Positions 1 through 64,000 of a stretch of DNA of 64,000 nucleotides are shown here, one piece after another. Position 1 is the stretch's first letter, and every line of letters starts with the position of its first letter. The DNA comes from a phage, in sequence record PZ445430.1. One strand, written 5' to 3'. Both the position numbers and the translations under genes were made by a program. The notes below the pieces were generated by a model. That model saw only the letters and a list, made by a program, of their open reading frames with translations. It was not told the DNA's origin and ran no database searches.

Positions 1-2226
1 TTCACGTACAATGGCAACCACGGAGTCGTGAACCAACATGACGATCTTCATCTCTTTTCCTAGACCCAGGGACAGGATTTCTTCATCAGCATCAATAGCA
101 CCTAACAGGAGACTGTCAGAAGATGCAGACTGAATGATTGCGTTAAATCCAGAACGGATTTCTTCACCCTGAACACCACGATCTTCAGAATGGATATTGT
201 GCAGACGACGCTTACGACCAAAGTGACTGTAGATGAATCCAAAGTTCTTGATCTGATCGTGGCACTTATCAATCCAACGCTTAAGCTGAGGGAATTGACC
301 GAAGTAAGTTTCGATATAGTCCTTCGCATCTGCAACGGTACATTCAACAAACGGTTCGCCTGTCTTAGCGGCCTGTTCCAGAAGAGCTTCATTAACAGAA
401 TGAGCAACTTTAGCTGGGCCAGAACCATACAAAATACCGAAGGTAATTGCCTTAGCAGCCTGACGCAGAGCTGGGAACAGCTTCTTAACATCACGTGGCT
501 CACAGGTCAGTTTAAATACCATGTGTGCAATGTTAGAGTGGAAGTCAGGGTATTTATCCGGCTCATTCTTCATGTTGATAAATACTTGTTGCATGTTTCT
601 GTCACCAGACAGTACAGCAGCGTAATAAACTTCCGCAGTTGTTAAGTCCCATGCGATTACACGGTATCTAGGAGGAGCTACTACACAACCCTTGATAATA
701 GATTCATCACGTGGTAACTGTTGCAGGTTCAGCTTACCAGAAGAACTCAGACGACCAGAAGTAGTCATGTGTTCATGGAAACCAGTACGAATGCAACCAT
801 CTGCATCAATGCTCAGAAGAATCTTCTCAACATAAGTAGAGATCAGCTTAGTTAGCTTACGAATCTCTAGCAGAGTCTTAGCAATTGGATGCTGAGTAGC
901 CAGTTCGTTCAGAGCTTCTGCGTTTGTAGAATCTGCACCTGTATCTGTCAGCTTACCAGTTGGAGTCAGACCAACATAATCAAACAGAAGAACACGAAGT
1001 TGCTTAACAGAGTTCGGGTTAAATGCTTCGTTCTGATCTTTCTCTAGCTGAACGACTTCTGGATAAGTATACAGCTTTTCACGAGCCTTGTTCAGGTTGT
1101 GAGTTAACTGATACTGAGCTTCTTTCAAGCGATCAACAGAAATTGGTACACCACGATCTTCAACACGTTGCAGGAATACGCAACCAGGCATCAGAACATC
1201 ATAGTATAGACTGCGAAGTTTTTCATTCTTCTCAATTTTCGGTAAGAAGAAGTTATGCAGACGCAGAGTAGCATCGGTATCTTTTGCAGCATAAGGCCAC
1301 ATAATATCAAATGGAATCAGATCATAGCTGAAATCTTCTTTCTTGATTTTATGTGCTTTGCAATAATCATCCTTGAACTTATCCAGTTCAAAGTCGTAAT
1401 CGCCCATGTCAGTATACTTCATAGCCAGAGATTTCAAGCCGTGAGTACCACGACGTTCATCGAGAACATAGTGTTGTAACATGGTATCATGAAGTCTACG
1501 CTCTTTATGTGCTTTCTCGAAGGAAAGTCCTAGATGATAGGAGTAAAAGTGCATATCAAACTTCAAGTTATGAAAAACGATCTGATGATTCTTGCTATCC
1601 AGAATTTTCTGGAGATAATGTACAGCTACTTCGGTGATACTGTCAGAGTCAATATAGACACCCTGATACTCTTGGTGAGACATAGAAACACCAAGCAGAT
1701 AACCATCACGAGCATACAGAGCCGAGGTTTCGGAGTCGAATGCGATAGGCCCGATAACCATGTTATACACCATCTTGATGTATTCTTCAGCTTCATCTGG
1801 ATCAGTAATAGGACGATAGTCACCGGCTTTTGCAATCTTCTCGCGACCATTAATAATGTCGTGAATACTTTCTACAGTTGCTTCAAAGACCGGTTTCATT
1901 TCAGGCTTAAAGTGTAGCTGAGCTGGACTGATACTTGCAATCCAGTTGGCGTAGCCACCATGCTCTACACGTTTACCAGTATAATCACCGATACCTTTCT
2001 TACCTGCGAAATACAGGAAAGGTTCAGCACCAACTAGTACCACAAAATCGTAATCGTTCGGATCGAACGGGTTATCTGGAGTTCCGATTGTAATATGCTT
2101 TTTCAGCAGACGACCAGATAACTTCTCGTTACACATATGGAATACATCAACTTCCTCACCATAGAGCTGGAAGTGTTTATCATAACGAGTGTTATTTAGA
2201 GCTTTATCAACTACTGCAATTTTCAA
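1..2226 (-). CDS. DNA polymerase, family A (3'-5' exonuclease plus polymerase domains); C-terminus lies beyond the window edge
   Basis: Minus-strand frame open from 2226 to position 1; translation contains exo motif DSETSALY and pol motifs KAITFGILYG and LVHDSVV; TTG start 6 nt after AAAGGAGA. Confidence 0.85.
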   Translation of the reverse strand, partial: MKIAVVDKALNNTRYDKHFQLYGEEVDVFHMCNEKLSGRLLKKHITIGTPDNPFDPNDYDFVVLVGAEPFLYFAGKKGIGDYTGKRVEHGGYANWIASISPAQLHFKPEMKPVFEATVESIHDIINGREKIAKAGDYRPITDPDEAEEYIKMVYNMVIGPIAFDSETSALYARDGYLLGVSMSHQEYQGVYIDSDSITEVAVHYLQKILDSKNHQIVFHNLKFDMHFYSYHLGLSFEKAHKERRLHDTMLQHYVLDERRGTHGLKSLAMKYTDMGDYDFELDKFKDDYCKAHKIKKEDFSYDLIPFDIMWPYAAKDTDATLRLHNFFLPKIEKNEKLRSLYYDVLMPGCVFLQRVEDRGVPISVDRLKEAQYQLTHNLNKAREKLYTYPEVVQLEKDQNEAFNPNSVKQLRVLLFDYVGLTPTGKLTDTGADSTNAEALNELATQHPIAKTLLEIRKLTKLISTYVEKILLSIDADGCIRTGFHEHMTTSGRLSSSGKLNLQQLPRDESIIKGCVVAPPRYRVIAWDLTTAEVYYAAVLSGDRNMQQVFINMKNEPDKYPDFHSNIAHMVFKLTCEPRDVKKLFPALRQAAKAITFGILYGSGPAKVAHSVNEALLEQAAKTGEPFVECTVADAKDYIETYFGQFPQLKRWIDKCHDQIKNFGFIYSHFGRKRRLHNIHSEDRGVQGEEIRSGFNAIIQSASSDSLLLGAIDADEEILSLGLGKEMKIVMLVHDSVVAIVRE

Positions 2227-2288
2227 ATTTAGTCTCCTTTTGGTAAGTAAGTATAACTTCAGTGTTTCTTCTCTAACTTACCAATATA

Positions 2289-3179
2289 TTATACCAAATC
2301 TTTGAGCGATTCGGCAACTAAAATTTCAATACGTTGAGCCAACATATCGATCTCTTCTTTATTTAAATCACCTGGGTCTTTACCTTCTGGAAGAAGGAAG
2401 TTACCAATTACAGGTGTTAAACGTGTTTTTGTACGAATTAGCTTCGCCAATGCTTGCGCAGCTTTATTACCAGAGGCATCATTATCTAATAGGATAACTA
2501 CTACTCTTACTCCAGCAATAATGTAAGGACTGAACTTATCGGCAATGTTATCAGATGTAAACTGATGTGTACCAAAGCAGCAAGAAGCATAATCCACACC
2601 GTTATCTTCTAGATTTAACATATCAAAGATACCTTCAACTAGAATAAGAACTGGTGTATTATATCGTACAGGGAAAATCGGTGGTGAAACTTGTTTTGGT
2701 TTTACTAAGTATTTAGGAGGGGCAGAACTGTTTATAGAACGTCCCAAGAATAGGATATTGCGTCCAACAGCATCTGTTATTGGGAATACAATTCTGCCTT
2801 CCCAGTCTGCTTGATGTTGGAAAGCAAAATATTTCTTCAAGGTCTTAGAACTGATACCTCGGAAATCACCTTCGAAAAGGTAAGCAGATTCAGGAATTGC
2901 AAGATTCGTAGATCCATTCCTAATCTCTGAAATCTTTTTACGTACTTGTGACAATCTTGGTGACTGTCTGTACTGAGTCTCATTAAAATAATGGTAAATG
3001 CTCGGTATTCCTCTACCAAAGCCACAGCTCAAGCAATGCATAATACCTGATTCAGGGTCAATACGCAAGCTTGGGTGTTTATCATCATGATCTGGATTGA
3101 GACAACAGATGAGGATATCCCCACCTGTGTCTTTGTATTCAATGCCTTTCAGATCAAGTAGTTCTGTTATTCTACTCAT
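2289..3179 (-). CDS. DNA primase (DnaG-like, zinc finger plus Toprim)
   Basis: 296 aa; Cys/His zinc-finger region CCLNPDHDDKHPSL...HCLSCG; Toprim-like LVEGIFDMLNL and LLDNDASGNKAA; sits between helicase and polymerase. Confidence 0.75.
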   Translation of the reverse strand: MSRITELLDLKGIEYKDTGGDILICCLNPDHDDKHPSLRIDPESGIMHCLSCGFGRGIPSIYHYFNETQYRQSPRLSQVRKKISEIRNGSTNLAIPESAYLFEGDFRGISSKTLKKYFAFQHQADWEGRIVFPITDAVGRNILFLGRSINSSAPPKYLVKPKQVSPPIFPVRYNTPVLILVEGIFDMLNLEDNGVDYASCCFGTHQFTSDNIADKFSPYIIAGVRVVVILLDNDASGNKAAQALAKLIRTKTRLTPVIGNFLLPEGKDPGDLNKEEIDMLAQRIEILVAESLKDLV

Positions 3180-4648
3180 ATATCGCTGGCCTGTTCACCT
3201 GTTGAATTTTCAGCTTTGTCTTTCTTAGCACGTTTAGGTTGAGCTGGTTTATCCTTTTCAATAGGAATAACGAACTCAGCTTCCATTTGCGCAATATCTT
3301 CCATTGCTAGGTTGGTAGTGTTATCCATTCGTAGAGTTTCCCAGTTCATCTTAGGCATAAACTTCACACTATCAGAGGAACGAGTCTTAACGAAATCAAA
3401 CATAATAGCACCTTGACCATTATCAGCTTTTGCAGCGTTAAGATTAGCAGCCATATCTGCGGAATCAAGAATCCCTTTAGACATACGCGTTCTACCATCT
3501 TGGTCAATCTGGTAAGGGGCAACACCAGCCACGTTATGTTTCTGGCAGATAGATTTGAAAGATGAACTAACAACCATCTGTTCTTTCCAGTCATACATGT
3601 CAATGGTCTTTGAATCTGGAAGTCTTGTTTGGTTAATATAGTCTAGAAGAGCTACAGTAACCTTATCACCATATTTAGCAACTAGTTTATTTAATTCTAC
3701 GTCAACCGTCGTAATAGACAGTTCAGGATCGTAAACGATGATCATAGGAGTGTGAAGCTCATAGCCTTCAAGGAGTTTACTTTCCATATCATAGAAGTCA
3801 CTCATTTTAGCCATAGTGTATTGCTTAACGAAGTTATCGAAAAGCTCTTCACCGCCATTAAACATCCTAGCCCTAGTTCTGGCTAATCTCAACAGAGCAG
3901 CACCTTCAAGAGTGTTATTACGCATTGCTAATGCAGATACTCCAGCCAACATAGCCAGATTACGTCTAAACACTTCGTGCTCTTTCATCTCAATTGAGAA
4001 ATATGGAGCAATGTCTCCATTCAAATATTGCTGAACCTGTATGTTTGAACAGATAATGGATTTACCAGTACCACGCCAACCACCAAGCAGTAACGTTTCT
4101 GTGCGAGCTAAACCAATTTGAGCGTCGAACTCATTACAAATACCAAGAGCGATCAAGTTCAGTTTGGTATCTTCTTCTCTCTGGAAAATACGCATTGTGT
4201 CTGCGTTGAATACCTTTCCAGTATTCGTTACTTTCTCTTCTAATTTTAAGTGAAGGGAGGCAACTCGGTTGAGAATTTCTCCCTGATCCAGCATTGTTAA
4301 ATCTTGAAGCACGTCTGTTTCTAGAAGTTTCAGGAATAGATCCTGTGTATATTCGGCTTCTAGGACTTCAAGCGCCTGTTCCATGCTCACTTCTGGAATT
4401 TGAGTGTTAGCTAAGACGACAAGAGCTTGAGAAAGGCGGGCGTTCCTATTGGCCTCAAGCATCAGTGCGTCAATGGACGGCATTGCGTTATATTTCTTAT
4501 AATAATTCTGGACGGCTTGGTAAATTGAGGAGAAAGCGTCATTAAAATGATCTTTATGCAGTTTTGAGAATGTTTCCAATGCTATTTGCTTCTGTTCAGA
4601 AGCGAGAAGCATCTTCAACACTACAGCTCGCACGTTAAACAAGGTCAT
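3176..4648 (-). CDS. replicative DNA helicase (DnaB-like)
   Basis: Walker A-like GGWRGTGKS; start moved to ATG at 4648 behind AAAGGAGA RBS (the listed 507 aa ORF has an unlikely N-terminal extension). Confidence 0.65.
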   Translation of the reverse strand: MTLFNVRAVVLKMLLASEQKQIALETFSKLHKDHFNDAFSSIYQAVQNYYKKYNAMPSIDALMLEANRNARLSQALVVLANTQIPEVSMEQALEVLEAEYTQDLFLKLLETDVLQDLTMLDQGEILNRVASLHLKLEEKVTNTGKVFNADTMRIFQREEDTKLNLIALGICNEFDAQIGLARTETLLLGGWRGTGKSIICSNIQVQQYLNGDIAPYFSIEMKEHEVFRRNLAMLAGVSALAMRNNTLEGAALLRLARTRARMFNGGEELFDNFVKQYTMAKMSDFYDMESKLLEGYELHTPMIIVYDPELSITTVDVELNKLVAKYGDKVTVALLDYINQTRLPDSKTIDMYDWKEQMVVSSSFKSICQKHNVAGVAPYQIDQDGRTRMSKGILDSADMAANLNAAKADNGQGAIMFDFVKTRSSDSVKFMPKMNWETLRMDNTTNLAMEDIAQMEAEFVIPIEKDKPAQPKRAKKDKAENSTGEQASDI

Positions 4649-4730
4649 TCTCCTTTGCACGCTTTCGTGCCTTCTAAATGCAAAAAGGGGAAGGAGCATA
4701 GCCCCCTCCCCTTAGGTTTAATTTACCAGA

Positions 4731-5498
4731 TTATTCAGCAGCCGCAGCTTTTGCATCCAGTTTAGCACGCTTAGCAGCACCATCATAGTCCTTAGCAACC
4801 AGACCACGACGAGACAGCATAGATTTAACACCGCGCTCAGACTTACCAGTTTTCTCAGCGATCTCAGCAACAGCCATGTTAGCCAGATCCAGACCTTCTA
4901 ACAGATCTTCACGGGTTTTAGCACTTGAAGTTTCCTGTACCGGCATAGCAGCGATACGACCTTCGCGAAGCAGGCTCAGAGCTTTACCACGGATCTGCTT
5001 AATATTGCGACCGAAGTGAGCAGCGATAGCTTCAATAGTAGCACCAGCAACAACCTGATTAACGAAATCAGTTTCTTCATCAGGAGTGAAGGAACGAACA
5101 GCGGCAGCTTTTTCAGTTGGCTTAACAGAAGCAGTCATTTCTAGACTCAGGATCTTACCCTGTACCTGCTTAGCACCGAACTGACCACCAGCTACAGCAG
5201 CAGCGATTTCAGCGTAAGTATACTGACCAGCATGAGCGTTCAGGAAATCAACCAGTTCAGCTTCCTGCTCAGGAGTCCACGGGGATTTCTGTACTTCGTT
5301 TGCTTTCTGTACTTCGAAACCTTCTTTACGCAGCTTAGAGCCAACAGAGCGAGCGGTAACGTCTTTACCGGTCTCGGTAGCCAGTTCAGCAGCGATAGCA
5401 GCTACTTGTTCTTGAGAGATTACAGTAACACCCAGAGCAGTGGCTTTTGCTTTCAGAGACTCGGTTACACCTTCTACGTTCCAGTTCAGTTTAGACAT
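4731..5498 (-). CDS. hypothetical protein, Ala/Lys-rich, possible DNA-binding replication factor
   Basis: 255 aa ORF with GGAGA RBS; low-complexity Ala-rich composition; location inside replication module. Confidence 0.5.
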   Translation of the reverse strand: MSKLNWNVEGVTESLKAKATALGVTVISQEQVAAIAAELATETGKDVTARSVGSKLRKEGFEVQKANEVQKSPWTPEQEAELVDFLNAHAGQYTYAEIAAAVAGGQFGAKQVQGKILSLEMTASVKPTEKAAAVRSFTPDEETDFVNQVVAGATIEAIAAHFGRNIKQIRGKALSLLREGRIAAMPVQETSSAKTREDLLEGLDLANMAVAEIAEKTGKSERGVKSMLSRRGLVAKDYDGAAKRAKLDAKAAAAE

Positions 5499-6273
5499 TA
5501 TTATTTTTCTCCAATAGTTCTTTAATCGACAGGATTTCTATCCCATTCGTTTCGGCTTTCTTATAAGATGAGGAAGAACGTTTTGATTCATCCTCACAGA
5601 TTAGGTATTTGACGTCTTTGGTAACGGACTTCTTAACCGTATATCCTAGACTCTCTAAATAGTTTGTTGCATCCGTTCGATTTGCAAAATCTTGCAAAGA
5701 TCCGGTAATACAGACCGTGATTCCATTTGGCTGAGCAACTAAATCATCTGTAATGATGATATCAGCTTTAGCACCTCGAATACCAGTTGAGAATTTCCAC
5801 GGTAATTCAATAACATCCTTGCCTTGCGGGGAATTTAGCCAGGTTTTGTAATTTTCTCCAGCCTTGCCGTCAGCCTTCACATCGTGGAAGCTAGTGCAAT
5901 TTTGGGACAGTTTCTTTGCTGCAACCTCTCCAATAAGAGGAATTCCTAAAGAACCGAGAACTGAACCAAAGTCAATGTCTCCGCGAACCTTAGTATTTAA
6001 CTCGCTAATCAACTTAGCGGCAACCTTGCTACCCACAGCTCCGACCAAATCTTCTTCGGTCAGGTAAAACAGTTCTGAGATTTTAGTCAGCTCCAGCTTC
6101 TCAATAGTTTTCGGGCCAAAGCCCTTTAACTTCATTTTTGTGCAGAAGTTCTCGATTAACTTACTTGATTGCGCTGGACAGTTGGACTTATTCCTACAGA
6201 ATAATTGCCCGTTGACAAGATCTAGCTTAGAACCACAAGAGGGACATTGTGTTGGAATTTCGATTTTCATCAA
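5491..6273 (-). CDS. ligB: NAD-dependent DNA ligase, C-terminal subunit (zinc finger, HhH, BRCT-like)
   Basis: 260 aa; Cys4 cluster CPSCGSKL...CRNKSNCP typical of the LigA zinc finger; GFGPKTIEKL helix-hairpin-helix; AAGGAAG RBS. Confidence 0.7.
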   Translation of the reverse strand: MMKIEIPTQCPSCGSKLDLVNGQLFCRNKSNCPAQSSKLIENFCTKMKLKGFGPKTIEKLELTKISELFYLTEEDLVGAVGSKVAAKLISELNTKVRGDIDFGSVLGSLGIPLIGEVAAKKLSQNCTSFHDVKADGKAGENYKTWLNSPQGKDVIELPWKFSTGIRGAKADIIITDDLVAQPNGITVCITGSLQDFANRTDATNYLESLGYTVKKSVTKDVKYLICEDESKRSSSSYKKAETNGIEILSIKELLEKNNNV

Positions 6274-6300
6274 ATTTCTTCCTTATCAATTTATATAAAT

Positions 6301-6329
6301 ATTATAGCAAGTATTTAAGCATTTAGCAA
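6301..6329 (-). promoter_or_regulatory. sigma70-type promoter inside the ligA-ligB spacer, drives ligB
   Basis: Minus strand reads TTGCTA, 17 bp, TATAAT. Confidence 0.55.
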
Positions 6330-6472
6330 CTACAATTTTAACTAACTTTGCTTACCCTCGCCATAACTTTCTATCCCTCAACTGAATGATAATAGTATAT
6401 ACCTAAGCGGCGAAAATGTCAATAACCACTTTATAATTCCGACATGGTAAACGGGTAGCAAAGGGTTACGAA

Positions 6473-7444
6473 TTAGTCGTATACTCGCTCTACTATACAA
6501 GGGATTACACCACCAGCACGAATCACTCGAATCTGGCTACCGATCTCTAAATCGAGAGCGTTAATATAGTCAACGTTATTAAGAGTTGCTTTAACGATTG
6601 TGGCATCATCAATAATCACCGGTTCGAAATAACCAACTGGAGTTACTTTACCAGAAGCCCCAACTTGCCATTCAACTTTAACAAGAGTGGTAATTTCGCC
6701 TTCTTCATCCTCTTTAATAGCAAATGCACCACGAGGAAATTTATTAGTCCAACCTTCACGGAAGAATTTATTGTTGTCATTAATACGAACAACTTTACCG
6801 TCCGTCGGAATCCATTTAAAGAAGGAACGAACATTAACAACTGTCAAGAAGTTCTCATTCTCTAGCCAAAGCATATCTTTTAAATAGGCTTCTGTAATAC
6901 CGACTGTTTCCGCTGAACACTGGATACCATATGCAACGAAGATTAAACCACCTTCACCAATACGTTGGATGAAATCATCGCTGTCTTTCAGGTTAATAGC
7001 ACCCGAAGCGTAGTTACGTTTGTTCTCTACTTCTTTAGTAATTAGAACTTCACCAGTGATTTGAGTTGGTACTTTTTGGGAAATAGTTTTGGGGATGTTC
7101 AGCATTTTAACATTATGCGTTACATCATTCCCTAGAATACCGTTACCACGAGTTAACGCTTGAACAAACTCACCATTAATATATAATAGAGAAATCGCAC
7201 AACCATCTAACTTATCAGTTTCAACCTGACCAAGTGGGTTGAATGGAGCTTTATCACCACGATCGTAATAGACTTTCTGCAAAGAATACATACGATACAA
7301 ATGAGGGATATCACCTTTCGGTCCGATTTCTTCCTCTAGTGGGAATCTTTTAATCAGACGATCATATTCTTCGTCAGAGATTAAAGACATACCTTGATAA
7401 TATGCTTCTTGACAGCGTTTAATAAATTCTTTTACATTAGTCAT
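6473..7444 (-). CDS. ligA: NAD-dependent DNA ligase, N-terminal adenylation/OB subunit
   Basis: 323 aa; KxDG adenylation motif in VETDKLDGCAISLLY; N-terminal YYxxxxxLISDEEYD typical of the NAD-binding Ia domain. Confidence 0.75.
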   Translation of the reverse strand: MTNVKEFIKRCQEAYYQGMSLISDEEYDRLIKRFPLEEEIGPKGDIPHLYRMYSLQKVYYDRGDKAPFNPLGQVETDKLDGCAISLLYINGEFVQALTRGNGILGNDVTHNVKMLNIPKTISQKVPTQITGEVLITKEVENKRNYASGAINLKDSDDFIQRIGEGGLIFVAYGIQCSAETVGITEAYLKDMLWLENENFLTVVNVRSFFKWIPTDGKVVRINDNNKFFREGWTNKFPRGAFAIKEDEEGEITTLVKVEWQVGASGKVTPVGYFEPVIIDDATIVKATLNNVDYINALDLEIGSQIRVIRAGGVIPCIVERVYD

Positions 7445-7531
7445 TTATTTATATCTCTCATCAATTTATATAAATATTGTATAACAAAACTGAGTCGAAA
7501 GCAAGTACATTTATAAAGAAAAAGCCAAGAA

Positions 7532-7840
7532 CTAGGCATTCTTGGCTTTGAGTTCTTCAGCTCGTTTCTGTACTTCATGCAATACCTCGGATTCACTGAG
7601 GATTTGCGTAAAAGCGTAAAATAGCTGTGATGTAGTTTCTAGGGTATAAGGAAAAGAGAAGCCGGATTTCGTTGGAAACCACTCTCCAGTAATATCTTGG
7701 AGCCAGTAACGAATTCCCATGTATAGATTCCCACGAAATTCAGATACGGTTAGTCTTACTTGTTCCCCCTCCTTCTCCCAAAGCATGATGGACTGGTCGT
7801 CAACGTGTCCTTCATAGTTTTGATTTACCTGATCGCTCAT
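7532..7840 (-). CDS. hypothetical protein
   Basis: 102 aa ORF in minus-strand gene array; no recognisable motif. Confidence 0.45.
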   Translation of the reverse strand: MSDQVNQNYEGHVDDQSIMLWEKEGEQVRLTVSEFRGNLYMGIRYWLQDITGEWFPTKSGFSFPYTLETTSQLFYAFTQILSESEVLHEVQKRAEELKAKNA

Positions 7841-7890
7841 TTACATATCCCAAATACACAAAAAGCCCCATATAGGGGCTAATTGGTTTC

Positions 7891-8187
7891 TTATCGGCCT
7901 ACTGGAGAAGCACGATCTAACTCTGACTGGAGGCTCGTCACACGGCGAACTTTCGCAACAGGAATAAAACGGAAGCTATCATTAGTACGAGAGAAAACGA
8001 GGATTTCATCTTCTTTCGGCTTACGGATGCGCTCACGTTTAATACGCTCAGCCAGGTATTTATCCTGAGCTGGATCAAATTCCATCGTACCCTGAAGGTA
8101 CGTGGTTCCTTTCTGACGAAGTTTTTCGTAATGAAGATAAAACTCACCAAATTTTTCGCATTGAGCAATAATTTCAGCTTTGTTCAT
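7891..8187 (-). CDS. hypothetical protein
   Basis: 98 aa ORF; no recognisable motif. Confidence 0.45.
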   Translation of the reverse strand: MNKAEIIAQCEKFGEFYLHYEKLRQKGTTYLQGTMEFDPAQDKYLAERIKRERIRKPKEDEILVFSRTNDSFRFIPVAKVRRVTSLQSELDRASPVGR

Positions 8188-8223
8188 AACTGTATTCCTT
8201 GTATTGGTGGATTTATCTAAGAT

Positions 8224-8634
8224 TTACTTAGTGATAGCTCGGATAGCTTCTGCCAGATGAGCAGCTGCTTTACCGGTCAGCTTGTCGATGATTGCGTCGT
8301 CCAGGAAGTCCGGTGCTAAGCCAGCATCAGAGAATGCAGAGCGAAGATCGGAGTGAGCCTGAGCTTTGGAAGTACGAGAACCACCAGAAGCTTTTTCTCC
8401 AGTAGATGCGCTTGATTTAGAAGTAGAGCCAGCAGCTTTCTTGATATACAGACCTGCTTTGGTCAGCTTCATACGGAAGCCGTTCGGAGTTACACCATTT
8501 TCCTGAGCAATTTCGCTAACAATTTCCATGCTAACGCCCGGACGCTCATCTTCTGGGAATTGCTCCATACGAGCAACGTAGTCGGAAGACATTTTTTCGA
8601 ACAGTTCATCAGTCCACTGAGTTGGAGTAGTCAT
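8224..8634 (-). CDS. hypothetical protein
   Basis: 136 aa ORF downstream of minus-strand promoter 8693-8721; Ser/Ala-rich middle. Confidence 0.5.
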   Translation of the reverse strand: MTTPTQWTDELFEKMSSDYVARMEQFPEDERPGVSMEIVSEIAQENGVTPNGFRMKLTKAGLYIKKAAGSTSKSSASTGEKASGGSRTSKAQAHSDLRSAFSDAGLAPDFLDDAIIDKLTGKAAAHLAEAIRAITK

Positions 8635-8692
8635 ATTTTTCGATTTCCTTAATTAAGGATTAAACAGAATAGTTCTTTCAAACTATGAGAAT

Positions 8693-8721
8693 ATTATATC
8701 AAGAATTACAGGATTAAGCAA
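8693..8721 (-). promoter_or_regulatory. sigma70-type promoter (minus strand)
   Basis: Minus strand reads TTGCTT, 17 bp, TATAAT, upstream of the gene at 8224-8634. Confidence 0.55.
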
Positions 8722-8741
8722 CTGAAATTTTTCAGTAACTG

Positions 8742-8996
8742 CTACACATCTAGTTCAACGATCTCCCAATCGTTGGCCAGAGCTTCGTCTAGAGTTAGCT
8801 CAGTGGTTTTCCACGATGCATCGTCTAGCGTGAGTTTAGTACGCCCATCTTTAGACCACCACCAAGTAAATTCTATGATGTCATTATTATCAACATCTAC
8901 TTTGATAATAGTGGTAGAATAGGCATTATTTTCCCAGCTATCTCGCTGGAGATATTTTACGTCTCCAGCTTTTAACAGATCAGTTAGTTTACTCAC
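8742..8996 (-). CDS. hypothetical protein
   Basis: 84 aa ORF overlapping upstream gene stop by 8 nt (coupled). Confidence 0.45.
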   Translation of the reverse strand: MSKLTDLLKAGDVKYLQRDSWENNAYSTTIIKVDVDNNDIIEFTWWWSKDGRTKLTLDDASWKTTELTLDEALANDWEIVELDV

Positions 8997-9693
8997 GGCG
9001 TTTTCCTTTCTCTTTATCGAGTTTCAAGGCAGCTTTAACAGCTTCATTAACCAATGTGATAACTTCTTCACGGCTCCACTTAAAGCCTAGAGCCTTAACA
9101 TCAACTCCCAGCTTTTCCAGATGTTTAACAGAAGCTAATTCGTAGTGCATATAATGAACGTTCTGTTGCTTACCTTCTGATAACAGCCAAACACGATAGC
9201 AACCAACTGGATTAGTCATTGCTTTCTTGATTTCACCAATACACTGATAGCCAGGAACCCAAACAAGTTCACCAACTTCAAATTCTTCTGCCATTGCATC
9301 ATCAGGAATCAGTGGTGGATTCAATGGATCGACAATATCATTTAAACGAAGCAGAGCACCGTAACGTTCCAGAACAGATTTAATCATCGCTACAGAACGA
9401 TAGTTACGATCTGCGATTTCTTCAAAAGAATCACCAGATAAATACTGTTCAATTACGTTTGCAAGCTCAACACCCTCAATCAGTGTTCCGCGCTTCTTCT
9501 TTTTCATTTCCGCAACCTGAACCTGACGATCTCTCCATTCTTCGATCATTCGTTCCATAGTTGGGTTAGAAGAAACACCGAGCATTTCACATGCTGCTTT
9601 CTTAGTACCACCATTCTCCAGATGTTCGATAACCTTTTTAAAGGTTTCATCAGGGATTTCATGGATAAGTTTCTTTCTACGAGAACCAGCCAT
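8989..9693 (-). CDS. hypothetical protein, possible HTH DNA-binding
   Basis: 234 aa; GAGAGGAG RBS; segment GTKKAACEMLGVSSNPTMERMI resembles a helix-turn-helix. Confidence 0.5.
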   Translation of the reverse strand: MAGSRRKKLIHEIPDETFKKVIEHLENGGTKKAACEMLGVSSNPTMERMIEEWRDRQVQVAEMKKKKRGTLIEGVELANVIEQYLSGDSFEEIADRNYRSVAMIKSVLERYGALLRLNDIVDPLNPPLIPDDAMAEEFEVGELVWVPGYQCIGEIKKAMTNPVGCYRVWLLSEGKQQNVHYMHYELASVKHLEKLGVDVKALGFKWSREEVITLVNEAVKAALKLDKEKGKRRE

Positions 9694-9724
9694 ATTTAAA
9701 CTCCTCTCTCAAATTTATGAATCT

Positions 9725-9753
9725 ATTATACAGAAAATTTTTGCAAGATGCAA
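9725..9753 (-). promoter_or_regulatory. sigma70-type promoter (minus strand)
   Basis: Minus strand reads TTGCAT, 17 bp, TATAAT, then leader CATAAATTTGAGAGAGGAG before the ATG. Confidence 0.5.
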
Positions 9754-9759
9754 ATAAAT

Positions 9760-10332
9760 TTATAAAGAAGCTGCTTTCAGCTTGTTATACCTATAAAGAA
9801 TGGCCGGGGCGCTTTTAAATCCAAGCACTCTAGCAGTTTTTCTCCAAGAATTGGTTTTCTGATACGTAGATTCTATTAACTCTAAGGTTAGAGTATCGCC
9901 GGAGGGAATAACCACATTATATTTAAACATAGCCCTGCACCTATAAGATGCAGCCGCTTTAGTTATGCCCATACTTTCTAATTTCTTAATTTCTGCTAGG
10001 AAATCTGGATGTTCTCTCCAATTTTTATTATGAAATTTTATTGCATTAGCTTTGTAGGTTAATACCTGCAAGTTAACTAATCTAGGATCTAACTTATCAT
10101 CATTTATATGGTCTACTACCAATTCTGATTCTAATCCAGGAAGTAGCCCAAAACAATAAGCTACTAACCTATGCACCCTCACATTTATAGGAGAGCCATC
10201 CTTCATTAAATTAACTTGTAAGTACCCCGCAGTATTTTGACCCGGAGCAAGAAATTTGTTGGAGAGAAAAGAATACACCTCTCCATTTTCATTCACTGCA
10301 TAGTCAGGAAATTCGGGAATTCTTATAAACAT
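9760..10332 (-). CDS. HNH homing endonuclease
   Basis: 190 aa; HNH core HRLVAYCFG...VVDHINDDKLDPRLVNLQVLTYKANA; free-standing between replication genes. Confidence 0.7.
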   Translation of the reverse strand: MFIRIPEFPDYAVNENGEVYSFLSNKFLAPGQNTAGYLQVNLMKDGSPINVRVHRLVAYCFGLLPGLESELVVDHINDDKLDPRLVNLQVLTYKANAIKFHNKNWREHPDFLAEIKKLESMGITKAAASYRCRAMFKYNVVIPSGDTLTLELIESTYQKTNSWRKTARVLGFKSAPAILYRYNKLKAASL

Positions 10333-10564
10333 TATTGTTCCTTGAGCAAAGAAGCAAGTTCAGCATAGACTTTATCTAGCTCAAAGCCAATGCGAAGGGA
10401 CACACGAGTCTTCCGTTGTTTAAGTAACCATATGGAGACATTAGGGATGCCAGCGAGACGTGGTGGTACCACTCTACATAGTTTCTCCGCAGTATCGTAA
10501 ACAGAAGTTTTACGTTCTTTTACGGGAAACTTCCTTGTTTCCCACTTTTTATTCTTCACTGTCA
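10332..10564 (-). CDS. small hypothetical protein
   Basis: About 77 aa from an internal ATG; abuts the HNH gene; overlaps the stop of the large ATPase gene. Confidence 0.3.
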
Positions 10565-13338
10565 TTTCTAGCCCCCAATTCAGCAAGAGCTTCCTCATGC
10601 ATCTGACGTTCTTCATCTGTCATAAACTTAACTGGAATCGGCATACATTCGATCTTACAGTAAGTTCTGTACCAGTCCACAATCTTTTCCGTATCCAGAT
10701 CTTTACCAATACCCATCATGCCAAGATACATACGAGCATATTTTGGGTTAGCACTCTGACCTGTCTTAAGGAAGAAATCCTTCTTCTTATTCTTAAGAGC
10801 TTCAATAAAAGGTTTGATTGTTACGTTTGAACACTTCTTAATATCCTCCCAGAACATATCGTGCATCTTATGGAAGAATGCAGCTCTATCGTTTGGTTTA
10901 TCCTTGATATATTGTTCAACGTGTTCCACTGTTACATCTTTAATAGAATCCAGATGATAATAGCGAACCAGAAGTAACTTGGCTTCATATGCATCTGCAT
11001 GACGTGGTGCGCAGTATTCAGGAGTTGAGTGCAAAATAGCTTTGATTCGCTCTTCTGTATACTCTTTGCCTGCACCTTCGATAGTTCCCCAGCTTTCACT
11101 GAAAATATCAATAGTTGCACCTTGATCGAGAAGATAATACCGCAAAGTACTGGTATAGTTTCTAGATTCCAGCTCACGACGACGTGCGTACAGTTGTTGG
11201 GCTAACTCAATCCAACCTTCGTCAATATTATATTGCTCGGAACCCGCAGAAAATCCACTCGTAGATTTATCAATAAAATAATAAATGTTCTGAGCACCAC
11301 GGTCGCGCCTGATTGCTTGAAAACGCATGTTTGGCGCTTGGTTTGAGGTTCTAGTAATTACGAATACATTATCAAAATAGTTAAAGTCAACACCACTCGT
11401 TACAGATGGACTACATAATAAACAATCAATCTGTTGATCAATTAGCTCATTAGTTGTATAATCCAGAATACGTCGGATATCTACATCAGACGTAGAGTTT
11501 GAGTGAATTTCTTTAACTAACGCACCAGTATTACGACGTAACGCCATTCCCTTTTCATTCAGTTCATCTGGTCCACAGTCAGATACTAGGATTGACTTCT
11601 CACCCATCTCTAGAGATGTTTGAAGTGCAACCCAAATACTGGATTCATCAGGGAATTCATAAGCATGAGCTTTCGCCAGCATTTTACGGTGGTGATTATA
11701 AAATGCGACTGGTTTATCAAAATCAATCAAAGAACCATAGGCTTCAATCGTTTCTGCACTGATATCCCCATCAGATAAGATCACCGTTTTTGCAGTAATA
11801 AGAATATCACGAAGAACCTGAATACATTCACGACGGTTTTTAACAACCGGAGCGAATAACAGATCATTCATTACTGCGTCACATTCATCAATAAAGATCG
11901 TATCAATCTGACCCACAAAGCTCTTGAACTTATGTATAGAGTGAATAGTTGAAGACATACGATCAATAGCACCACGTTTGAAGTTCAGCATATCAACTGA
12001 CTTATCATACTGGCCAGCACCGAATTTCTTCGCATTAGAAGATACAAGTGCCCTAGTATTTGTGATTGCAATAAAGTTTCCTGGAAGAACACCTGCATCT
12101 AGCCACTTAGTTACTGCGGTAGTTTTACCCGTACCAAGACTTGCCTTAACAAATGTTAAATGTCCTTTTGGTGGTACAATGTTAATTTTCAGGTATGGAA
12201 CTTCTGGTGGAGAATCTGTGTCTAGACGTTTTAATGGTACACCTTTTAAGTTTGGTGGAATCTCACGTTTGGAGTTATTTACAAAGGCTTTGAGAGCCTG
12301 CTTACGACCGTTATTAAAGTAATCTTGAATATTACGACTATTATCTTTAGTCGCAATATACTCAGATAAAGCTGGTTTAATCTCACGTTCTAACCACGTA
12401 AAGTCAACACCATCTTCTAACGCTCTGTGATAAAGTTTTGGGATAATACGCAGGTACACTCCATCCTCAGCTTCTTCTAGTTCGCTGATGGTTTCTTCCA
12501 CTTTATCAGATGCAGCCTTCTTGCCTTTAATTTGGTCAAGTAAGGAGTAGAATTCTTCTTTAAACTCACCTCTAGTTGTTTCAAAGTCAACTAGGTTATT
12601 GGGTAGATTCACTTTCGAACCCTTAACATACACAAGACGTGGTTTATTCTCCGCTTTAAACGGATCGACTATACCATCATCAAATAAGGGGTCTGCAAAA
12701 TAGTGAAGCTGAACAGAAGAATAATAAGCTAAGTCAGCAATATCAAAACCATACTTTTGCTTACTACTGTCATTGATAGATGTAAATAAGAACTTTAACT
12801 GACCTTGCGTTACCTTGACATTAGATTCTAGCATTAAGTGCATTCGGATACCTGGTTTTAGGCCAGCCGAAGACGATGCATGAGCAATAAACCCTGCATC
12901 AAGAGGAAACATATCCTCACTAATACTATTCAACATCTTAATAATATGACGTGCCATGCCAACAAGATTAAACTTGTCATAGCCACCAGTATCTACAATA
13001 CCATCCACGTCCATAGCGATAATATGACTAGGATTGGATACGTTAAAGTTTCCTCTGGTACGACGCACATTATCTTTTGGAGCTAAACATTTACCACGAA
13101 TAGCTACAATATGCGGGTCTTTGGTAAGACGACGCATGATAGGTAACATTTCAGCAAGGTTTTGCGGGTCAAGTTCTTCAAGTACATCAAATTTGAAGGG
13201 CATGGAAGCTGGTTTACCTTCTGGATGCTCTTTAGAGAATCGCTTTGCAAAGGTGTAGTCTTCCACTTTGATCTCTTTCCAGATGCCAGTGGCTTTATCT
13301 CTGGAAAATCCTGCGTGACCTTGTAGGATTGAGAACAC
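10549..13338 (-). CDS. large replication-associated P-loop ATPase (primase/helicase or origin-binding type)
   Basis: Walker A SLGTGKTT and Walker B-like IFIDECDAV; probable GTG start at 13338, 7 nt after AGGAG; the listed 970 aa N-terminus looks non-coding. Confidence 0.55.
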   Translation of the reverse strand: MFSILQGHAGFSRDKATGIWKEIKVEDYTFAKRFSKEHPEGKPASMPFKFDVLEELDPQNLAEMLPIMRRLTKDPHIVAIRGKCLAPKDNVRRTRGNFNVSNPSHIIAMDVDGIVDTGGYDKFNLVGMARHIIKMLNSISEDMFPLDAGFIAHASSSAGLKPGIRMHLMLESNVKVTQGQLKFLFTSINDSSKQKYGFDIADLAYYSSVQLHYFADPLFDDGIVDPFKAENKPRLVYVKGSKVNLPNNLVDFETTRGEFKEEFYSLLDQIKGKKAASDKVEETISELEEAEDGVYLRIIPKLYHRALEDGVDFTWLEREIKPALSEYIATKDNSRNIQDYFNNGRKQALKAFVNNSKREIPPNLKGVPLKRLDTDSPPEVPYLKINIVPPKGHLTFVKASLGTGKTTAVTKWLDAGVLPGNFIAITNTRALVSSNAKKFGAGQYDKSVDMLNFKRGAIDRMSSTIHSIHKFKSFVGQIDTIFIDECDAVMNDLLFAPVVKNRRECIQVLRDILITAKTVILSDGDISAETIEAYGSLIDFDKPVAFYNHHRKMLAKAHAYEFPDESSIWVALQTSLEMGEKSILVSDCGPDELNEKGMALRRNTGALVKEIHSNSTSDVDIRRILDYTTNELIDQQIDCLLCSPSVTSGVDFNYFDNVFVITRTSNQAPNMRFQAIRRDRGAQNIYYFIDKSTSGFSAGSEQYNIDEGWIELAQQLYARRRELESRNYTSTLRYYLLDQGATIDIFSESWGTIEGAGKEYTEERIKAILHSTPEYCAPRHADAYEAKLLLVRYYHLDSIKDVTVEHVEQYIKDKPNDRAAFFHKMHDMFWEDIKKCSNVTIKPFIEALKNKKKDFFLKTGQSANPKYARMYLGMMGIGKDLDTEKIVDWYRTYCKIECMPIPVKFMTDEERQMHEEALAELGARNDSEE

Positions 13339-13834
13339 AACAATACTCCTATGTTGGTTATTCGGATATCTTTCTTTAGGACTATTCAAAAGAATAGAAC
13401 AACTATTACTACCATTTACACAAACATTAATCATCATCAAGCAGTATGAATAAGTTATCATACCTCAGTGCTGCGCTCTCTTAACTCTTATCCAGATCAG
13501 AATCTAGGTCATTGGCCGCTAAGCCGATTCTGATTGCCCTCACTATCCTATTGGTAGGTGGCTACTGGACGTGTCACCATTCGCTGCTCTTTTCGTTCGC
13601 ACCCCCATATAAAGCTCTGCCTATATAACGAGCTAAATATGCACGGTTTGGATTTACCTTTCCGAATTCAGGGTACGCAGATCACTTAATTGATAATTAA
13701 CTAACGCAGTATAAACACTAGTAATAGTTAAAACAACCCTTAATGGGGCAGCCTAACTGTTCCGTATTGCGGATTGTAAACAAGAAAAATTAGCAAAATC
13801 AATTTTTACTAATGTCTCTCAATTCAATATAAAT

Positions 13835-13863
13835 ATTATATCAAGATTTTGAGCATCCTGCAA
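13835..13863 (-). promoter_or_regulatory. sigma70-type promoter (minus strand) heading a 490 bp ORF-free region
   Basis: Minus strand reads TTGCAG, 17 bp, TATAAT. Confidence 0.5.
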
Positions 13864-13954
13864 GTAAAATTTTTCCGAAGGTGCTATCAGTGTCCTTGAG
13901 CACAGAGAAAACCGAGTCATTTTGACTCGGTAATCAGGATTGAGCTAATGAAAA

Positions 13955-14350
13955 TCAATCATCATTTAGGCCTGGGACATAGATTCCAATGCGATTTAAT
14001 TGACCTTTAGCTTCTTCGAGAATATCTTCGGTGTACTCCCAAATATCATCTTCTACTTGCAAAAGATAAGGGGATTCACCAGTTTCGGGGTCACGTGTAA
14101 TGGCTAAGCCACGTGGATGGAATATAGAGAAGTTGAGGGCAACAATCAAGCCCATGCTGGACAATTCATTCCAGTCAGCTTCCCAACCATCATCTTCATC
14201 TTCGTCCACAAAGACACCTACACTAGGGTCTGTTACAGAAGTAAACGGAAATGTTACACTAACCTTGTCAACCCCCAACCAACGTGCAAGGAGCCCTTCA
14301 GCACGCTCTACCAAATTAGGATCTATCTGACGCCAAAATACTTGTTCCAT
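13955..14350 (-). CDS. hypothetical protein, paralog A of a tandem pair
   Basis: 131 aa; shares W-x-EL-x-x-MGL-x-x-ALN and a GY-x-x-PGL C-terminus with the adjacent ORF. Confidence 0.5.
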   Translation of the reverse strand: MEQVFWRQIDPNLVERAEGLLARWLGVDKVSVTFPFTSVTDPSVGVFVDEDEDDGWEADWNELSSMGLIVALNFSIFHPRGLAITRDPETGESPYLLQVEDDIWEYTEDILEEAKGQLNRIGIYVPGLNDD

Positions 14351-14359
14351 TCTGCCTCC

Positions 14360-14788
14360 TTAAGCAGTTAAACCTGGGATCATATACCCGAAACGACGAA
14401 GTTTCTGAATCCCCTCATTTACTTCTTCGGGCGAATATGACCAGCCCTCACGTTCATTTACCTGGAAAGCAGGAGCTTCACCAGTGCGATAGTTTACAAT
14501 AAGACGGTGATTTGCAGGCATAAACAGCTTATGGTTCAAGGCAAAAACCAGACCCATTTCATCTAGTTCTTTCCAGTCTACAATTTCTTCTACTCTCTCA
14601 CCTAAATCCACGCTAACTCCAATACATGGAGCTTCCTCTAGTGGGCCTTTAAAGGATAGGAAGATATCGTTATTATCACACCAAATCTTAAGCAGATTGA
14701 TGGTTTCATTATACATACCATTAGGGAGAGAACGCCAGAAGTTGAGGAGCATAGGGTTTACCTCTTTCATGAAAAGATTATCGAACAT
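14360..14788 (-). CDS. hypothetical protein, paralog B of a tandem pair
   Basis: 142 aa; same conserved blocks as 13955-14350. Confidence 0.5.
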   Translation of the reverse strand: MFDNLFMKEVNPMLLNFWRSLPNGMYNETINLLKIWCDNNDIFLSFKGPLEEAPCIGVSVDLGERVEEIVDWKELDEMGLVFALNHKLFMPANHRLIVNYRTGEAPAFQVNEREGWSYSPEEVNEGIQKLRRFGYMIPGLTA

Positions 14789-14790
14789 AT

Positions 14791-15330
14791 TTACACCTTA
14801 AGTTTCTGAAGAGCCTTACACATTTCAAGATCTGGACTAAACTCCAGCATATAGCTGATAGCATTTAAATCTTGAAGGTTTATTCCAGTCCTGCCATTTA
14901 CAATAACAGTAGGGAATTGGTACATCATAGCACCAGCATCATCTAGGACACACCAATGCTTGAGCTTATATTTTTCGACGAAACGTAAAACAGAATTACC
15001 CCGAGATAAACCACCTCCAGTAAAATCTGTTGTACCAAGGAAACGATCGATCAAACCGAGCCCGGTCATAATCTGAACGTTCTCCATCTCATTTCGTACA
15101 GAAAACCATGAAGATACCCCAACAATCATTATTGGGGATGGCTTAAGAAAGTTCTGAAAAGCCTGGAGTAATGGCTTGTAAACCCAATCACCACCAAAGA
15201 ATAGCTTCTCACTATCTGGAGCATGATGGTGAGAGATGCTCGAATTGAGCACCCCATCAATATCCAGGAAAATCACAGGAGTATTACTTATTTCCACCAG
15301 TAGCATCCCACGTCCAGACTTTAACTTCAT
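14791..15330 (-). CDS. HAD-superfamily hydrolase/phosphatase-like protein
   Basis: 179 aa; HAD motif I-like VIFLDIDGVLN near the N-terminus. Confidence 0.5.
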   Translation of the reverse strand: MKLKSGRGMLLVEISNTPVIFLDIDGVLNSSISHHHAPDSEKLFFGGDWVYKPLLQAFQNFLKPSPIMIVGVSSWFSVRNEMENVQIMTGLGLIDRFLGTTDFTGGGLSRGNSVLRFVEKYKLKHWCVLDDAGAMMYQFPTVIVNGRTGINLQDLNAISYMLEFSPDLEMCKALQKLKV

Positions 15331-15468
15331 CAGTAAAAGGAACTGGAACCTTCAATTCACCTTTACCCCACATAACAGATAGGAACAGAGAATAAATGGT
15401 AATCATACCGATTAGGTTGACAAACCATACTAGACCTTTCCAGATACCCTTAAAAATCTTCTTCACCA
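15284..15468 (-). CDS. small membrane protein
   Basis: 61 aa from the ATG behind a strong AAGGAGGG RBS; hydrophobic segment GLVWFVNLIGMITIYSLFLSV. Confidence 0.4.
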
Positions 15469-15632
15469 TATTCTCCCTCCTTAATAAGGAACTCTTTCCA
15501 TTCTGCTGTATCCTCATAGATAACGCAGAAATCATCACTCTTCCATGAGAAGTCATCAGTAGCAAATTCGAAACGGTAGCACCAACTACCATCTGGCCAT
15601 ACTAAAAGATCACACATGCTTTTCTGGGACAT
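15450..15632 (-). CDS. small acidic hypothetical protein
   Basis: 60 aa from the ATG behind a GGAGGG RBS; acidic C-terminus EGEYGEEDF. Confidence 0.4.
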   Translation of the reverse strand: MSQKSMCDLLVWPDGSWCYRFEFATDDFSWKSDDFCVIYEDTAEWKEFLIKEGEYGEEDF

Positions 15633-16461
15633 AAATATTTCCCTCCATAAAAGCTTCAACTTGATCAATAAAGTGTTTATTACCAAAAACTTCGGCAGCT
15701 CCAGCACGCCATACAGTAACACCACGTTTCTCATACTCAAGCTGTTCGTCATAACGAACTTGTGGGTTAACAACCATCATCTTAGTTCCACGACATACAG
15801 CAGGAAATAATTCCCAGTTGAAGTTGATAACTTGGTTACTACAACCCACCACAATAACCATGTCATTGCTAGTAAGAGTATCAAACAGGTTGATTTGACC
15901 CATGTACCACGGAGCTGTCTCACCAAAGAACACCACGTTTGGTTTTACCCATTCGTAATCTTCAGGGGCAATCGCAGTATACCCAACATCTTCGATGATT
16001 TGATTGCGACCCTGATGATAGATCACCTCTTTCAAGTACCCGTGAGCGTGAATGATTTCATCACGAGGGATACCAGCACGTTCCAGAAGGTCATCAACGT
16101 TAGTAGTGAAGTTCTTCACGCTACCCGCATCATAACGCTGGAACCATTCTGCAATTCGCAGATGGGCAATGTTAGGCTCAACAGTCTGTAGTTCCTGACG
16201 ACGCATGTTGTAGAACTCATGAGTCTTGAGATACAGATCGTTACCATCTTCATCAATGCCAGGGAAACGAGCGCTGAAGTAGTTAGGATCATCTTCACCA
16301 CAGAAGCGACGGAAGCCAGCTTCAAAGTTAGGCAAGCTACATACTTCCTCTAGATCGTACTCATCCCACAAAGATTTTCCACTAGCAGTATCAGTACGGA
16401 AAGCACGAACACCACTATCTACACTCAAACCTGCACCACTAACAACAATTAGTCTACGCAT
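15610..16461 (-). CDS. SIR2-family (sirtuin-like) NAD-dependent protein
   Basis: 283 aa; sirtuin NAD-binding motif VVSGAGLSVDSGVRAFR; catalytic-type HG in IIHAHGY; VVFFGE block; no canonical CxxC-CxxC zinc module. Confidence 0.7.
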   Translation of the reverse strand: MRRLIVVSGAGLSVDSGVRAFRTDTASGKSLWDEYDLEEVCSLPNFEAGFRRFCGEDDPNYFSARFPGIDEDGNDLYLKTHEFYNMRRQELQTVEPNIAHLRIAEWFQRYDAGSVKNFTTNVDDLLERAGIPRDEIIHAHGYLKEVIYHQGRNQIIEDVGYTAIAPEDYEWVKPNVVFFGETAPWYMGQINLFDTLTSNDMVIVVGCSNQVINFNWELFPAVCRGTKMMVVNPQVRYDEQLEYEKRGVTVWRAGAAEVFGNKHFIDQVEAFMEGNIYVPEKHV

Positions 16462-16655
16462 TATACGATTCCTTGCTTGAATCCTTCGATGATATTTTGG
16501 AGCAGAATTGCTTCTTCTGGGCGAACCTTCTCTTGCTTAATAAGCATATCCAAACCAGCAATACAGGTAGCTACTCCAGCATTATACCCAGCATTCCACT
16601 GCTCCATAAGCATATTTTCTAAATTACTTTTTAGATTCTGATTCAAGAAGTCCAT
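16461..16655 (-). CDS. small hypothetical protein
   Basis: About 65 aa from an internal Met of the listed 92 aa ORF. Confidence 0.3.
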   Translation of the reverse strand: MDFLNQNLKSNLENMLMEQWNAGYNAGVATCIAGLDMLIKQEKVRPEEAILLQNIIEGFKQGIV

Positions 16656-16827
16656 AAAGTTTTTCCTCCAATTCCATAATACGATTTTCGTAAGAAGCAC
16701 GCAGCTTCTCGATGGACAAAGCACGAACTGTAACTTCATCTGAATTGATCGCTAGCTGAGCTAGATCTTCTGTTTCCATACGTCCGTTGTAAATTAAGCG
16801 ATATTTAAGATGTTTTACGTTTTTCAT
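16624..16827 (-). CDS. small hypothetical protein
   Basis: 67 aa; coiled-coil-like C-terminus. Confidence 0.35.
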   Translation of the reverse strand: MKNVKHLKYRLIYNGRMETEDLAQLAINSDEVTVRALSIEKLRASYENRIMELEEKLYGLLESESKK

Positions 16828-16836
16828 TCTTGTTCC

Positions 16837-17118
16837 TTAGTTCTGTACTGTAAATTCATTCTTATCACAGTGAGCATAATAATACCCATACATACGATAA
16901 ATTTTCACAGCCTTAGTAGACCCCTTCGATTCTTCATAATCAATCCAGAGCCACTTGTCTTTACCTACATAATGTACCCGAAACTTCTTAACTTTCTTAT
17001 CATTCCATGTTGCAACAACACGACGATAATCAAATCCACCCAACCAATCTAGAGCCTTACGTTCTTCACTAGGCTCTCCAAGATAGGAAACATCTACTTT
17101 CGGAAGCAATTCGCTCAT
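16837..17118 (-). CDS. hypothetical protein
   Basis: 93 aa; GAGAGGAGAAAG RBS; minus-strand promoter 17147-17175 upstream. Confidence 0.5.
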   Translation of the reverse strand: MSELLPKVDVSYLGEPSEERKALDWLGGFDYRRVVATWNDKKVKKFRVHYVGKDKWLWIDYEESKGSTKAVKIYRMYGYYYAHCDKNEFTVQN

Positions 17119-17146
17119 AGCTTTCTCCTCTCAAATTTATAAATCA

Positions 17147-17175
17147 ATTATACATAAGTTTTAGCTCGAAAGCAA
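17147..17175 (-). promoter_or_regulatory. sigma70-type promoter (minus strand)
   Basis: Minus strand reads TTGCTT, 17 bp, TATAAT, then TTGATTTATAAATTTGAGAGGAG leader. Confidence 0.55.
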
Positions 17176-17216
17176 ATAAAATAAAAGCCAGGTCGACTAG
17201 CAACCTGGCTGATTCA

Positions 17217-19091
17217 TTATTTAGCGCGAATGTCCTGATGTTTCACTCGACCCATAACCTCATGTTGTTTACCTGGGTTAAATGGACGAGCACCTGGATT
17301 TCCGAGATATCCACAAACTCGACGAGTTACCTCAAGAGTCTCAGGATCATGGTTGCCACAAATTGGGCATTTGAAACCATCCTCAGAAGCTATAGTTTCA
17401 CCCAAGAACCCACATTCCCCACAAGAGTCTACTGGAGTATTAATACCAAAGTAATGAACTTTACTTGCGGCATAGTTAATAACCCATTCCAGTGCATCTG
17501 GGAATCGTTTCATATCCGGCAATTCCACATAGGAAATGCATCCACCAGAAGCAATTGGAGTAAAGTTAGACTCATAATCGAACTTCACGTTTGGAGCAAC
17601 CTTACGTTCTACATCAAGGTGATGGGAATTAGTGTAATATCCTTTAGCCAGAATATCTTCATGCTCTGGAAAATACTCACGGTCTAGGCGACAGAAGCGA
17701 TCACATAGAGATTCAGATGGTGTAGCATATAGACTATACCCTAATTGAGTCTCTTCCTTCTTCTGATCAGCACGATCACGCATGTATTGTAGCACACGTT
17801 GAACGAACTTGACACAAGACTCAGACATTGTATCTACATCTTTACCAAACATGAACTGCAACATTTCGTGGCAGCCTATATATCCTAGAGATACAGAAGC
17901 ACGCTTGTAGAAATGATCAAACACATACTCATCTGGCCCCAGACGTAATCCAAAGGCTCCTGACATATAGAGGATGGGCGCAGCTTTAGCTTGGATGTAT
18001 TTTAAGCGATCAACCCTCCACTCCAATGCTTTTAACGCGGTATCCACACGCAGCTCAAGTAGATCGAAGAATAGATCAATATTTCCTTCCGCTTCGATAG
18101 CGATTCGAGGAAGGTTTACGGAAACAACGCCTAAGTTGTTACGACCAGAAGTTTCACCATCTTCCGCAGCAGCCAGGAATGAACGACAGCCCATAGAGAC
18201 TTTGTAGTCTCCCGTAACTTCTACAACCTTATCATAACTGATGTAGTCAGGATACATACGTTCAGCAGTACATTTCATAGCTAACTTCTTGATATCATAG
18301 TTAACATCACCAGGTTTCATGTTTACGCCATCACGCAAAACAAATACCAGTTTAGGGAAGATAGCTGTACGTTTATTGATACCCAAACCATCCATACGCA
18401 CTTCTAGGATTGCTTTCTGTACAAGACGTGCTTCCCAAGAAGTTCCTAGACCAAACCCAAAGGTAATAAACGGACTTTGACCATTAGAGTTGAACATCGT
18501 ATTGATTTCATACTCCAGGCCCTGACAGGCATCGTAAACTTCTTTCTCAGTCATTTCCGTAGCCATTACAGATGCTTTAGCTTCATCCTTAGTCCAACGC
18601 TTTGCAAACGCATGATTCTTATCATAAGACTTACGAACATAAGGAGCCAATACTTCATCTAATCGGTCTACAGAAGTACCCCCATATTGATGTGAACTAA
18701 CCTGAGTGATAATCTGAGCTGTGATAGCAGCCGCAGTAGTAATAGAGTTTGGTGTACTGATTTCAGCATTACCAACCTTCATACCATTCTTCAACATATC
18801 TTCCAAAGCAACCAGGCAACAGTTAGTCATACCTAACGCAGCGTAATCAGCATCATGGAAGTGAATATCACCAATCATGTGAGCATTTCGAATCTGGATT
18901 GGCATTTCTTCCAGAATCAGATATTTACTCAATTCCCCTGCAAGCATATCCCTTTGTGTAGGGAAACGTTCTGAGGGCTTATTGGCATTATTAAACAGCA
19001 GCTCTTCATCTGCTGAACCTTCGATAATTTCTTTGCAGTTTCGAATCAAGGACTGCATTCCTTTATACTTTAGTTCTTCATTGTGATTCAT
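17217..19091 (-). CDS. nrdD: anaerobic ribonucleoside-triphosphate reductase (class III)
   Basis: 624 aa; C-terminal zinc ribbon CGECG...CPICG followed by glycyl-radical motif RVCGYLG. Confidence 0.85.
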   Translation of the reverse strand: MNHNEELKYKGMQSLIRNCKEIIEGSADEELLFNNANKPSERFPTQRDMLAGELSKYLILEEMPIQIRNAHMIGDIHFHDADYAALGMTNCCLVALEDMLKNGMKVGNAEISTPNSITTAAAITAQIITQVSSHQYGGTSVDRLDEVLAPYVRKSYDKNHAFAKRWTKDEAKASVMATEMTEKEVYDACQGLEYEINTMFNSNGQSPFITFGFGLGTSWEARLVQKAILEVRMDGLGINKRTAIFPKLVFVLRDGVNMKPGDVNYDIKKLAMKCTAERMYPDYISYDKVVEVTGDYKVSMGCRSFLAAAEDGETSGRNNLGVVSVNLPRIAIEAEGNIDLFFDLLELRVDTALKALEWRVDRLKYIQAKAAPILYMSGAFGLRLGPDEYVFDHFYKRASVSLGYIGCHEMLQFMFGKDVDTMSESCVKFVQRVLQYMRDRADQKKEETQLGYSLYATPSESLCDRFCRLDREYFPEHEDILAKGYYTNSHHLDVERKVAPNVKFDYESNFTPIASGGCISYVELPDMKRFPDALEWVINYAASKVHYFGINTPVDSCGECGFLGETIASEDGFKCPICGNHDPETLEVTRRVCGYLGNPGARPFNPGKQHEVMGRVKHQDIRAK

Positions 19092-19130
19092 TATACCCTC
19101 CTTCTCTAACTAAGACTACTATTATAACTC

Positions 19131-19160
19131 ATTCGAAGGCGGATGTCAACAATATTTTAC
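19131..19160 (-). promoter_or_regulatory. sigma70-type promoter for nrdD (minus strand)
   Basis: Minus strand reads TTGACA, 18 bp, TATAAT, about 40 nt upstream of the nrdD start. Confidence 0.55.
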
Positions 19161-19341
19161 TATAAAGTTCTGTAACATGATCTGAGTCAAAAAATTTTAT
19201 TTGCCAACCTCTACTAAAAATAGTATAATCACGCACCCGTGCACGCGATATAAAATGATTATCTAGTACCATACATCTCCCAATAAAAGCAAGCAAATTT
19301 TTTATTTAAATGCAATATCATAGGCTTATTTAAAATTGTAG

Positions 19342-19370
19342 TTGCTTTCTCCCGTATATATTGGTATAAT
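19342..19370 (+). promoter_or_regulatory. sigma70-type promoter for phoH
   Basis: TTGCTT, 17 bp, TATAAT. Confidence 0.6.
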
Positions 19371-19443
19371 ATATTTGTAAGTTGATAAACAAGATCTTTT
19401 TGTTGATCCTCTGTTAGCGAAGTACACTATAGGAGTGTTATTT

Positions 19444-20196
19444 ATGGGAAAAGCACGTCAAAAAAGAGAGAACCGCAATGGTTCAAGAAAGCGTGGCAAC
19501 AAGTACGAGAGTAACGTAATTCAAGCAGATTTCTCTGGTGATTACGCCAATCCAGTTGCTAAACCCCTAGTTGGTAAAAACCGTGAGCAAAAATCATATA
19601 TCAATATGATCAAGAACAACACAGTGACTGTGGGTATTGGTGAACCAGGTACTGGTAAAACCTTTATTCCATCCGTTCTTGCAGCTCAGGAACTCGTAGA
19701 CATTCACTCAGATATTGAGCAAGTGATCCTCGTGCGTCCGAACGAACCTCTAGGTAAATCTCTTGGTATGCTCCCAGGTGATCTGGCAGAAAAGCTAGAG
19801 CCTTGGTTGGAACCAATAGCCGATGGCATGAAATGGGCAATCGGTGATCACGCCTACAAAGGATATGTCGAACGTCAGAAAATTAAATTCCTGGCTATCG
19901 AACATGCCCGTGGCCGAACTTTCAACAACTCCTATGTAATTGTCGATGAAGCTCAGAATATCTCCGTTGAAGCAATGATCTGTCTCCTGACTCGTGTAGG
20001 ACAAGATTGTCGTTTAATTATCTGTGGGGATATAGCGCAGAAAGACATCAAGGGTGATTCAGGTCTAGCACTTCTTATGGAAGTCTATGAGAAGTATGAA
20101 AACTCTCCTTTCTCTATGATCGAACTGATCGACAACGTTCGCTCACCAGAGTCTAAAGCATTCTACGATATCTTTAAGGATATGGGGAAGGTGTAA
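19444..20196 (+). CDS. phoH: PhoH-like ATPase
   Basis: Walker A GIGEPGTGKTF; Walker B-like VIVDEAQN; ATG at 19444 is 8 nt after AGGAG. Confidence 0.8.
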   Translation: MGKARQKRENRNGSRKRGNKYESNVIQADFSGDYANPVAKPLVGKNREQKSYINMIKNNTVTVGIGEPGTGKTFIPSVLAAQELVDIHSDIEQVILVRPNEPLGKSLGMLPGDLAEKLEPWLEPIADGMKWAIGDHAYKGYVERQKIKFLAIEHARGRTFNNSYVIVDEAQNISVEAMICLLTRVGQDCRLIICGDIAQKDIKGDSGLALLMEVYEKYENSPFSMIELIDNVRSPESKAFYDIFKDMGKV

Positions 20197-20197
20197 T

Positions 20198-20440
20198 ATG
20201 GGAAACGTCGTACATCTGCACCGCAAAACTAAGATCCACCGTACTTCATTGAGTGCTGCTAATATGATTACACGTAAGGAAGGGGAAGAAAGTCCTAAGA
20301 CTACCCTAGCGTGGAAAATTGTAGCCTCTAATCCAAATCGGCCATTCAACTATAATGAACTGAGTACTTCTATAGACATTCTTATGGCTAAGGAAATACG
20401 ACAGAAACTAACTGATATGACCGATAAACTTAAATGGTAA
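20198..20440 (+). CDS. small hypothetical protein
   Basis: 80 aa, coupled to the phoH stop. Confidence 0.4.
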   Translation: MGNVVHLHRKTKIHRTSLSAANMITRKEGEESPKTTLAWKIVASNPNRPFNYNELSTSIDILMAKEIRQKLTDMTDKLKW

Positions 20441-20447
20441 GACAGAC

Positions 20448-20481
20448 GAGCCTGGGTATGAAAATATCCGGGCTCTTTTTA
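20448..20481 (+). terminator. putative intrinsic terminator
   Basis: Hairpin GAGCCTGG...CCGGGCTC followed by TTTTTA. Confidence 0.45.
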
Positions 20482-20496
20482 TCTGTAAAATTGTAC

Positions 20497-20525
20497 TTGC
20501 AAAATGACCCAAAACAAAGTAGAAT
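20497..20525 (+). promoter_or_regulatory. sigma70-type promoter for nrdA
   Basis: TTGCAA, 17 bp, TAGAAT. Confidence 0.5.
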
Positions 20526-20562
20526 ATCTTCTAAATCCTGATAACTACAAAAAGGAAAGCCA

Positions 20563-22894
20563 AATGAGCCATCGTATCGAAAAAGTAATTAAACGTGACG
20601 GTACTGTTCAGGACTTTGCTCCTGAAAAACTCAATGATTGGGCTGCATGGGCATGTAAAGATACTGACGTAAGTTGGTCTGCCGTAGTTATGGCTGCCCT
20701 GAAAAATCTACCCAAAGGTGTTGTAGACTCCGATACACTCCAAGATGTGTTAATTAAAGCCGCTGAAGGTCTTATCAAAGACAACCCAGCATATGATACT
20801 GTAGCAAAGGAATTACGTCTTGCGCAGATGCGTAAACGCCTATATGATTCCTTTGAACCTCCTTCTCTGCGTTTCTTCCACGATCATATGGTTCGTATTG
20901 GCGCCTGGGAAGACATGAGTGCATGGATTAGCGATGATCATTTTGATGCTCTGAATCAAGTTATTGATCATGATCGCGATCGTTTATTCACCAGTGGTGG
21001 ACTGAAACAGTTCTTCGACAAGTATTCCCGTCGTAATATTGCAACTGGTGAAATTTATGAAACCCCGCAGTTTGCCTACATGGGTATGGCAATGGCGATG
21101 TTATCTCAACCTAACTGGACAATCCTAGATGCAATCGACCTCTACAATGCAATGTCGCTCCACAAAATCAACGTTCCTACGCCGCCACTGGTTGGCCTGC
21201 GCTCTAGTGACCGTGGATTTGCTAGTTGCTGTCTCGTGGATTCCACTGACACGCTGGATTCAATCGACACAGCCGAGCACATCGTCTTCAAAATGGTCGC
21301 AGCCAGAGCGGGAATCGGGTATCATCTTGAAAGCCGATCAATTGCTGATCCGGTGCGAAATGGGGCATTCCCGCATTCCGGAAAACTGCCATATTATCGA
21401 CACATTGACCGATCAGTAAAAGCTAACACTCAGCAAACCCGTGGTGGTTCTGCTACTGTGTCTTACCCATACTTCGATCCTGAAATCATTCAATTGATGC
21501 AAGTTAAGCAGCAACGTGCTACAGACGAGAATAAAATCGATAAGATGGATTACTCTCTGAGCTTTAACAACCTCCTGCTAAAACGTTACCTGAAAAACGA
21601 AGATATTACGCTAATGTCCTACTTCTACGCACCAGAAGTTCATGAAGCGTTTTATGGCGAAGATGAGGCTAAGTTTGAAGAAATCTACGTGGCAGCGGAG
21701 AAACGTGTGGCATCTCTTACAAAGATCGACCACGAAGGAAAAACAATTCCAGCAGCTCCTAGAATCTCTGCAAAAGAAATCCTAGATACTTGGTTACGTA
21801 TCCGTATGGAAACAGGGCGTATGTATGCTCATCACATTGGTGAATCTAACCGTCATGGTAACTTCCTTGACCCGATTCGTATGACCAACCTTTGTGTTGA
21901 AATTACTCAGCCAACCCGTCCATTCCATCACATTACGGAGCTGTATAAGACCCAAGATCAGTTAGACGATATGCGTCCAGAAGATATTGGTGAAGTATCT
22001 CTGTGTAACTTAGGTGGTGTTGTACTAGGTCGTATGGAATCTCTGGCTGAATGGGAGAAAACTTGCTACATTCTTCTGAAATTCGTTGATACAATCATCG
22101 AGATTCAGGATTACCCATTCCCAACTATGGAGTACACGGCTAAGAAACGTCGTAACGTTGGTATTGGTCTGATGAACGCAGCAGGTGCAATGGCAGCAGA
22201 AGGTTTGGCTTACGAAGGTGTTGAAGCCCGTAACTGGATTCACCGTGAAGCTGAAAAGCTGTCCTACTTCCTACATAAAGCCTCTGTACGTCTGGCTAAA
22301 GAACAAGGTGCATGTGACTGGTTTAATCGTACTAAACCATCCAAAGGAACTCTGGTAATCGACACGTACAAGAAAACTGTTGATGAACTGGTAACTGTAG
22401 GTCTAGAAATGGATTGGGAATCTCTGCGTGCAGATATTCTGAAATATGGTATGCGCAACTCTGTTCTGACTGCTCAGATGCCGGGTGAAAGTTCCTCTGT
22501 ACTGCTAGGTGTTACTAACTCTATCGAGCCGCCTCGTAAGATTGTATCTATCAAGGGTAGTGCAGTTAATAAAGTAATTGCAATTGCTCCAGGTGCAACC
22601 GATTGGGATACATTAATGAGTTATAAACTAGCTTATGATGTAGATCGTATCGAGTGGATAAAATGGGTAGCAACCATGCAGAAATTCTTCAGTCAGTCTA
22701 TCAGTACGAATATGTACTATGACTACACCAAGTTTGAGAATGAAATCATTCCTGGTCCAGTAGTAGTTCGTGATTTCATGACTGCTGTTAAGTACGGCTG
22801 GAAAACTTGGTACTACGCTAACTTCAACACTGAAAATGGTGGTGGAGCTGGTGAAGAAGCAGCAGGTTGTGCATCAGGTGGTTGTAACCTGTAA
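20563..22894 (+). CDS. nrdA: ribonucleoside-diphosphate reductase alpha subunit (class Ia)
   Basis: N-terminal ATP-cone HRIEKVIKRDGTVQDF; long catalytic domain; start at 20563 downstream of promoter 20497-20525 (the listed 20504 ATG lies inside the promoter). Confidence 0.85.
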
Positions 22895-22902
22895 TAAAAA
22901 CA

Positions 22903-22929
22903 AGGAGATCTTCGGGTCTCCTTTTTCTT
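22903..22929 (+). terminator. intrinsic terminator after nrdA
   Basis: AGGAGA-TCTTCGGG-TCTCCT hairpin then TTTTTCTTT. Confidence 0.6.
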
Positions 22930-22940
22930 TGAAATTTTAC

Positions 22941-22969
22941 TTGCTAATCGCTACCAGATTTGCTATAAT
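22941..22969 (+). promoter_or_regulatory. sigma70-type promoter for nrdB
   Basis: TTGCTA, 17 bp, TATAAT; follows the nrdA terminator. Confidence 0.6.
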
Positions 22970-23010
22970 ATTCCTGAAATAGTGAGAAATAGTGAGAAAG
23001 AGGAAAATCA

Positions 23011-24156
23011 ATGACTACTTTACTAAACCTGAATTGGGATCATACTAACGCTGACCTTTTCCTGGGCGATTCTCTTGGTATCGCAGATTACGTTCGTGTA
23101 GCACATCCTGAACTTGAGCGTCTAGCACTTTTGCAACGTTCTCAATTTTGGACTGAAACTGAAATCAGTCTGGAAGCCGATAAGAAACAATGGCCAAACC
23201 TCCCGCGTGATATTCAGGAAATTACTCTCCTGAACTTAGCATGGCAGACCCAAACAGATTCTTTCATTAGCCGTGCTCCTGAAGCAGCTATTATGCCGCT
23301 TGTAAGCCGTCCTGAATTGGAGGGTATGCTCAAGCAGTGGAGCTACTTCGAAGATCTGCACAGCCGTGCATATAGTAACATTATTCGTAACGTTCTGACT
23401 GATCCAGCAGAATTTATTGATTCTGTAACTAAAAACCAAGAAGCATTTGCACGTATCGCAGATTCTGTTGAACTGTTTGATGAATTGTATCTGTTAGGCC
23501 AGTATTTCCTTGCAGTACGTGATCATCGTGGTGATAATACTTATCCAGAAACTGAGTTCCCTGAAGTTAAACGTGAAACTCAGGCTAAACTGTTAGACGC
23601 TTACTTTGCAATCTATGGTCTGGAAGCAATGCAGTTCTACGCATCCTTTGCATGTACCTTTGCTCTAGCAGAGAACGATATTCTGCAAGGTATTGCTAAG
23701 AACCTGCAATTAATCGCTAAAGATGAAGCTCTACATACTCAAATGTCTAAAGCTATCATCCAGATTATGTTCCAGCAGTTTGATAAAGATCTGGTAGATG
23801 AAGCATTAGCTAAAGCACCAGCACAACTCCTAAAAACTCTGAAAACTGAGATTGAATGGGGCCACTTTATCTTTAAAGGCCGCAGTCTGATTGGTTTGAA
23901 CGCAGAATTGCTTGAAGAATACCTTTACTTTGTAGGACGTAACGCATTTATGCACATTGGTGTAGAATGGCCAAGCCACTTACCTGTAATTACTAAGAAC
24001 CCTATTCCGTGGATTATGAACTGGTTGGATACTACATCTTTACAACCTGCTCCACAAGAGATTCAGATTGGTGCAGCGTACCGTGTAGGTCAAGTAACTG
24101 AAACCTCTGCTGATACTCTGAAAGATCTTGGCAACGAATTTGAGGATATGTTCTAA
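23011..24156 (+). CDS. nrdB: ribonucleoside-diphosphate reductase beta subunit
   Basis: 381 aa immediately after nrdA with its own promoter; size and helical, ferritin-like character fit the small subunit. Confidence 0.8.
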   Translation: MTTLLNLNWDHTNADLFLGDSLGIADYVRVAHPELERLALLQRSQFWTETEISLEADKKQWPNLPRDIQEITLLNLAWQTQTDSFISRAPEAAIMPLVSRPELEGMLKQWSYFEDLHSRAYSNIIRNVLTDPAEFIDSVTKNQEAFARIADSVELFDELYLLGQYFLAVRDHRGDNTYPETEFPEVKRETQAKLLDAYFAIYGLEAMQFYASFACTFALAENDILQGIAKNLQLIAKDEALHTQMSKAIIQIMFQQFDKDLVDEALAKAPAQLLKTLKTEIEWGHFIFKGRSLIGLNAELLEEYLYFVGRNAFMHIGVEWPSHLPVITKNPIPWIMNWLDTTSLQPAPQEIQIGAAYRVGQVTETSADTLKDLGNEFEDMF

Positions 24157-24686
24157 TGATAGCAGCAATCTATGCAACTGGGCCGAATGGGGAGTTCGGC
24201 CTCAATGGTAAGCTCCCCTGGGGTTCTTTCAAAGAAGAACTAGATATCTTCTATGCTACATTGGATTCTCTGGCACCTGACAATATTATTGTAGGAGCAG
24301 GAACTTGGTTAGCATTCCCTGAGACTCTGCAAAAAAGAATACTAGGAGATTCTGACCTATTTATTTATGCAAATAGACCACTACCGAACTCTATAAGATC
24401 AGCTACACGCATAAGCAACATTGGATACCGTCTGCCTGATTTTCTCAAGGAAGAGGTAACTGTAGTATTAGGGGGAGCAACTCTGCTTCTTGAAATGTAT
24501 GTCAAAAATCATCTAGATATGGCGTATATCTCTACTATTACTTCAGCCACACCATTATCTGCTGATGTACATCTGCATCATCATATTACTTTAACTAATT
24601 CAATGGCAACTAGAATGGACTATGTGGCAGGACAGAATGCAGATAAAACGCTTTCATTCTTACAAGAATTGGTGATATTTAAATGA
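24156..24686 (+). CDS. dihydrofolate reductase-like protein
   Basis: 176 aa; N-terminus [21 protein letters not shown] matches the DHFR pattern; ATGA overlap with the nrdB stop. Confidence 0.65.
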
Positions 24687-25537
24687 AGCAATATATTGAA
24701 ACTGGAAAACGTATTCTTGAAGAGGGTGTATGGGTAACGAATCCTAGAACAGGGGTTCGTTGCCTAACCATTATTGATGCAGACTTTACCTTTAACGTAG
24801 GAGCAGGAGAACTGCCGCTAGTAACTACTCGTAAAGCATTTGCTAAACAAGCAATAATGGAAATGATCGGATATCTCCGTGGGTACGACTCAGCAGCACA
24901 ATTCCGCGCTATTGGTGTTAATACATGGAATGCTAATGCAAATGAAAATATTGCCTGGCTAGGTAATCCATTCCGTAAAGGCGAGGATGATATGGGACGA
25001 GTCTATGGTGTTCAAGGACGTCATTGGACTAATTCTGATGGTATGGTATTTGATCAGTTAGCCAAAGTCTATCATAATTTGAAAAGAGGGATTGACGATC
25101 GTGGAGAAATTTTAACTTTTTGGAACCCTGGGGAATTTCGTAGAGGATGCCTACGTCCGTGTATGCATACCCATCAATTCTCTATTTTAGGTGATACACT
25201 ATACCTAAACTCTTTCCAGAGGTCTAATGATTTCTTGCTGGGCCAAGTATTTAATATGGTGCAATGCTATGCACTTCTAGCTATTATGGCACAGATTACA
25301 GGTCTTAAGCCAGGTATTGCTCGTCAAAAGATTATTAATCTTCATATCTATGAAGATCAGTATAATGTTCTGATGGAGCACAAGCAATTCGATCGTGAAC
25401 CTTTTGCACCTCCTACTTTAGAAATCAATCCAAATATTAGAACTTTGGATGATGTATTAACGTGGGTAAGTAAGGATGATTTTACTGTTCGTGGCTATGA
25501 ACACCATCCTGCTATTGCATATCCATTTACGGTGTAA
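24683..25537 (+). CDS. thyA: thymidylate synthase
   Basis: 284 aa; catalytic-Cys region [10 protein letters not shown] resembles ThyA; overlaps the DHFR stop. Confidence 0.8.
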
Positions 25538-25540
25538 CAT

Positions 25541-25894
25541 ATGTTAATTATACTATTATTTGTCATATTCTTTCTAAAACATTTTATGGCCGATTATACA
25601 CTCCAAACTCCATATATGCTAAGAAAGACGAATAAAATAGGGTGGAAACTTCCATTATTAACCCATTCGCTAGTACATGCTGGATTAACATTTGCAATTC
25701 TAATCCTATTCACATCACCAGGAATGTCTATAGCTTTAGCTATTATGGAATTAATTCTACACTTTATTATAGATTATTGGAAAGCACAACGCTGTAAATA
25801 CGCTATAAGCGATGCTAAGTTTTGGATAGCTTTAGGATTTGATCAGTTACTGCATTATCTGACATACGCCCTAATAATCTTGATTATAATCTAA
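25541..25894 (+). CDS. hypothetical integral membrane protein
   Basis: 117 aa with three to four hydrophobic helices. Confidence 0.5.
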   Translation: MLIILLFVIFFLKHFMADYTLQTPYMLRKTNKIGWKLPLLTHSLVHAGLTFAILILFTSPGMSIALAIMELILHFIIDYWKAQRCKYAISDAKFWIALGFDQLLHYLTYALIILIII

Positions 25895-25898
25895 TTCA

Positions 25899-25925
25899 AA
25901 TAGCCCTTCGGGGCTATTATATTTA
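25899..25925 (+). terminator. intrinsic terminator
   Basis: ATAGCCC-TTCG-GGGCTAT hairpin then T-rich tail. Confidence 0.55.
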
Positions 25926-25933
25926 AATTTCAT

Positions 25934-25962
25934 TTGCTTACTGAGTGAAATTCAAATATAAT
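25934..25962 (+). promoter_or_regulatory. sigma70-type promoter
   Basis: TTGCTT, 17 bp, TATAAT. Confidence 0.6.
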
Positions 25963-25992
25963 ATACTTCTAGTTTGACAGAAGGATTTAATA

Positions 25993-26571
25993 ATGACAGC
26001 CATAGTAGCATTTAAATATAAAGATAAAGTATACTTAGCTGGTGATCGTATGGGTTCTAATGGCTATACGAAACTGCTGGTTAAAAATCCGAAAGTATTC
26101 AAAATCTCTGATGATTTGTACTTCGGATACACTAGTTCCTTCTACATGGGACAATTACTAGAGCATAGCTTTACTGTACCACCACGTTTAGCAGATATTT
26201 CCGATGATAAATATTTATATACGGAAATAGTACCTAAATTACGTGATATGTTTAACCAGAAAGATTTTGGCGAAAAGAAAAATGAAAAATATGCTGAACC
26301 TAATCTGGGACAATTTATTATGCTCTACAAAGGAAGAATCTTTATTTTCCAATCTAATGCTTCTATTCTAGAAGTTGAATATGCCGGTGTAGGCTGTGGA
26401 GGAGAAGATGTACTTTCCAGTATTCGTACAGGTTTAGCTATTGCGGATTGTCGAGCCACAGATTTAGATGTAGATGATATATTTGAAATCATTGATCTGG
26501 CTTTTACGCATTGTGCAGATTATATGTGTGGTGTATCTTCTCAACATGATGTATTAGTAATTGGAGAATAA
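25993..26571 (+). CDS. Ntn-hydrolase, HslV/proteasome beta-like protein
   Basis: 192 aa; N-terminal MTAIVAF...VYLAGDRMGSNG parallels HslV TTIV...AGDGQ with Thr2 as candidate nucleophile. Confidence 0.45.
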   Translation: MTAIVAFKYKDKVYLAGDRMGSNGYTKLLVKNPKVFKISDDLYFGYTSSFYMGQLLEHSFTVPPRLADISDDKYLYTEIVPKLRDMFNQKDFGEKKNEKYAEPNLGQFIMLYKGRIFIFQSNASILEVEYAGVGCGGEDVLSSIRTGLAIADCRATDLDVDDIFEIIDLAFTHCADYMCGVSSQHDVLVIGE

Positions 26572-26573
26572 AT

Positions 26574-26843
26574 ATGTCTATTCTTTTATCTGCTTTAGAA
26601 GCAAAACAAAATACTATTGCTAGCATTAAAAAGGAAGTAATTGACCTAGAATCACTTATTGCCATAGAGATTGACAAAGCTATCAAAGATAAAGAATTTA
26701 ACTGTCACATCCAGGGATTAACTGAATACTCAGAAAACGCTAGAAATAGCGTCATGCAAAAACTTAGCAAACTAGGTTATGTTGTAGAAGCTAAGTATGA
26801 ACAGCGTGAAGGTTTTTGGCTTGAAATTGATTGGAGCAAATAA
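26574..26843 (+). CDS. hypothetical protein
   Basis: 89 aa. Confidence 0.45.
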   Translation: MSILLSALEAKQNTIASIKKEVIDLESLIAIEIDKAIKDKEFNCHIQGLTEYSENARNSVMQKLSKLGYVVEAKYEQREGFWLEIDWSK

Positions 26844-27319
26844 TGTCGGTTTTCCACATATATACAGATGGTGCATGTAAAGGCAATCCTGGTTTAGGTG
26901 CGTGGGGATTCGTTGTCTATAATGATAATGATGATCGTATTGGCTCTAAATCTGGCTTCAGCCCTAAAACTACTAATAACGAAATGGAACTTACTGCAAT
27001 TGTAGAAGTTCTTCGTTGGTCTACTAAGAAAGATAATCGTCCAGTAATTATCTACACTGATTCTGCTTACTGCAAAAATGGTATGGAAAGCTGGATGTGG
27101 TCTTGGCAGAAGAAAGGCTGGAAGAAGGGAGATGGTGAAACTCCTCTTAATCTAGAACTCTGGCAAGAAGCATTTAAACTAACTCAACAGTATATTAACT
27201 TCCATGATACCAATCCAACCTTTGTTAAGGTTAAAGGTCACTCAGGTATTCGTGGTAATGAAGAAGTTGATGCTCTATGCAATACTGTAATTACTGAGCA
27301 AGAACTTGCTGAGATGTAA
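26843..27319 (+). CDS. rnhA: ribonuclease H
   Basis: RNase HI motifs HIYTDGACKGNPG, ELTAIVE, IIYTDSAY, VKGHSGIRGNEEVD. Confidence 0.8.
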   Translation: MSVFHIYTDGACKGNPGLGAWGFVVYNDNDDRIGSKSGFSPKTTNNEMELTAIVEVLRWSTKKDNRPVIIYTDSAYCKNGMESWMWSWQKKGWKKGDGETPLNLELWQEAFKLTQQYINFHDTNPTFVKVKGHSGIRGNEEVDALCNTVITEQELAEM

Positions 27320-27339
27320 TAAATAATTTAAAAATTCAC

Positions 27340-27368
27340 TTGCTTAAAGCCCTCGAATTTAGTATAAT
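27340..27368 (+). promoter_or_regulatory. sigma70-type promoter
   Basis: TTGCTT, 17 bp, TATAAT; flanked by inverted repeat AAAGCCCTC / GAGGGCTTT. Confidence 0.6.
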
Positions 27369-27395
27369 ATTCGTATTGAAAGTGAGGAGGGCTTT

Positions 27396-27674
27396 ATGCG
27401 AATTTACAACTCAAATTCATTAGGATTTAAACCTTTGAGAAAACGCGCACAATCTCCGCGTCAGATCAGAAAGGCAAATATTGGTGAGCCAGAAACTAGG
27501 CTTCCACCACCTCCGGAGCAGCGTCTAGTTTATCTAGATGAAGAATTAGCCGAAAGGGAACGCAAAGCTCAAGAAGAAATTGAGCGTAAGAAACTGTGTA
27601 CTGCTCCTGCATATAACAAGGGTGGTTATCAGTACGTTTCCAGTGAGGAACAAGCTAAGATGATCGGCAGATAA
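27396..27674 (+). CDS. hypothetical protein
   Basis: 92 aa after promoter 27340-27368 and GAGGAGGG RBS. Confidence 0.5.
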   Translation: MRIYNSNSLGFKPLRKRAQSPRQIRKANIGEPETRLPPPPEQRLVYLDEELAERERKAQEEIERKKLCTAPAYNKGGYQYVSSEEQAKMIGR

Positions 27675-27690
27675 TTTTTAAAAAATTCAT

Positions 27691-27719
27691 TTGCTAAACG
27701 CTTCAAAATTTCGTATAAT
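27691..27719 (+). promoter_or_regulatory. sigma70-type promoter
   Basis: TTGCTA, 17 bp, TATAAT with upstream A-tract. Confidence 0.6.
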
Positions 27720-27757
27720 ATATCTCATAAATTGATCAACAAAAAGGAAAACAAATA

Positions 27758-28273
27758 ATGGCTAAGCAGAAAAACGCAAAAACTCAGGCAGCTCCGGCAG
27801 TTAAAACTTTCGCTCAGACCGAAGCCAATCGTAAGGCTCGTCTGGAACGTCATCTGCGTAAGCATCCTACTGATGCTCAGGCTCAGACTGCCCTGAAGTC
27901 TGCGGCTCCGGTTCGCCAGAAGCCGAAGGCCAAGAACTCTACTCGCGCAACTGCTAAGCAGGTTGTGTTCATCAAGGGTGAAGGTCATAAGTCTGTACCG
28001 GTAACTCTGAGCTTTAACGGCGGTGCTGAGATGTTCGCCCGCAACGGTATGGCTCTGAAAGACTACGAAAAAGCAGTCAATCAGAAGCGTAAGCCAATGG
28101 CTGACGTAATGCGTGAATCCCGTGGACAGTTTGGCTCCGTTAAACCGAATATTTTCGGTGTAGAGTATAGCCGTGACAACGTTCGCGCTCTGTGCTACGG
28201 TATCGGTATTAAGTTTACTGGTGCTTCTGATCGTAAATCCGCTAAACCTACTCGTAAGCGTAAAGCGAAGTAA
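27758..28273 (+). CDS. hypothetical basic protein
   Basis: 171 aa, Lys/Arg/Ala-rich, GC-rich codon usage; after promoter 27691-27719. Confidence 0.55.
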   Translation: MAKQKNAKTQAAPAVKTFAQTEANRKARLERHLRKHPTDAQAQTALKSAAPVRQKPKAKNSTRATAKQVVFIKGEGHKSVPVTLSFNGGAEMFARNGMALKDYEKAVNQKRKPMADVMRESRGQFGSVKPNIFGVEYSRDNVRALCYGIGIKFTGASDRKSAKPTRKRKAK

Positions 28274-28279
28274 TGATTG

Positions 28280-28305
28280 ATGGGGCGAAAGCCCCATATA
28301 CTAAC
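28280..28305 (+). terminator. hairpin, possible terminator
   Basis: ATGGGGC-GAAA-GCCCCAT (GNRA loop); weak U-tract. Confidence 0.4.
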
Positions 28306-28334
28306 TCTTTCTCTGACTAATTAAGGATATTTTT

Positions 28335-28550
28335 ATGTTCTCTAAGAAACCACGTTCCGTTACTGAAATCGTTGCTTCCTTTACCACTATTACTGATGAA
28401 CTTCAAGCTCGTATTGAAGCTGACCAGAAAACTGCTGCTGATATTCAGAAACAGCAGGAAGAACTCGCTCTGAAACTGGCTGAAACCAATAAGAGTGAAA
28501 AATCTGCTCAAACTATTAAGGAAAATATCCTTAAACTGCTGGGCAAGTAA
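28335..28550 (+). CDS. small hypothetical protein
   Basis: 71 aa, coiled-coil-like. Confidence 0.45.
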   Translation: MFSKKPRSVTEIVASFTTITDELQARIEADQKTAADIQKQQEELALKLAETNKSEKSAQTIKENILKLLGK

Positions 28551-28558
28551 TTTAAATC

Positions 28559-28584
28559 AGGGGGCGAAAGCCCCTCTTATTTGG
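28559..28584 (+). terminator. hairpin, possible terminator
   Basis: GGGGGC-GAAA-GCCCCT then CTTATTTGG. Confidence 0.45.
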
Positions 28585-28591
28585 AGAAACT

Positions 28592-28804
28592 ATGCGTAAC
28601 TTCGTTGCAAAGAATGATTTTAACCGTGCTAGCACTCACAAGTCTGCTAGAGACTACACTCGTCTTTCTAAACATGAGCTTCTAGAAGAAATCATGGAAG
28701 AAAACTGGGATGTTAGTGAAAATGGAACAGACCTGTTTGAAGAAGAGGAAGTTCCTCTGAAAGACCCCAAACAGTGGGAGTCTATTAAAGAGACAGCTCT
28801 TTAA
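28592..28804 (+). CDS. small hypothetical acidic protein
   Basis: 70 aa. Confidence 0.45.
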   Translation: MRNFVAKNDFNRASTHKSARDYTRLSKHELLEEIMEENWDVSENGTDLFEEEEVPLKDPKQWESIKETAL

Positions 28805-28834
28805 TAGTTTTCTACAACAATAAAGGACATAATT

Positions 28835-29536
28835 ATGAAATTCAAGCCCTTTGGTATGCTGGACATTGAATCTCTAGGTACTCCAGGAAATTGCGGTACT
28901 ACTCATATTGCAATGCCTTCTTTCGCTTTTGTAGCGATGCACGGAATTGATAAAGATCCTGATCTGGTATTCGTTACTCTAGACGTTCAAGATCAGCTTA
29001 ATGCGGGTGCTAAGGTAACTGCCTCTACTATTGCATTCTGGATGGATCAAGCTAAAAACAGTCCATCTGCGCTCCATATTATGGAGGCTCTAAATGGTCG
29101 TAATCCTAAGCTGATTGCCTTCCGTGATGGTAAGCATCACTGCACTAATGACGTAGGCTCTAATTATGCTGCCTTCTCTATGGCTCAGAACATTATGGAA
29201 TTGTCTCTAGGAGATAATGCTCTGTATTACGGCAATGGCCCAGAGTTTGATATGACAATCTACTCTGCAAATACGTTCCATGCCGGAACCCATGAAGAAA
29301 TAGTTCCGTGGAAATTCTGGAACTTAGGTAACGTTCGATCTTTCCGTAATCAGTGGATGCAAGCTGGTTATAGCTATAAAGATCTAGAAGCCGAAGGTGC
29401 TAGCTGGGCAAAAGCTAAAATGGAAAAGATGGACACCATTCGTTATGGAATCTATCCTGTGAAGCATGATCCAGCATTCGATGCTTTAGTTGAAAGTTAT
29501 TGTGTAGCCGTCATGATCGAAAAAATCAAAATTTGA
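28835..29536 (+). CDS. putative DEDDh-type 3'-5' exonuclease
   Basis: 233 aa; Exo I-like MLDIESLGT and C-terminal H-x4-D (VKHDPAFD). Confidence 0.45.
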   Translation: MKFKPFGMLDIESLGTPGNCGTTHIAMPSFAFVAMHGIDKDPDLVFVTLDVQDQLNAGAKVTASTIAFWMDQAKNSPSALHIMEALNGRNPKLIAFRDGKHHCTNDVGSNYAAFSMAQNIMELSLGDNALYYGNGPEFDMTIYSANTFHAGTHEEIVPWKFWNLGNVRSFRNQWMQAGYSYKDLEAEGASWAKAKMEKMDTIRYGIYPVKHDPAFDALVESYCVAVMIEKIKI

Positions 29537-29537
29537 T

Positions 29538-29566
29538 TTGCTTTCAGCTCCAAAATTCTGTATAAT
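29538..29566 (+). promoter_or_regulatory. sigma70-type promoter
   Basis: TTGCTT, 17 bp, TATAAT. Confidence 0.6.
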
Positions 29567-29606
29567 ATATTCATAAATTTGAGAGAACAACAAAAGGAAA
29601 ATAATT

Positions 29607-29789
29607 ATGCCAGTATCTAAAAACGTCCGTAAAAATGGTAAAGTAGCAAAACGTAACCTGGGTCTGCGTCGTATGGCTGAGTGTCAGTCCGGCATCCAGA
29701 AAATCTTTAATGTACTGAATCGCGCCAACCCGAATATTGATAACAGTTCTGATACTGTTCTGCGCACTCTGCTGGCAATCGGTCTGTAA
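29607..29789 (+). CDS. small basic hypothetical protein
   Basis: 60 aa after promoter 29538-29566. Confidence 0.45.
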   Translation: MPVSKNVRKNGKVAKRNLGLRRMAECQSGIQKIFNVLNRANPNIDNSSDTVLRTLLAIGL

Positions 29790-29843
29790 TAGGCCGTTTT
29801 TAAAACAAATTCAAATCTCAAACTTCATATAAGGAAGCAAATA

Positions 29844-30482
29844 ATGACTACTCGTATCTCTAAAACTCGTGCTCTGGCAACTATCAAGTCTCTGGAAGCT
29901 AAAATCCGTAAAGCTACTGAACAACAGCTTTTGATCGCTGTTGGTGAAGGTAAGGACAAGAACCAAGTTGTCGTTGGCGCTGCAATCGAAGTAGATGCTC
30001 TGTCTACTCGTATTAAGACTGATTTCCAGTCTCTGCTGGATATGATGTCCCAGCGTGATCAGCTGAAAGCTGCGCTGATCAAGAGCAATGCTGAAACTGT
30101 TGTAGAGATCGGTTCTCGCTCTATGACTGTTGCGGAAGCAATCGAAGCTAAGCGTTCTATGGAACTCAAAGCTCAGTTGCTGGCTAACATGCGTAAGCAG
30201 TTCCATGCTGCTACTGTTAAGTTTAACACTCAGAAGGCTCAGTTTGACGCCAAGTATGAGCGTCTGCAGGATACCATGGCTACCCGCGACAAGAAGACTT
30301 CCGAGGATGAAGTTAAGATGCAGCTTAACCTGCTGGAACTCAAGAACACTCCGTTCCTGATCGATCCGCTGGAGCTAGAAAAGCTGATCAAGCAACACGA
30401 CGAAGAATACCAGGACTTTGCAACTAACGTTGACTTTGTTCTGTCTGAGTCCAACGCCTCTACTTTCATCGAAGTAGAGTAA
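29844..30482 (+). CDS. hypothetical coiled-coil protein
   Basis: 212 aa, GC-rich codon usage. Confidence 0.5.
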   Translation: MTTRISKTRALATIKSLEAKIRKATEQQLLIAVGEGKDKNQVVVGAAIEVDALSTRIKTDFQSLLDMMSQRDQLKAALIKSNAETVVEIGSRSMTVAEAIEAKRSMELKAQLLANMRKQFHAATVKFNTQKAQFDAKYERLQDTMATRDKKTSEDEVKMQLNLLELKNTPFLIDPLELEKLIKQHDEEYQDFATNVDFVLSESNASTFIEVE

Positions 30483-30862
30483 TAATTTAAAAGACTAGTA
30501 AATCGGTAGACGAAAGCCCAAGCATCTTACCTCGCAGCAGCGGTTGAAATACGAGGTTAAATAAGACCGCTGACCATACTATAAAGTATAATCTATTGGA
30601 GATTATGTTTATTACACCAGCCTCTTAAGCTGAACTGTAAAAACGGTCGTTGGTAGTACCAACACAACTTCAAAGATCAACGCTCAAGTATGAAAGCTGA
30701 AAAGTTAAAAGAACTCAAACTTCTAACCTTCTAAAGCTAAAAGATGCAAAGTATTCGTTGATGATTCAAACCCTAGATCAAAGGTACATGGCTCATAAGA
30801 TATGGCCTGTGGCGCCTCTAGGCTGTTTATCGGTTCACTAGTCTCTCAATTTAAAAATGTAT

Positions 30863-30891
30863 TTGCTAATTAGTTTAGTTTTCTATATAAT
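30863..30891 (+). promoter_or_regulatory. sigma70-type promoter
   Basis: TTGCTA, 17 bp, TATAAT. Confidence 0.55.
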
Positions 30892-30921
30892 ATATTTTTA
30901 AATTGATGAGACGAGGCTATT

Positions 30922-31239
30922 ATGATTTTTCATATTCTGATTGATGATGTTCGTGACCTGCATGGGATGGATATTATCATTCGAACCCCCGAAGCCGCTA
31001 TTGAGTTTCTGAATACAACCGATACCACCGGACATTTCGTTTATATGGATAATGATCTGGCTGTAGATGGTATGGAAGGTTATCAAATTCTTCGTTTACT
31101 CCTAGAATTTGGACAGAGACCCAAGAAAGTGGTACTAGTAACCTCGAACCCTGTAGCTAAGCAGAACATGCGTAATGATTTGCTTGACGAAGGGTATCAA
31201 GAAAGCCCTAATCGTATTGAGTACGATTGGCCGGAGTAA
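30922..31239 (+). CDS. hypothetical protein
   Basis: 105 aa after promoter 30863-30891. Confidence 0.5.
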   Translation: MIFHILIDDVRDLHGMDIIIRTPEAAIEFLNTTDTTGHFVYMDNDLAVDGMEGYQILRLLLEFGQRPKKVVLVTSNPVAKQNMRNDLLDEGYQESPNRIEYDWPE

Positions 31240-31244
31240 ATAAA

Positions 31245-31694
31245 ATGAAGGCAGCTTTGCTTCTAATAGCTGCCCTAACCTATAGCTTCAATAGTCATGC
31301 TACCTACGACTCAAAGCAGATTGATTGCATTGCAAAAAATATCTACTTCGAAGCACGAGGTGAGGGCACAAAGGGAATGATTGCAGTTGCACAGGTTACT
31401 AAAAACCGTGTAAACTCCGGTAAATTCCCTGATTCTTACTGTAAAGTAGTATATCAGTCTAACCAATTCAGCTGGACAGCTAAAAAACCTAGGGTTGATA
31501 AAACAGATGAGACTTGGCAAGTTGCTAAGAACTTAGCTAGAGTGATATACTACGTTGATTTACCACAAGATCCAACACAGGGGGCGTTATACTTCCATAG
31601 TGGTAAAGATAAACCGTACTGGACAAAGAAGTTTAAGAAAACAACGAAGATTCAAGGCCATACGTTCTACAAGCCTGTGGTTAAGAAAACTTAA
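31245..31694 (+). CDS. secreted cell-wall hydrolase, SleB-like domain
   Basis: Signal peptide MKAALLLIAALTYSFNSHA; blocks NIYFEARGE, VAQVTKNR, CKVVYQSNQFSW; ATG at 31245 is 8 nt after GGAG. Confidence 0.55.
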   Translation: MKAALLLIAALTYSFNSHATYDSKQIDCIAKNIYFEARGEGTKGMIAVAQVTKNRVNSGKFPDSYCKVVYQSNQFSWTAKKPRVDKTDETWQVAKNLARVIYYVDLPQDPTQGALYFHSGKDKPYWTKKFKKTTKIQGHTFYKPVVKKT

Positions 31695-31702
31695 AAATTC
31701 GA

Positions 31703-31731
31703 TTGCTTAAAGACTTAAATTTCTGTATAAT
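31703..31731 (+). promoter_or_regulatory. sigma70-type promoter
   Basis: TTGCTT, 17 bp, TATAAT. Confidence 0.6.
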
Positions 31732-31762
31732 ACTTTCATAAATTAATGAGAGGAAGCGAAAT

Positions 31763-31933
31763 ATGAAATCAGTTGTAATTATTGGTGTTAATACCCGTGG
31801 TATCCGTACTACGAAAACAGTTAAAACTACTAACGTTGCTGAAATTACTACAAACCCTAAGAAGTTTGATTTCGCCAAAGTCTCGGCAGTTATGACAGAA
31901 CAATCTTTTAACCAAGTACTGGGAATTAAATAA
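31763..31933 (+). CDS. small hypothetical protein (56 aa)
   Basis: ATG after promoter 31703-31731 and GAGAGGAAG RBS; below the ORF-track cutoff. Confidence 0.35.
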   Translation: MKSVVIIGVNTRGIRTTKTVKTTNVAEITTNPKKFDFAKVSAVMTEQSFNQVLGIK

Positions 31934-32376
31934 TGGAAGAAAATATTCTAAATGTTTTGCGTAGGGCTTTGCAGGAATCTAAGATTGATGGCTCTGATAA
32001 AGAGGTAGCTAAAAGCTACCAGACCATAATCGAAGATCTTCAGCGTGTTGATAAAGACTTCATTACTTCTGAACAGTTTGTGTCTTATCTCAAAGCTCAG
32101 CTGAAAAGCATTAATCAGACGAAAGCTAAACTTCATGGTCAAGACCTTGATAATTATAGCTTGCAGTCTGCTCAGTATGAATATATACTGAACAAATGGC
32201 TACAACAGTATCTGCCGCCTCAGCTTTCTGATTCTGAGATTCGCAAATACTTTGCAGAATTAGTTACGTTGAACCCTGGGATTACGAAGAGTATGCTGAT
32301 GAAAGCGATTAAGGAAGAATTCCCTGGTCGTTATGACGGTGGCATCGCTGCTCAGGTTGCTGGCGAATTTAACTAA
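31933..32376 (+). CDS. GatB/YqeY-domain protein
   Basis: 147 aa; QYLPPQLSDSEI and C-terminal GRYDGGIAAQV match the YqeY family pattern. Confidence 0.5.
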   Translation: MEENILNVLRRALQESKIDGSDKEVAKSYQTIIEDLQRVDKDFITSEQFVSYLKAQLKSINQTKAKLHGQDLDNYSLQSAQYEYILNKWLQQYLPPQLSDSEIRKYFAELVTLNPGITKSMLMKAIKEEFPGRYDGGIAAQVAGEFN

Positions 32377-32384
32377 AAATTGAT

Positions 32385-32413
32385 TTGCTAAACGCTTCAA
32401 AATTCTGTATAAT
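32385..32413 (+). promoter_or_regulatory. sigma70-type promoter heading the ORF-free 850 nt region
   Basis: TTGCTA, 17 bp, TATAAT, then the usual CATAAATTAGAGAACAG leader but no start codon. Confidence 0.6.
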
Positions 32414-32419
32414 AGATTC

Positions 32420-33272
32420 ATAAATTAGAGAACAGCGAGCCGATTACGCTGAGTGAGTTTAGTGATTCCTACTAGGATAGCTACTCCACTGAATAGAGTC
32501 GGTGAGTTGGAGACTAGTAAGTACTCTGAGAGAGGCTACGAGCTAACGCTTATTGCTATTGATAGGGAACTGAAAATCTGCGGAAAACTCGGGAGCTGTC
32601 CCGAAATCTCGTAAACTCTTCTCTAGTTTATGTTAGTGGGGTGTCGAACTGACTTATGTGATAACACTGCCGTCCTAGTATAAACGGTAATATCAAACCG
32701 TAACTGGTGGAAGATGCAGGTTCGAATCCTGCGGTCGGAAAGAATCAGATAACTCGGGCTTATACCGGATAAGCATTCGCTGCTGTAGTACATACTATGA
32801 CGGTTCAGGAGGTACGCCTCCTGATCAGTATTAGGTTAGAATCGAAACAGCTAAACCACGAGGAAACCTGACGGCCTCAACCAAACTCGGAACTCGGGAT
32901 CACTGCCTAGTGTGTACCCCGTTTAACCTGAGACTAGGCATCCAGCTTCGCATCGAAAATCGGAGGTGCGATTCTAACAGACCGCGTGAATATGAGAGTG
33001 GGAAACGCTGACATGAGAGATGTCACTAATGGTGCCCAATAGTACAGGTAATTCGCGATAATTCCTGTTGAGCGGCAGCAGTAGGCTGGGAGTCATGACC
33101 TAAGCCTAACCGAGTTCTTCACATACGGAGAACATAACCACAAAGTCACCCTGACTTAAACTGGAAGATATTGTCTGACGGAAGGGCTGCAGAGCTTAAT
33201 CTGAGGGGGCTGACCCTACCTACCGTCGGGTATCTTTAAGAGCTTTTATAAGAGTTCTTAAAAATACCTAAA
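32420..33272 (+). ncRNA. candidate large structured non-coding RNA (about 850 nt, promoter-driven, ORF-free)
   Basis: Promoter 32385-32413; no ORF of 60 aa or more on either strand; GC-richer than flanks; many local hairpins (e.g. GGAGGTACGCCTCC, CGGGAGCTGTCCCG); ends at tRNA-Arg. Confidence 0.35.
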
Positions 33273-33347
33273 CGGGGTGTAGTCTAAGGGATAGGCAGGA
33301 GTCTTCTAAATTCCTTTATGCAGGTTCGAATCCTGTCACCTCGGCCA
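33273..33347 (+). tRNA. tRNA-Arg (anticodon TCT)
   Basis: Cloverleaf by hand: acceptor CGGGGTG/CACCTCG, anticodon loop CTTCTAA, T-arm GCAGG-TTCGAAT-CCTGT, encoded CCA. Confidence 0.75.
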
Positions 33348-33373
33348 ATTTTATTAACTGCTAGGAAAATAAA

Positions 33374-33574
33374 GTGAAAACACGATATATAGTAAAAGTA
33401 GTAGGTGAACATTCACAAGTAAATACCACCGATGTTACAGCGCTAGCATTTGAAGTAGTCTCCGGTATAGTCATATTTCATAACGGAGATATCAAAGCTC
33501 CTGAATTTGCTGTGGATGCTAGCCTGTTTATTTCTGCAACTAAAGTAACTGTAGTAGCTAACTCTTCTAAATAA
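33374..33574 (+). CDS. small hypothetical protein
   Basis: 66 aa, GTG start after AGGA. Confidence 0.35.
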   Translation: MKTRYIVKVVGEHSQVNTTDVTALAFEVVSGIVIFHNGDIKAPEFAVDASLFISATKVTVVANSSK

Positions 33575-33585
33575 TAAGGAAATAT

Positions 33586-34530
33586 ATGTTTACTAAAAAC
33601 ACTAAAGAACTGACTTCCGATCAAAAAGTAATTCGTACTATTAAACGTTGGGGCGTTGGTGCTGTAGTTGGTCTTGGCGCTCTTATTCTGGCTCTCAATT
33701 CCTATACAGTTGTTCAGGACGGTACGGTTAAAACTCAGACTTTCCTGGGTAAAGTTAGTCCTAATCCTGTATTGCCGGGGTTCCATATTGTCAACCCATT
33801 CGCCTCTTTTGATACTTTTAGTACGAAAGATATTTCTATGAAACTGGATAAACTTCAGGTTCCTAGCCAGGATAAGTTTAAGTCCACTGTTGACATTACC
33901 GTTATGTTGCAGTTTGATGGTGCTAAAGCTCCTATGAACCGTGTTAACGCAGGTACTCAGGATCAAGCTCTGAACAAGTACGTTGAAGAGAAGATGCTAT
34001 CTACTATTCGTGAGTTTGGTAAGTCTGTACCAAAAGCACAAGATCTGTTCGACGCTAAGATTCAGGCTCAACTGCAAACTGCTATTCAGCAAGAAGTAGA
34101 AGAGTACGCGCGTCCTTATGGTTACACGGTTAAGCAAGTATTCCTTCAGGATATTACTCTGCCACCTGTAATCATGGAACAGGTACAAAACACAAAAGTT
34201 CGTGAAGAACAAGTTAACGCCGCTAAAGCTGAATTGGCTCGTGTTGAACAAGAAGCACAGCAGAAAGTTAAGCAAGCTGAAGCTGATCGTTCTGCTCGTG
34301 AAAACATGGCAGTAGCTAACGAACGTGACGCAGATGCTAAACTGTACGCAGCTAAGAAAGAAGCTGAAGCTAACGCCGCGCTGCAACGTACCATTACTCC
34401 TGAAATGATTCGTTGGAAGCAGCTGGAAGTTGAAATGCTTCGTGCTGAAAAATACCAAGGTGGTGTACCGCAGACTATTGTTGGTACTGGCTACGATGGT
34501 CAAATGATCATGGATATGCGTAACAAGTAA
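33586..34530 (+). CDS. SPFH/band-7 (HflC/prohibitin-like) membrane protein
   Basis: 314 aa; N-terminal TM helix WGVGAVVGLGALILALN; long Ala/Glu/Gln-rich coiled coil typical of SPFH proteins. Confidence 0.6.
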   Translation: MFTKNTKELTSDQKVIRTIKRWGVGAVVGLGALILALNSYTVVQDGTVKTQTFLGKVSPNPVLPGFHIVNPFASFDTFSTKDISMKLDKLQVPSQDKFKSTVDITVMLQFDGAKAPMNRVNAGTQDQALNKYVEEKMLSTIREFGKSVPKAQDLFDAKIQAQLQTAIQQEVEEYARPYGYTVKQVFLQDITLPPVIMEQVQNTKVREEQVNAAKAELARVEQEAQQKVKQAEADRSARENMAVANERDADAKLYAAKKEAEANAALQRTITPEMIRWKQLEVEMLRAEKYQGGVPQTIVGTGYDGQMIMDMRNK

Positions 34531-34553
34531 TAGTTACACGTAATCTTCGAACC

Positions 34554-34592
34554 AAGCCCGCGTTTCCTCCGAGAGCGCGGGCTTTTCTGTAT
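34554..34592 (+). terminator. intrinsic terminator after the SPFH gene
   Basis: AAGCCCGCG...CGCGGGCTT hairpin then TTCTGTATTT. Confidence 0.65.
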
Positions 34593-34742
34593 TTAAGGCA
34601 AAAGAAAAGCCCATAAGTTATTCAACTAAGGTCTTTAGTATTTAATTCTTTAATTCTTTAGAATCATATACTATTATTGTAGCAACAACGTGCTACCACT
34701 AAATGCCTTGAGATTTTTCCACTAAAAAGTTTAAAAATTCGA

Positions 34743-34771
34743 TTGCTTGAACGCTAAATTCTCTGTATAAT
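34743..34771 (+). promoter_or_regulatory. sigma70-type promoter for nadR-pnuC
   Basis: TTGCTT, 17 bp, TATAAT. Confidence 0.6.
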
Positions 34772-34801
34772 ATATTTATAAATTTGAGAGAGGAATCAAA
34801 T

Positions 34802-35857
34802 ATGATTAAGACTGGTCTAGTAATTGGTAAGTTCGCGCCATTAACGCGTGGTCATATTAACCTAATAAACACAGCAGCAACTATGTGTGAACGAGTTATT
34901 GTTGTAGTTAGTCATGATAATCGTTGGCTGGATAAGCAGAACACACGTGATCAGGAAGTATTACAGTTAAAGAATCGACTTCGTTGGTTAGAACAAACTT
35001 ACGCGGATATTGAGCACATTTCGGTAGAGTACATTATTGAAGATGATATTCCTGAATATCCGAATGGTTGGCCGGAATATGCTAGAATCCTTAATGAAAA
35101 TTACGGACATTTGCCTGAGATCACCGTTTTCTCTAGCGAACTAGACTATGATGCAGAATATAAGAAATATCTGCCGAAGTTTGGTCATTATATTGTAGAT
35201 TCTGATCGGACTCGTGTTCCAATCTCAGCTACAATGATTCGTAATGATCTTATGAAGTATTGGGAGTTTCTTCCTAGCGTAGTTCGTAAAGATTACGTGC
35301 GTAAGGTTGTAATCATTGGGACTGAAAGCTCGGGAAAGACTACTTTAACAAAATACCTTGCGAAGCTATACAACACTTCGTGGGTAGAAGAATATGGCCG
35401 AACGTATTGTGAAGTTGATCTAGTTGGTAACGAAAATCTACTTACCAGTGAAGATTACAGTAAAATTGCGTTCAGACACAAAGAGCTAGAGTTTGAGGCA
35501 GAACGTACTGCAAATAAGATCATGTTTGTAGACACAAATGCTTTTATTACTGAGTTCTACCACAGACTTTATGAACATCGTAAGAATCCTGTGGTTACAG
35601 CAATTGCAAAAGAAGAACATTACGATTTAGTAATTGTTCTAGCGCCTACTGTTAAGTGGGTAGATGATGGTTTACGTATTAACTCCGATCGTTCAATTAC
35701 TTCTGAACTGTTCGAGCAGATGAAGAAAGAATTTCCAAATCAGTTCCCTGAAGGGCGTACTGTTTACATCGACTCCCCGGACTACAAAGTTCGTATGGAC
35801 GAAGCAGTAAACGCAGTAGACTGGCTGATTCATCACTTTAACGTTGGAGAGTTTTAA
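34802..35857 (+). CDS. nadR: NadR-like bifunctional NMN adenylyltransferase / ribosylnicotinamide kinase
   Basis: Nucleotidyltransferase motif GKFAPLTRGH at the N-terminus; second-domain P-loop GTESSGKTTL; start at 34802 after promoter 34743-34771. Confidence 0.65.
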   Translation: MIKTGLVIGKFAPLTRGHINLINTAATMCERVIVVVSHDNRWLDKQNTRDQEVLQLKNRLRWLEQTYADIEHISVEYIIEDDIPEYPNGWPEYARILNENYGHLPEITVFSSELDYDAEYKKYLPKFGHYIVDSDRTRVPISATMIRNDLMKYWEFLPSVVRKDYVRKVVIIGTESSGKTTLTKYLAKLYNTSWVEEYGRTYCEVDLVGNENLLTSEDYSKIAFRHKELEFEAERTANKIMFVDTNAFITEFYHRLYEHRKNPVVTAIAKEEHYDLVIVLAPTVKWVDDGLRINSDRSITSELFEQMKKEFPNQFPEGRTVYIDSPDYKVRMDEAVNAVDWLIHHFNVGEF

Positions 35858-35858
35858 T

Positions 35859-36536
35859 ATGACTAACTATCTTGTAAATGACTTTAAAAACTGGAAACCT
35901 TTGGAATATCTGTGGCTGTTTATAGCAGTCGCCTTTATTAGTTTAGCAAACTATAATGGTACAGCTCTAGATTGGGCTACTGCAATAACCAATGTGGTTT
36001 GTGTTATTCTGGTTGCAAAAGGACGTGTTTCCAACTATATTTGGGGCTTAGTGGGTGTTCTTACATATGGTATTACAGCTTTAAACGCAGATCTTTATGG
36101 TAACGCTGCACTAAACCTGCTATACTACGTTCCTATGCAGTTTTATGGAATGTACTTATGGCATAAAAATAAGCCAAGTAATCTGCCAGATGTTCCAACT
36201 AAGTTTCTGACTAAAGCCCAAGCTCTGCTGACTCTAGGGATTCTAGCAGTAGCCACGTTAGGGTATGGTAGTTTCTTAGCTACTACAGCTGATCCATTCC
36301 CAATGCTCGATGCATTTACTGCGGTTGGTAGTGTGATCGCTATGTGGCTTATGGTTAAGCAGTATGCCGAGCAGTGGCTGATCTGGATTGCTATTAACAT
36401 TGGTACTGTGTACATTTGGCTTGTAACTGCTCAATCTACAGGTGCATCTTATGCAATCCTAGCAATGTGGCTAGTATTCTTAGGTAACTCTATTATGGGA
36501 GCCTATAAAGGATACTTTGTACGCGTTAACAAATAA
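35859..36536 (+). CDS. pnuC: PnuC-like nicotinamide riboside transporter
   Basis: About 225 aa polytopic membrane protein, Trp/Tyr-rich helices, directly coupled to the nadR stop. Confidence 0.6.
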   Translation: MTNYLVNDFKNWKPLEYLWLFIAVAFISLANYNGTALDWATAITNVVCVILVAKGRVSNYIWGLVGVLTYGITALNADLYGNAALNLLYYVPMQFYGMYLWHKNKPSNLPDVPTKFLTKAQALLTLGILAVATLGYGSFLATTADPFPMLDAFTAVGSVIAMWLMVKQYAEQWLIWIAINIGTVYIWLVTAQSTGASYAILAMWLVFLGNSIMGAYKGYFVRVNK

Positions 36537-36543
36537 AGTAGTT

Positions 36544-36570
36544 ATAGCCCTCGCTTAGAGGGCTATTATA
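36544..36570 (+). terminator. hairpin after pnuC
   Basis: ATAGCCCTC-GCTTA-GAGGGCTAT. Confidence 0.45.
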
Positions 36571-36583
36571 CAGAAATTTTCAC

Positions 36584-36612
36584 TTGCTTAATATAGAAAA
36601 TTTCTGTATAAT
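36584..36612 (+). promoter_or_regulatory. sigma70-type promoter
   Basis: TTGCTT, 17 bp, TATAAT. Confidence 0.6.
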
Positions 36613-36642
36613 ATATTTATAAATTCGAGAGAGGAATCAAAC

Positions 36643-36939
36643 ATGAAACGCATTGTACTTGCATTGACTCTAGTATCTACTTCTGTATTTGCTGCTCCGC
36701 AACAGGAACTTTGTCAAGTTCAGGTTTGTAATAAGCTAGAACGATTTACTCTAAACATTTGGTCCCATATTAAAGATAATATGGGTGAACAGTGTTTTGA
36801 TATTGTTCTGCCAAAAGAACAGGCTATTCCTGGTGCTGTTCTTAGCTCAGAATCACGTTGGTGGCAGGGTTCTTCTATCAATCCAACTAAGAAGTCAGTG
36901 ACACGTATCAAACAAGTATATCAGTGCAAGGTTCAGTAA
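36643..36939 (+). CDS. small secreted hypothetical protein
   Basis: Signal peptide MKRIVLALTLVSTSVFAAP; four Cys. Confidence 0.5.
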   Translation: MKRIVLALTLVSTSVFAAPQQELCQVQVCNKLERFTLNIWSHIKDNMGEQCFDIVLPKEQAIPGAVLSSESRWWQGSSINPTKKSVTRIKQVYQCKVQ

Positions 36940-36947
36940 AATTTCAC

Positions 36948-36976
36948 TTGCTTAATGTCGAAATTTTCTGTATAAT
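36948..36976 (+). promoter_or_regulatory. sigma70-type promoter driving a tRNA transcript
   Basis: TTGCTT, 17 bp, TATAAT; tRNA-Ser begins about 15 nt after the -10. Confidence 0.6.
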
Positions 36977-36990
36977 ATATTCATAAATTC

Positions 36991-37084
36991 GGAAGATTAA
37001 CCCTAATGGTAAGGGAGCTGTTTGCTAAACAGCCAGTAGCTGTGGAGACACGGTGTGCCAGTTCGAATCTGGCATCTTCCTCCA
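36991..37084 (+). tRNA. tRNA-Ser (anticodon GCT), class II
   Basis: Acceptor GGAAGAT/ATCTTCC, anticodon stem GCTGT/ACAGC with loop TTGCTAA, long variable arm, T-loop TTCGAAT, CCA; starts about 8 nt after promoter 36948-36976. Confidence 0.7.
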
Positions 37085-37089
37085 GATTT

Positions 37090-37167
37090 GGTTCTCAAGC
37101 TCATTTGGTATGAGCCGTCGCCTCATAAGCGAAAGGTAGGTAGGTTCGAATCCTCCGGGAGCCACCA
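37090..37167 (+). tRNA. tRNA with CAT anticodon (Met/fMet or Ile2)
   Basis: Acceptor GGTTCTC/GGGAGCC, anticodon loop CTCATAA, T-loop TTCGAAT, CCA. Confidence 0.6.
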
Positions 37168-37184
37168 ATTAATTAGGAGACTAT

Positions 37185-37370
37185 ATGTCACGCTTTCGAG
37201 AAATTGCTCAAGAGCTAGAAGAATGTATGTGTACTGAATGTTGGGGTTCTGGCACTCAAAATGATGCTGAACCTGGGGACATTTTCTATAACGAATGGGA
37301 ATGTCCTACCTGTAAAGGTTCTGGCATTAACCCTAATTATGCAATTTCTTTTGATATTGAGCGAGGCTAA
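37185..37370 (+). CDS. small zinc-ribbon-like protein
   Basis: 61 aa; CxxC pairs CTECWGSG and CPTCKGSG. Confidence 0.5.
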   Translation: MSRFREIAQELEECMCTECWGSGTQNDAEPGDIFYNEWECPTCKGSGINPNYAISFDIERG

Positions 37371-37371
37371 A

Positions 37372-37710
37372 ATGGATATTTTTACAACTCCGGCAGTCAA
37401 CCTTTTAGGTGTAGGTCTGTTCCAAGCTACCATCTATCGTATTGATGATACCACAGATGTAGTAACGTTCATTGTACCAGAGTTCTTCCTAGAAAAGTTC
37501 TTTGAAGAGTTTGAGCAGTTTCGTGAAGAACACAATGCTCATTCCGATATGGAAGATCTAGCAGCTATGTTCCCTGCGGTTTACGGCTATATCTTTGAAG
37601 GTAATGGCCTAGATCTTAATAAATCTGAACTCGTTGAACTTAACTGGGGCATCAATTTTGAAGTTGGCTCTCCATTCCCTCGATATTTCCAGGGTTTAGA
37701 GATTCGCTAA
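37372..37710 (+). CDS. hypothetical protein
   Basis: 112 aa from the ATG overlapping the upstream stop. Confidence 0.45.
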   Translation: MDIFTTPAVNLLGVGLFQATIYRIDDTTDVVTFIVPEFFLEKFFEEFEQFREEHNAHSDMEDLAAMFPAVYGYIFEGNGLDLNKSELVELNWGINFEVGSPFPRYFQGLEIR

Positions 37711-37718
37711 GATTACAT

Positions 37719-37795
37719 GGGGGTGTAATCGAATTGGCATAGGTACTGGACTTAAAATTCAGGTTTTGTGGGTTCGAATCCCACCACCCCTACCA
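37719..37795 (+). tRNA. tRNA, anticodon loop CTTAAAA (TAA, Leu-type codon UUA) with class I architecture
   Basis: Acceptor GGGGGTG/CACCCCT, T-arm GTGGG-TTCGAAT-CCCAC, discriminator A, CCA; short variable loop is unusual for Leu. Confidence 0.5.
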
Positions 37796-37810
37796 AATTA
37801 AGGAAATAAA

Positions 37811-37954
37811 ATGAAAGCTATTAAGAAAGCACTGCGTAAATTTATGTACTGTCGTTTTCATAGCATCAAGGCTTCAACTAATGGTACGACTTACGATCGC
37901 TATGATCCTAAGTTTGGCTTACACTCTAAACAACTGGAGAAAACAAATGGCTAA
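37811..37954 (+). CDS. small hypothetical protein (47 aa)
   Basis: ATG after TAAGGA RBS; overlaps the next ORF. Confidence 0.25.
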   Translation: MKAIKKALRKFMYCRFHSIKASTNGTTYDRYDPKFGLHSKQLEKTNG

Positions 37955-38153
37955 TCCTGAAATTACGGCACAACGCTTTATGCTGAAAGGAATTATTGCT
38001 GAAGCAGGCATGACAGAAGAAGTTGCAGATTTTCAAAAGCAATTCCTCAATATTCTCACTCAAGCCAAAGAGCTAGGAGAGAAAGAACATGGCGCGGCTA
38101 TTATGGCAATCACATTGGTTGGGCTTGATCTGGCTGAAGAATCAGGAGTTTAA
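37948..38153 (+). CDS. small hypothetical protein
   Basis: 68 aa from the ATG after GGAGAAAA. Confidence 0.4.
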
Positions 38154-38183
38154 CTCCTCCAAGCAGAAATTTTAAAAATGTAC

Positions 38184-38213
38184 TTGCTTTTTACTTAAGA
38201 TTTCTGCTATAAT
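38184..38213 (+). promoter_or_regulatory. sigma70-type promoter
   Basis: TTGCTT, 18 bp, TATAAT. Confidence 0.5.
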
Positions 38214-38242
38214 AGTTATATAAGTTGATGAGAGGAATCAGA

Positions 38243-38515
38243 ATGTTAAAACGTTTTGCAGCAACTGGTATTGAAAGCTCAGTATGTAAATCCTGGGGTG
38301 GTTGGGAAGGTGAGATCGAGTGGCTTTATTTCTACAATGTAGAACTTCTTCCAGAGATCAAAGCTCAATGTATTGAGGCTGGTATGGCTCCTGATGCTAC
38401 GGCTGATGTTGAAATCAGCATGAATAAGCTAGAGGGTCGAGTAGTCACTGTTACTGATGAAGGTGAAGAGGTATTCGAACTTCCATTCACTTTGAAAGTC
38501 ACTCCTGGCTTCTAG
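38243..38515 (+). CDS. hypothetical protein
   Basis: 90 aa after promoter 38184-38213 and GAGAGGAATCAG RBS. Confidence 0.5.
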   Translation: MLKRFAATGIESSVCKSWGGWEGEIEWLYFYNVELLPEIKAQCIEAGMAPDATADVEISMNKLEGRVVTVTDEGEEVFELPFTLKVTPGF

Positions 38516-38553
38516 TAACTGATACAGCACTGAGCAAGTTCTTTAAAATCTTA

Positions 38554-38583
38554 CTTGCTCAGTCCTTCAAAACTTGATATAAT
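38554..38583 (+). promoter_or_regulatory. sigma70-type promoter ahead of the Tyr-Glu-Trp-Phe tRNA block
   Basis: TTGCTC, 18 bp, TATAAT; the -35 sits in inverted repeat CTGAGCAAG / CTTGCTCAG. Confidence 0.45.
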
Positions 38584-38708
38584 AGTTATCTAATTTGGAA
38601 AACATATCTGAATGAGAAGTAACTAAGCGAGTTGCTTTTAGGGGTAAAGTCAGGATAGCCTGAAATATTCCACCTTGAGTTTAACCGACTTACTTTTCAT
38701 TCAAATAT

Positions 38709-38789
38709 GGGGGATTGGCTCAGTGGCGACGGCGCCTGGCTGTAGACCGGGTATATCACGCGGAGGTTCGAGTCCTCCATCTCCCACCA
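38709..38789 (+). tRNA. tRNA-Tyr (anticodon GTA)
   Basis: Acceptor GGGGGAT/ATCTCCC, anticodon stem CCTGG/CCGGG loop CTGTAGA, 10-nt variable region, T-loop TTCGAGT, CCA. Confidence 0.65.
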
Positions 38790-38797
38790 AAATTAAT

Positions 38798-38872
38798 GCA
38801 CCTATCGTCTAATGGTTAGGACATCAGGATTTCAATCTGAGAATCGGAGTTCAATTCTCCGTGGGTGTGCCA
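38798..38872 (+). tRNA. tRNA-Glu (anticodon TTC)
   Basis: Acceptor GCACCTA/TGGGTGT, D-arm GTCT-AATGGTTA-GGAC, anticodon loop ATTTCAA, T-loop TTCAATT, CCA. Confidence 0.7.
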
Positions 38873-38881
38873 ATTAATAAT

Positions 38882-38952
38882 TGGGGTACGCATAGGTTGC
38901 TAGTGGGCCTCCAAAACCCATGAAAAGGTTTCGAATACCTTTACCCCTGCCA
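38882..38952 (+). tRNA. tRNA-Trp (anticodon CCA)
   Basis: Anticodon loop CTCCAAA; T-arm AAGGT-TTCGAAT-ACCTT; 1:72 is an unpaired T:T; CCA. Confidence 0.6.
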
Positions 38953-38958
38953 ATATTT

Positions 38959-39033
38959 GCACCTTTAGCTGAGATGGATTAGCGCTTGCCTGAAGAGCTT
39001 GAGAGGTTCGTTCAATTCGAACAGGGTGCACCA
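38959..39033 (+). tRNA. tRNA-Phe (anticodon GAA), anticodon stem imperfect
   Basis: Acceptor GCACCTT/AGGGTGC, D-arm GCTG...TAGC, loop CTGAAGA at positions 32-38, T-arm GTTCG-TTCAATT-CGAAC, CCA; two T:T mismatches in the anticodon stem. Confidence 0.5.
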
Positions 39034-39050
39034 ATTTGAAGGAGATGCTG

Positions 39051-39323
39051 ATGCATCCTGAAAACTTCTTTATATACTGTACTAGTCTTTTGCTTAAACG
39101 CCGGATTAATAAAGTATATCACTACAGAGCTAGTCAACAGCCTTATGTTTATGATTCTAGTGGAGATCATATTCCACTTGAGCAACTAGGGACTGATTAT
39201 ATGGTTTTGAAGCACTTTAATGAGGCGAAGATCTCTAGCGTTCATAACCGACAAAACTCTAAAACGTGGTGGCATAAGAAGCGTAAGAAAGGCATCAAAT
39301 TTCTTAAAAATGTAGTTGCTTAA
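39051..39323 (+). CDS. hypothetical protein
   Basis: About 90 aa from the ATG after GGAG. Confidence 0.4.
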   Translation: MHPENFFIYCTSLLLKRRINKVYHYRASQQPYVYDSSGDHIPLEQLGTDYMVLKHFNEAKISSVHNRQNSKTWWHKKRKKGIKFLKNVVA

Positions 39324-39344
39324 ATCCTTAAAGTTCTGTATAAT
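39316..39344 (+). promoter_or_regulatory. sigma70-type promoter
   Basis: TTGCTT, 17 bp, TATAAT. Confidence 0.6.
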
Positions 39345-39372
39345 TATTACATAAATTGAACTGGAGAACTAG

Positions 39373-39561
39373 ATGAAAGCACCTAAACCGAAATTAGTTA
39401 AGTTCGACTGCTGTGATACTGAAATCTTATTTACTAAGTTTGGTGAATTTAAGATGTGTGAATGTGGAACATGTGGTTACGATCATGGTGATGGATATTA
39501 TTGCAGAACCCTAGGGCCTTCTGAACTAATCCACTTCTCATGGCCGGAAAGTAAAGAATAA
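39373..39561 (+). CDS. small zinc-ribbon-like protein
   Basis: 62 aa; Cys pairs CCDT...CECGTCG...YCR; promoter 39316-39344. Confidence 0.5.
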   Translation: MKAPKPKLVKFDCCDTEILFTKFGEFKMCECGTCGYDHGDGYYCRTLGPSELIHFSWPESKE

Positions 39562-39563
39562 TA

Positions 39564-39639
39564 CGACCGTTGGCTGAATGGCTTAGGCGGAGGCCTGCAA
39601 AACCTCCTTATGTGAGTTCGAATCTCATGCGGTCGTCCA
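39564..39639 (+). tRNA. tRNA-Cys (anticodon GCA)
   Basis: Acceptor CGACCGT/GCGGTCG, anticodon loop CTGCAAA, T-arm GTGAG-TTCGAAT-CTCAT, discriminator T, CCA. Confidence 0.65.
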
Positions 39640-39781
39640 ATTTGCTGAAAGAATTGTTAAATCAATTCAGGCACGCGTAGGAACACTGCCTCAGTAATTG
39701 AAAGATGAGGCACGGTTTGGAGAGGTATGCCGCTACACGCTACGGTGCTAACTCCGTCTAGGTGAAAATCCTAGTCAGCAA

Positions 39782-39867
39782 TATAAATTTAGGGTCGTTG
39801 GCTGAACGGTTTAAGCGCCGGACTGTTAATCCGTATCCGCAAGGATAAAGTAGGTTCAACTCCTACA
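39782..39867 (+). tRNA. tRNA-Asn-like (anticodon GTT) with an extended variable arm
   Basis: Anticodon arm CGGA-CTGTTAA-TCCG; 15-nt variable region forming hairpin ATCC-GCAA-GGAT; T-arm GTAGG-TTCAACT-CCTAC; CCA. Confidence 0.5.
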
Positions 39868-39904
39868 CGGCCCGCCAATTTCACTAACAACTGAGGAAAT
39901 AGAT

Positions 39905-40090
39905 ATGACAACTCGTGCAATTGCTCTACTAGAAGCTGATCGTGATAATCTGATTAATAATATTAAGGTTCGTGGTAATATTATTAAGGCTCTGAAAGCT
40001 GAACTTCTTGAAGAACTTCAAGGTCAAGTAGAGCGTCGTGAAGCTCTAAAAGAGGTTGAGGAAGCTATCGAAAAACTCAAAACTGAGTAA
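39905..40090 (+). CDS. small hypothetical coiled-coil protein
   Basis: 61 aa. Confidence 0.4.
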   Translation: MTTRAIALLEADRDNLINNIKVRGNIIKALKAELLEELQGQVERREALKEVEEAIEKLKTE

Positions 40091-40099
40091 ACAAATTAT

Positions 40100-40176
40100 G
40101 CGATCGGGGCTGGCTTGGTAATGGTACTCCCCTGTCACGGGAGAGAATGTGGGTTCGAATCCCATCGGTCGCGCCA
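40100..40176 (+). tRNA. tRNA-Asp (anticodon GTC)
   Basis: Acceptor GCGATCG/CGGTCGC, anticodon stem CTCCC/GGGAG loop CTGTCAC, T-arm GTGGG-TTCGAAT-CCCAT, discriminator G, CCA. Confidence 0.7.
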
Positions 40177-40252
40177 ATTTTTGCAGGACGCTGGTATAGA
40201 TAACCACCGCGTGGGAAGTGTCTATATTTAGAGCACTGCAAAACATAATAAT

Positions 40253-40328
40253 ACATCCATAGCTCAATGGTTAGAGCTACCGCCTCTTAAGCGGAGGGTT
40301 CTAGGTTCAAGTCCTAGTGGGTGTACCA
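40253..40328 (+). tRNA. tRNA-Lys (anticodon CTT)
   Basis: Acceptor ACATCCA/TGGGTGT, D-arm GCTC-AATGGTTA-GAGC, anticodon loop CTCTTAA, T-arm CTAGG-TTCAAGT-CCTAG, CCA. Confidence 0.65.
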
Positions 40329-40541
40329 AACATCAGAGCAGCGTGATGTACTGCAAAGACCCAAAGTCCGGGGTGGACTTCTTGATTCAAAGGAGCAGGC
40401 ATTAATTATCATTCTAGCGTGGTGGAGAGGGGACACCAGCTTGCCGAGGGTAGAAGCTCGTTCGATTCGAGTGAAAGAATGGTTCTCGTAAATCCGCACA
40501 AGTGATAGCAGGTTCAAGTCCTGCCTAGATTGACTTATTAT

Positions 40542-40615
40542 GCGTTCGTAGTTAAAAGGTATAATTTTTGGTTGCCAACCAGAAGTTGAGGGTTCGATTC
40601 CCTCCGACCGCACCA
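40542..40615 (+). tRNA. tRNA-Gly (anticodon GCC)
   Basis: Acceptor GCGTTCG/CGACCGC (one mismatch), anticodon stem TTTGG/CCAGA loop TTGCCAA, T-arm GAGGG-TTCGATT-CCCTC, CCA. Confidence 0.6.
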
Positions 40616-40863
40616 AATTTAGGTTTCTGCTTCCTAGAGAACTGACTCCTAGATAAACAAGGCGATGAGTTTCCGGCCGGTTCTAGTCGCTGAAAATCCT
40701 CCCGACCAGGTAGGTGTAAGTAAACGAAAGTTTACTTATTAAGTAAGTCCGACACATCGGCGGGTGTGTTCTAGTACTTAAAGAAGGTCTCGCAAACTTT
40801 CTCGCTAGCATGAGTTCATAGCTCGGTGACTTACCTAATAAGTAAATTTATTAAAAAATGTAG

Positions 40864-40892
40864 TTGCTATTTAGCTTAATTCTCTGTATAAT
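40864..40892 (+). promoter_or_regulatory. sigma70-type promoter driving tRNA-Pro and the adjacent CAT tRNA
   Basis: TTGCTA, 17 bp, TATAAT. Confidence 0.6.
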
Positions 40893-40924
40893 ATATTTTA
40901 TAAAGTGAGTTAACAAAGAATATT

Positions 40925-41002
40925 CTCCGTGTAGCTCAGTTTGGCCAGAGCGTTTCGTTTGGGGCGATAGGGTCGGGGGTTCAAATCCTCCCACGGAGAC
41001 CA
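40925..41002 (+). tRNA. tRNA-Pro (anticodon TGG)
   Basis: Acceptor CTCCGTG/CACGGAG, D-arm GCTC...GAGC, anticodon loop TTTGGGG, T-loop TTCAAAT, CCA; about 30 nt after promoter 40864-40892. Confidence 0.7.
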
Positions 41003-41008
41003 AACAAT

Positions 41009-41086
41009 TGCGGGTTAGATCTCTGGTAGAGATCGCTAGTCTCATAAGCTAGAAAGAGGTAGGTTCGATTCCTACACCCGCTTCCA
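41009..41086 (+). tRNA. tRNA with CAT anticodon (Met/fMet or Ile2)
   Basis: D-arm GATC-TCTGGTAGA-GATC, anticodon stem CTAGT/GCTAG loop CTCATAA, T-arm GTAGG-TTCGATT-CCTAC, CCA; unpaired T1:T72. Confidence 0.65.
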
Positions 41087-41106
41087 ATTTAATAGAAGGA
41101 TTTCGA

Positions 41107-41271
41107 AATGAAATTATTTCGTTTAAAAGTAAGTGATCTACGTTCTAGCAAAGATCGTAAGAAGTATCCACTAGCTCACTATGGTAAAGATGAAAACGAA
41201 GTGATGGCGGAATTTGGTATTAATCATCCTTACTTGAAAGTCTACTCTATTAAAGAAGTATACATGTATTA
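41107..41271 (+). CDS. small hypothetical protein (54 aa)
   Basis: ATG after AAGGA RBS; between two tRNAs; below the ORF-track cutoff. Confidence 0.3.
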
Positions 41272-41274
41272 AAT

Positions 41275-41352
41275 TGACCGTTAACTCAACTGGATAAGAG
41301 TACCGAGCTTTTACCTCGTAGGTTCTGGGTTCGAATCCCAGACGGTCAACCA
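41275..41352 (+). tRNA. tRNA-Lys (anticodon TTT)
   Basis: Acceptor TGACCGT/ACGGTCA, anticodon loop CTTTTAC, T-arm CTGGG-TTCGAAT-CCCAG, CCA. Confidence 0.7.
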
Positions 41353-41369
41353 ATTTAAAGGAATTTGTT

Positions 41370-41687
41370 ATGAATATTAACAAAGTTCTAGAAACAATAT
41401 CAGAAATGTCTGGTAGAGCTGGAAAACGCTTTACTGAACTATGCATTAAAAATCAAAAAGTACCAGAACATCAATGTCATTATTGTCGAGACTGTGAACA
41501 ATACCATGAAATGTGTATGGTTGAAGATTGGGTCTGGGATCAGATAAGAAAAGAGCAACCCAAAGATATTGTTCTATGTTTTACTTGTATGGAACGACGT
41601 TTAGGACGTAAAATTACGCTCAAAGATCTTAAACATGTTCCCTGTAACGCTCCTTACTTCATTGGCTTTAGAATGGAGAGATTTTAA
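41370..41687 (+). CDS. Cys-rich hypothetical protein
   Basis: 105 aa; motifs CHYCRDCEQYHEMC and CFTC. Confidence 0.5.
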   Translation: MNINKVLETISEMSGRAGKRFTELCIKNQKVPEHQCHYCRDCEQYHEMCMVEDWVWDQIRKEQPKDIVLCFTCMERRLGRKITLKDLKHVPCNAPYFIGFRMERF

Positions 41688-41820
41688 TGACTATCTGGTT
41701 TTATTTAATGAAGCAGAAAATAAGAGATTCCTATGTATTCTCTGCTGACTTTACAATAGGTATGTTTATAGCAGGTTTCTGTGAATTTGTAGTTGAAGCC
41801 TACATCATAGGAAGTCTTTT

Positions 41821-41894
41821 GCTCGGTTAGTTTAATGGGAGAACCCCGTCTTTACACGGCGGTTGCGATAGTTCGATTCTATCACCGAGTACCA
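41821..41894 (+). tRNA. tRNA-Val (anticodon TAC)
   Basis: Acceptor GCTCGGT/ACCGAGT, D-arm GTTT-AATGGGA-GAAC, anticodon stem CCGTC/GGCGG loop TTTACAC, T-arm GATAG-TTCGATT-CTATC, CCA. Confidence 0.7.
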
Positions 41895-41919
41895 ATTAAC
41901 TCAAAATAAGGAATTGCAA

Positions 41920-42273
41920 ATGCAATTATCAAGCAAGGTTCAAGGCTATTTCGGGCATGTAACAATGGAGTTCGCTATCTCTAAAGGTTGGGACTTCGAA
42001 CAAGATCTAGCTGAATTCTACAAAGATATTGATCTGAATGTACCGTACATAGGACTCTCTACTGGTCAAGAGATCACAGAAGGCGATGTGTTCAAGGCAA
42101 GTCAAGGTGAGGTAACACCTAGTTTTGCCGAGTTCTGGTTAGGAATTACTCTGAAAGATGATGCACCGGATGGTGGTGTGGTTATGCAGAGTATGCACTC
42201 TGGAAGCTCTGATTACCTTTTCGTTAGTGACGTTAAGGAAATACAAGAAATCTGCAAAAATGTACTTGCTTGA
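41920..42273 (+). CDS. hypothetical protein
   Basis: About 117 aa from the ATG after AAGGA. Confidence 0.45.
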   Translation: MQLSSKVQGYFGHVTMEFAISKGWDFEQDLAEFYKDIDLNVPYIGLSTGQEITEGDVFKASQGEVTPSFAEFWLGITLKDDAPDGGVVMQSMHSGSSDYLFVSDVKEIQEICKNVLA

Positions 42274-42294
42274 TGCTTAATTTCTTGTTATAAT
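42266..42294 (+). promoter_or_regulatory. sigma70-type promoter heading a 260 nt leader and the tRNA-Ala pair
   Basis: TTGCTT, 17 bp, TATAAT; leader begins with hairpin GATGAGGAGAAATCCTCATC. Confidence 0.55.
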
Positions 42295-42557
42295 ATTTAT
42301 ATAAATCGATGAGGAGAAATCCTCATCAAAGTTCACTAAGGTATTAGCTCGACCTAGGACTGGCTGCCAACAAGCACAGTTGCAATTAGACCCCTAATGG
42401 CGGGGGGATACTTTGCAATAAGTTCTAGATTAGTCCACTAGATTCAGCGGCAACTGAATAGTGTATCGGGTTTGTGAAGAGCGGTTATCCTCTACTGGCT
42501 AATGTCTGAGGGTAATACGCACACCGAGCTAATAGCCTTAGTAAACTTAAAGATTTT

Positions 42558-42631
42558 GGGGATATAGTTTAATGGTAGAACATCTGCCTTGCACGCAGAA
42601 GACGAGGGTTCAACTCCCTCTTTCTCCACCA
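42558..42631 (+). tRNA. tRNA-Ala (anticodon TGC)
   Basis: G3:U70 wobble in acceptor GGGGATA/TTTCTCC; anticodon stem TCTGC/GCAGA loop CTTGCAC; T-arm GAGGG-TTCAACT-CCCTC; CCA. Confidence 0.65.
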
Positions 42632-42636
42632 AATTC

Positions 42637-42712
42637 GGGGTCATAGGTTATTTGGTTAAACTTACTGCCTTGCAAGCAGTGGAACTCAGTTCAATTCTGA
42701 GTGACTCCACCA
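42637..42712 (+). tRNA. second tRNA-Ala-like gene (anticodon TGC)
   Basis: G3:U70 in acceptor GGGGTCA/TGACTCC; anticodon stem ACTGC/GCAGT loop CTTGCAA; T-arm CTCAG-TTCAATT-CTGAG; CCA. Confidence 0.55.
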
Positions 42713-42731
42713 AACAAATTAAGGAAATAAT

Positions 42732-42950
42732 ATGGTATTCTTAGTAGCCTCTGTAGTTCTTGCAGCTTTAGCACTAGCTATCTATTTTAGAACTGTTAAA
42801 GATTTAGCTAAAGAAAAGAAAACTTTCTTTACTGATTATTCTTGGGGCGCTCCATATACTGTCCGCTTTATCAGCTTAGAAGCTATGCTGATAATGGTAT
42901 TCAGTGGCGTAGGTTCCATTGTTGCGGGATTATTATTTATTTCTAACTAA
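42732..42950 (+). CDS. small membrane protein
   Basis: 72 aa with two hydrophobic segments. Confidence 0.45.
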   Translation: MVFLVASVVLAALALAIYFRTVKDLAKEKKTFFTDYSWGAPYTVRFISLEAMLIMVFSGVGSIVAGLLFISN

Positions 42951-42957
42951 ATAAAAT

Positions 42958-43038
42958 GGGGATGTGGCGAAATTGGCAGACGCGCTAGATTTAGGTTCTA
43001 GTCTCCGGGTGTGGGTTCGAGTCCCTCCATCCCTACCA
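42958..43038 (+). tRNA. tRNA-Leu (anticodon TAG)
   Basis: Acceptor GGGGATG/CATCCCT, anticodon stem CTAGA/TCTAG loop TTTAGGT, extended variable region, T-loop TTCGAGT, discriminator A, CCA. Confidence 0.6.
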
Positions 43039-43054
43039 AACATTGGATTAACTC

Positions 43055-43267
43055 ATGATGAAAACTCCTATAACTGATATCTGGTTAGCTGTTAATACGT
43101 TAACTAAAGAGTATGTGTTTATAGAGTATGGTCAGAGGTATGACCAAAAGATGTATAATCTCATACTTCCAGTATCCGCTAATGAAGTTTATGATTTAAT
43201 CCTGAGATCTACGGAAGAGCAAATCGACTTGGTGACGAAAACCACTTGGAAAGTGGCTGACTTGTGA
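43055..43267 (+). CDS. doubtful small ORF overlapping tRNA-Ser
   Basis: 70 aa ORF whose last 55 nt overlap the tRNA at 43213-43305. Confidence 0.2.
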   Translation: MMKTPITDIWLAVNTLTKEYVFIEYGQRYDQKMYNLILPVSANEVYDLILRSTEEQIDLVTKTTWKVADL

Positions 43268-43305
43268 AAGCAGGCTTGAGAGTTCGAATCTCTCTTCTTC
43301 CGCCA
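43213..43305 (+). tRNA. tRNA-Ser (anticodon GGA), class II
   Basis: Acceptor GGAAGAG/TTCTTCC, anticodon loop TTGGAAA, long variable arm, T-arm GAGAG-TTCGAAT-CTCTC, discriminator G, CCA. Confidence 0.6.
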
Positions 43306-43319
43306 AACAAAATTTATAG

Positions 43320-43414
43320 GGTAGGTCAATCCAACGGCTGGCGCTGGACTCCGACTTGAAATCGGTTGATCGTAGTGATACGGTGTAAGGGTTCGATCCC
43401 CTTACCTACCCCCA
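43320..43414 (+). tRNA. tRNA-Ser (anticodon TGA), class II
   Basis: Acceptor GGTAGGT/ACCTACC, anticodon stem CCGA/TCGG loop CTTGAAA, long variable arm, T-arm AAGGG-TTCGATC-CCCTT, CCA. Confidence 0.6.
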
Positions 43415-43729
43415 AATCTTGAAGTATGCCGGAATCGGTAGACGGGGCTTCCTAAAGGGCGTAAGAGGAACATCCACTCCTCATAAGATACCCGAAAACG
43501 AGGCTGAGATAAATGGTCTATCTCGTGAAGGTTCAAGTCCTTCTGCTTCTTGATATTCAATGGCTCAAAGAGTAACGGTGCACCTTTCTAGAGAATTTTC
43601 TGGGCGAGAATCCAGAAGTAATCAACTAGTTGTTAGTGTGATGAGTTTCGGAGAGCCGCCACAATTGAAGTCTTTAGAATGGGTATCGCCCTTTAGCCCC
43701 TCCGAAAGGGATAACTAGAGATTTCAATT

Positions 43730-43806
43730 GTGGCTATATCATAATTGGTTAATGATCCTGATTGTGAATCAGGCCTATGTGGATTCGAATTCCACTAGCC
43801 ACCCCA
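43730..43806 (+). tRNA. tRNA-His (anticodon GTG)
   Basis: Acceptor GTGGCTA/TAGCCAC, D-arm TCAT-AATTGGTTA-ATGA, anticodon stem CCTGA/TCAGG loop TTGTGAA, T-arm GTGGA-TTCGAAT-TCCAC, discriminator C, CCA. Confidence 0.7.
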
Positions 43807-43812
43807 AATATT

Positions 43813-43887
43813 GCGTCCTTATTTCAATGGAAAGAATGTAAAGCTACGAACTTTACGATCGGGGTTCGATTCCCTGAGGATGCACCA
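43813..43887 (+). tRNA. tRNA-Arg (anticodon ACG)
   Basis: Acceptor GCGTCCT/AGGATGC, anticodon stem TAAAG/CTTTA loop CTACGAA, T-arm CGGGG-TTCGATT-CCCTG, CCA. Confidence 0.7.
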
Positions 43888-43911
43888 ATTAACTTATATA
43901 GGAAATAAAAT

Positions 43912-44112
43912 ATGGCTGATTTCTGCAAAGAATGCTCTATCGATATGTGGGGCAAAGATACTGGTGATCTTTCTGGTCTGATTACAGAAGCCGAAGTTAA
44001 AGAAGGCTATGGTGCTGTTGTAATCTGTGAAGGTTGTGGTATTATTCGTGTTGATCATAATGGTAAACGTCTAGAAGAACCAGATCCAATTGCCACGGTT
44101 CCTGTAGAATAA
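43912..44112 (+). CDS. small zinc-ribbon-like protein
   Basis: 66 aa; Cys pairs CKEC and CEGCG. Confidence 0.45.
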   Translation: MADFCKECSIDMWGKDTGDLSGLITEAEVKEGYGAVVICEGCGIIRVDHNGKRLEEPDPIATVPVE

Positions 44113-44119
44113 AAATTAT

Positions 44120-44195
44120 TGGGATGTAGATCAATTGGCAGATCGTCGGCCTCTGACTCCGAAGGTTCCACGTTCGATCCGTGGCATCCCAGCCA
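44120..44195 (+). tRNA. tRNA-Gln (anticodon CTG)
   Basis: Acceptor TGGGATG/CATCCCA (U1:A72), D-arm GATC...GATC, anticodon loop CTCTGAC, T-arm CCACG-TTCGATC-CGTGG, discriminator G, CCA. Confidence 0.7.
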
Positions 44196-44201
44196 AATAC
44201 T

Positions 44202-44277
44202 TGGAGAGTAGTGTAACGGTTAGCACAACGGCCTTTGACTCCGTTAATGGTAGGTTCGATTCCTCCTTCTCCAGCCA
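44202..44277 (+). tRNA. tRNA-Gln (anticodon TTG)
   Basis: Acceptor TGGAGAG/TTCTCCA, anticodon stem ACGGC/TCCGT loop CTTTGAC, T-loop TTCGATT, discriminator G, CCA. Confidence 0.7.
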
Positions 44278-44283
44278 ATTTAT

Positions 44284-44358
44284 GCGTGATTAGTTCAGTG
44301 GCTAGAATAACTGGCTTCCAACCAGTAGACACGAGTTCGACTCTCGTATCCCGCACCA
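44284..44358 (+). tRNA. tRNA-Gly (anticodon TCC)
   Basis: Anticodon stem ACTGG/CCAGT loop CTTCCAA; T-arm ACGAG-TTCGACT-CTCGT; acceptor GCGTGAT/ATCCCGC; CCA. Confidence 0.65.
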
Positions 44359-44373
44359 ATTTAAGGAAACGTT

Positions 44374-44580
44374 ATGGACGTTTTTGAGTTTCGTAATAAA
44401 AACCCTAATAGGCGAGTTTTAATTATTGGTGAAACATACCGAGCTTATGAGCAGGAAGACGGTTCGGTTTTATTAAATGATGAAAAGCAAGGCTATAGCT
44501 TTCATCCGGAAGAAACATATGAAGAATTTCGTACTAAGTTTCTTTTACCAGACTGGCTAGCAATAGCTGAGCAAAGATAA
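44374..44580 (+). CDS. small hypothetical protein
   Basis: 68 aa. Confidence 0.45.
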   Translation: MDVFEFRNKNPNRRVLIIGETYRAYEQEDGSVLLNDEKQGYSFHPEETYEEFRTKFLLPDWLAIAEQR

Positions 44581-44755
44581 CCCGAAGATGGCTGATAATC
44601 TAAAGGTAGATAAACGAATGAAGCACGTTGAGGTTGAGTTGGGTGAAGAACGTTTAAAACTCTCCTTCGAATTCTTACAACAGTTGGCTATGACAGTAAT
44701 GTCTGATAAGTCTCCTGTATTTGAAAAAGAAATTCCGTTGAAATAACGGGTTTAT

Positions 44756-44830
44756 TGCTCCTAAAGCATTGCTGGCGATGCAGTTGCCTTGTAAGCATCT
44801 GAACCGGGTTCGATTCCTGGTGGGAGCACC
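44756..44830 (+). tRNA. tRNA-Thr (anticodon TGT)
   Basis: Acceptor GCTCCTA/TGGGAGC, D-arm GCAT...ATGC, anticodon loop CTTGTAA, T-arm CCGGG-TTCGATT-CCTGG, CCA. Confidence 0.7.
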
Positions 44831-44844
44831 AAATTTAAAAATTC

Positions 44845-44874
44845 ATTTGCCTTCTCTCTTATTTCTTGTTATAA
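44845..44874 (+). promoter_or_regulatory. sigma70-type promoter
   Basis: TTGCCT, 18 bp, TATAAT. Confidence 0.5.
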
Positions 44875-44905
44875 TATTTATATAAATTAATGAGAGGGAA
44901 ACCAA

Positions 44906-45199
44906 ATGAAACGTTATCTTTCTGTCGTGTTCCAAACGGGTGGTCAACGCTACACTTACGAATTTCCTGAGTCTTGGAAAATAAAAGAAGGTGATCAAGT
45001 TGTTGTGCTAACACCTCGTGAAGGCTTCAAAGTAGTAACGGTTAAACAAGTATTTCCAAAAGATCACGAACCATCTAAGTCTATTCAGTACAAGATGATT
45101 CACGGTCTGGTACGAAAAGTACCTAGAACAGAAGTCGAAGTAGATAAAACTGGTGAAGCTAAATACCAGTATACCTCTTACTTAGACGAGTTGTTATAA
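44906..45199 (+). CDS. hypothetical protein
   Basis: 97 aa after promoter 44845-44874 and GAGAGGGAAACC RBS. Confidence 0.5.
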   Translation: MKRYLSVVFQTGGQRYTYEFPESWKIKEGDQVVVLTPREGFKVVTVKQVFPKDHEPSKSIQYKMIHGLVRKVPRTEVEVDKTGEAKYQYTSYLDELL

Positions 45200-45405
45200 T
45201 GAGAATTACTTTCACAGAAAAGATTATGGGCAATGGTGTTATGATCATTACCGCATGGGATGGTAATCAGTGGTGTAGTGTTTCAGGTATTAAGCCTGAA
45301 GAACAAACACTAGAAAATATCTCAAAGATTAAGCGAAGAATGGCAGAACGTGCACGACTTCCAGGTGCGCCTAGAAATGGTAAACGTTCTGCAATTAAAT
45401 GTTAA
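45199..45405 (+). CDS. small hypothetical protein
   Basis: 68 aa, ATGA-coupled to the upstream gene. Confidence 0.45.
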   Translation: MRITFTEKIMGNGVMIITAWDGNQWCSVSGIKPEEQTLENISKIKRRMAERARLPGAPRNGKRSAIKC

Positions 45406-45406
45406 T

Positions 45407-45483
45407 GCTTCGGTAGCTTAGCGATCTAAAGCACTCGGCTGATAACCGAGAGATCGGGGGTTTAAATCCCTCCCGGAGTACCA
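45407..45483 (+). tRNA. tRNA-Ile (anticodon GAT)
   Basis: Acceptor GCTTCGG/CCGGAGT, D-arm GCTT...AAGC, anticodon stem CTCGG/CCGAG loop CTGATAA, T-arm GGGGG-TTTAAAT-CCCTC, CCA. Confidence 0.7.
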
Positions 45484-45578
45484 AATTTAGGAAGTAAGAC
45501 TATGCGTCCAGGAAAGTTTAAAAAAGCTAATTGGTCTAAAGAGTATAAAGAATACTTACTTAGTCTAGTAAAACATAA

Positions 45579-45654
45579 TAGTTAGTTGGCAGAGAGGTTA
45601 TGCACCTCCTTCATACGGAGCGACTACAGTGGTTCAAATCCACTACTAACTACC
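45579..45654 (+). tRNA. tRNA with CAT anticodon (third Met/Ile2-type gene)
   Basis: Acceptor AGTTAGT/ACTAACT, anticodon loop TTCATAC, T-arm AGTGG-TTCAAAT-CCACT, CCA. Confidence 0.6.
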
Positions 45655-45838
45655 AAAGATAAGATCAGGCCTTTGTGCCAGATCTCTGTGTTTATTAAAC
45701 TGAATGGGACTATCAATCCACAAGCCGGACTACGAGCGATTATCGGGTATTCACTTAATAAACAGCCTGCCTCCCAGTTTTTATCTTGCTTCTGGGTTAA
45801 CAAAAAGCTGAGCCAAATTCTAACATCATGGAGATCTA

Positions 45839-46207
45839 ATGAAAGCGTACCAAAACCTTAAATCCGGCGTAATTAACCTTGTTCATGACAATCAGATCAT
45901 TCAATTATACTCTAAAGATGGTGAACTTAAACAAAAAGTTCTAGTTGAAGATCTAGAAGGTATCACACCTCACTTTGATACTGAAGCCTTTCGCATCGTA
46001 GATGTTGAAGTAGTTCCTCAGGTCGAGGGCGGTCAGCACCTAAATGTCAATGTGTTAAGTCGTGATCAGCTTTTGGATGCACAGAAACATCCTGAAAAAT
46101 ACCCTCAGTTGACCATTCGTGTCTCTGGCTATGCTGTTCGATTTAATGCACTGACGCGTGAACAACAGAACGACGTTATTAGTCGTACATTTACTCAGGC
46201 GATATAA
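45839..46207 (+). CDS. grcA: autonomous glycyl-radical cofactor (GrcA/YfiD-like)
   Basis: 122 aa; C-terminal [11 protein letters not shown]...[20 protein letters not shown] carries the glycyl-radical motif RVSGY and closely matches enterobacterial GrcA as recalled. Confidence 0.75.
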
Positions 46208-46288
46208 TGGGGTTTGGATACGATTTCTCCCAGCTACGCAAGGTAGTCGAGCAAACTCCATTTATCTCCCAAGTTTTAGGAGAAATGT

Positions 46289-46582
46289 GTGGATCGAGCA
46301 TTAAGACGCCATCACCGGCAACGTGTGAAAAACAATCGCAAAAAGTATTGGACAGTCTTCCCACATGAAGAAAGTCCTAAGCGGTTAGGCATTATCACTA
46401 CCACTCCTTGCATCTGTTCTTGTTGGATGTGTGGGAATCCTCGCAAATACTATAAGAATAGTAAAGCAGGTATGAAAATCTCGGAGATTAAAAAGATGGA
46501 ATCGACTGAACTGATTATCGGATATGGCGAAGGTATTTCAAATGATGAATTTGATGGCTTCGTAGGTTTCGGTGAAGGTTAA
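46289..46582 (+). CDS. hypothetical basic, Cys-containing protein
   Basis: 97 aa; GTG start 8 nt after AGGAG; terminator follows. Confidence 0.45.
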   Translation: MDRALRRHHRQRVKNNRKKYWTVFPHEESPKRLGIITTTPCICSCWMCGNPRKYYKNSKAGMKISEIKKMESTELIIGYGEGISNDEFDGFVGFGEG

Positions 46583-46591
46583 TTAATAATA

Positions 46592-46630
46592 AACCCCAGC
46601 TATTGAATAAGTAGTCTGGGGTTTTCTTGT
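46592..46630 (+). terminator. intrinsic terminator
   Basis: AAACCCCAG...CTGGGGTTT hairpin then TCTTG. Confidence 0.6.
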
Positions 46631-46646
46631 ATATAGGATTTTCGAA

Positions 46647-46832
46647 ATGAAAATTTTTAAAGTAAACTATAGCGGCCTGTGGTTAGGTGGTACAGCTATT
46701 GTTGTTGCGGAAACTGCGGAAGAAGCAATCGAACTGGCTAGAAACCATAGAAGTTCTATAGAATTCGAGAATGTGACAGTAGAAGAACTCCCTAGCAGTG
46801 GGGTAGTATACAACGACAACGGAGATTACTGA
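46647..46832 (+). CDS. small hypothetical protein
   Basis: 61 aa. Confidence 0.45.
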   Translation: MKIFKVNYSGLWLGGTAIVVAETAEEAIELARNHRSSIEFENVTVEELPSSGVVYNDNGDY

Positions 46833-46890
46833 TGTTATATTTTGAAGTTCGCCCACATTAAGTTAATTTAAAAGACTTAATGGAGGTAAT

Positions 46891-47286
46891 ATGAGCCGTA
46901 CATATCGTAAACAATCTGGAAATCGTCACTGGCGTGATTCACATCGTTCTACTTATAACTTTCATAGCAATAATATCCGTATTCCGTATATCTACACGGA
47001 TAGGGATGGTAAACAGTGGAAGTATTATCAAGTTCGATCCAATGAAGCATGGGCTAAAACTTGGGATGAAATTGAGAAGGAGATTCAGGAAAATATCATC
47101 CGTAACGAGAAGAAAGATGGGCACTGGTGGGATTCTGTTAGTAGGAACGTTAAGTGGCATTCTAACAAAATGGTTCGTCAGGGAAACCGTCGTGAACTTC
47201 ATCATGTGATGAAAGATCCAGAAAATTACGACTATAATCGCGATCATGATCTGCGTAAGCGTGGATTATGGTGGTGCTACGACTAA
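46891..47286 (+). CDS. hypothetical Trp/His/Arg-rich protein
   Basis: 131 aa. Confidence 0.5.
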   Translation: MSRTYRKQSGNRHWRDSHRSTYNFHSNNIRIPYIYTDRDGKQWKYYQVRSNEAWAKTWDEIEKEIQENIIRNEKKDGHWWDSVSRNVKWHSNKMVRQGNRRELHHVMKDPENYDYNRDHDLRKRGLWWCYD

Positions 47287-47303
47287 TTTCGTAAATAATT
47301 CAT

Positions 47304-47332
47304 TTGCTAAAACCCTCTTTTCTTGATATAAT
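47304..47332 (+). promoter_or_regulatory. sigma70-type promoter
   Basis: TTGCTA, 17 bp, TATAAT; flanked by inverted repeat AACCCTCT / AGAGGGCTT. Confidence 0.6.
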
Positions 47333-47362
47333 ATTTATATAAATTGATGAGAGGGCTTTGAA

Positions 47363-47644
47363 ATGAAAACTCGCTTAGACTGCGCTGTCCATGTTCTTGA
47401 GCATGATGTTGTTGGGACTTGTATGTCCTATCATGAAGCAGGCAGAATGATTGTTAAACGTATTGCTGATGTTTGTAGTTTGAAAATCACAGAAGATGAA
47501 GCAGACGAACTGCTTGGACAGGCAATAGAGAAAACAGAAATTTTCTTGTGCGATTCTTGTTCTTGGTGGTGTGAAGCTCACGAACATTCTTTCAATGATT
47601 ATGATGTATGCCGTGACTGTAAGGAGGATGATGAAGATGAGTAA
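47363..47644 (+). CDS. hypothetical Cys-rich acidic protein
   Basis: 93 aa; CDSCSWWCEAHEH...CRDC; promoter 47304-47332. Confidence 0.5.
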   Translation: MKTRLDCAVHVLEHDVVGTCMSYHEAGRMIVKRIADVCSLKITEDEADELLGQAIEKTEIFLCDSCSWWCEAHEHSFNDYDVCRDCKEDDEDE

Positions 47645-47852
47645 TTTCTGTTCTCCTTTCGTTACCTTTAGAACTTCTAATTATAAGGACTGTTCTATAA
47701 ATATAACTACAGTGGCATTAATAATTAGTGAAGGCCCTAATAGGTGTAAAGTGTATGTGACTGGAGACTCTATCGGTGTAACTATAGATACTAGTCGAGA
47801 AGGCGTACTACAGGCTATCACGAATAAACTAAGAGAGTTGCATTATGCGTAA
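47638..47852 (+). CDS. small hypothetical protein
   Basis: About 71 aa from the ATG overlapping the upstream stop. Confidence 0.4.
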
Positions 47853-48144
47853 ACTTATTATTGCTCTAGTAATTTCAGCAGTTAGTTTCGGTTCTCTGGC
47901 ATCCACCAAAGTTTCTATGAAAAATGGTAATATTAAAGTTCAGCAGAACGGTATTACCACCGAATATGGTAAAGTGCGTGATATTAAAGAACGTAATGGC
48001 AAAGTAGAGATCTATACTAATAAAAACTTCTCTACTCCGGCTGTTACTGTTAGCAAACGTGGTGAAATCACTACTCAACGTTCTAACAATTCCGATTCGT
48101 TTACTTGTCGTTATGATTGCGACTTTGAAGGTGAAGATGACTAA
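47845..48144 (+). CDS. small secreted protein
   Basis: 99 aa; signal peptide MRKLIIALVISAVSFGSLAS. Confidence 0.5.
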   Translation: MRKLIIALVISAVSFGSLASTKVSMKNGNIKVQQNGITTEYGKVRDIKERNGKVEIYTNKNFSTPAVTVSKRGEITTQRSNNSDSFTCRYDCDFEGEDD

Positions 48145-48556
48145 TTTAGATCCTAGAATTAAACTTGCGATTGAAGAAATCCAAGATCAAATCGATGAGG
48201 ACTTCACTGTTTGGTCAAGATTTGGTAATGGTGAGGGTTGTCAGCTTTATAGTATGAAAATGGGTATCTCGATTGAACTTAGTATCAATCCCGAGGGCAA
48301 CGTAGAAGCCCAACCCACGTTCAGTGTTCCAGGTTTCTCTGGATTTGTTATGGGCATGAAATTATGTTTGCCAAACAAACATCTTTACCGTGTTATCTGT
48401 CAGCTAGAAACGATTAAACATTTCTTACCTGAAGGTAACATTAACGATTACTATCATGAGGTTGTAGCAGCCCACATGATGAAGGAACGCAAACGTCGGA
48501 GAGAAGAACGTGAAAGAGCTAAATCTCAACAGTCTAGTTCAGATTCCAGCAACTGA
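48137..48556 (+). CDS. hypothetical protein
   Basis: About 139 aa from the ATG overlapping the upstream stop. Confidence 0.45.
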   Translation: MTNLDPRIKLAIEEIQDQIDEDFTVWSRFGNGEGCQLYSMKMGISIELSINPEGNVEAQPTFSVPGFSGFVMGMKLCLPNKHLYRVICQLETIKHFLPEGNINDYYHEVVAAHMMKERKRRREERERAKSQQSSSDSSN

Positions 48557-48803
48557 TGCTGTACTAGAGTATCTTAGAAATGATCACACTAAATTCTGGA
48601 CTGATTATAGCTACGAGCATAAATCAGATTTAGCTACTGATTTTGCAAATAAACGAATAGCTGAGTATACAGATCCTAGAGTTAAGAATGATATGATTAC
48701 TTTACCACTTTGGGATGTGATGGAAAAGTTTGGCAAAGACTTATGCACAGGTTGTGTACCATTGTTTGTTACTATTTTAGTTGACGAAAAGGATCTTAAA
48801 TGA
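48510..48803 (+). CDS. hypothetical protein
   Basis: 97 aa; start uncertain (overlaps the upstream gene by 46 nt). Confidence 0.4.
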   Translation: MKELNLNSLVQIPATDAVLEYLRNDHTKFWTDYSYEHKSDLATDFANKRIAEYTDPRVKNDMITLPLWDVMEKFGKDLCTGCVPLFVTILVDEKDLK

Positions 48804-49084
48804 TTATCTCTCCATTTGCTTTGTGGTTTGTTATTGGTGCAGTTGTCGCGATTTACAGTCTGATTGATGATCTGTATATCTCTAAAAATAAAGATGTTAT
48901 TCTTTATGTTATAAACAAGTATCGTCCACCAGAATTAGCAGAATTTGACGATGAAAAGATGTTCAAATTCATTATGTCAGGTATGCTTATTATGGACACC
49001 TTGTTCGGACCAGTAGCCACTTATTTCTTCTTCCGTAAGACTCGTAAGATGAAAAAGTTCCGTGCTGAAATGCAGAACAAGTAA
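48800..49084 (+). CDS. small membrane protein
   Basis: 94 aa, two hydrophobic helices. Confidence 0.45.
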   Translation: MIISPFALWFVIGAVVAIYSLIDDLYISKNKDVILYVINKYRPPELAEFDDEKMFKFIMSGMLIMDTLFGPVATYFFFRKTRKMKKFRAEMQNK

Positions 49085-49200
49085 AGAACTAGCGTAGGAC
49101 CGAGTTGCGTCACCTGCAACTGTTACGGATAAGGGAGTCGTGCCCCTTAGTGCGGTAAGTGGTGAGTTGGTCGCTGACCTCAACTTTAACTGGAGATATC

Positions 49201-49542
49201 ATGAGCTTTATTTTATTCATTGTAGCAGCATGGTTTATTATTGGTTTAGGCTATGCTATTGCAGTTATTCGTCATCTGGATGAATATTCTGCTGAATGGT
49301 TTATTAAGTACCTACGTTTAGACGATCAAGAATACGAGTTCGACAGTGCTGAGGAAAGACAGGCTGTCCAGTCAATGACCCCCAGAGAATGCTTGCTTTA
49401 CATGCGTGTAATTGGTTTCTTTGGACTGTTGGTAGCAGGACCGCTAGGTCTTACTATTGCGCCCTATAAAGAAGTTATTGACGACATTAAACTATGGAGA
49501 ACCGCTGGATCGCTACGTCGTGCTAGAGAATTAAGTAAATAA
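49201..49542 (+). CDS. membrane protein
   Basis: About 113 aa from the ATG after GGAG; terminator follows. Confidence 0.45.
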   Translation: MSFILFIVAAWFIIGLGYAIAVIRHLDEYSAEWFIKYLRLDDQEYEFDSAEERQAVQSMTPRECLLYMRVIGFFGLLVAGPLGLTIAPYKEVIDDIKLWRTAGSLRRARELSK

Positions 49543-49583
49543 GAGTGATGATAATCACCTCCTAGCAAGAATAATAATGACAA

Positions 49584-49620
49584 AGCCCAGCCTGCAATTT
49601 TGCGACTGGGCTATTTTTGT
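49584..49620 (+). terminator. intrinsic terminator
   Basis: AGCCCAG...CTGGGCT hairpin then ATTTTTGT. Confidence 0.6.
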
Positions 49621-49633
49621 AATAAAATTTCAG

Positions 49634-49662
49634 TTGCTCAGATGCCACAAGTATTGTATAAT
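49634..49662 (+). promoter_or_regulatory. sigma70-type promoter
   Basis: TTGCTC, 17 bp, TATAAT. Confidence 0.55.
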
Positions 49663-49693
49663 ATGTTTATAGATTGAGGCAAAAGGATAATTT

Positions 49694-50392
49694 ATGAGAA
49701 TCATTTCAAAGTTCAATGATGTATACGATTTGCAGAATAGTTTATTTGATCCAGATCGTGTCTGGGAGCGTAAAACTGAAGAGCTGCTGGTAAAAGTAAC
49801 TGACGATGTAGAAAAGAATATCGTTCATAATCGTCAAGTGTTTCGTGAAGGTTCCTTATCCTTCCGTGGTGACTTCGAATACTCAGTAAATCCACTGTTT
49901 ATTGCAGGTGAAGTTTATTGGTTACATGAGCTGTCCTGCTGGCATCCAGCATTCAGTTTCAAAACGTTCAATATCGATGCTGTGTTCGATAAAATGGAAG
50001 AAATGGGATTACATGCCCGTTCTTATTTACTAGACAAGAATCGTGGTGATGTTCGTGAAACTATGCGAGATATGTTGGTTGAAGCAAAACCTAAAGCAGA
50101 ACGTATCTTATCTGAACTGCGTGTACCAATTGCGTATGTGAAAGGTATTAAGAAGAACGATAACGATGATGTTCGTAACTTCGTAATTCAGACCAACATT
50201 CGTTTCCACCAGTCGGGTATTCCGTGGCAGGAAATTGAAAGTAACTTATACCGTTTACACCAAGTTCTCGAACAGTATATTTTCGGTGTACTAGGAACTG
50301 GTGAGCCTGATATGATTACCGTATCAGATAAAGACAGGTTAGCAGCACATGGATTTGATACAAAAACTTCTTTCAGGAATATGGCAAGGTAA
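49694..50392 (+). CDS. hypothetical protein
   Basis: 232 aa after promoter 49634-49662. Confidence 0.5.
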   Translation: MRIISKFNDVYDLQNSLFDPDRVWERKTEELLVKVTDDVEKNIVHNRQVFREGSLSFRGDFEYSVNPLFIAGEVYWLHELSCWHPAFSFKTFNIDAVFDKMEEMGLHARSYLLDKNRGDVRETMRDMLVEAKPKAERILSELRVPIAYVKGIKKNDNDDVRNFVIQTNIRFHQSGIPWQEIESNLYRLHQVLEQYIFGVLGTGEPDMITVSDKDRLAAHGFDTKTSFRNMAR

Positions 50393-50798
50393 GTGGTATA
50401 TACTGGGAGCTGGTCTTGCGATAGGTATCGGATTCGGTGCTTATCACTTAGTAAATAAGGTTGAAACTCTAGCTGGGGATCTTGCAGTTGCGACTAAAAA
50501 GATATCCACTCTAGAGACTTCCCTTAATAAGGTGAAAACTGAAAGTGAACTTCGGGAGACTCGAATGAATCAGTATTTCACAATGAATAATATTTCGCAA
50601 GCAGATCTAGACAAAAAGATTAAGCAGTTAGATAAAGCTCTTAGTCGTCAAGATGTTATCGCTGCAAAGCCTGGATTGGTAACATTAATTGCTAAAAAGC
50701 AGAATAAAGAGTTCGAGGAAAGATTAGCGTGTTTAACTGGAAACTTGGAGTACTGCTCGCAGCCGCAATCACAATCACAGGCTGTGCAGAAGAAATAA
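50349..50798 (+). CDS. membrane-anchored coiled-coil protein (i-spanin-like architecture)
   Basis: 149 aa; N-terminal TM WYILGAGLAIGIGFGAY then coiled coil. Confidence 0.35.
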   Translation: MDLIQKLLSGIWQGKWYILGAGLAIGIGFGAYHLVNKVETLAGDLAVATKKISTLETSLNKVKTESELRETRMNQYFTMNNISQADLDKKIKQLDKALSRQDVIAAKPGLVTLIAKKQNKEFEERLACLTGNLEYCSQPQSQSQAVQKK

Positions 50799-51082
50799 AA
50801 CCAGAGCCATCCCATGAGTTAAAGCAAGCTCATGTCGATTGGCCTAAAGGACTTCAGCCTTGTAGTTTTGATTTCAAATTCGAAAAGAAATTAGCTACAA
50901 ATGGTGAAGATGGCGTAGTAGTTGTTGTACCTTACAAAGATTGGAATGCAAAAGCAAAATGCGAGGAAGCAGTTTACTCTTACATTTCACGACTGACCGG
51001 TATGGTTTGCTTCTATCGTCAGGATTTACAAGAAAAACGTTGCTTAGTTTATTATCCACCCATTACAAATAGGAAAGATTAA
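50729..51082 (+). CDS. putative lipoprotein (o-spanin-like arrangement)
   Basis: 117 aa; lipobox LAAAITITGC; GTG start overlapping the 3' end of the upstream gene in another frame. Confidence 0.35.
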   Translation: MFNWKLGVLLAAAITITGCAEEIKPEPSHELKQAHVDWPKGLQPCSFDFKFEKKLATNGEDGVVVVVPYKDWNAKAKCEEAVYSYISRLTGMVCFYRQDLQEKRCLVYYPPITNRKD

Positions 51083-51834
51083 TGTCAGTATTAGTCGGTT
51101 TACATGGTGAGGCTGGTGCGGGAAAAGATACTGTTGCAAAATTAATGATTGACTGGTGTAACGACACGTTCCCAACGTGTTTATCCCGTCGGTACAGTTT
51201 TGCTAAACCCGTTTACGAACTTGCATCCGTAATCCTCGGGGTAACTCCAGAGTTTCTGGGAGAGCGCAGGGGAAAAGAGATTGACCAATGGTTTACGGTC
51301 ACACAATCTCAATTGGAGCGAGCTAGAGACGTATGGTTTAAGTATGGTATCGATAAGTTTGAGGACTTCTCGTACGTTTGGCCGATTTTTGAAGGAAAAT
51401 ACCTTGATCCTCAGCAATTGATTGGGCAAGCTGATGATGCGCTATATAGCGTGTTTATCTCCCCAAGAAAAATGCTTCAGCTTGTAGGTACTGAGTTAGG
51501 AAGGCAGCTGGTGCATGAACGCATTTGGCTCATAATTCTGGAGCAATCCATCGATAAAGACGATCCAGACGTCGCAATCGTTACCGATGTGCGTTTCCCC
51601 AATGAGGGAGAGCTAATCATGGAAACCAATACTCTAGATATGGATTCCATGCTTATTAAGGTTGAATCTGGTATTACTAATAAGTATCGCATCGAGACAG
51701 ATCACCCGTCTGAAAGCGGTATTCCTGAAAAATACATTTCTCATAAATTTGAGAATACCTTCAACGGACTTGATGCACTTCGTACCGATGTGTACCACTT
51801 CTGTGACTTAGAGCTAGAACCACTAGTTGGATAA
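51082..51834 (+). CDS. deoxynucleoside monophosphate kinase
   Basis: 250 aa; P-loop GLHGEAGAGKDT resembles phage dNMP kinase. Confidence 0.6.
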   Translation: MSVLVGLHGEAGAGKDTVAKLMIDWCNDTFPTCLSRRYSFAKPVYELASVILGVTPEFLGERRGKEIDQWFTVTQSQLERARDVWFKYGIDKFEDFSYVWPIFEGKYLDPQQLIGQADDALYSVFISPRKMLQLVGTELGRQLVHERIWLIILEQSIDKDDPDVAIVTDVRFPNEGELIMETNTLDMDSMLIKVESGITNKYRIETDHPSESGIPEKYISHKFENTFNGLDALRTDVYHFCDLELEPLVG

Positions 51835-51846
51835 TTAAGGATCACT

Positions 51847-52446
51847 ATGACTAATAAGAAAGAAGAAAAGACTAACCTGTTTCACACTGTTCACCAATCT
51901 AACGAATATACCTTTTTCTTTGATGAAGAATTAGGTTCACCAGATGAGTATCGTGACCTATCTATGATACTGATGCAGGCTGGTGAAGAAGATGAAATTA
52001 ATCTGATGATTAATGGGCCAGGTGGTTACGTTGATACTGCTGCCCAGCTATCTAACTTAATCGCTAACTGTCGTGGAACGGTTATTGGACACCTGCTCGG
52101 TCCTAGTGCTTCTGCTTATTGCACAATCTTCCTGTCTTGCCACGGTTGGGTTGTACATCCACATGCTACGCTTATGGGACATACGTTCTCTGGCGGATTC
52201 TGTGAGAAAGGTCAAGAAATCAAGAAAGCCTATGAATCCTACAACCAGTTTGTAGAAGATATGATGCTAGATATTTACTTTCCGTTCTTCTCTGTCGACG
52301 AAATCGAGGACATGGTAAAAGAGAATAAGAATATCTATCTTAACAGCAAAGAAATCAATAAGCGTATTAAAATTTTGGCGAATTATCGCAAAGAGCAATA
52401 TAGTAAAGCTCAAGCCCCACATCCAGAAGAACATGGAGAAGTGTAA
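51847..52446 (+). CDS. ClpP-like (S14) serine peptidase-like protein
   Basis: 199 aa; INGPGGYVDTA resembles the ClpP INSPGG motif; Ser/His candidates present. Confidence 0.5.
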   Translation: MTNKKEEKTNLFHTVHQSNEYTFFFDEELGSPDEYRDLSMILMQAGEEDEINLMINGPGGYVDTAAQLSNLIANCRGTVIGHLLGPSASAYCTIFLSCHGWVVHPHATLMGHTFSGGFCEKGQEIKKAYESYNQFVEDMMLDIYFPFFSVDEIEDMVKENKNIYLNSKEINKRIKILANYRKEQYSKAQAPHPEEHGEV

Positions 52447-52454
52447 GTAGTTTT

Positions 52455-52487
52455 AAGCCAGAGTTTAACGACTCTGGCTTTTCTTTT
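52455..52487 (+). terminator. intrinsic terminator
   Basis: AAGCCAGAGT-TTAACG-ACTCTGGCTT then TTCTTTTG. Confidence 0.65.
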
Positions 52488-52549
52488 GCCTAAAATTCTT
52501 CTTGACAACGACAAAAAATTGTGCTCCAGAAGTGATCTTAAAAAACACA

Positions 52550-52578
52550 TTGTAATTTTACTCTAGAATTAGTATAAT
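52550..52578 (+). promoter_or_regulatory. sigma70-type promoter for the holin-endolysin pair
   Basis: TTGTAA, 17 bp, TATAAT. Confidence 0.45.
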
Positions 52579-52602
52579 GGTAGTGGTTAGAGGAGGTTAC
52601 AA

Positions 52603-53259
52603 GTGGAAAAGTTTATACAACTATTAACGATACTGCTACAAGAAGCGAAAGATCCAGCTTCACTACTAAAACGTCTGCTAACTATCTTAGTTGCTGTCAT
52701 TATTTTCTTGTTTGTAAGTAACACTAGCGAGGTGATGTCATTTTTAAAGACTTTCTCCACGTCTTCGGTTTTACAGGATGTTCAAACCCAAAGGATAGAT
52801 AACTTTCCTAATGTAGCACGAGAAAAAAGTATGGTTCTTTTCTCCCAGACTGGTGCGGATGCCGTTTTTGTAGTAAAGTATAAACCAGATGCTATAAATG
52901 ATTATTCAAACATTATTGCATGGGAAAGCAATGCGCAATTGGATAGGGCTGACTTGGCCGATAAAGCAGTAAATAAGACGTCTGAACTTTATAGACGTCA
53001 CCTGGAAGGCTTTAACTACGCTGCGGATTTAAGTGTAAAAGTAAATAAATATACAGGGTCAAATATACCAGCATTTAAGAACATTACTTTTAATTACGTC
53101 TACACTTGTCCATATTTCAACCTAAATAATATCTATGCTGGATACATAGGTATTGCATGGAAGGATAAACCCGTAGATACAGCTGATTCGGAACAATTTA
53201 ATGAGTACTTAGCAAAGCTCTGTTCCCCACAACGGAGATCATTAGGTAGATCTATATGA
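52603..53259 (+). CDS. putative holin / membrane lysis protein
   Basis: 218 aa; GTG start after GAGGAGG; N-terminal TM LLTILVAVIIFLFV; immediately upstream of and overlapping the endolysin gene. Confidence 0.45.
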   Translation: MEKFIQLLTILLQEAKDPASLLKRLLTILVAVIIFLFVSNTSEVMSFLKTFSTSSVLQDVQTQRIDNFPNVAREKSMVLFSQTGADAVFVVKYKPDAINDYSNIIAWESNAQLDRADLADKAVNKTSELYRRHLEGFNYAADLSVKVNKYTGSNIPAFKNITFNYVYTCPYFNLNNIYAGYIGIAWKDKPVDTADSEQFNEYLAKLCSPQRRSLGRSI

Positions 53260-53669
53260 GTTTTAAATTTGGTAAAAATAGCGAAAAACAATTAGCAACT
53301 GTTAAGCCCGAGCTACAAAAGGTAGCTCGTAGGGCTTTAGAACTATCCCCATACGATTTCACAATCGTACAAGGTATTCGTACAGTAGCACAAAGTGCCC
53401 AAAATATTGCTAATGGTACTTCATTCTTGAAAGACCCTAGCAAAAGTAAGCATGTAACTGGAGACGCTATAGATTTTGCACCATATATTAATGGTAAGAT
53501 TGACTGGAAAGATCTGGAAGCATTTTGGGCTGTTAAGAAGGCTTTTGAACAAGCCGGTAAGGAACTTGGTATCAAACTTCGTTTTGGTGCCGACTGGAAT
53601 AGTTCTGGTGATTATCATGATGAGATCGATCGTGGTACTTACGACGGTGGTCACGTAGAATTAGTCTGA
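53256..53669 (+). CDS. lys: endolysin, L-alanyl-D-glutamate peptidase (zinc peptidase M15-like)
   Basis: 137 aa; zinc-ligand motifs HVTGDAIDF and DGGHVE. Confidence 0.75.
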   Translation: MSFKFGKNSEKQLATVKPELQKVARRALELSPYDFTIVQGIRTVAQSAQNIANGTSFLKDPSKSKHVTGDAIDFAPYINGKIDWKDLEAFWAVKKAFEQAGKELGIKLRFGADWNSSGDYHDEIDRGTYDGGHVELV

Positions 53670-53678
53670 TAATAAATC

Positions 53679-53704
53679 AAGGCGGGGTAACTCCCGCCTT
53701 TTAA
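53679..53704 (+). terminator. intrinsic terminator after the endolysin gene
   Basis: GGCGGG-GTAACT-CCCGCC then TTTTAAAG. Confidence 0.6.
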
Positions 53705-53744
53705 AGCAAAGGGGGCTTTAAAAACTTAATGATAGGAGAAAGCC

Positions 53745-54161
53745 ATGTTTGCAGAACTATTCACCATGATGTTACTAGGAATATGGAAGATAAGCCTAGT
53801 AGTTTTCATTTTAATGATAATTCTTACGGTTGTCGCACTAGTTACACAAAATGACACATTAAAGAAAGTCGTTCATGGGCTAGAGTATATAATTATGGGC
53901 ACATTCGGCGTTTGCAAATGCAACTGCCAGAGAAATACGAAATATTGTTGGCTTTGGATGGAGTTAGAAAACTGCATAACAGTAGCCCTAGCTGTCTCAT
54001 TCGGTATGATTCTTATGGCCCTTACTCTAGCATTGATACCACTGATGTTAGCTGGGGGAGTCACGGCTTATTTCACCCTTTTCTCCCCTATACTTATGTA
54101 TTCAATATATCCAATAACAATGTACCTAGTTAGGAAGAGATTCCCACATCAAGCACATTAA
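53745..54161 (+). CDS. integral membrane protein
   Basis: 138 aa, about four TM helices, Cys cluster CKCNCQ. Confidence 0.45.
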   Translation: MFAELFTMMLLGIWKISLVVFILMIILTVVALVTQNDTLKKVVHGLEYIIMGTFGVCKCNCQRNTKYCWLWMELENCITVALAVSFGMILMALTLALIPLMLAGGVTAYFTLFSPILMYSIYPITMYLVRKRFPHQAH

Positions 54162-54174
54162 TATAAAAAAGTAG

Positions 54175-54203
54175 TTGACTTTCCGCTGAAATTTTTATAT
54201 AAT
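54175..54203 (+). promoter_or_regulatory. sigma70-type promoter
   Basis: TTGACT, 17 bp, TATAAT. Confidence 0.6.
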
Positions 54204-54236
54204 ATTTGTATAAATTGAATCAGAGGAGTTTCACAA

Positions 54237-54647
54237 ATGTCAGATCGTTACTACACTCAGATGGCTAACCATTACAATATGGCTCCGTATGAATTGAACA
54301 TCGCATTACGTGACCTCGATTCACCAGAGCGTGCAAAACTTGAGAAAAAGGCGGGAATTCGTATGTCTAGCAAGGGCAAGAAACTTACTCGTATTGACTT
54401 AAATACCATGCTAATGGAAGAGCTTGGCGTGAATATTGAAGGTCAGAAGTTGCCTCTCAATGTTCTTGAAACGATGCTGGATAAAGTCAAAAAGAAAACC
54501 TATAAGAAAGTACAAGTACCGGAAGGCAGGCTAAAAGCCCCTTATCAGGCTGCTGTATCTGAGTGCTTAGGTGCTACCTTAGATCTTAGCACTGCAACTG
54601 TTAAAGTTATGAAGGCATTTTTGGAGGCCATTAATAAACATGAGTAA
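54237..54647 (+). CDS. hypothetical protein
   Basis: 136 aa after promoter 54175-54203. Confidence 0.5.
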   Translation: MSDRYYTQMANHYNMAPYELNIALRDLDSPERAKLEKKAGIRMSSKGKKLTRIDLNTMLMEELGVNIEGQKLPLNVLETMLDKVKKKTYKKVQVPEGRLKAPYQAAVSECLGATLDLSTATVKVMKAFLEAINKHE

Positions 54648-54930
54648 ATTAGTATATCTGTTAAAGGGATCTACCTGCAATCCGTGCAAAATGTTCGAGC
54701 CTGTATTTGATAAAGTAGTACAGGACTACAGTCTAGAAGTTCATAAAGAGACTGATAACACAGAACTTATGCAGAAATTTGGCGTTCGTCAGGTTCCTGT
54801 AGTAGTTCTAGCAGATCGTCTCCCAAATGGTCGTGTGGAAGCCAACCACATTCTGATTGGTCGTCAGCTTCGTAAAGAAACTATGCACGATGCAATCAAA
54901 AACTTCCTGGAAGATAACCCAGAAGATTAA
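54640..54930 (+). CDS. thioredoxin/glutaredoxin-like protein
   Basis: 96 aa; redox motif CNPC near the N-terminus. Confidence 0.55.
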   Translation: MSKLVYLLKGSTCNPCKMFEPVFDKVVQDYSLEVHKETDNTELMQKFGVRQVPVVVLADRLPNGRVEANHILIGRQLRKETMHDAIKNFLEDNPED

Positions 54931-54937
54931 TAAATCC

Positions 54938-54970
54938 AACCCAGATCTTAGCTGATCTGGGTTTTTTATT
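54938..54970 (+). terminator. intrinsic terminator
   Basis: AACCCAGATC...GATCTGGGTT then TTTTATT. Confidence 0.65.
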
Positions 54971-54972
54971 AC

Positions 54973-55001
54973 TTGCTTTCTGCTAAAAATTTTGATATAA
55001 T
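54973..55001 (+). promoter_or_regulatory. sigma70-type promoter for the Ser/Thr phosphatase gene
   Basis: TTGCTT, 17 bp, TATAAT. Confidence 0.6.
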
Positions 55002-55031
55002 ATTTATATAAATTTGAGAGAGGAATAACAA

Positions 55032-55892
55032 ATGGCTAAATTTAACCTGCACGAAATGTTAGTAGTACCAGACGATGTTAACCTGTTCTTCGTAGGAGAT
55101 ATTCACGGCTGTAATGATATGCTGGAAGATGCTCTTAAACTAGCAGGATATAAAGAAAAGCGGGATTATGTTGTCTGTGTTGGCGACCTAATTGACCGTG
55201 GCCCGCAGAACCTACAGGTTCTAGCTAAGTTCCTGTATAATCCACGCTACCGTAGCGTTCGTGGCAACCACGACCAATTTATGATTGGTGGTGATTACGC
55301 CAACTGGATGTACAACGGTGGCATGTGGGCTATGAATGAGCTAGATACTGATACCATTAAGGCTATTGGTGCAGATATGGCTAAAAAGATGCCAGTATTT
55401 ATGACTGTCCTGCATCGTGGTAAGAAATATGGTGTTGTTCATGGCGGAGTACCATTCCAGTATAAAGAAAATGGTAATGAAGTAAAAACACCAAACTGGG
55501 ATGATATTATTGATCGCATCGCTGCTAGCGAAAATGATCCTCATGATCATCCAGCTTACTATATCGAGCCATATCTATGGGATCGTGATGTAATCCAGGA
55601 AATTAGTTTCCACTTGTCTAAGCAAGGTGCTGAGCATCCATATTTCCAGCGTTATGCAGGGTTTAAGGATGAATTAGTTGTAGAAGTGCCGCCAGTTGGG
55701 AGTGTGGATTTCGTATTCCACGGTCATACTGGTGTTCCTTACCCAATTCTATATAAGAACCGTGTTTATCTTGATACTGGCGGTGTTTTCAACGGGCAGT
55801 TGACGGTTGCGCAAGTTAATGATGAAGCTGGTAAAATCATGACATTTACCACAGATAAAAATGATAGCTGTGGTGTACAGAGGATTCTATAA
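55032..55892 (+). CDS. Ser/Thr protein phosphatase (PPP-family metallophosphoesterase)
   Basis: Signature motifs GDIHGC, GDLIDRGPQ, GNHD in canonical order. Confidence 0.8.
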   Translation: MAKFNLHEMLVVPDDVNLFFVGDIHGCNDMLEDALKLAGYKEKRDYVVCVGDLIDRGPQNLQVLAKFLYNPRYRSVRGNHDQFMIGGDYANWMYNGGMWAMNELDTDTIKAIGADMAKKMPVFMTVLHRGKKYGVVHGGVPFQYKENGNEVKTPNWDDIIDRIAASENDPHDHPAYYIEPYLWDRDVIQEISFHLSKQGAEHPYFQRYAGFKDELVVEVPPVGSVDFVFHGHTGVPYPILYKNRVYLDTGGVFNGQLTVAQVNDEAGKIMTFTTDKNDSCGVQRIL

Positions 55893-56260
55893 TGGAACGT
55901 GAAGAACGCTATGTTGTAATTAAGCTGAGCGACATTGAAGAAGGTTTAAAACTAGGGCATATCAGCCCTAGTACTGTTACCGCATTAGAGCATATCGTAA
56001 CTACAGTATGGTTTAGTCGAGCACAACGTGGTAAAGAAGATCTCAAAACTGTCGTGGTAGAACAAGATTGGCCGGAATACGAAGAAGTCTGGCGAATGAT
56101 AGAGAATCGTGTAGCCTTTGAACAGGCTCGTCAGGAGCAATTAGATAAAGGCTACGCCGATGCAAAGGAACATCATGAAATTCATGACGAGATATTCAAA
56201 CTTCGTGGTATTAGTAGTTACTGTCAAGGCTGGAATAAATATGCGGAGGAAGTTCTGTAA
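55892..56260 (+). CDS. hypothetical protein
   Basis: 122 aa, coupled to the upstream stop. Confidence 0.5.
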   Translation: MEREERYVVIKLSDIEEGLKLGHISPSTVTALEHIVTTVWFSRAQRGKEDLKTVVVEQDWPEYEEVWRMIENRVAFEQARQEQLDKGYADAKEHHEIHDEIFKLRGISSYCQGWNKYAEEVL

Positions 56261-56466
56261 TGAAGAGATTACTTCTATTATCAGTGCTAATACTAGCTGG
56301 ATGTGATTCCTATGAGAATAATATGAGATTTACTGCAGAAGATACAAAACACTTATGTGATGTAGCGGGAGGTGAGCTAGATTATTCCAGCATTCAAATT
56401 GGACTCACAAAAGGTATATTCTACGATAGCTATACTATTACCTCTACTTGTGTAAGGAATAAATAA
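56260..56466 (+). CDS. small lipoprotein
   Basis: 68 aa; lipobox LILAGC. Confidence 0.45.
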   Translation: MKRLLLLSVLILAGCDSYENNMRFTAEDTKHLCDVAGGELDYSSIQIGLTKGIFYDSYTITSTCVRNK

Positions 56467-56573
56467 TGAAAAAGACACGCCAAGAAATTGATGCCGAAGT
56501 TCTTTTTGGCATTGCAGTTTGTGTGGAGCTAGCTTTACTGCTAGCCTTACCATTTATTCTATAAGGATTAAAC

Positions 56574-57164
56574 ATGAAAGTTAAATTCTGGTCGGAGTTG
56601 CACTTAGACCACCCCGGAATTCTTCGCTTCCGTCCGTGGTTTAAGAATATGAAAGAGCATGACGAATATATTCTGGATACTTTGTCCAAGCACATTGGCA
56701 AGCGTACTAAGCTTGTCCTGCTAGGAGATACTGCTGTTGGCCGAGAGGGTCTGGCAAAATTAAAATCGGTTATCCATAATGTGCCTAACCAGTTAATCAT
56801 GGGCAACCACGATGCTGAACGTCAGGGTATTCGCATTCGTGATCTAGTAGACGTTTATGATGATATTCAGGCTCTAGGTAAGCAAACAGGTGGTGGCAAG
56901 AAGTTCTGGCTGTCCCACTGTCCTTTACACCCAGAGGAACTTCGTGGTAAACTGAACATCCACGGACATGTGCACACCAATTCGGTGCGTGACCCACGTT
57001 ATATCAACGTCTCTTTTGAGATGAGCAAGGCTCCTATTCCTCTAGAGGATATTGTGTCTGGCAAGTTCACAAGCTACGATAAAGTAGTTAACTGCACTAC
57101 AGGTGAAGTACTCCAAATTGGTGAAGATGTGGCAGCAGTATTAAGGGGAGATATCAATGTTTGA
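56574..57164 (+). CDS. calcineurin-like metallophosphoesterase
   Basis: 196 aa; LGDTAVG, GNHD and HGHVH motifs. Confidence 0.6.
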   Translation: MKVKFWSELHLDHPGILRFRPWFKNMKEHDEYILDTLSKHIGKRTKLVLLGDTAVGREGLAKLKSVIHNVPNQLIMGNHDAERQGIRIRDLVDVYDDIQALGKQTGGGKKFWLSHCPLHPEELRGKLNIHGHVHTNSVRDPRYINVSFEMSKAPIPLEDIVSGKFTSYDKVVNCTTGEVLQIGEDVAAVLRGDINV

Positions 57165-57266
57165 TTTTGATGGAATGACTCGTGATATAATTGTAGCAGC
57201 AGCAATAATTATCACTATTTCTTTCCTACTTGGCGTAGGAGTAGGTATTTTATTATAAAAATTCAG

Positions 57267-57295
57267 TTGCTAAAATGCTTAGTTTTCTGTATAAT
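57267..57295 (+). promoter_or_regulatory. sigma70-type promoter
   Basis: TTGCTA, 17 bp, TATAAT. Confidence 0.6.
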
Positions 57296-57325
57296 TACTT
57301 TATAAATTGATGAGAAGGAATCAAA

Positions 57326-57757
57326 ATGCAAAAGATTGATAAAGCACTTTTAATCGCAACAGCAGATAAGTTTGAGCAAGTTAAAGCTACTTTTAAGGCA
57401 GTCTTTCAGTCTTATGTTCAAGACAAATCGAACCCGATTTCTGAGCGTTTGATGATGTGGGAATGTTTTGCTTGCAATGCTCTGCTAATTTCCGATTATA
57501 AAGGAGAAGTATCTGAGGAATTGCATGAGATCTTTATTAATGAGGATACTCCACGCTATCAGTTAGTGAACTTCCAAGATCTAGCTGAGCAAGTTATTCC
57601 TGATGATCTTTGGGACAAGTATTACGGCGATCCTGAAGAAGATGGTATGGAACCTGAGAAGTGCATCGAACTGATCTGTAAAGATCACCCTGAAATTGCT
57701 GAGAAATTTGAGCTAGTATTTGCTTCTGAGTTCTCAGGTTTCGTTAACGATTGGTAA
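57326..57757 (+). CDS. hypothetical protein
   Basis: 143 aa after promoter 57267-57295. Confidence 0.5.
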   Translation: MQKIDKALLIATADKFEQVKATFKAVFQSYVQDKSNPISERLMMWECFACNALLISDYKGEVSEELHEIFINEDTPRYQLVNFQDLAEQVIPDDLWDKYYGDPEEDGMEPEKCIELICKDHPEIAEKFELVFASEFSGFVNDW

Positions 57758-57774
57758 GTAATTAAAAAATTCAG

Positions 57775-57802
57775 TTGCTTTTAGCTTTAAAATTCTGTAT
57801 AA
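57775..57802 (+). promoter_or_regulatory. sigma70-type promoter
   Basis: TTGCTT, 16 bp, TATAAT. Confidence 0.55.
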
Positions 57803-57835
57803 TAAGTTCATAAATTAATGAGAGAGGAAATTCTA

Positions 57836-58087
57836 ATGGAAAACATGACTAAAACTGAAATGGCTAACGTTCTGGCAATTCTCCTCGATATGCAGGGTTT
57901 TGAAGGTCAGCTCATGAAGATGTCTATTCCGGCAATGAAAAAGATGTATGATTCTCTGAACAAAAATGCTATGGCATTCAACCTCGCTAAACAGGAAGCA
58001 CGTTTTGCGAAAGAGCATCAGGCAACTGCGGAACGTCGTGCAGCATCTTTTGAGCGTGAAGTTAAGCAACTGAAAGGTAAGAAATAA
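57836..58087 (+). CDS. small hypothetical protein
   Basis: About 83 aa from the ATG after GAGAGAGGAA; promoter 57775-57802. Confidence 0.45.
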   Translation: MENMTKTEMANVLAILLDMQGFEGQLMKMSIPAMKKMYDSLNKNAMAFNLAKQEARFAKEHQATAERRAASFEREVKQLKGKK

Positions 58088-58494
58088 TGACTAATGGAAA
58101 ATTCTTACTTGTACTATGGCTGAATGCCCTAGTCTCTCTAGCTATCACACTCGGTGTTACCGATTTCATGCTTAACCAGCGTGATAAAGTAGAAGTTAAG
58201 GAAGCCCCAACCCCGCATAAGGATAAATGGGAAGAGGCAAAGAAAGCAGCCATGGAAATGGAGCAGAGACACCGTCAACAAGGTGAATATGCTGATGAAC
58301 AATTCTCCAGATTTACAGGGGTTACAGTAATAGATGTTTTAAGATCTGGTGACACAAATCAAGCAAAAATTATGGTAGAAGAAGGGAAGATTTTTTGCCA
58401 AAATAAAGGTAGTGTCTTATTTAAGATCAAATTTTATGGAAATGTAGAAGAAGTACCGCCATCCATGTGGTGTGCTAATGGAGTATTTAAATGA
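58087..58494 (+). CDS. membrane-anchored hypothetical protein
   Basis: 135 aa; N-terminal TM. Confidence 0.45.
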   Translation: MTNGKFLLVLWLNALVSLAITLGVTDFMLNQRDKVEVKEAPTPHKDKWEEAKKAAMEMEQRHRQQGEYADEQFSRFTGVTVIDVLRSGDTNQAKIMVEEGKIFCQNKGSVLFKIKFYGNVEEVPPSMWCANGVFK

Positions 58495-58772
58495 TTACAG
58501 AAATTTTAATTGGATTGCTGGTTCTCACGACTTTGGCAGCAATTGGCGGAATCATTGGCATTCTTAATGCTAATAAAAATATGGAAGCAATGAAGGCCAC
58601 CAACAATGCACTATGGGAAAAGTATATAGCTGCTGAGAAAGATATTGAGGACACGCAAAGACGTTCAGATCTTCTTAAAGAAAAGCTAAAGAATGTTGAA
58701 GCTCTTGTTGGTAACACTAAACTTCCTATCAAAGTCCTGCGCGCTCAGGTAATCACGGAGATTAAGAAATGA
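58491..58772 (+). CDS. small membrane protein
   Basis: 93 aa; N-terminal TM then coiled coil. Confidence 0.45.
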   Translation: MITEILIGLLVLTTLAAIGGIIGILNANKNMEAMKATNNALWEKYIAAEKDIEDTQRRSDLLKEKLKNVEALVGNTKLPIKVLRAQVITEIKK

Positions 58773-59014
58773 TGTTAATTATCTTAGCTTTTTATTTGGT
58801 TATTGTTGGTGTTTTGGTTACTAAGTATCATACCTGGACTCCGAAGAACGTTGGTAAAGTAGCACTATTTGTTCTGCCAGTTCCTGTTATCATCGTTGCT
58901 ATGTTGTTCACAATGTTGGCTGGTAAAGTGACAAAAACTGACGTTAAACGCATTGTAGACGAACTACAACAATCTTCTGACATGATCGAGGATATCCTGA
59001 AAGATGAAGCTTAA
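58769..59014 (+). CDS. small membrane protein
   Basis: 81 aa; two TM helices. Confidence 0.45.
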   Translation: MMLIILAFYLVIVGVLVTKYHTWTPKNVGKVALFVLPVPVIIVAMLFTMLAGKVTKTDVKRIVDELQQSSDMIEDILKDEA

Positions 59015-59336
59015 TTTTAGTGAATTAACCCTGCTAGATGAGTTTCTAGGTTTTGTTACTGAGCGTGGGTTTATTAACGTAGATCCTCAGACACTAGAAG
59101 TCCTGCGATCTATCCAGAATAAAACTAAAACAGATCTGGAAGACTTATGGCGACCGCTTTCTGAGCTAACTCCTCTTAACATGAAAGTGATTGTTAAAAA
59201 TATTGAAACTGGTGAAGAACGTGAAATGGTTCGTAAAGAACTGGCTAATAGTTATTCTCCAGAGTCCTTAGTGATGCATCATGACGATGAACCAGAAACA
59301 CTTTGGACAGCCCATTACGTTTGGCGTCTACCTTGA
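59004..59336 (+). CDS. hypothetical protein
   Basis: 110 aa. Confidence 0.45.
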   Translation: MKLNFSELTLLDEFLGFVTERGFINVDPQTLEVLRSIQNKTKTDLEDLWRPLSELTPLNMKVIVKNIETGEEREMVRKELANSYSPESLVMHHDDEPETLWTAHYVWRLP

Positions 59337-59436
59337 TTGATTTAACAACTGTTACGGCAATCCTAATCTTCGGTTTAGTGGTTGCCGTTTTCATAATCGT
59401 TGAGCAGGCCAAAGTAATACGGAGACTTAAAAATAG

Positions 59437-59637
59437 ATGATTAATTTTTATAACCCTAATTTGCAGAAAGCAACGTGGGATTACTTTATAATTCTACCCG
59501 CTTTTATGTTAAGTTGTGCAATCATTAACATTATGTATCAAGAAGCGGGCTGGACAGTTCAAGATTTCCACGTTTCACAAGTTCTTCCTTTCATGTATGA
59601 AGGCGTTATCGCAGCAATAAATGGAGTTCGTAAATGA
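59437..59637 (+). CDS. small hypothetical protein
   Basis: 66 aa. Confidence 0.4.
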   Translation: MINFYNPNLQKATWDYFIILPAFMLSCAIINIMYQEAGWTVQDFHVSQVLPFMYEGVIAAINGVRK

Positions 59638-60101
59638 CAGCACTGCAAAGATTACAGAATTACTGGTTTGATGGCCAATTTAATGATTTATTCATCCAGT
59701 TGTTTGTCGAAACGAACGGACGCTTTAACTACCGCTTCTTTAATACTTTCCATGAGACGAAGTTCTCACATACAGAAATTAATGCAGCTATCCAAGATCT
59801 CACCGGTTCTAAGGTAATTCCTTATCGTGATGTAGATTTTGCACCTGACTGTTTTGGTTTTGAATTGTTTAAGAAAGCGTATAAATTCGGTAAGTTCGAA
59901 GATGCACGACATTGGGTTCACGACTTCTGGTATAACACCGATATCGTTCCTAGCCGTGTACTGATCCTCAACTGGATTGCAAAACAACATCCACCTAAAG
60001 CACAATCCTCCTTCTTACCAACAGATACAGGAAACCTTTATTATGACATCAAAGAAAAATCCAGTACTCGAACAGATGAAGCTGTTGGAGAAGCAGATTG
60101 A
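59634..60101 (+). CDS. hypothetical protein
   Basis: 155 aa. Confidence 0.45.
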   Translation: MTALQRLQNYWFDGQFNDLFIQLFVETNGRFNYRFFNTFHETKFSHTEINAAIQDLTGSKVIPYRDVDFAPDCFGFELFKKAYKFGKFEDARHWVHDFWYNTDIVPSRVLILNWIAKQHPPKAQSSFLPTDTGNLYYDIKEKSSTRTDEAVGEAD

Positions 60102-60426
60102 GAAAGGAGAGGTGGACAGTCAAGATATCGTCCAACACGTCTTTGATACTACAGTGGAATGCGCTAATCCGCTGGTGGCAGGAGAAACCTCCGATATACT
60201 AGGGCTGTTAATGGCTGTTGGTCAGCTAATTGAGATTACCCAAGAAGAGCTGGATAATGATGAAGAAGTAACTGTTCATGATGTTCTCGGTGCTCTAGAT
60301 CTGATTGTTAATGCTTATGCTTTTAAACGTCGCCACTCAATTGATGAATATCTAGTTTCTCGTGAGATTACTGAATCTCTTCTAGAAACCGCTGATATGG
60401 CCTTAAACGGCAAGAAACTTCACTAA
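60043..60426 (+). CDS. hypothetical acidic protein
   Basis: About 127 aa from an internal ATG of the listed ORF; start uncertain. Confidence 0.35.
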   Translation: MTSKKNPVLEQMKLLEKQIEKGEVDSQDIVQHVFDTTVECANPLVAGETSDILGLLMAVGQLIEITQEELDNDEEVTVHDVLGALDLIVNAYAFKRRHSIDEYLVSREITESLLETADMALNGKKLH

Positions 60427-60436
60427 GGAAATAATT

Positions 60437-60859
60437 ATGCAATTTAACGTTATATCTGCTTTTCCAGGGTGTGGTAAGACTTACTTTACTAAGTGTTTTC
60501 CACGTGTACTAGACTCAGATTCTTCTAAGTTCCCGAAGGATAACTTTCCAGCGAACTATATTGAGCACATTTCACAAGCTATAGAAGAAGGTAAACTGAT
60601 CTTAGTTTCTAGCCATAAAGAAGTACGGGATGCCCTTCATGCTGCTGGAATAGATTTTATTCTGCTTTATCCAGAACGAGAGCTAAAAGAAGAATATTTA
60701 GCTAGGTATAAAGAAAGAGGAAGTCCTGATAGCTTTATCTCTTTACTTGATAGTAAATGGGATGAATGGATAACCTCCTGTGAATGTGACCCTGCGATCT
60801 CTATTCCTATGGAATCAGGTGAATTTATAACGGATTTAGTGAGCATTGATGCTACCTAA
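60437..60859 (+). CDS. P-loop NTPase-like protein
   Basis: 140 aa; Walker A-like AFPGCGKTYF. Confidence 0.5.
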   Translation: MQFNVISAFPGCGKTYFTKCFPRVLDSDSSKFPKDNFPANYIEHISQAIEEGKLILVSSHKEVRDALHAAGIDFILLYPERELKEEYLARYKERGSPDSFISLLDSKWDEWITSCECDPAISIPMESGEFITDLVSIDAT

Positions 60860-60866
60860 TTTCTAG

Positions 60867-60897
60867 AGGCCAGGACTTAATTGTTCTGGCCTTTCGT
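60867..60897 (+). terminator. putative intrinsic terminator
   Basis: GGCCAG...CTGGCC hairpin then TTTCGTG. Confidence 0.45.
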
Positions 60898-60914
60898 GTA
60901 TCAAGGAAATTCAA

Positions 60915-61118
60915 ATGCAAGTATATGTTCTTACTAGAGATATAAATGAGTACAATCAAGAGGGAATGTACTTCGTAAAGGTATTCGCTGAAAAGCCTAA
61001 TAAACAACAATTATTAGCTGCTGGAGTACCAGAAGATCAGGCTAACTATCTATTACAAGATAAAGAATATACGGAGTATGCTTACGAATGCTTCTATCTT
61101 AACTGTGAGACTATTTAG
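60915..61118 (+). CDS. small hypothetical protein
   Basis: 67 aa. Confidence 0.4.
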   Translation: MQVYVLTRDINEYNQEGMYFVKVFAEKPNKQQLLAAGVPEDQANYLLQDKEYTEYAYECFYLNCETI

Positions 61119-61119
61119 C

Positions 61120-61638
61120 ATGAGAGATAAAATAAACGAATTACTCTATGAGGAAGCACTACAATTCCCTATAAATAGATTCACTAAATCAGATGGATCT
61201 ATTAATAGAACTAAACTCAAACAACTTCATCCAGACTTCCAGCAAGATGCACTTAATCTAATCTTTATTAGAAGAGCTGTTGAAGCACATGGTAAGTTCT
61301 TTGGGTATGAAAGAGTTAAGTATAGAACGATGCAACAGCAAGTTGAGATCTATTGTCCAGATCATGATGGTTACTTCTTGCAAACTGCACGCTCTCACTT
61401 AGAAGGTCATGGTTGCCGACTATGTGCTCATAAAGTTGTGACACGCTTAACAGACTATGGAGTGTACACCGTACCGGCACCTTTCCACAAATTTGTAGTT
61501 GACGGCGAGCACATAATTTGGTATAATAAAGATCAAAAGTTAAAACAGGAGTTAAAGAAAGATGGAGTACGTAGTCTGGTCAAACCCATTAGCTCTACTC
61601 TCCCACAAACTGTTCAAGACGACGTGGGGGAGACATGA
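61120..61638 (+). CDS. hypothetical protein with Cys/His cluster
   Basis: About 172 aa; CPDHDGYF...HGCRLCAH suggests a metal-binding or nuclease-like fold. Confidence 0.4.
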   Translation: MRDKINELLYEEALQFPINRFTKSDGSINRTKLKQLHPDFQQDALNLIFIRRAVEAHGKFFGYERVKYRTMQQQVEIYCPDHDGYFLQTARSHLEGHGCRLCAHKVVTRLTDYGVYTVPAPFHKFVVDGEHIIWYNKDQKLKQELKKDGVRSLVKPISSTLPQTVQDDVGET

Positions 61639-61849
61639 GATAACTGTTAATGAGAGTCCACTTAATCATCAACATCCTTTAGTCCCGACTCTCTACAAGA
61701 TTATTATAAATGATACAGAATATTTACTAGATGATTTTGGTAAAGAGTTTGTACAAAAAGCCATAGACAACAATAACATTTCTATGGGCGAATTAATTAA
61801 TAGAGCATCTAACTTTGATAAGAGTTGGATGTTAATTTGGAGTAACTAA
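61562..61849 (+). CDS. hypothetical protein, start uncertain
   Basis: 95 aa ORF overlapping the upstream gene by 77 nt. Confidence 0.3.
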   Translation: MEYVVWSNPLALLSHKLFKTTWGRHEITVNESPLNHQHPLVPTLYKIIINDTEYLLDDFGKEFVQKAIDNNNISMGELINRASNFDKSWMLIWSN

Positions 61850-62082
61850 TGGAATATGTATTAATTATCTTAGCAATTGCATTAGTATTTGCTATTAACA
61901 CTGCTGTGCATAAGACTCGTGAAGCCAATCAGGTTATTGACGATAACGTGAAGTTGCGTAGCAAAGTTACTAATCTCAAACAACAGCGTGAAGCTCTGAA
62001 GTTATTCGTGGCTCAAGGTAGCCTAGAGCATGCACCGGAAGACTTCATTGTTTATCTTAAACGTTACATGGGAATCAAATAA
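61849..62082 (+). CDS. small membrane protein
   Basis: 77 aa; N-terminal TM. Confidence 0.4.
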   Translation: MEYVLIILAIALVFAINTAVHKTREANQVIDDNVKLRSKVTNLKQQREALKLFVAQGSLEHAPEDFIVYLKRYMGIK

Positions 62083-62267
62083 TGGAAACATTACTTCTTA
62101 TATTACTGGGCGGTTCACTCTTAACTATTCTAGGCTTGATACTGATTTGCAGTCGTCTTAATACTAAGAATCTAGAGTTAAACTGTGAGAACGAGATTCT
62201 TAACAGAGAAATTAAACAACACAATATCGCAGCTCGTAAGCTGTTAGATAAACTGGAGAATAAATAA
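62082..62267 (+). CDS. small membrane protein
   Basis: 61 aa; N-terminal TM. Confidence 0.4.
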   Translation: METLLLILLGGSLLTILGLILICSRLNTKNLELNCENEILNREIKQHNIAARKLLDKLENK

Positions 62268-62878
62268 TGTTTACACAACAAACCATTAAAGTAGTAGCAG
62301 ATCATGAACTCGACACATGGGATTACAGCTTTAAAGATCTGACTGCTACAGTACAGTTTAAATCTATGCAACTGTCGTTTTTGCACACTGATCTTCAAGG
62401 TTGCAAGGAATTTCAGGCTAAGCTTATGAATGCTCGTGCTATCTTTGGCACGGCTCGTATCCCGGCTGATAATCTGATTAATGCACTAATCGATGCTGGA
62501 TACAAACTCGTGAAGACTGAGGTGAATCGCCCTAGTACTCCAGTGACTATTCGGGATCCGTGGCAGTCGGGGCCAATCGCAATGCTGAATAATTCTGATA
62601 AAAGATTAATGTCGGATATGCACAATGTTCCTTGTGGTGGCGTGGTAAGCAATACGCAAGCATATAAGTTTGGGGAAGCATCTAGCGTAGACGAGTGGAA
62701 TAAAGCTGGCGTTGCAATGATGGGCTTTGCAAAAGATCGCGGAGCACAAGAAGACTCCGGAGTTTCTAGGAACTCATATACTATTCGTTTGAGCAATCCT
62801 AGCAAAGAAGGTGAGCTTGAAGAAATGTTAACGAAAGTATTCGAAGCTATTGATGCAGATAAGGCTAGAGGTCGTTAA
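62267..62878 (+). CDS. hypothetical protein
   Basis: 203 aa. Confidence 0.5.
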   Translation: MFTQQTIKVVADHELDTWDYSFKDLTATVQFKSMQLSFLHTDLQGCKEFQAKLMNARAIFGTARIPADNLINALIDAGYKLVKTEVNRPSTPVTIRDPWQSGPIAMLNNSDKRLMSDMHNVPCGGVVSNTQAYKFGEASSVDEWNKAGVAMMGFAKDRGAQEDSGVSRNSYTIRLSNPSKEGELEEMLTKVFEAIDADKARGR

Positions 62879-63186
62879 TGGATATAATTACTCAGTTTAC
62901 TGTAGGCCGCTGTAAGGTGGCCACACTCAATAAACATACAGTCGGAGTTAGTACATTATCTGAAAACGAATATGAACAAAAAGAAGATATGCAGTATATT
63001 CTCTTCATTGGTTCAGATGATATGAAGTTACTTAAAGACCTAGTATTTAAGTTACCTCCAAATATAAAAATAACACCTAGAAATATATCTCACTTATCTG
63101 AGCAGCTAGGGTTTACGTGGATTAAGTTAGATCCTTCAGTGAAATCAGTAACAAAAACTAAACCAAAACCGGATGATTATATATGA
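62878..63186 (+). CDS. hypothetical protein
   Basis: 102 aa. Confidence 0.45.
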   Translation: MDIITQFTVGRCKVATLNKHTVGVSTLSENEYEQKEDMQYILFIGSDDMKLLKDLVFKLPPNIKITPRNISHLSEQLGFTWIKLDPSVKSVTKTKPKPDDYI

Positions 63187-63908
63187 GTATAAAAAAGAAT
63201 TTAGCAGAGATTATTAAGTTAGCTAGAGCTTGTAATGGAAAGAATGTTTCCGAACTTAATGAGTTAGAAGCTCATGCAGTAGCATTTTGTGCAGAGTTTT
63301 ATCCAGCATATATTAATGCTAGTGGGCAACCTAAATATAATAAAGATGCAGAAGAAGTTACTCTAGCACCTTCTTATATTAGTTTACGTCGTCTGATTCA
63401 AACTGTTGATCCTACTATTAAAGGATTTTCAGCAGATTCATTCCACGTCTTTGCAGATAAAGAACTCCCGCATTTTAAAGAAGGAAATGCAAAGTCATGT
63501 TTAGAATGTTATCCTAATATTCTGATGATTCCTCAAAAGCAATGTAAATACGATCATCTCCCTAGACTTACAAAGAAAGTAGAACCACCATATTCTTCTC
63601 TATCTGAATTAAAGCTAGGAATCGTATCTACACTTGCGCAGGTTCATCTAAGTATAGTTGACGAATCAACATCATCTAACCATATTCTAGATGCTGCTCA
63701 CTTTGAAATCTTACGTGATCCTGAACAAGCTAGAAAAGTTGCAAGATCTGTTAAGTTTGATATCGAAACAATTCTTGACACTAAACAAGAAACTAGATCT
63801 AGGGGAAGTGTAGATTATTCTGCGCTAAATTCCGAGTCATCTTACCTAGCAACATTCCTTTTCATGGCATCGAAGGGAGTCATACTCAAAGTCAATCACG
63901 ATCTATAA
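63183..63908 (+). CDS. hypothetical protein
   Basis: 241 aa. Confidence 0.5.
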   Translation: MSIKKNLAEIIKLARACNGKNVSELNELEAHAVAFCAEFYPAYINASGQPKYNKDAEEVTLAPSYISLRRLIQTVDPTIKGFSADSFHVFADKELPHFKEGNAKSCLECYPNILMIPQKQCKYDHLPRLTKKVEPPYSSLSELKLGIVSTLAQVHLSIVDESTSSNHILDAAHFEILRDPEQARKVARSVKFDIETILDTKQETRSRGSVDYSALNSESSYLATFLFMASKGVILKVNHDL

Positions 63909-63925
63909 ACGTTAGCAAAATCTTC

Positions 63926-63954
63926 TTGACATTATTTGAGCTGCATGTTATAAT
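63926..63954 (+). promoter_or_regulatory. consensus sigma70 promoter at the window end
   Basis: TTGACA, 17 bp, TATAAT. Confidence 0.6.
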
Positions 63955-64000
63955 AATCTCATAGATTAAAAACATCAACTTGTTTTTACCTCTAGGCCGT

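What the first reader, a model, noticed from the sequence alone, without database searches (positions are those of the whole stretch)
34743..36536. Phage-borne nadR-pnuC NAD+ salvage pair next to the tRNA cluster
An operon with its own promoter and terminator encodes a NadR-type bifunctional enzyme (GKFAPLTRGH adenylyltransferase motif plus GTESSGKTTL kinase P-loop) coupled to a PnuC-like transporter. This would let the phage rebuild NAD+ from nicotinamide riboside. The same genome carries an NAD-consuming ligase and a SIR2-family protein, and NAD+ depletion is an established abortive-infection mechanism, so the pair is a plausible counter-defence or metabolic booster module.
Basis: partly seen in the sequence, partly recalled or inferred. 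Interest (0 to 1): 0.7.

Follow-up and report, generated by a model that had tools for sequence, protein, structure and literature searches.

The report
Phage NAD+ salvage pair (NARP3), already published
The two genes are a real nicotinamide-riboside importer plus NAD+-building enzyme in a T5-like coliphage, but a 2026 paper has already characterised a near-identical pair as the anti-defence system NARP3, so the finding is correct and not new.

Summary
The window is 100% identical to Escherichia phage SuperGirl (Bas29, an Epseptimavirus of the T5 family), where both genes are annotated.

- **The genes.** The NadR-like gene runs 34802-35857 and has adenylyltransferase and kinase domains but no DNA-binding domain. 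The PnuC gene runs 35859-36536. Both pass curated family thresholds.
- **Match to the published system.** The proteins are 349/351 and 223/225 identical to Bas30_86 and Bas30_87 of phage TrudiRoth. Yan et al. (Sci Adv, Aug 2026) named that pair NARP3. They showed riboside binding by the transporter, conversion of riboside to NMN to NAD+, crystal structures 9X6H/9X6F, and riboside-dependent rescue of T7 and lambda from Sir2-HerA and DSR1. All 25 published functional residues are conserved here.
- **Earlier hypothesis.** Osterman et al. proposed the same idea for BASEL-collection phages in 2024.
- **What is added here.** The promoter is the counterpart of T5 promoter P15a. The module is flanked by roughly 50-nt direct repeats of a promoter/leader cassette. 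A natural relative (STWB21) lacks exactly this module. T5 carries the ligase and Sir2 genes but has no pair in the 52 kb of it examined.
- **Still untested.** Nobody has tested the role of the pair in its native phage.

The parts
34554..34584 (+). Terminator of the upstream SPFH/Band 7 gene. It marks the left boundary of the nadR-pnuC transcription unit.
   Evidence: Hairpin of 12 pairs followed by TTTTCTGTATTT. Folds at -20.7 kcal/mol.
34743..34771 (+). Sigma-70 promoter of the T5 early type: -35 TTGCTT (34743-34748), 17-nt spacer, -10 TATAAT (34766-34771).
   Evidence: Read directly from the sequence. Window 34688-34805 is 88% identical to T5 37910-37794, which contains the promoter annotated P15a in the T5 record. 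The core is the same as in the annotated T5 promoter P-N25. Activity was not tested here.
34772..34801 (+). 5' leader carrying the Shine-Dalgarno sequence GAGAGAGGAA. Together with the promoter it forms the left copy of the direct repeat (34756-34805).
34802..35857 (+). NadR-like bifunctional enzyme of 351 aa (bas29_0084). Residues 1-166 form the NMN adenylyltransferase domain and residues 167-351 the ribosylnicotinamide kinase domain. There is no HTH domain.
   Evidence: It is 349/351 identical to PDB 9X6F/9X6H, the Bas30_86 structures. All 22 published functional residues are conserved.
35859..36536 (+). PnuC nicotinamide riboside transporter of 225 aa (bas29_0085). Its ATG lies 1 nt after the nadR stop codon, behind a GGAGAG Shine-Dalgarno sequence.
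   Evidence: It is 223/225 identical to Bas30_87, with N45, Q94 and N180 conserved. Matches the Neisseria mucosa PnuC structure 4QTN at E=1.4e-32. The gene junction is shown.
36544..36566 (+). GC-rich hairpin after pnuC, a probable but leaky terminator because its U tract is weak.
   Evidence: Folds at -18 kcal/mol, z = -4.97. Not called by the consensus terminator scan.
36584..36646 (+). Second promoter/leader cassette: TTGCTT 36584-36589, 17-nt spacer, TATAAT 36607-36612. It is the right copy of the direct repeat (36598-36646) that flanks the module, and it drives the next gene, a 98-aa ORF.
   Evidence: The two repeat copies align over about 50 nt at 98% identity (one gap) when the left copy (34756-34805) is matched to the right-hand cassette of Bas30. 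Phage STWB21 has a single cassette fused to the 98-aa ORF and no nadR-pnuC.

Best explanation
This is the NARP3 NAD+ reconstitution module of a T5-like phage (SuperGirl/Bas29).

Proposed mechanism:
1. A strong early sigma-70 promoter transcribes a two-gene unit.
2. PnuC inserts into the host inner membrane and imports external nicotinamide riboside.
3. The kinase domain of the HTH-less NadR-like enzyme phosphorylates the riboside to NMN.
4. Its adenylyltransferase domain joins NMN to ATP to give NAD+.
5. This refills the NAD+ pool when host systems such as Sir2-HerA or DSR1 destroy it, so the phage can complete replication.

Shown for 99%-identical proteins in the literature: transporter binding, both enzymatic steps, structures, and riboside-dependent rescue of other phages.

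Shown here: family membership, near-identity to the characterised pair, conservation of all functional residues, and the anatomy of the transcription unit.

Inferred: early expression in the native phage, and that counter-defence is what maintains the module in T5-like phages.

I put the biochemistry at about 0.95 and the native counter-defence role at about 0.7.
For: - **Identity of the window.** It is 100% identical to phage SuperGirl, where both genes are annotated.
- **Family membership.** Pfam, NCBIfam and PHROGs all place the two proteins in the NadR and PnuC families above curated cut-offs.
- **Match to the characterised pair.** NadR is 349/351 identical to crystal structures 9X6F/9X6H, and PnuC is 223/225 identical to Bas30_87. 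All 25 experimentally probed residues are conserved.
- **Published experiments on Bas30_86/87.**
  - The transporter binds riboside with Kd about 665 nM.
  - HPLC shows riboside to NMN to NAD+.
  - Co-expression restores NAD+/NADH depleted by Sir2-HerA and raises T7 and lambda plating 10^3- to 10^4-fold. It also counters DSR1.
  - Rescue depends on riboside, with EC50 of 3.6-5.6 uM.
  - Single genes or point mutants fail.
- **Expression signals.** The promoter matches annotated T5 early promoters P15a and P-N25.
- **Conserved linkage.** NadR and PnuC homologues lie within 3 kb of each other in 7 of 7 unrelated phages sampled, including ICP1, a Klebsiella jumbo phage and a Bacillus phage.
- **Long residence in the genome.** GC and GC3 of the module equal those of the surrounding genome.
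Against: - The counter-defence role has not been tested in any native T5-like phage. The authors state this limitation.
- Sir2 and TIR NADases release ADP-ribose and nicotinamide, not riboside. The module therefore cannot recycle breakdown products and depends on riboside in the environment.
- Roughly half of the T5-like phage records that share the flanking SPFH gene lack the module. NadR at 90% identity or more is in about 205 records, while SPFH-region DNA matches about 445 non-Klebsiella records. The module is therefore dispensable.
- The narrower NCBIfam model TIGR01526 scores 272.9 bits, below its cut-off of 341.
- The first His of the HxGH motif is Thr, and the Walker-B sequence 'DTD' reads 'DTN'. 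The near-identical enzyme is nonetheless active.
Confidence: 0.85

Rival explanations
1. The module is a general metabolic booster, not primarily an anti-defence device. It would top up NAD+ and re-adenylate the NMN released by the phage's own NAD-dependent ligase. That NAD+ would also supply the CobB-like sirtuin. This would matter because the host can no longer induce its own salvage genes after T5-type host shut-off. This reading is compatible with the biochemistry and is not exclusive of counter-defence.
For: - The phage encodes a split NAD-dependent ligase and a CobB-type SIR2 protein.
- PHROGs files both genes as auxiliary metabolic genes.
- NadR-PnuC pairs occur in many large phages with extensive nucleotide metabolism.
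- The native role is untested.
Against: - T5 has the same ligase (T5.116/117) and Sir2 (T5.102) genes, but has no NadR or PnuC in the 52 kb (20-72 kb) of its genome examined.
- Epseptimavirus STWB21 lacks nadR-pnuC at this slot.
- The phage's NAD+-using enzymes therefore do not require the module.
- The only phenotype measured so far is rescue from NAD+ depletion.
Confidence: 0.25
2. The first gene encodes a NadR transcriptional regulator, as several GenBank records name it, and it controls phage or host NAD genes.
For: Records such as Salmonella phages S116, 1-29 and BD13 annotate it as 'NadR transcriptional regulator' or 'transcriptional regulator'.
Against: - The match to the full-length NadR model begins at profile position 59 of 411, so the helix-turn-helix domain is absent.
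- The protein begins 8 residues before the adenylyltransferase motif.
- The crystal structure of the near-identical protein has only the two enzymatic domains.
Confidence: 0.01
3. The PnuC-like protein imports something other than nicotinamide riboside, for example thiamine, riboflavin or deoxynucleosides as other Pnu-family members do. The pair would then serve another pathway.
For: - An Enterococcus phage PnuC-like gene near a NadR homologue is annotated as a deoxyribonucleotide transporter.
- The enterobacterial PnuC subfamily model NF011926 scores far below its cut-off: 69 bits against 335.
Against: - The riboside-specific equivalog model TIGR01528 is passed: 121 bits against a cut-off of 42.
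- The 99%-identical protein binds riboside, and N45A, Q94A and N180A each abolish binding and function. All three residues are present here.
- Rescue is riboside-dose-dependent.
Confidence: 0.03

Closest known systems
NARP3 (Bas30_86/Bas30_87 of Escherichia phage TrudiRoth; Yan et al., Sci Adv 2026, PMC13464706; PDB 9X6H, 9X6F)
   Same: - Same genus (Epseptimavirus), same gene order and spacing, same flanking genes.
- The module DNA is 97.3% identical.
- The proteins are 349/351 and 223/225 identical, with every published functional residue conserved.
   Different: Four conservative substitutions only, written as window residue versus Bas30 residue: NadR V109 vs I and R260 vs S; PnuC A25 vs V and F116 vs V. 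The paper does not mention SuperGirl or Bas29. It also does not mention the promoter or the flanking repeats described here.
Bacterial NadR (H. influenzae 1LW7, E. coli 8X7F, L. lactis 6GYE)
   Same: Two-domain adenylyltransferase plus kinase architecture. The P-loop, the ISATxIR motif and the WVDDGLR motif all align (E = 2.8e-55, 1.2e-51 and 1.3e-43).
   Different: - No N-terminal HTH regulator domain.
- The motif reads TRGH instead of HTGH, and DTN instead of DTD.
- It is encoded next to pnuC, whereas the two genes are at separate loci in E. coli.
- TIGR01526 scores below its cut-off.
PnuC nicotinamide riboside transporter (Neisseria mucosa, PDB 4QTN)
   Same: The same family by Pfam PF04973 and TIGR01528. 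It aligns over residues 9-215 at E=1.4e-32.
   Different: - Shorter, at 225 aa against 244 aa.
- Not the enterobacterial subfamily: NF011926 scores 69 bits against a cut-off of 335.
- The paper reports three rather than four riboside-contacting residues.
NARP1 (Adps + Namat) and NARP2 (Nampt + Nmnat, e.g. KVP40 NadV/NatV) of Osterman et al. 2024
   Same: Phage-encoded two-gene routes that rebuild NAD+ and overcome NAD+-depleting defences.
   Different: NARP1 and NARP2 rebuild NAD+ from the intracellular breakdown products ADP-ribose and nicotinamide. NARP3 instead needs an imported external precursor and includes a membrane transporter.

Membership tests
NadR-type bifunctional NMN adenylyltransferase / ribosylnicotinamide kinase | N-terminal nucleotidyltransferase domain with the (H/T)xGH motif and the ISxTxxR motif | tested here: met
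   PF01467 matches residues 13-153. GKFAPLTRGH lies at residues 9-18 and ISATMIR at 141-147. Both align to HiNadR and EcNadR. The first motif position is Thr, not His.
NadR-type bifunctional NMN adenylyltransferase / ribosylnicotinamide kinase | C-terminal P-loop kinase domain (Walker A GxxxxGK[ST]) | tested here: met
   PF13521 AAA_28 matches at E=1.1e-31. GTESSGKT begins at residue 173. The Walker-B region reads FVDTN where Hi and Ec have F-I-D-T-D.
NadR-type bifunctional NMN adenylyltransferase / ribosylnicotinamide kinase | Score above the curated family threshold | tested here: met
   NF005988 scores 258.7 bits against a cut-off of 201. The narrower TIGR01526 scores 272.9 against 341.15 and is not met. 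phrog_3462 matches at E=8.6e-154.
Trifunctional enterobacterial NadR (regulator + enzymes) | [quoted passage not shown] | tested here: not met
   The alignment to NF005988 starts at profile position 59. The protein starts 8 residues before the first catalytic motif. It should not be called a transcriptional regulator.
NadR-type bifunctional NMN adenylyltransferase / ribosylnicotinamide kinase | Catalysis of riboside to NMN to NAD+ | not testable with these tools
   Shown by HPLC for Bas30_86, which is 349/351 identical.
PnuC nicotinamide riboside transporter | Score above the curated thresholds of the family models | tested here: met
   PF04973 scores 148.7 bits against 27.3. TIGR01528 scores 121.1 against 42.45. 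phrog_1880 matches at E=2.3e-73. 4QTN matches at E=1.4e-32.
PnuC nicotinamide riboside transporter | Multi-pass membrane protein | tested here: met
   A hydropathy scan gives hydrophobic segments along the whole protein. This is a crude method and the helices were not counted precisely.
PnuC nicotinamide riboside transporter | Riboside binding and transport | not testable with these tools
   Bas30_87 (223/225 identical) binds riboside with Kd about 665 nM. N45, Q94 and N180 are required and are conserved here.
NARP3 (phage NAD+ reconstitution pathway 3) | Adjacent, co-oriented nadR-like and pnuC genes in a phage genome | tested here: met
   The genes run 34802-35857 and 35859-36536 on the + strand with a 1-nt gap. 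The window is phage SuperGirl.
NARP3 (phage NAD+ reconstitution pathway 3) | Homology to the defining pair Bas30_86/87, with the mutationally validated residues retained | tested here: met
   99.4% and 99.1% protein identity, with 25 of 25 residues conserved.
NARP3 (phage NAD+ reconstitution pathway 3) | Restores NAD+ and phage growth against NAD+-depleting defence systems | not testable with these tools
   Shown for Bas30_86/87 expressed from a plasmid. Never tested in a native T5-like phage.

The most novel reading that the evidence does not exclude
The most novel reading not excluded has two parts.

1. In its native T5-like phage, the module may not be maintained mainly for counter-defence. 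It could be an NAD+ housekeeping cassette that recycles ligase-derived NMN and imports riboside once host gene expression is shut off.
2. It may be a recombination-mobile unit, bracketed by about 50-nt direct repeats of a promoter/leader cassette, that is gained and lost between otherwise near-identical phages.

Under this reading, natural variants give ready-made near-isogenic tests. SuperGirl and Sepoy carry the module, and STWB21 lacks it.
Probability: 0.25. Interest if true: 0.35.

Novelty: already known. Interest (0 to 1): 0.15.

Why it matters
NAD+ depletion is a common bacterial anti-phage strategy, and phage routes that rebuild NAD+ decide whether such defences work. This locus is one more copy of the third such route, NARP3, which has already been defined biochemically and structurally. 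It does not change that picture.

The modest additions here are threefold:
- The module sits behind a conserved T5 early promoter.
- It is bracketed by repeated promoter cassettes, and a close relative lacks exactly this module.
- Linked NadR-PnuC homologue pairs are far more widespread in phages than the 124 closely related operons reported. NadR homologues occur in 792 phage records, including Vibrio cholerae phage ICP1.

The native-phage test that the authors could not do is feasible with SuperGirl, a publicly available BASEL-collection phage.

Tried and rejected
- **Wrong accession.** I guessed MZ501106 for Bas30. It is a T4-like phage. The correct record is MZ501109.
- **Promoter and terminator scan.** The consensus scan chose an offset hexamer pair (TTGAAC/TATATT) and did not call the post-pnuC hairpin. 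Promoter-like sites were no more frequent than in shuffles. The promoter call therefore rests on homology to annotated T5 promoters, not on that scan.
- **Literature.** A search for 'T5-like' plus PnuC plus 'nicotinamide riboside' found nothing. Two calls were rejected because a search term was too short.
- **'Transcriptional regulator' annotation.** Rejected because there is no HTH domain.
- **Recent capture from the enteric host.** Rejected for three reasons:
  - The E. coli-type PnuC subfamily model scores far below its cut-off.
  - E. coli NadR is only a distant match (1.2e-51).
  - The module's base composition matches the phage.
- **Searches not run.** I did not run the large protein-database searches, structure prediction or fold searches. 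A crystal structure of a 99.4%-identical protein already exists, so the answers would not change the verdict.
- **T5 coverage.** I did not fetch all of T5. Absence of the pair was checked over T5 20-72 kb only.
Full report
**What is there**

The window is 100% identical over the tested stretch to Escherichia phage SuperGirl (Bas29 of the BASEL collection, MZ501105; Demerecviridae, Epseptimavirus). Window base 1 corresponds to record base 32481.

Two adjacent + strand genes occupy the reported interval:
- bas29_0084 (34802-35857, 351 aa) is annotated 'putative nicotinamide-nucleotide adenylyltransferase'.
- bas29_0085 (35859-36536, 225 aa) is annotated 'nicotinamide mononucleotide transporter'.

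The ORF lister extends both to upstream TTG codons. The ATG codons sit behind good Shine-Dalgarno sequences and are the annotated starts.

**Family placement**

Protein 1:
- It has a cytidylyltransferase-like domain (residues 13-153) and an AAA_28 P-loop kinase domain (174-320, E=1.1e-31).
- It passes the NCBIfam NadR model NF005988 (258.7 bits, cut-off 201). The alignment starts only at profile position 59, so the helix-turn-helix regulator domain is missing.
- It falls below the cut-off of the narrower TIGR01526 model (272.9 against 341).

Protein 2:
- It passes Pfam NMN_transporter (E=2.2e-43) and the PnuC equivalog TIGR01528 (121 bits against 42).
- It does not pass the enterobacterial PnuC subfamily model (69 against 335).

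PHROGs files both as auxiliary metabolic genes.

Compared with H. influenzae and E. coli NadR, the phage enzyme reads TRGH for HTGH and DTN for DTD. The P-loop, ISATxIR and WVDDGLR motifs align.

**It is the published NARP3 system**

A literature search found Yan et al., Sci Adv 12:eaee9000 (12 Aug 2026, PMC13464706). They studied Bas30_86/Bas30_87 of the sister phage TrudiRoth and named the pair NARP3.

They report the following:
- The transporter is a trimer that binds nicotinamide riboside (Kd about 665 nM). N45, Q94 and N180 are required.
- The enzyme converts riboside to NMN and NMN to NAD+, shown by HPLC.
- Crystal structures 9X6H (apo) and 9X6F (NAD+ complex) were solved.
- Co-expression of both genes, but neither alone, restores the NAD+/NADH depleted by Sir2-HerA. 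It raises T7 and lambda plating 10^3- to 10^4-fold.
- The pair also counters DSR1.
- Rescue depends on riboside, with EC50 of 3.6-5.6 uM.
- It also works in Klebsiella.

The window's NadR-like protein matches the 9X6F chain at E=1.2e-240. Direct comparison with the TrudiRoth locus (MZ501109) gives the following:
- 349/351 identity for the enzyme. The window has V109 and R260 where Bas30 has I and S.
- 223/225 identity for the transporter. The window has A25 and F116 where Bas30 has V at both positions.
- 97.3% DNA identity across the module.
- All 22 enzyme residues and 3 transporter residues named in the paper are unchanged.

The idea is older still. Osterman et al. (bioRxiv 10.1101/2024.02.11.579819) wrote that phage NadR genes usually sit in an operon with PnuC and may form another NAD+ reconstitution pathway. 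Their Figure S3B lists BASEL phages with this operon.

**Transcription unit**

Upstream, the SPFH/Band 7 gene (33586-34530) ends in a canonical terminator at 34554-34584.

The promoter is TTGCTT (34743-34748), a 17-nt spacer, then TATAAT (34766-34771). Window 34688-34805 is 88% identical to T5 37910-37794, which holds the promoter annotated P15a in the T5 record. The 75-nt sequences are almost superimposable.

The core TTCTGTATAATATATTTATAAATT occurs 11 times in the window at up to 3 mismatches, against 0 expected. It is shared with the annotated T5 promoter P-N25. This places the pair among sigma-70-dependent early genes. Timing itself is inferred, not measured.

pnuC starts 1 nt after the nadR stop codon, behind GGAGAG.

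After pnuC there is a strong hairpin (36544-36566, -18 kcal/mol, z = -5) with a weak U tract. About 20 nt later comes a second copy of the promoter/leader cassette, which drives a 98-aa ORF.

**A cassette in a variable slot**

The two promoter/leader cassettes form a direct repeat of about 50 nt (34756-34805 and 36598-36646) bracketing nadR-pnuC.

The slot between the SPFH gene and tRNA-Ser(GCU) differs among relatives:
- **SuperGirl and TrudiRoth** have only nadR-pnuC and the 98-aa ORF.
- **Sepoy** additionally has three minus-strand genes, in the position T5 gives to T5.077-079.
- **STWB21** is another Epseptimavirus with flanks about 96% identical. It has minus-strand genes, but a single P15a-type cassette is fused directly to the 98-aa ORF, and nadR-pnuC is absent. 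This is what recombination between the two repeats would leave. It is equally what an insertion would have started from.
- **T5** has T5.077-079 and then P15a driving T5.076, with no NadR or PnuC homologue anywhere in 20-72 kb.

Counts agree with a dispensable module:
- NadR at 90% identity or more occurs in about 205 phage records.
- DNA of the SPFH region matches about 445 non-Klebsiella T5-like records.
- Only 38 Escherichia-phage records have any NadR homologue, against 130 with the slot.

GC (0.39-0.40) and GC3 (0.33) equal the genome background, so the module is long resident in this lineage.

**Wider distribution**

tblastn finds NadR homologues in 792 phage records. These include 355 Vibrio phage records (ICP1 and T5-like vibriophages among them), Klebsiella jumbo phages, and Bacillus, Enterococcus, Lactobacillus and Prevotella Lak phages.

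In 7 of 7 distant cases inspected, a PnuC homologue lies within 3 kb. In each, the NadR homologue begins at most about 12 residues before the aligned region, so there is no room for an HTH domain. The Enterococcus case is weak (E=2e-4) and its gene is annotated as a deoxynucleotide transporter.

Homologous pairs are therefore much more widespread than the 124 operons the paper found with an operon BLAST. The paper's own gene trees already include Vibrio, Aeromonas and Bacillus homologues.

**Mechanism and rivals**

The best-supported mechanism has three steps: early transcription, riboside import by PnuC, then phosphorylation and adenylation to NAD+ by the two-domain enzyme. This offsets NAD+ destruction by host NADase defences. 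The biochemistry is as good as shown. The native role is inferred, and the authors say they could not test it.

The system cannot reuse ADP-ribose and nicotinamide, the products of Sir2 and TIR NADases. It therefore depends on environmental riboside.

The main rival is a defence-independent booster role serving the phage's split NAD-dependent ligase (5491-7444) and its CobB-like sirtuin (15610-16461). It is weakened because T5 keeps those genes yet has no NadR or PnuC in the 52 kb examined. STWB21 likewise lacks nadR-pnuC at this slot. The two roles are not mutually exclusive.

The 'NadR transcriptional regulator' label used in several GenBank records is wrong, because the HTH domain is absent.

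**Verdict**

The system is already known: it is annotated, was hypothesised in 2024, and was characterised biochemically and structurally in 2026 in a 99%-identical pair.

What remains of interest:
- The native-phage test has not been done.
- The module has a repeat-bracketed cassette structure, and a natural variant lacks it.

Noticed in passing
window 9712-9735(-), 17134-17157(-), 29556-29579, 30881-30904, 31721-31744, 32403-32426, 34761-34784, 36602-36625, 36966-36989, 57285-57308, 57793-57816: The promoter core TTCTGTATAATATATTTATAAATT occurs 11 times at up to 3 mismatches, against 0 expected. It usually continues into a shared leader..TGAGAGAGGA.., ahead of the ATG. These copies match annotated T5 early promoters, including P-N25 and P15a. 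The repeated roughly 50-75-nt promoter/leader cassettes look like joints at which gene cassettes are exchanged between T5-like phages.
   Followed up: partly
window 36643-36939 (+): A 98-aa ORF (bas29_0086, phrog_6894, unknown function) has its own copy of the promoter cassette. It has an N-terminal signal-peptide-like segment (MKRIVLALTLVSTSVFA) and four cysteines. RefSeq records call it 'lipoprotein', but there is no lipobox cysteine. It is retained in STWB21, where nadR-pnuC is missing.
   Followed up: no
window 33374-34530 (+); L006 5346-5795; L010 1664-2212: An SPFH/Band 7 membrane protein (314 aa, homologue of T5.080) lies immediately upstream of the module, preceded by a 66-aa ORF. In Klebsiella jumbo phage FBKp24 a 'membrane protease subunit' gene lies two genes after pnuC. 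In Enterococcus phage Ben a LemA-family gene lies near nadR. This may be a recurring association of membrane-scaffold genes with the transporter, or it may be coincidence.
   Followed up: no
window 32614-33166 (+): This stretch is 80-85% identical to parts of T5 'rnaX', annotated there as a stable RNA of unknown function. In SuperGirl, two small hypothetical ORFs on opposite strands are annotated just upstream and at its start (32453-32614, 32623-32793). Rfam gives a borderline tRNA hit at 32669-32740 (29.3 bits, threshold 29), which ARAGORN does not call.
   Followed up: partly
window 43213-43305 and 43320-43414 (+): The GenBank record annotates two tRNA-Ser genes here (TCC and TCA codons). 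Neither ARAGORN nor the Rfam tRNA model at gathering threshold recovered them. The tRNA at 37090-37167 (anticodon CAT) is labelled Met here, but its T5 counterpart is annotated tRNA-Ile2(CAU).
   Followed up: no
window 13955-16461 (-): By sequence, the phage SIR2-family protein is closest to CobB-type protein deacylases (E. coli CobB 1S5P, E=6e-16), not to defence-type SIR2 NADases. Only the C-terminal two-thirds of the Pfam model is matched. Downstream of it on the same strand lie a HAD_SAK_2 domain protein ('Swiss Army Knife' RNA repair, 14791-15297) and two DUF7415 proteins. The T5 record mislabels the HAD homologue as a second Sir2 (T5.105).
   Followed up: partly
window 31933-32376 (+): bas29_0078 is annotated 'recombination-related exonuclease', but it gives only a weak YqeY-like hit (E=7e-5, below the cut-off). 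The syntenic T5 gene T5.081 is annotated 'tRNA amidotransferase'. The annotations disagree and neither is well supported.
   Followed up: no
window 45839-46207 (+) and 17217-19091 (-): A 122-aa protein carries only the C-terminal glycyl-radical domain (PF01228, E=4e-18), like a GrcA-type 'spare part' protein. It sits at the end of the tRNA cluster. The phage also encodes an anaerobic ribonucleotide reductase, itself a glycyl-radical enzyme.
   Followed up: no
L005 (Vibrio phage ICP1, MW794148) 2983-4743: The well-studied Vibrio cholerae phage ICP1 carries a NadR homologue (46% identity) immediately followed by a PnuC homologue (34% identity). Both are annotated 'hypothetical protein' in this record. 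This looks like an unannotated NARP3-like pair.
   Followed up: partly

What the first reader, a model, noticed from the sequence alone, without database searches (positions are those of the whole stretch)
40329..40541. tRNA-like elements that do not fold into canonical tRNAs
Between tRNA-Lys(CTT) and tRNA-Gly(GCC) there are two perfect T-arm motifs (GCTCG-TTCGATT-CGAGT near 40456 and GCAGG-TTCAAGT-CCTGC near 40508), but I could find no 5' acceptor strand able to pair with the sequences following them. They may be degenerate tRNA genes, tRNA-derived stable RNAs or processing substrates.
Basis: seen in the sequence. Interest (0 to 1): 0.5.

Follow-up and report, generated by a model that had tools for sequence, protein, structure and literature searches.

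The report
Phage T5 RNA2: tRNA-framed stable RNA
The two orphan T-arms belong to one 125-nt gene, the counterpart of phage T5's long-annotated but functionally unexplained "RNA2". It is a tRNA cloverleaf whose anticodon loop is replaced by a conserved 55-nt module, so it is a known object, not two broken tRNAs.

Summary
The window is a T5-like phage, 100% identical here to Escherichia phage SuperGirl. Both T-arm motifs exist exactly as described, at 40456-40472 and 40508-40524. They are parts of one gene, 40410-40535 (+), 90% identical to the misc_RNA "rna2" of T5 and BF23, annotated as "tRNA-like RNA with unknown functions".

ATTCTAG (40411-17) pairs with CTAGATT (40525-31); it was missed because it lies about 110 nt upstream.

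Comparison of 26 homologues (14 lineages) shows a full tRNA frame: acceptor stem, D arm, 5-bp anticodon stem (70/70 pairs, every position covarying), 4-nt variable loop and T arm. The frame's sequence changes freely. A near-invariant 55-nt module (40444-40498) sits where the 7-nt anticodon loop should be. It holds the first T-arm, a 4-bp helix and 19 conserved unpaired bases.

ARAGORN and Rfam find nothing. Homologues occur in about 400 T5-like phages, in Acinetobacter T4-like phages, in environmental contigs and in a tRNA array on a 1.46-Mb contig.

Function is unknown. Most likely the tRNA frame provides processing and stability, and the module binds a partner. The first 81 bases (40329-40409) are a separate, non-conserved spacer.

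The parts
40410..40535 (+). RNA2 gene, the orthologue of T5/BF23 'rna2'; about 125-126 nt
   Evidence: 112/124 identical to T5 AY692264 misc_RNA rna2. Covariance model R1 scores it 148 bits, E 5e-35. Same neighbourhood as in T5/BF23: tRNA-Asp upstream; tRNA-Gly, RNAIV, promoter P13a and tRNA-Pro downstream.
40411..40417 (+). Acceptor stem, 5' strand (ATTCTAG)
   Evidence: Pairs with 40525-40531 in 6/7 positions here and 7/7 in T5. All 7 pairs show double changes across lineages.
40420..40438 (+). D arm (TGGTG / GAGAGGGGA / CACCA), loop rich in G
   Evidence: 46/46 stem pairs in 10 lineages with different sequences: TGGTT/AACCA, TGCCG/CGGCA, TGACT/AGTCA, AGCTC/GAGCT.
40439..40443 (+). P3, the anticodon-stem equivalent, 5' strand (GCTTG)
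   Evidence: Pairs with 40499-40503. 70/70 pairs in 14 lineages, with several pair types at every position.
40444..40498 (+). Conserved 55-nt module occupying the place of the anticodon loop
   Evidence: Nearly invariant from T5-like to Acinetobacter T4-like phages and metagenome contigs, while the surrounding frame changes completely.
40448..40451 (+). P4, 5' strand (GGGT)
   Evidence: Pairs with ATCC at 40492-40495. The inner pair is T-A in 7 lineages and C-G in 7. The G.U at the third pair is kept in 13/14.
40456..40472 (+). T-arm 1, an internal hairpin with a T-loop (GCTCG TTCGATT CGAGT)
   Evidence: The stem covaries: GCTGG/CCAGT, GATGG/CCATT, GTTGG/CCAAT, CCCCG/CGGGT. The loop is TTCRATT. 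The last T stays invariant even where it is unpaired.
40473..40491 (+). Conserved unpaired stretch GAAAGAATGGTTCTCGTAA
   Evidence: Invariant except for the first A (A/G) and the three bases before TAA in all 14 lineages.
40492..40495 (+). P4, 3' strand (ATCC)
   Evidence: See P4 5' strand.
40499..40503 (+). P3, 3' strand (CAAGT)
   Evidence: See P3 5' strand.
40504..40507 (+). Variable loop (GATA)
   Evidence: Two to five nt between P3 and T-arm 2 in the lineages examined.
40508..40524 (+). T-arm 2, the true T arm of the tRNA frame (GCAGG TTCAAGT CCTGC)
   Evidence: 66/67 stem pairs in 14 lineages, covarying. It is directly followed by the acceptor 3' strand.
40525..40531 (+). Acceptor stem, 3' strand (CTAGATT)
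40532..40535 (+). 3' tail G-ACT: discriminator-like G, no encoded CCA
   Evidence: T5 has GACA. AAS21/KEY (ACCA), vB_Kpn_3 (TCCA), OSY-STA and L079 (GCCA) encode CCA.
40329..40409 (+). Upstream spacer, not part of RNA2
   Evidence: Absent from T5 and from several Epseptimavirus relatives, where tRNA-Lys abuts RNA2. 95-97% identical to a segment in Klebsiella Sugarlandvirus phages in another tRNA context. No match to model R1.

Best explanation
Positions 40410-40535 encode the orthologue of bacteriophage T5/BF23 RNA2, a stable, roughly 125-nt tRNA-like RNA made from the phage's tRNA operon.

Architecture (shown by comparison): a complete tRNA cloverleaf frame with a 7-bp acceptor stem, D arm, 5-bp anticodon stem (P3), short variable loop and T arm. 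The 7-nt anticodon loop is replaced by a conserved 55-nt module made of:
- a short joiner and a 4-bp helix P4;
- a second T-arm-like hairpin;
- 19 invariant unpaired bases, GRAAGAAUGGUUCNYRUAA.

How it most likely works (inferred): it is co-transcribed with the neighbouring tRNAs. The tRNA frame lets host RNase P and 3' trimming enzymes cut it out, and gives it tRNA-like stability. The module, displayed at the end of the anticodon arm, is the working part and binds a conserved partner.

My preferred guess for the partner, at about 35%, is a host tRNA-binding or tRNA-targeting factor. RNA2 would then act as a decoy or sponge, in line with the accessory, anti-defence role now shown for other T5 tRNAs. 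It is not a decoding tRNA.
For: Identity:
- The window is 100% identical to phage SuperGirl.
- 40410-40534 is 112/124 identical to T5 rna2.
- BF23 record AJ604530 annotates the homologue as 'tRNA-like RNA with unknown functions'.

Frame:
- On the 26-sequence model alignment, 95.4% of cells pair, against 72% in shuffles and 29-44% when partners are slid. 24 of 31 pairs show double changes and P3 is 100% paired.
- The curated table of 14 lineages gives acceptor 65/70, D 46/46, P3 70/70, P4 50/56, T1 66/70 and T2 66/67.
- Ordinary tRNAs match model R1 weakly (30 bits or less) and true homologues at 62-157 bits, which shows that the frame is tRNA-like.
- Some frames are near-canonical, with TA (U8-A9) between the acceptor stem and D arm and a GG-containing D loop (L076, L084).

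Module under RNA-level selection on the + strand:
- Near-identity from Demerecviridae to Acinetobacter Straboviridae and metagenome contigs, while every frame helix changes sequence.
- Conserved G.U pairs would be C/A mismatches on the other strand.

Operon context:
- No promoter-like site between 39880 and 40860; the next one, at 40864-40892, corresponds to T5 P13a.
- Homologues always lie a few nt from a tRNA.

Accessory role: host defences that cut tRNAs, and rescue by T5 tRNAs, are documented (PMC11464382, PMC12916289, PMC11555353).
Against: - No tool result bears on the partner or on any activity. The decoy idea is inference only.
- Expression and the ends of the RNA rest on GenBank annotation of T5/BF23, not on data for this phage.
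- Single-sequence folding is no better than shuffles (z = 0.03). The model structure is 6 kcal/mol above the MFE.
- Inside the module, P4 competes with a local hairpin (ATGGT/ACCAT) that is perfect in phage ZZ1, so the module's fold is not settled.
- The Acinetobacter phage copies have a weak or absent acceptor stem; Acj133 has only 4 nt after T-arm 2. The frame is therefore not universally complete.
- The encoded 3' end is not CCA here.
Confidence: 0.8

Rival explanations
1. Two decayed tRNA genes or pseudogenes with no function of their own, merely carried along in the tRNA cluster.
For: tRNA finders fail. The module contains pieces that look like tRNA fragments: a T arm, and an anticodon-arm-like AUGGUUCUCGUAAAUCC. 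The origin may well be tRNA-derived.
Against: The module is almost invariant across phage families whose frame helices have diverged completely. All helices show compensatory changes. It is one transcription product, annotated as a stable RNA in T5/BF23.
Confidence: 0.03
2. An intron-containing tRNA: the 55-nt insert is removed, leaving a decoding tRNA.
For: The insert sits exactly in the anticodon loop of an otherwise good cloverleaf. The joiners CCGA plus GCA would add up to a 7-nt loop.
Against: At 55 nt the insert is far too short for a group I intron, and no Rfam intron model hits it. Conservation runs right up to P3, with no anticodon-loop signature: position 33 would be C, never U. T5 annotates the full 125-nt molecule as the product. 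No bacterial enzyme is known to remove such inserts (general knowledge).
Confidence: 0.04
3. A tmRNA-like or minigene RNA: the module is read by ribosomes as NUG-RAA-GAA-UGG-UUC-NYR-UAA (fMet-Lys/Glu-Glu-Trp-Phe-X-stop). This would tag, stall or sequester ribosomes or peptidyl-tRNA.
For: - In all 14 lineages the triplet at the end of T-arm 1 is GTG, TTG or ATG, never CTG.
- Its T stays invariant even where it is unpaired.
- The frame always ends in TAA.
- The only variable codon changes at the third position in ACG/ACA and GCG/GCA.
- A purine-rich GAGG/GGAGG lies upstream.
- Overall layout, a tRNA-like frame plus an internal mRNA-like piece, recalls tmRNA.
Against: - There is no synonymous variation in codons 2-5 across very distant lineages, so the constraint is on the RNA itself.
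- The start codon is half buried in the T-arm 1 stem.
- The GAGG is paired in P4.
- ARAGORN finds no tmRNA.
- The alanine identity pair G3.U70 is present only in Serratia phage Kamaji.
- There are no pseudoknots.
Confidence: 0.07
4. A protein-coding gene: SuperGirl annotates CDS bas29_0105 (56 aa) over window 40321-40491.
For: An ORF with a GTG start exists.
Against: It starts inside tRNA-Lys and ends in the middle of the conserved RNA. Its first half lies in the spacer that many relatives lack. Conservation follows RNA helices, not codons.
Confidence: 0.01

Closest known systems
Bacteriophage T5 / BF23 RNA2 (misc_RNA 'rna2' in AY692264, AY543070, NC_005859, AJ604530)
   Same: Direct orthologue: 90% identity over 124 nt, same length, same place in the tRNA region, same helices.
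   Different: A T.T mismatch in the acceptor stem, a D-arm pair swapped (TGGTG/CACCA against TGGTT/AACCA) and a P4 pair swapped (T-A against C-G). An extra 81-nt spacer and a tRNA-Lys(CTT) lie upstream instead of T5p065.
Bacteriophage T4 species 1 and 2 RNAs (rnaC, rnaD)
   Same: Small stable RNAs of unknown role encoded at the end of a phage tRNA cluster. rnaC ends in a T arm followed by an acceptor-like strand (PMC3014915).
   Different: No detectable homology: model R1 hits only T4 tRNA-Ser and tRNA-Leu in that locus, not rnaC or rnaD. The T4 RNAs have no conserved module in the anticodon loop.
tmRNA
   Same: A tRNA-like acceptor/T-arm domain carrying an internal functional segment instead of an anticodon.
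   Different: RNA2 keeps a D arm and a short anticodon stem. It has no pseudoknots, no alanine identity pair in most lineages and no ARAGORN or Rfam hit.
Engineered 'tRNA scaffold' RNAs (foreign RNA inserted in the anticodon stem for stable expression in E. coli; PMC3753655)
   Same: Same design: a tRNA body supplies processing and stability, and the payload replaces the anticodon loop.
   Different: That one is artificial. RNA2 is a natural case, and its payload is unidentified.
Bacterial Y RNAs of the YrlA type
   Same: A non-coding RNA with a tRNA-mimicking domain (recalled from the literature, not tested here beyond the absence of an Rfam hit).
   Different: In YrlA the RNA ends form the Ro-binding stem and the tRNA-like part is internal. 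In RNA2 the ends form the acceptor stem and the special module is internal. There is no Rfam match.

Membership tests
T5-type RNA2 | Sequence homology to the annotated rna2 of T5/BF23 | tested here: met
   112/124 identical to T5 rna2. blastn E 7e-39. Model R1 gives 148 bits.
T5-type RNA2 | Same genomic position in the tRNA region | tested here: met
   tRNA-Asp ... RNA2, tRNA-Gly(GCC), RNAIV-like segment, P13a-like promoter, tRNA-Pro, tRNA-Met, as in BF23/T5.
T5-type RNA2 | Accumulates as a discrete stable RNA in infected cells | not testable with these tools
   Rests on the T5/BF23 GenBank annotation only.
Canonical (decoding) tRNA | Acceptor stem, D arm, T arm | tested here: met
   All three are present and covarying.
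Canonical (decoding) tRNA | 7-nt anticodon loop with U33 closed by a 5-bp stem | tested here: not met
   The 5-bp stem P3 closes a 55-nt module. No U33-NNN-R37 pattern.
Canonical (decoding) tRNA | Recognised by tRNA models | tested here: not met
   ARAGORN finds none. Rfam tRNA scores 12.5 bits against a gathering score of 29.
tmRNA | Detected by tmRNA models; G3.U70; tag reading frame with pseudoknots | tested here: not met
   ARAGORN and Rfam are negative. G3.U70 occurs only in Kamaji. No pseudoknots found. The mini reading frame is inconclusive.
tRNA with group I intron | Intron with a group I core in the anticodon loop | tested here: not met
   The insert is 55 nt. No Rfam intron hit.
T4 rnaC / rnaD | Homology to the T4 species 1 or 2 RNAs | tested here: not met
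   Model R1 finds no match at E<=1 over T4 70908-71171 (L003 2909-3172).
Any Rfam 15 family | Match at or near the gathering score | tested here: not met

The most novel reading that the evidence does not exclude
The 55-nt module is a self-contained functional RNA domain that phages, and at least one bacterial tRNA array, mount on interchangeable tRNA bodies. It would work as an RNA decoy or sponge against host immunity: either a mimic that traps a tRNA-cleaving defence nuclease, or an aptamer that soaks up a small signalling molecule. That would be the first natural 'tRNA-scaffolded' anti-defence RNA. It would also give a function to a class of phage stable RNAs left unexplained since the 1970s-80s.
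Probability: 0.12. Interest if true: 0.85.

Novelty: already known. Interest (0 to 1): 0.35.

Why it matters
The gene itself is an old acquaintance: RNA2 of T5 and BF23. The finding therefore does not reveal a new element.

What this check adds:
- A covariation-supported architecture: a tRNA body with a conserved payload in place of the anticodon loop.
- Evidence that the same payload sits on unrelated tRNA bodies in T5-like phages, Acinetobacter T4-like phages, environmental contigs and a tRNA array on a 1.46-Mb contig.
- The observation that the family is absent from Rfam, and is overwritten by a probably false protein gene in the closest matching record (SuperGirl), with similar "hypothetical protein" calls over it in others.

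This makes the decades-old question of what the non-tRNA RNAs in phage tRNA clusters do directly testable, at a time when phage tRNAs are being recognised as counter-defence tools.

Tried and rejected
1. **Each T-arm with its own acceptor.** The pairing CATTCT/AGAATG behind T-arm 1 exists only in T5 and Epseptimavirus phages (partly in L079). The 5' strand covaries with the 3' end, not with the invariant AGAATG.
2. **A small hairpin 'X' before T-arm 1, from my hand-folding.** Dropped once P3 and P4 emerged from RNAalifold and from the Acinetobacter and metagenome sequences.
3. **RNAalifold's inner helices that open T-arm 1.** Contradicted by compensatory changes in T-arm 1.
4. **Local anticodon-like hairpin as a ThrRS or anticodon mimic.** The loop triplet is CGU, CAU or UGU, and 'position 33' is any base. 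The helix pairs in only 70.5% of cells.
5. **Antisense pairing of the unpaired stretch to E. coli 16S, 23S or 5S rRNA.** Weaker than for shuffled queries.
6. **Homology to T4 rnaC/rnaD.** None.
7. **Wider database scans.** The genome-contig scan used a pattern (GAAGAATGG...) that excludes the T5-type sequence and returned only chance hits. A looser viral scan gave 28 extra loci, none matching the model.
8. **Literature.** No paper in the searchable library discusses RNA2. The T5 genome paper and the Ksenzenko-group papers are not held.

Full report
**What the window is.** The region 40100-40950 is 100% identical to Escherichia phage SuperGirl (Epseptimavirus, Demerecviridae) and 80-99% identical to about 500 other T5-like phages. 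ARAGORN finds 27 tRNA genes between 33273 and 45655, all on the + strand. It finds none between tRNA-Lys(CTT) (40253-40328) and tRNA-Gly(GCC) (40542-40615).

**The observation.**
- Both motifs are present exactly as described: GCTCG-TTCGATT-CGAGT at 40456-40472 and GCAGG-TTCAAGT-CCTGC at 40508-40524.
- A strict T-arm pattern occurs 29 times on the + strand and never on the - strand, against 0.34 expected from shuffles. Six of the 29 lie outside ARAGORN's tRNAs, including these two.
- Rfam 15 has nothing here at E<=10 in the 15-kb scan. Scanned alone, the region gives a 12.5-bit partial tRNA match, against a gathering score of 29.
- So the motifs are real, non-random and not a canonical tRNA.

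**What it is.**
- A blastn search of 40329-40541 shows that conservation across T5-like phages is confined to query bases 82-206, that is window 40410-40534. In T5 (AY692264) this falls on a 125-nt misc_RNA named rna2, with 112/124 identity.
- The same feature is annotated in AY543070 and NC_005859.
- The neighbourhood matches too: tRNA-Gly(GCC), a segment homologous to T5 RNAIV, a promoter-like site at 40864-40892 corresponding to T5 P13a, then tRNA-Pro and tRNA-Met.
- The two T-arms therefore belong to one known gene.
T5 and several close relatives lack it; in those, tRNA-Lys directly abuts RNA2.

**Structure.** I collected homologues from the phage collection, IMG/VR and metagenomes. They cover:
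- Tequintavirus and Epseptimavirus phages;
- Serratia phages Kamaji and Slocum;
- Pantoea AAS21 and Erwinia KEY;
- Klebsiella vB_Kpn_3;
- four lineages of Acinetobacter T4-like phages (133, Acj9, AB1I1M-1, ZZ1);
- six environmental contigs.

RNAalifold on 20 T5-type sequences revealed a long-range helix that I had missed by hand. GCTTG (40439-43) pairs with CAAGT (40499-503). The divergent sequences confirm it with entirely different letters:

| Lineage | 5' strand / 3' strand |
|---|---|
| Kamaji | GCCTC / GAGGT |
| L076 | CCCAT / ATGGG |
| L079 | TCTCT / AGAGA |
| L084 | CCGCA / TGCGG |
| Acj9 | TCCCTA / TAGGGA |
| AB1I1M-1 | ACTCCG / CGGAGT |
| ZZ1 | TGCCG / CGGCG |
| Acj133 | GCGCTG / CAGTGC |

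That is 70 of 70 pairs in 14 lineages.

The other helices then complete a full cloverleaf. The 7-bp acceptor stem is ATTCTAG/CTAGATT here; AGACAAT/ATTGTCT, GACTTTG/CAAAGTC, ACTGACC/GGTCAGT and GGGTACT/GGTATCC elsewhere. Adding the D arm, a 4-nt variable loop and the second T-arm gives the frame.

On the 26-sequence model-based alignment, 95.4% of cells pair, against 72% in shuffles and 29-44% with slid partners. Twenty-four of 31 pairs show changes on both sides. That alignment is fitted to the model, but the MAFFT alignment gives the same picture for the T5-type set.

A covariance model built from the T5-type set scores true homologues at 62-157 bits and ordinary tRNAs at 30 bits or less. This is itself a sign that the frame is a tRNA.

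**The module.** Where a tRNA has seven anticodon-loop bases, RNA2 has 55 (40444-40498). In order, they are:
- a 4-nt joiner;
- GGGT, which pairs with ATCC 40 nt downstream (P4);
- AGAA;
- the first T-arm;
- the 19-nt stretch GAAAGAATGGTTCTCGTAA;
- the P4 3' strand;
- GCA.

P4's inner pair is T-A in seven lineages and C-G in the other seven, with no exception. T-arm 1's stem also covaries. The 19-nt stretch is invariant except for one A/G and the three bases before TAA.

So the frame evolves freely under structural constraint only, while the module is conserved in sequence. This holds from T5-like siphoviruses to Acinetobacter T4-like myoviruses and to a contig of 1.46 Mb. That contig carries 47 tRNA genes in 8.3 kb, and its size points to a cellular genome. 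Conserved G.U pairs show that selection acts on the + strand RNA.

**Open points of structure.**
- A local hairpin (ATGGT/ACCAT) competes with P4. It is perfect in ZZ1 but pairs in only 70.5% of cells overall.
- The Acinetobacter copies have a weak or missing acceptor stem. In phage 133 the next tRNA starts 4 nt after T-arm 2.
- Single-sequence thermodynamics are uninformative: z = 0.03, with the model 6 kcal/mol above the MFE.

**Mechanism.**

Shown:
- one gene, with a tRNA frame and a conserved payload;
- embedded in tRNA operons, with no promoter-like site between 39880 and 40860.

Taken from annotation: a stable RNA of about 125 nt in T5/BF23.

Inferred:
- The frame recruits RNase P and 3' trimming and confers stability. 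This is exactly how engineered tRNA scaffolds work (PMC3753655).
- The module binds a partner.

Several points suggest an accessory role:
- This part of T5-like genomes holds accessory genes, and the content around RNA2 varies between relatives.
- Many host defences are now known to cut tRNAs.
- T5 tRNAs are known to counteract such defences (PMC11464382, PMC11555353, PMC12916289).

I therefore think a decoy or sponge for a tRNA-binding or tRNA-targeting host factor is the most likely role, at roughly one in three. Nothing here tests it.

A ribosome-read mini-frame (NUG-RAA-GAA-UGG-UUC-NYR-UAA) is a curious regularity. The absence of any synonymous change in four codons across very distant lineages speaks for RNA-level constraint. 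The unpaired stretch has no notable complementarity to E. coli rRNA.

**Comparison with what is known.**
- The element is a member of the T5 RNA2 family by homology and synteny.
- It fails the defining tests for a decoding tRNA, for tmRNA, for a group I intron-bearing tRNA and for T4 rnaC/rnaD.
- No Rfam family covers it. No paper in the searchable library discusses it.

**Verdict.**
- As a discovery it is not new.
- As a problem it remains open, and is now better defined.

Noticed in passing
window 43213-43301 and 43320-43410: Two long-arm tRNA genes that ARAGORN missed. Rfam's tRNA-Sec model scores them 26.5 and 38.3 bits, and SuperGirl annotates two tRNA-Ser here.
   Followed up: partly
window 43421-43551: Another over-long tRNA-like element of about 130 nt. 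It has an orphan T-arm GAAGG-TTCAAGT-CCTTC at 43527, an acceptor-like pairing GAAGTA/TGCTTC, and a D arm resembling tRNA-Leu or tRNA-Tyr. No tool calls it and no annotation was seen.
   Followed up: no
window 32669-32740: A weak tRNA-like sequence: Rfam tRNA scores 29.3 bits, just at the gathering score. It has a perfect T-arm at 32716 and is not called by ARAGORN.
   Followed up: no
window 40616-40924: The spacer after tRNA-Gly contains a segment (40748-40799) that matches T5 'RNAIV', a stable RNA of unknown function, at 43/51. The whole spacer folds better than shuffles (z = -2.0).
   Followed up: partly
window 42342-42537: Homologue of T5 'RNA2H' (152/163 identical). This is a structured RNA of about 170-195 nt closed by a long helix GGTATTAGCTCG/CGAGCTAATAGCC, just downstream of a promoter-like region. 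It is unrelated in sequence to RNA2, and its function is unknown.
   Followed up: partly
window 39792-39877: tRNA-Asn(GTT) is 86 nt long with a long variable arm, which is unusual for Asn. BF23 instead has a 78-nt tRNA-Asn followed by a 74-nt 'RNA3' annotated as tRNA-like.
   Followed up: no
window 40329-40408: The spacer between tRNA-Lys and RNA2 is missing from T5 and from several Epseptimavirus relatives. Yet it is 95-97% identical to a segment of Klebsiella Sugarlandvirus phages, where it lies between tRNA-Lys and tRNA-Phe. It looks like a small unit that moves between tRNA clusters.
   Followed up: partly
window 40321-40491 (SuperGirl CDS bas29_0105): The public record annotates a 56-aa hypothetical protein that starts inside tRNA-Lys and ends in the middle of RNA2. 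It is almost certainly a false gene call. Several other phage records also list 'hypothetical protein' under the RNA2 match.
   Followed up: partly
L078 1-8283 (metagenome contig Ga0308158_10000004, 1.46 Mb): An array of 47 tRNA genes in 8.3 kb, with an RNA2-like gene at 6022-6141 directly after tRNA-Gly(GCC). In several phages the RNA2 gene also adjoins a tRNA-Gly.
   Followed up: partly
L031 583-707 (Klebsiella phage vB_Kpn_3): This copy looks chimeric. It has a T5-type module, but mismatched D-arm strands (CGACT/AACCA) and a mismatch in T-arm 2. Its acceptor stem (TACGGGG/TCCCGTA) is unlike that of T5. Other Sugarlandvirus phages gave no blastn match to RNA2.
   Followed up: no

What the first reader, a model, noticed from the sequence alone, without database searches (positions are those of the whole stretch)
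43420..43551. A 130 nt tRNA-like element with Leu-type D-arm and T-arm but an over-long middle
The D-arm CCG-GAATCGGTAGA-CGG is almost identical to the tRNA-Leu D-arm, and a canonical T-arm GAAGG-TTCAAGT-CCTTC lies about 80 nt downstream. Roughly 40 nt more than any tRNA can hold separates them, and no CCA end is present. It could be a tRNA interrupted by an insertion or a distinct tRNA-derived structured RNA.
Basis: seen in the sequence. Interest (0 to 1): 0.5.

Follow-up and report, generated by a model that had tools for sequence, protein, structure and literature searches.

The report
Phage T5 "RNA1" tRNA-like RNA
This is the copy, in a T5-like coliphage, of a long-annotated "tRNA-like stable RNA of unknown function" (T5 RNA1): a leucine-tRNA body whose anticodon loop has been replaced by a conserved extra arm, so it cannot decode and its job is still unknown.

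Summary
Window 43420-43551 folds as a class-II (tRNA-Leu-type) cloverleaf. It has an acceptor stem, a Leu-type D arm, a 5-bp anticodon-stem equivalent, a long variable arm and a canonical T arm. A 48-nt structured insert sits where the 7-nt anticodon loop should be, and no CCA is encoded.

The element is not new. The window is Escherichia phage SuperGirl (Demerecviridae). The element is the 82%-identical orthologue of misc_RNA rna1 in the phage T5 record ("tRNA-like stable RNA with unknown functions") and in the BF23 record. It is unannotated in SuperGirl.

Across 29 distinct orthologues, 94% of pair cells are paired, against 35-47% in slid controls. Fifteen pairs show compensatory changes, including pairs in the insert helices. 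The insert's 8-nt loop ACAUCCAC and the variable-arm loop AAAUGGUC are essentially invariant.

No anticodon is conserved and the overlapping ORF is broken in relatives. The element is therefore not a spliced tRNA, a pseudogene, a coding gene or two adjacent elements.

Most likely it is matured and stabilised like a tRNA and displays the extra arm to an unknown partner. A decoy or counter-defence role is speculation. A T5 deletion covering rna1 is viable.

Verdict: already known kind, function open.

The parts
43418..43561 (+). Whole RNA1 orthologue, using the boundaries of the T5 annotation (144 nt). It starts 3 nt after the CCA of tRNA-Ser(UGA) and ends just before the 5' GGCUC of the RNAI orthologue.
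   Evidence: 82% identity over its full length to NC_005859 misc_RNA rna1/T5s03, 30501-30644. The same feature is annotated in BF23, AJ604530. The covariance model R1 scores it at 161 bits.
43420..43426 (+). Acceptor stem, 5' strand (UGAAGUA). It pairs with 43544-43550. Position 1-72 is a U.U mismatch.
   Evidence: Alignment columns 4-10 pair with 128-134. Four of the 7 pairs show changes on both sides. Klebsiella phage copies have an entirely different sequence here that still pairs.
43429..43445 (+). D arm: a 3-bp stem CCG/CGG with loop GAAUCGGUAGA, of tRNA-Leu type and carrying G18G19. It is preceded by U8 and G9 (43427-43428).
   Evidence: Nearly invariant in 29 orthologues. It matches the tRNA-Leu D arms of cyanophages.
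43446..43451 (+). G26.U44-like pair plus the 5-bp anticodon-stem equivalent, 5' strand (GGCUUC). It pairs with 43500-43505 (GAGGCU).
   Evidence: Columns 30-35 pair with 84-89. 99% of cells are paired and 3 pairs change on both sides, for example GGCUUC/GAGGCU against GACUGC/GCGGUU in T5.
43452..43499 (+). 48-nt insert in place of the 7-nt anticodon loop. From outside in: an internal loop, helix P2 (43457-43459 with 43491-43493), a second internal loop, and hairpin P3 (43465-43469 with 43478-43482).
   Evidence: P2 columns 41-43/75-77 occur as GGG/CCC, AGG/CCU and GAG/CUC. P3 columns 49-53/62-66 are 99% paired, with 3 pairs changing on both sides (GAGGA/UCCUC, UAGGA/UCCUA, GCAGA/UCUGC).
43470..43477 (+). 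Terminal 8-nt loop of P3, ACAUCCAC.
   Evidence: Identical in 28 of 29 distinct orthologues. T5 has ACAUCCGC.
43500..43505 (+). Anticodon-stem equivalent, 3' strand (GAGGCU).
   Evidence: See the entry for 43446-43451.
43506..43524 (+). Long variable arm: a 6-bp stem GAGAUA/UAUCUC with 7-nt loop AAUGGUC (43512-43518).
   Evidence: Columns 90-95 pair with 103-108 and are 100% paired. Two pairs change on both sides (A-U to U-A or C-G; G-C to A-U). The loop is invariant.
43527..43543 (+). T arm: GAAGG-UUCAAGU-CCUUC.
   Evidence: 100% paired. U54, U55, C56, A58 and the G53-C61 pair are invariant. The promoter/terminator scan also picks it up as a hairpin followed by a T-rich run.
43544..43550 (+). 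Acceptor stem, 3' strand (UGCUUCU).
43551..43561 (+). 'Discriminator' U plus the 3' trailer UGAUAUUCAAU. No CCA is present. C43418 can pair with G43552, which extends the closing stem past two U.U mismatches.
   Evidence: Sequence. A constrained fold adds the outer pairs. The T5 annotation includes this trailer in RNA1.

Best explanation
The element is the SuperGirl orthologue of phage T5/BF23 gene rna1 ('RNA1'). It is a non-coding, non-decoding RNA derived from a class-II tRNA-Leu.

Shown here:
- It keeps a tRNA body. This comprises a closing acceptor stem, U8, a Leu-type D arm with G18G19, a G26.U44-like pair, a 5-bp anticodon stem, a long variable arm, and a T arm with U54-U55-C56 and A58.
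- The anticodon loop is replaced by a 48-nt two-helix extension (P2, P3). The extension is capped by an essentially invariant loop, ACAUCCAC.
- The stems covary, while the two distal loops (P3 and variable arm) and the D and T loops that form the elbow are frozen.
- It sits inside the early tRNA gene cluster, 3 nt after tRNA-Ser(UGA). Downstream follow the RNAI and RNAIII orthologues and tRNA-His.

Inferred:
- It is co-transcribed with the tRNAs.
- The tRNA elbow and the acceptor/T-stem stack let RNase P and the 3' trimming exonucleases cut it out, and let it persist as a stable RNA. It would be a natural 'tRNA scaffold'.
- Because it has no anticodon loop, no CCA, a U.U at position 1-72 and U (not A) at position 73, it is neither charged by LeuRS nor used by the ribosome.
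- The functional surface is the displayed arm with its invariant loop, possibly together with the invariant variable-arm loop. This surface would bind an unknown protein or RNA partner.

My best guess for that partner (speculative, about 25%) is a tRNA-binding host factor. In that case RNA1 would act as a tRNA mimic or decoy in the phage-host conflict over tRNAs.
For: Identity:
- 100% identity to MZ501105.
- 82% identity over the full length to T5 rna1, annotated 'tRNA-like stable RNA with unknown functions'. The same annotation is in BF23.
- The gene order is the same: tRNA-Ser2, tRNA-Ser1, RNA1, RNAI, RNAIII, tRNA-His.

Structure:
- 29 distinct orthologues give 94.3% paired cells against 35-47% in slid controls. 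Fifteen pairs have compensatory changes, which 0 of 500 shuffles reach (one search gives the same result for 17 sequences).
- The proposed fold is within 3-5 kcal/mol of the MFE.

Leu-type body:
- The covariance model's next-best hits are tRNA-Leu genes in the window, T4 and phage Stubb.
- ARAGORN -i calls a class-II tRNA with a 41-nt insert.
- blastn matches the D arm to tRNA-Leu genes.

Not decoding: the formal anticodon is inconsistent among orthologues and there is no CCA.

Not coding: the 44-aa ORF is broken by stops or a frameshift in T5, L003, Pectobacterium and Klebsiella copies.

Widespread and single-copy: 493 phage records carry it, with one hit per genome.

Same design elsewhere: T5 RNA2, whose orthologue is at window 40410-40534, is also a tRNA body with a structured insert at the anticodon position.

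Context for a tRNA-conflict role: T5 tRNA-Lys neutralises the PARIS defence system (PMC11464382). Septu cleaves the variable loop of the class-II tRNA-Tyr (PMC13096335).
Against: - No experiment or expression data could be examined here. 'Stable RNA' rests on the wording of the T5 and BF23 GenBank annotations. The exact ends are unknown.
- The T5 annotation starts RNA1 two nucleotides upstream of the canonical RNase P position.
- The closing stem can be read as 10 bp with two U.U mismatches. In Klebsiella phages it is 13 bp. That is not a standard RNase P substrate geometry.
- The T5-123 deletion (29191-32442) removes rna1 and the phage is viable (PMC11464382). Any function is therefore conditional.
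- No partner was identified. Complements of the invariant loops are not enriched in the window.
- A possible loop-loop contact, CCA/UGG, cannot be tested because both loops are invariant.
- The decoy idea has no direct support.
Confidence: 0.6

Rival explanations
1. A cis-acting processing or stability module. In this reading the tRNA-like fold only serves as punctuation in the polycistronic tRNA/RNAI/RNAIII precursor, for example as an RNase P entry site, a protective 3' structure or a weak attenuator. The excised RNA would be a by-product with no function in trans.
For: - It is embedded between tRNAs and other stable RNAs with spacers of only 3-11 nt.
- The T arm followed by a U-rich strand is flagged as terminator-like.
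- The deletion mutant is viable.
Against: - Punctuation would not require a 48-nt covarying extension with an invariant 8-nt loop, nor an invariant variable-arm loop.
- In T5 and in Klebsiella phages the element is not directly adjacent to an upstream tRNA, yet it is conserved.
- The T-arm hairpin is only 5 bp, and the downstream tRNA-His has no annotated promoter of its own in T5.
Confidence: 0.15
2. After 3' trimming and CCA addition by the host enzyme, the RNA is aminoacylated. It would then act as an amino-acid-carrying tRNA-like molecule outside normal decoding.
For: - The complete tRNA elbow and acceptor/T-stem stack are substrates in principle for the CCA-adding enzyme (established enzymology, not tested here).
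- E. coli LeuRS ignores the anticodon and the variable arm (established knowledge).
- The D arm is Leu-type.
Against: - No CCA is encoded, whereas the neighbouring tRNAs do encode it.
- Position 73 is U in all Escherichia and Salmonella phage copies. A73 is the major LeuRS determinant (established knowledge).
- Position 1-72 is a U.U mismatch.
Confidence: 0.05
3. A functional tRNA gene interrupted by an intron that is spliced out to give a decoding tRNA (Leu or Phe).
For: ARAGORN with introns allowed reports a tRNA with a 41-nt intron. In the T5 subgroup the 3' side of the insert reads CUUAAAA, which looks like a tRNA-Leu(UAA) anticodon loop.
Against: - The called anticodon (aaa, taa, aac) and the intron position (33-39) differ between close orthologues.
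- An insert of 41-48 nt is much shorter than any group I intron, and Rfam gives no intron hit.
- Bacteria lack the bulge-helix-bulge splicing pathway (established knowledge).
- The insert itself is under structural selection.
- There is no CCA, position 73 is U and position 1-72 is a mismatch.
Confidence: 0.03
4. A decaying tRNA-Leu pseudogene with no function.
For: The tRNA-like sequence cannot decode. The region is dispensable in the laboratory.
Against: - It is present in 493 phage records across several genera.
- Fifteen pairs have compensatory substitutions and the loops are invariant.
- The Klebsiella phage copies are 92-93% identical over the core despite a different genus, which indicates exchange and retention.
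Confidence: 0.03
5. A small protein-coding gene, or two unrelated elements that merely lie side by side.
For: A 44-aa TTG ORF spans 43419-43553. Some records annotate a 'hypothetical protein' over the element.
Against: The ORF is interrupted in T5, L003/L010, L012, L015 and others. The substitutions preserve base pairs rather than codons. The 5' and 3' ends pair and covary, so it is one element.
Confidence: 0.01

Closest known systems
Phage T5 / BF23 rna1 (RNA1; T5s03), 'tRNA-like stable RNA with unknown functions'
   Same: It is the orthologue. Identity is 82% over the full length. The predicted fold is the same, with compensatory changes. It has the same neighbours (tRNA-Ser pair upstream; RNAI, RNAIII and tRNA-His downstream) and the same 144-nt span.
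   Different: - It is unannotated in the SuperGirl record.
- Here it follows tRNA-Ser(UGA) directly, whereas in T5 a 174-nt ORF (T5.063) lies between them.
- The helix sequences differ: acceptor, anticodon stem, P2, and the P3 closing pair.
Bacterial and phage class-II tRNA-Leu
   Same: The D arm GGAAUYGGUAGAC, the 3-bp D stem, the long variable arm, the T arm GGUUCAAGUCC and the overall cloverleaf are shared. tRNA-Leu genes are the best non-self hits of the element's covariance model.
   Different: - A 48-nt two-helix extension replaces the 7-nt anticodon loop.
- There is no conserved anticodon.
- There is no CCA, position 73 is U rather than A, and position 1-72 is U.U.
- The Rfam tRNA model does not score it.
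T5 rna2 (RNA2, 125 nt, 'tRNA-like stable RNA'; orthologue at window 40410-40534)
   Same: The design principle is the same and it lies in the same tRNA cluster. It has an acceptor stem, D arm and T arm, with a structured insert of about 58 nt where the anticodon loop should be. One hairpin, GAG..AAUGGU..CUCGU, resembles the RNA1 variable arm.
   Different: It has a class-I-like body with a short variable region. The insert has a different, branched architecture. No sequence homology was detectable with model R1.
Phage T4 rnaC (species 1 RNA, 139 nt)
   Same: It is a stable RNA of unknown function encoded at the end of a phage tRNA cluster and is of similar size. It has a canonical T arm and a long variable-arm-like hairpin. 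ARAGORN -i sees a degenerate Leu-like tRNA in its 3' 95 nt. Its role is still unknown (PMC3014915 and PMC9697503).
   Different: Sequence homology is not significant (13 bits, partial). The extra sequence in rnaC is a 5' extension rather than an anticodon-loop insert. It is expressed late in T4.
Engineered 'tRNA scaffold' for recombinant RNA expression (Ponchon & Dardel; cited from my own knowledge)
   Same: A foreign hairpin replaces the anticodon loop of a tRNA, so that the cell processes and stabilises the chimera like a tRNA.
   Different: That construct is man-made. Whether RNA1 is matured the same way has not been tested.
tmRNA tRNA-like domain and bacterial Y RNA (YrlA) tRNA-like module
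   Same: Both are non-decoding RNAs that reuse tRNA acceptor/T-arm or elbow geometry to engage tRNA-binding proteins.
   Different: - There is no ARAGORN tmRNA call and no Rfam hit.
- RNA1 has a full D arm and a variable arm, no ORF and no pseudoknots.
- It has no Ro-binding stem.
- Its tRNA-like part is formed by the termini, not by an internal domain.

Membership tests
T5-type RNA1 (rna1) of Demerecviridae | Full-length sequence homology to T5 rna1 (NC_005859 30501-30644) | tested here: met
   82% identity over 144 nt by blastn, with the annotated rna1 feature under the match. Pairwise alignment.
T5-type RNA1 (rna1) of Demerecviridae | Conserved position in the tRNA cluster: after the tRNA-Ser(GGA)/tRNA-Ser(UGA) pair and before RNAI, RNAIII and tRNA-His | tested here: met
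   SuperGirl, T5 and BF23 annotations and the alignment. The ends of the RNAI orthologue are conserved at 43562-43661.
T5-type RNA1 (rna1) of Demerecviridae | Shared secondary structure | tested here: met
   Covariation across 29 orthologues, T5 included. Model R1 scores the window copy at 161 bits.
T5-type RNA1 (rna1) of Demerecviridae | Accumulates as a discrete stable RNA in infected cells | not testable with these tools
   This rests only on the wording of the T5 and BF23 GenBank annotations. The original papers are not in the held library.
Canonical tRNA (Rfam RF00005) | Acceptor stem, D arm and T arm with the conserved elbow nucleotides | tested here: met
   ARAGORN -i cloverleaf. U8, A14, G18G19, U54-U55-C56, A58 and G53-C61 are invariant.
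Canonical tRNA (Rfam RF00005) | 7-nt anticodon loop with a conserved anticodon | tested here: not met
   A 48-nt insert takes its place. The formal anticodons differ among orthologues. There is no RF00005 hit even at E<=10, and default ARAGORN gives no call.
Canonical tRNA (Rfam RF00005) | 3' CCA end, either encoded or added | tested here: inconclusive
   CCA is not encoded. Post-transcriptional addition cannot be tested here.
tRNA-Leu (E. coli LeuRS substrate) | A73 discriminator and a paired 1-72 position | tested here: not met
   Position 73 is U and position 1-72 is U.U in all Escherichia, Salmonella and Pectobacterium phage copies. The identity rule comes from established knowledge.
Group I intron-containing tRNA-Leu | A self-splicing intron of at least ~200 nt with P1-P9 inserted in the anticodon loop | tested here: not met
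   The insert is 41-48 nt. No Rfam intron family matches.
tmRNA | tRNA-like domain plus tag ORF and pseudoknots | tested here: not met
   ARAGORN, which also searches for tmRNA, reports none. No Rfam tmRNA hit.
Bacterial Y RNA / YrlA | A Ro-binding terminal stem with an internal tRNA-like module, matching the Rfam model | tested here: not met
   No Rfam match at E<=10. The termini form the acceptor stem rather than a Ro-binding helix.

The most novel reading that the evidence does not exclude
RNA1 is a dedicated phage counter-defence or host-takeover RNA. In this reading it is a tRNA-Leu-shaped decoy whose invariant extension loop and variable-arm loop capture or inhibit a host tRNA-binding protein. 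Candidates would be a tRNA-cleaving immune nuclease that recognises class-II tRNAs, or a tRNA-processing or tRNA-modifying enzyme. RNA1 would be one of a small family of natural 'tRNA-scaffold' effector RNAs, together with RNA2 and possibly T4 rnaC.
Probability: 0.2. Interest if true: 0.7.

Novelty: already known. Interest (0 to 1): 0.3.

Why it matters
The element itself is not a discovery. It has been annotated in the T5 and BF23 records as RNA1 for about 20 years.

What this analysis adds:
- a covariation-backed secondary structure;
- a clear tRNA-Leu ancestry;
- the finding that the anticodon loop was replaced by a conserved arm with an invariant loop;
- its distribution: 493 T5-like phage records, cassette-like sharing with Klebsiella Sugarlandvirus, and absence from Proteus Novosibvirus;
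- the observation that genome annotations routinely miss it or call a spurious ORF over it.

It has no Rfam family. Its function is a long-standing small open question in model phages, as is that of T5 RNA2 and of T4 RNAC/RNAD. Phage tRNAs are now known to counter tRNA-cleaving defences. That makes these tRNA-shaped non-decoding RNAs reasonable candidates for a related role, and the invariant loops give concrete mutational targets.

Tried and rejected
1. Collection scans for more distant relatives.
- The first pattern had a miscounted spacer and found nothing.
- Looser patterns on viral, genome and metagenome collections were saturated by chance matches. Screening all 399 fetched loci with nhmmer recovered only T5-like copies plus one metagenome contig. 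blastn against 5,426 E. coli genomes found nothing.

2. Trans targets of the invariant loops. The complements GTGGATGT and GACCATTT are not enriched in the window.

3. Pairing with the RNAIII-like region. A 10-nt complementarity between the insert (43452-43461) and that region (43687-43696) has an E-value of about 2 and is not conserved in T5. Rejected.

4. A tRNA-Trp surrogate. The UCCA in the P3 loop suggested this because ARAGORN found no tRNA-Trp. Rejected: T5 has tRNA-Trp and the window has its orthologue at about 38882-38952.

5. Mimicry of the 16S rRNA 3' end (anti-Shine-Dalgarno sequence) by AUCCACUCCU. Rejected because the UCCU part is a stem strand that changes to UCUG in Klebsiella copies.

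6. A tertiary loop-loop contact, CCA (43474-43476) with UGG (43514-43516). It is compatible in all sequences, including the T5 A-to-G change. Both loops are invariant, so there is no covariation evidence. Left open.

7. A repeat or mobile-hairpin origin of the insert. No other copy exists in the window.

8. Homology with T4 rnaC. It is not significant.

9. Literature. No held paper discusses the function of T5 RNA1. The 2018 T5 deletion paper is not held.

Full report
**What the window is.** Window 43200-43740 is 100% identical to Escherichia phage SuperGirl (MZ501105; Demerecviridae, Epseptimavirus), a T5-like phage. The finding lies in the large early tRNA cluster. ARAGORN finds 27 tRNAs at 33.2-45.7 kb. 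It also misses some, described below.

**The observation.**
- The D arm CCG-GAAUCGGUAGA-CGG is at 43429-43445.
- The T arm GAAGG-UUCAAGU-CCUUC is at 43527-43543, 81 nt further on.
- The acceptor 3' strand is followed by U-UGAUAUUCAAU and not by CCA.
- Default ARAGORN and the Rfam tRNA model do not report the element, even at E<=10.

**It is a known gene.** A blastn search of the phage collection finds the element in 493 records. The counts by the first word of the organism name are Salmonella 263, Escherichia 122 and Klebsiella 71, plus Citrobacter, Yersinia, Shigella and Pectobacterium. In the T5 reference (NC_005859) the matching stretch, 30501-30644, is annotated misc_RNA rna1/T5s03, 'RNA1, tRNA-like stable RNA with unknown functions'. 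RNAI, RNAIII and tRNA-His follow it, and the two tRNA-Ser genes precede it. The BF23 tRNA-region record carries the same annotation. The window has the same order. With T5-style boundaries the orthologue is 43418-43561, 144 nt as in T5. The SuperGirl record leaves it unannotated. Other records leave it blank or call a 'hypothetical protein' over it.

**Structure.** I aligned first 17 and then 29 distinct orthologues (A2, A3) and counted pairs for a structure read off the sequences. The parts are:
- an acceptor stem, 43420-43426 with 43544-43550;
- U8 and G9;
- a 3-bp D stem;
- a G26.U44-like pair plus a 5-bp anticodon-stem equivalent, 43446-43451 with 43500-43505;
- a 48-nt insert (43452-43499) made of an internal loop, helix P2, a second internal loop and hairpin P3;
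- a 6-bp variable arm (43506-43524);
- the T arm.

94.3% of cells are standard pairs, against 35-47% when partners are slid by 1-3 columns. Fifteen pairs change on both sides, which 0 of 500 shuffles reach. Compensatory changes occur in the acceptor stem (4 pairs), the anticodon stem (3), P2 (3), P3 (3) and the variable arm (2). The D and T stems are invariant and therefore uninformative.

Klebsiella (Sugarlandvirus) copies have a completely different closing-stem sequence that still pairs, 12 of 13 positions.

By contrast, several single-stranded parts are frozen: the P3 loop ACAUCCAC (one A-to-G in T5), the variable-arm loop AAUGGUC, the D loop, and the T-loop core (U54-U55-C56, A58). The proposed fold costs -35 to -38 kcal/mol against an MFE of -40.7. 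That gap is normal for tRNAs, whose D arm depends on tertiary contacts. The shuffle z-score of the single sequence is only -1.5.

**Ancestry.** A covariance model built from the alignment (R1) finds one copy per T5-like genome, at 133-168 bits. Its next-best hits are tRNA-Leu genes: 38.9 and 33.6 bits in the window, 36.9 in T4, 46.2 in Proteus phage Stubb, and 51 for a tRNA-Leu(UAA) on an unrelated viral contig. Other tRNAs score lower. The only weak blastn hits outside the family for the 5' part are the D arms of cyanophage tRNA-Leu genes. The body is therefore a class-II, Leu-type tRNA.

**What it is not.**
- Not a spliced tRNA. The 'anticodon' and 'intron position' that ARAGORN must assume differ among close relatives (aaa, taa, aac; positions 33-39). 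The insert is far shorter than a group I intron, and the insert itself is under structural selection.
- Not a pseudogene. The covariation and the distribution argue against it.
- Not coding. The 44-aa ORF at 43419-43553 is broken by stops or by a 1-nt indel in T5, L003/L010, Pectobacterium and Klebsiella copies.
- Not two elements. The ends pair and covary.
- Not a likely LeuRS substrate. Position 73 is U, position 1-72 is U.U, and no CCA is encoded. The identity rules come from established knowledge.

**Range.** No copy was found in the tRNA region of Proteus phage Stubb (Novosibvirus) with filters off. None was found in 5,426 E. coli genomes by blastn. The Klebsiella copies are 92-93% identical to the SuperGirl type over the core, although T5 itself is only 82% identical. 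This suggests exchange of the element between genera.

**How it probably works.**
- Shown: a tRNA-shaped, covarying, non-decoding RNA gene inside a tRNA operon.
- Inferred from tRNA biology: the elbow and the acceptor/T-stem stack should recruit RNase P and 3' exonucleases, and should make the product stable. This is like the engineered tRNA scaffolds in which a hairpin replaces the anticodon loop. The extension with its invariant loop, perhaps together with the invariant variable-arm loop, would then be the working surface.
- Speculative: the partner may be a host tRNA-binding factor. T5 tRNAs are already known to defeat tRNA-cleaving defences (PARIS; PMC11464382). A defence that cuts the variable loop of a class-II tRNA is also known (Septu; PMC13096335).
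- Against any essential role: the T5-123 deletion (29191-32442) removes rna1 and is viable.
- I found no target by complementarity. A possible CCA/UGG loop-loop contact cannot be tested because both loops are invariant.

**Comparison with what is known.**
- The T5 record lists eight stable RNAs of unknown function, including a second 'tRNA-like' one, RNA2.
- The window carries the RNA2 orthologue at 40410-40534. It has the same design: a tRNA body with a structured insert at the anticodon position.
- T4 rnaC (139 nt) also has a T arm and a variable-arm-like hairpin, but it is not detectably homologous.
- The roles of T4 RNAC and RNAD are still described as unknown (PMC3014915 and PMC9697503).
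- No paper in the held library addresses the function of T5 RNA1.

**Verdict.** The element is an already known and annotated kind (T5 RNA1) whose function remains open. Interest is modest.

Noticed in passing
window 40410-40534 (+): This is the orthologue (89.6%) of T5 rna2, a second 'tRNA-like stable RNA with unknown functions'. It has an 8-bp acceptor stem, a D arm, a T arm and a short variable region. A structured insert of about 58 nt sits where the anticodon loop should be. One hairpin, GAGUGAAAGAAUGGUUCUCGU, resembles the RNA1 variable arm GAGAUAAAUGGUCUAUCUCGU. Neither ARAGORN nor Rfam detects it.
   Followed up: partly
window 43562-43661 and 43666-43728 (+): These are the orthologues of T5 RNAI and of a shortened RNAIII. 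RNAI starts 5' GGCUC and ends GAGCC-G-CCA 3', a tRNA-like terminus. The SuperGirl CDS bas29_0121 (43560-43718, 52 aa) is called on top of them. T5 differs in this stretch by indels of 7, 8 and 51 nt, so the CDS is doubtful.
   Followed up: partly
window 43658-43672 with 43720-43734: A 15-bp inverted repeat, GCCACAAUUGAAGUC with GAUUUCAAUUGUGGC, is conserved in T5. It pairs the 3' GCCA end of RNAI and the spacer with the 5' acceptor strand of tRNA-His, enclosing the RNAIII-like segment. It could be a precursor-processing helix.
   Followed up: no
window 43213-43305, 43320-43414 and ~38882-38952 (+): Three genuine tRNAs are missed by default ARAGORN. tRNA-Ser(GGA) and tRNA-Ser(UGA) are also below the Rfam gathering score; they are hit only by the tRNA-Sec model at 26.5 and 38.3 bits, and the SuperGirl record annotates both. 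The third is an atypical 71-nt tRNA-Trp(CCA), the orthologue of T5 tRNAW.
   Followed up: partly
window 42342-42477 and 40748-40799 (+): Matches to T5 RNA2H (77% over 136 nt) and to part of RNAIV (81% over 53 nt). Both are further 'stable RNAs with unknown functions' in the T5 annotation.
   Followed up: no
L014 591-729, L015 591-729 and L121 9542-9680 (Klebsiella Sugarlandvirus phages): The RNA1 core is 92-93% identical to the SuperGirl type, closer than T5 itself at 82%. The flanks are unrelated and form a 13-bp closing stem with one G.G mismatch, and the element is not adjacent to a tRNA. This suggests cassette-like horizontal exchange of the element between phage genera.
   Followed up: partly
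L159 1909-2047 (-) (phage T4 rnaC): The 3' 95 nt of T4 species 1 RNA are called by ARAGORN -i as a degenerate class-II, Leu(taa)-like tRNA. The call includes an acceptor stem, a long variable-arm-like hairpin and a canonical T arm. A 5' extension of about 45 nt precedes this part.
   Followed up: partly
window 32669-32740 (+): A weak tRNA-like match, at 29.3 bits right at the Rfam gathering score, that ARAGORN does not call. It may be a degenerate tRNA or another tRNA-like RNA; T5 annotates a 'putative tRNA-like RNA3' elsewhere in the cluster.
   Followed up: no
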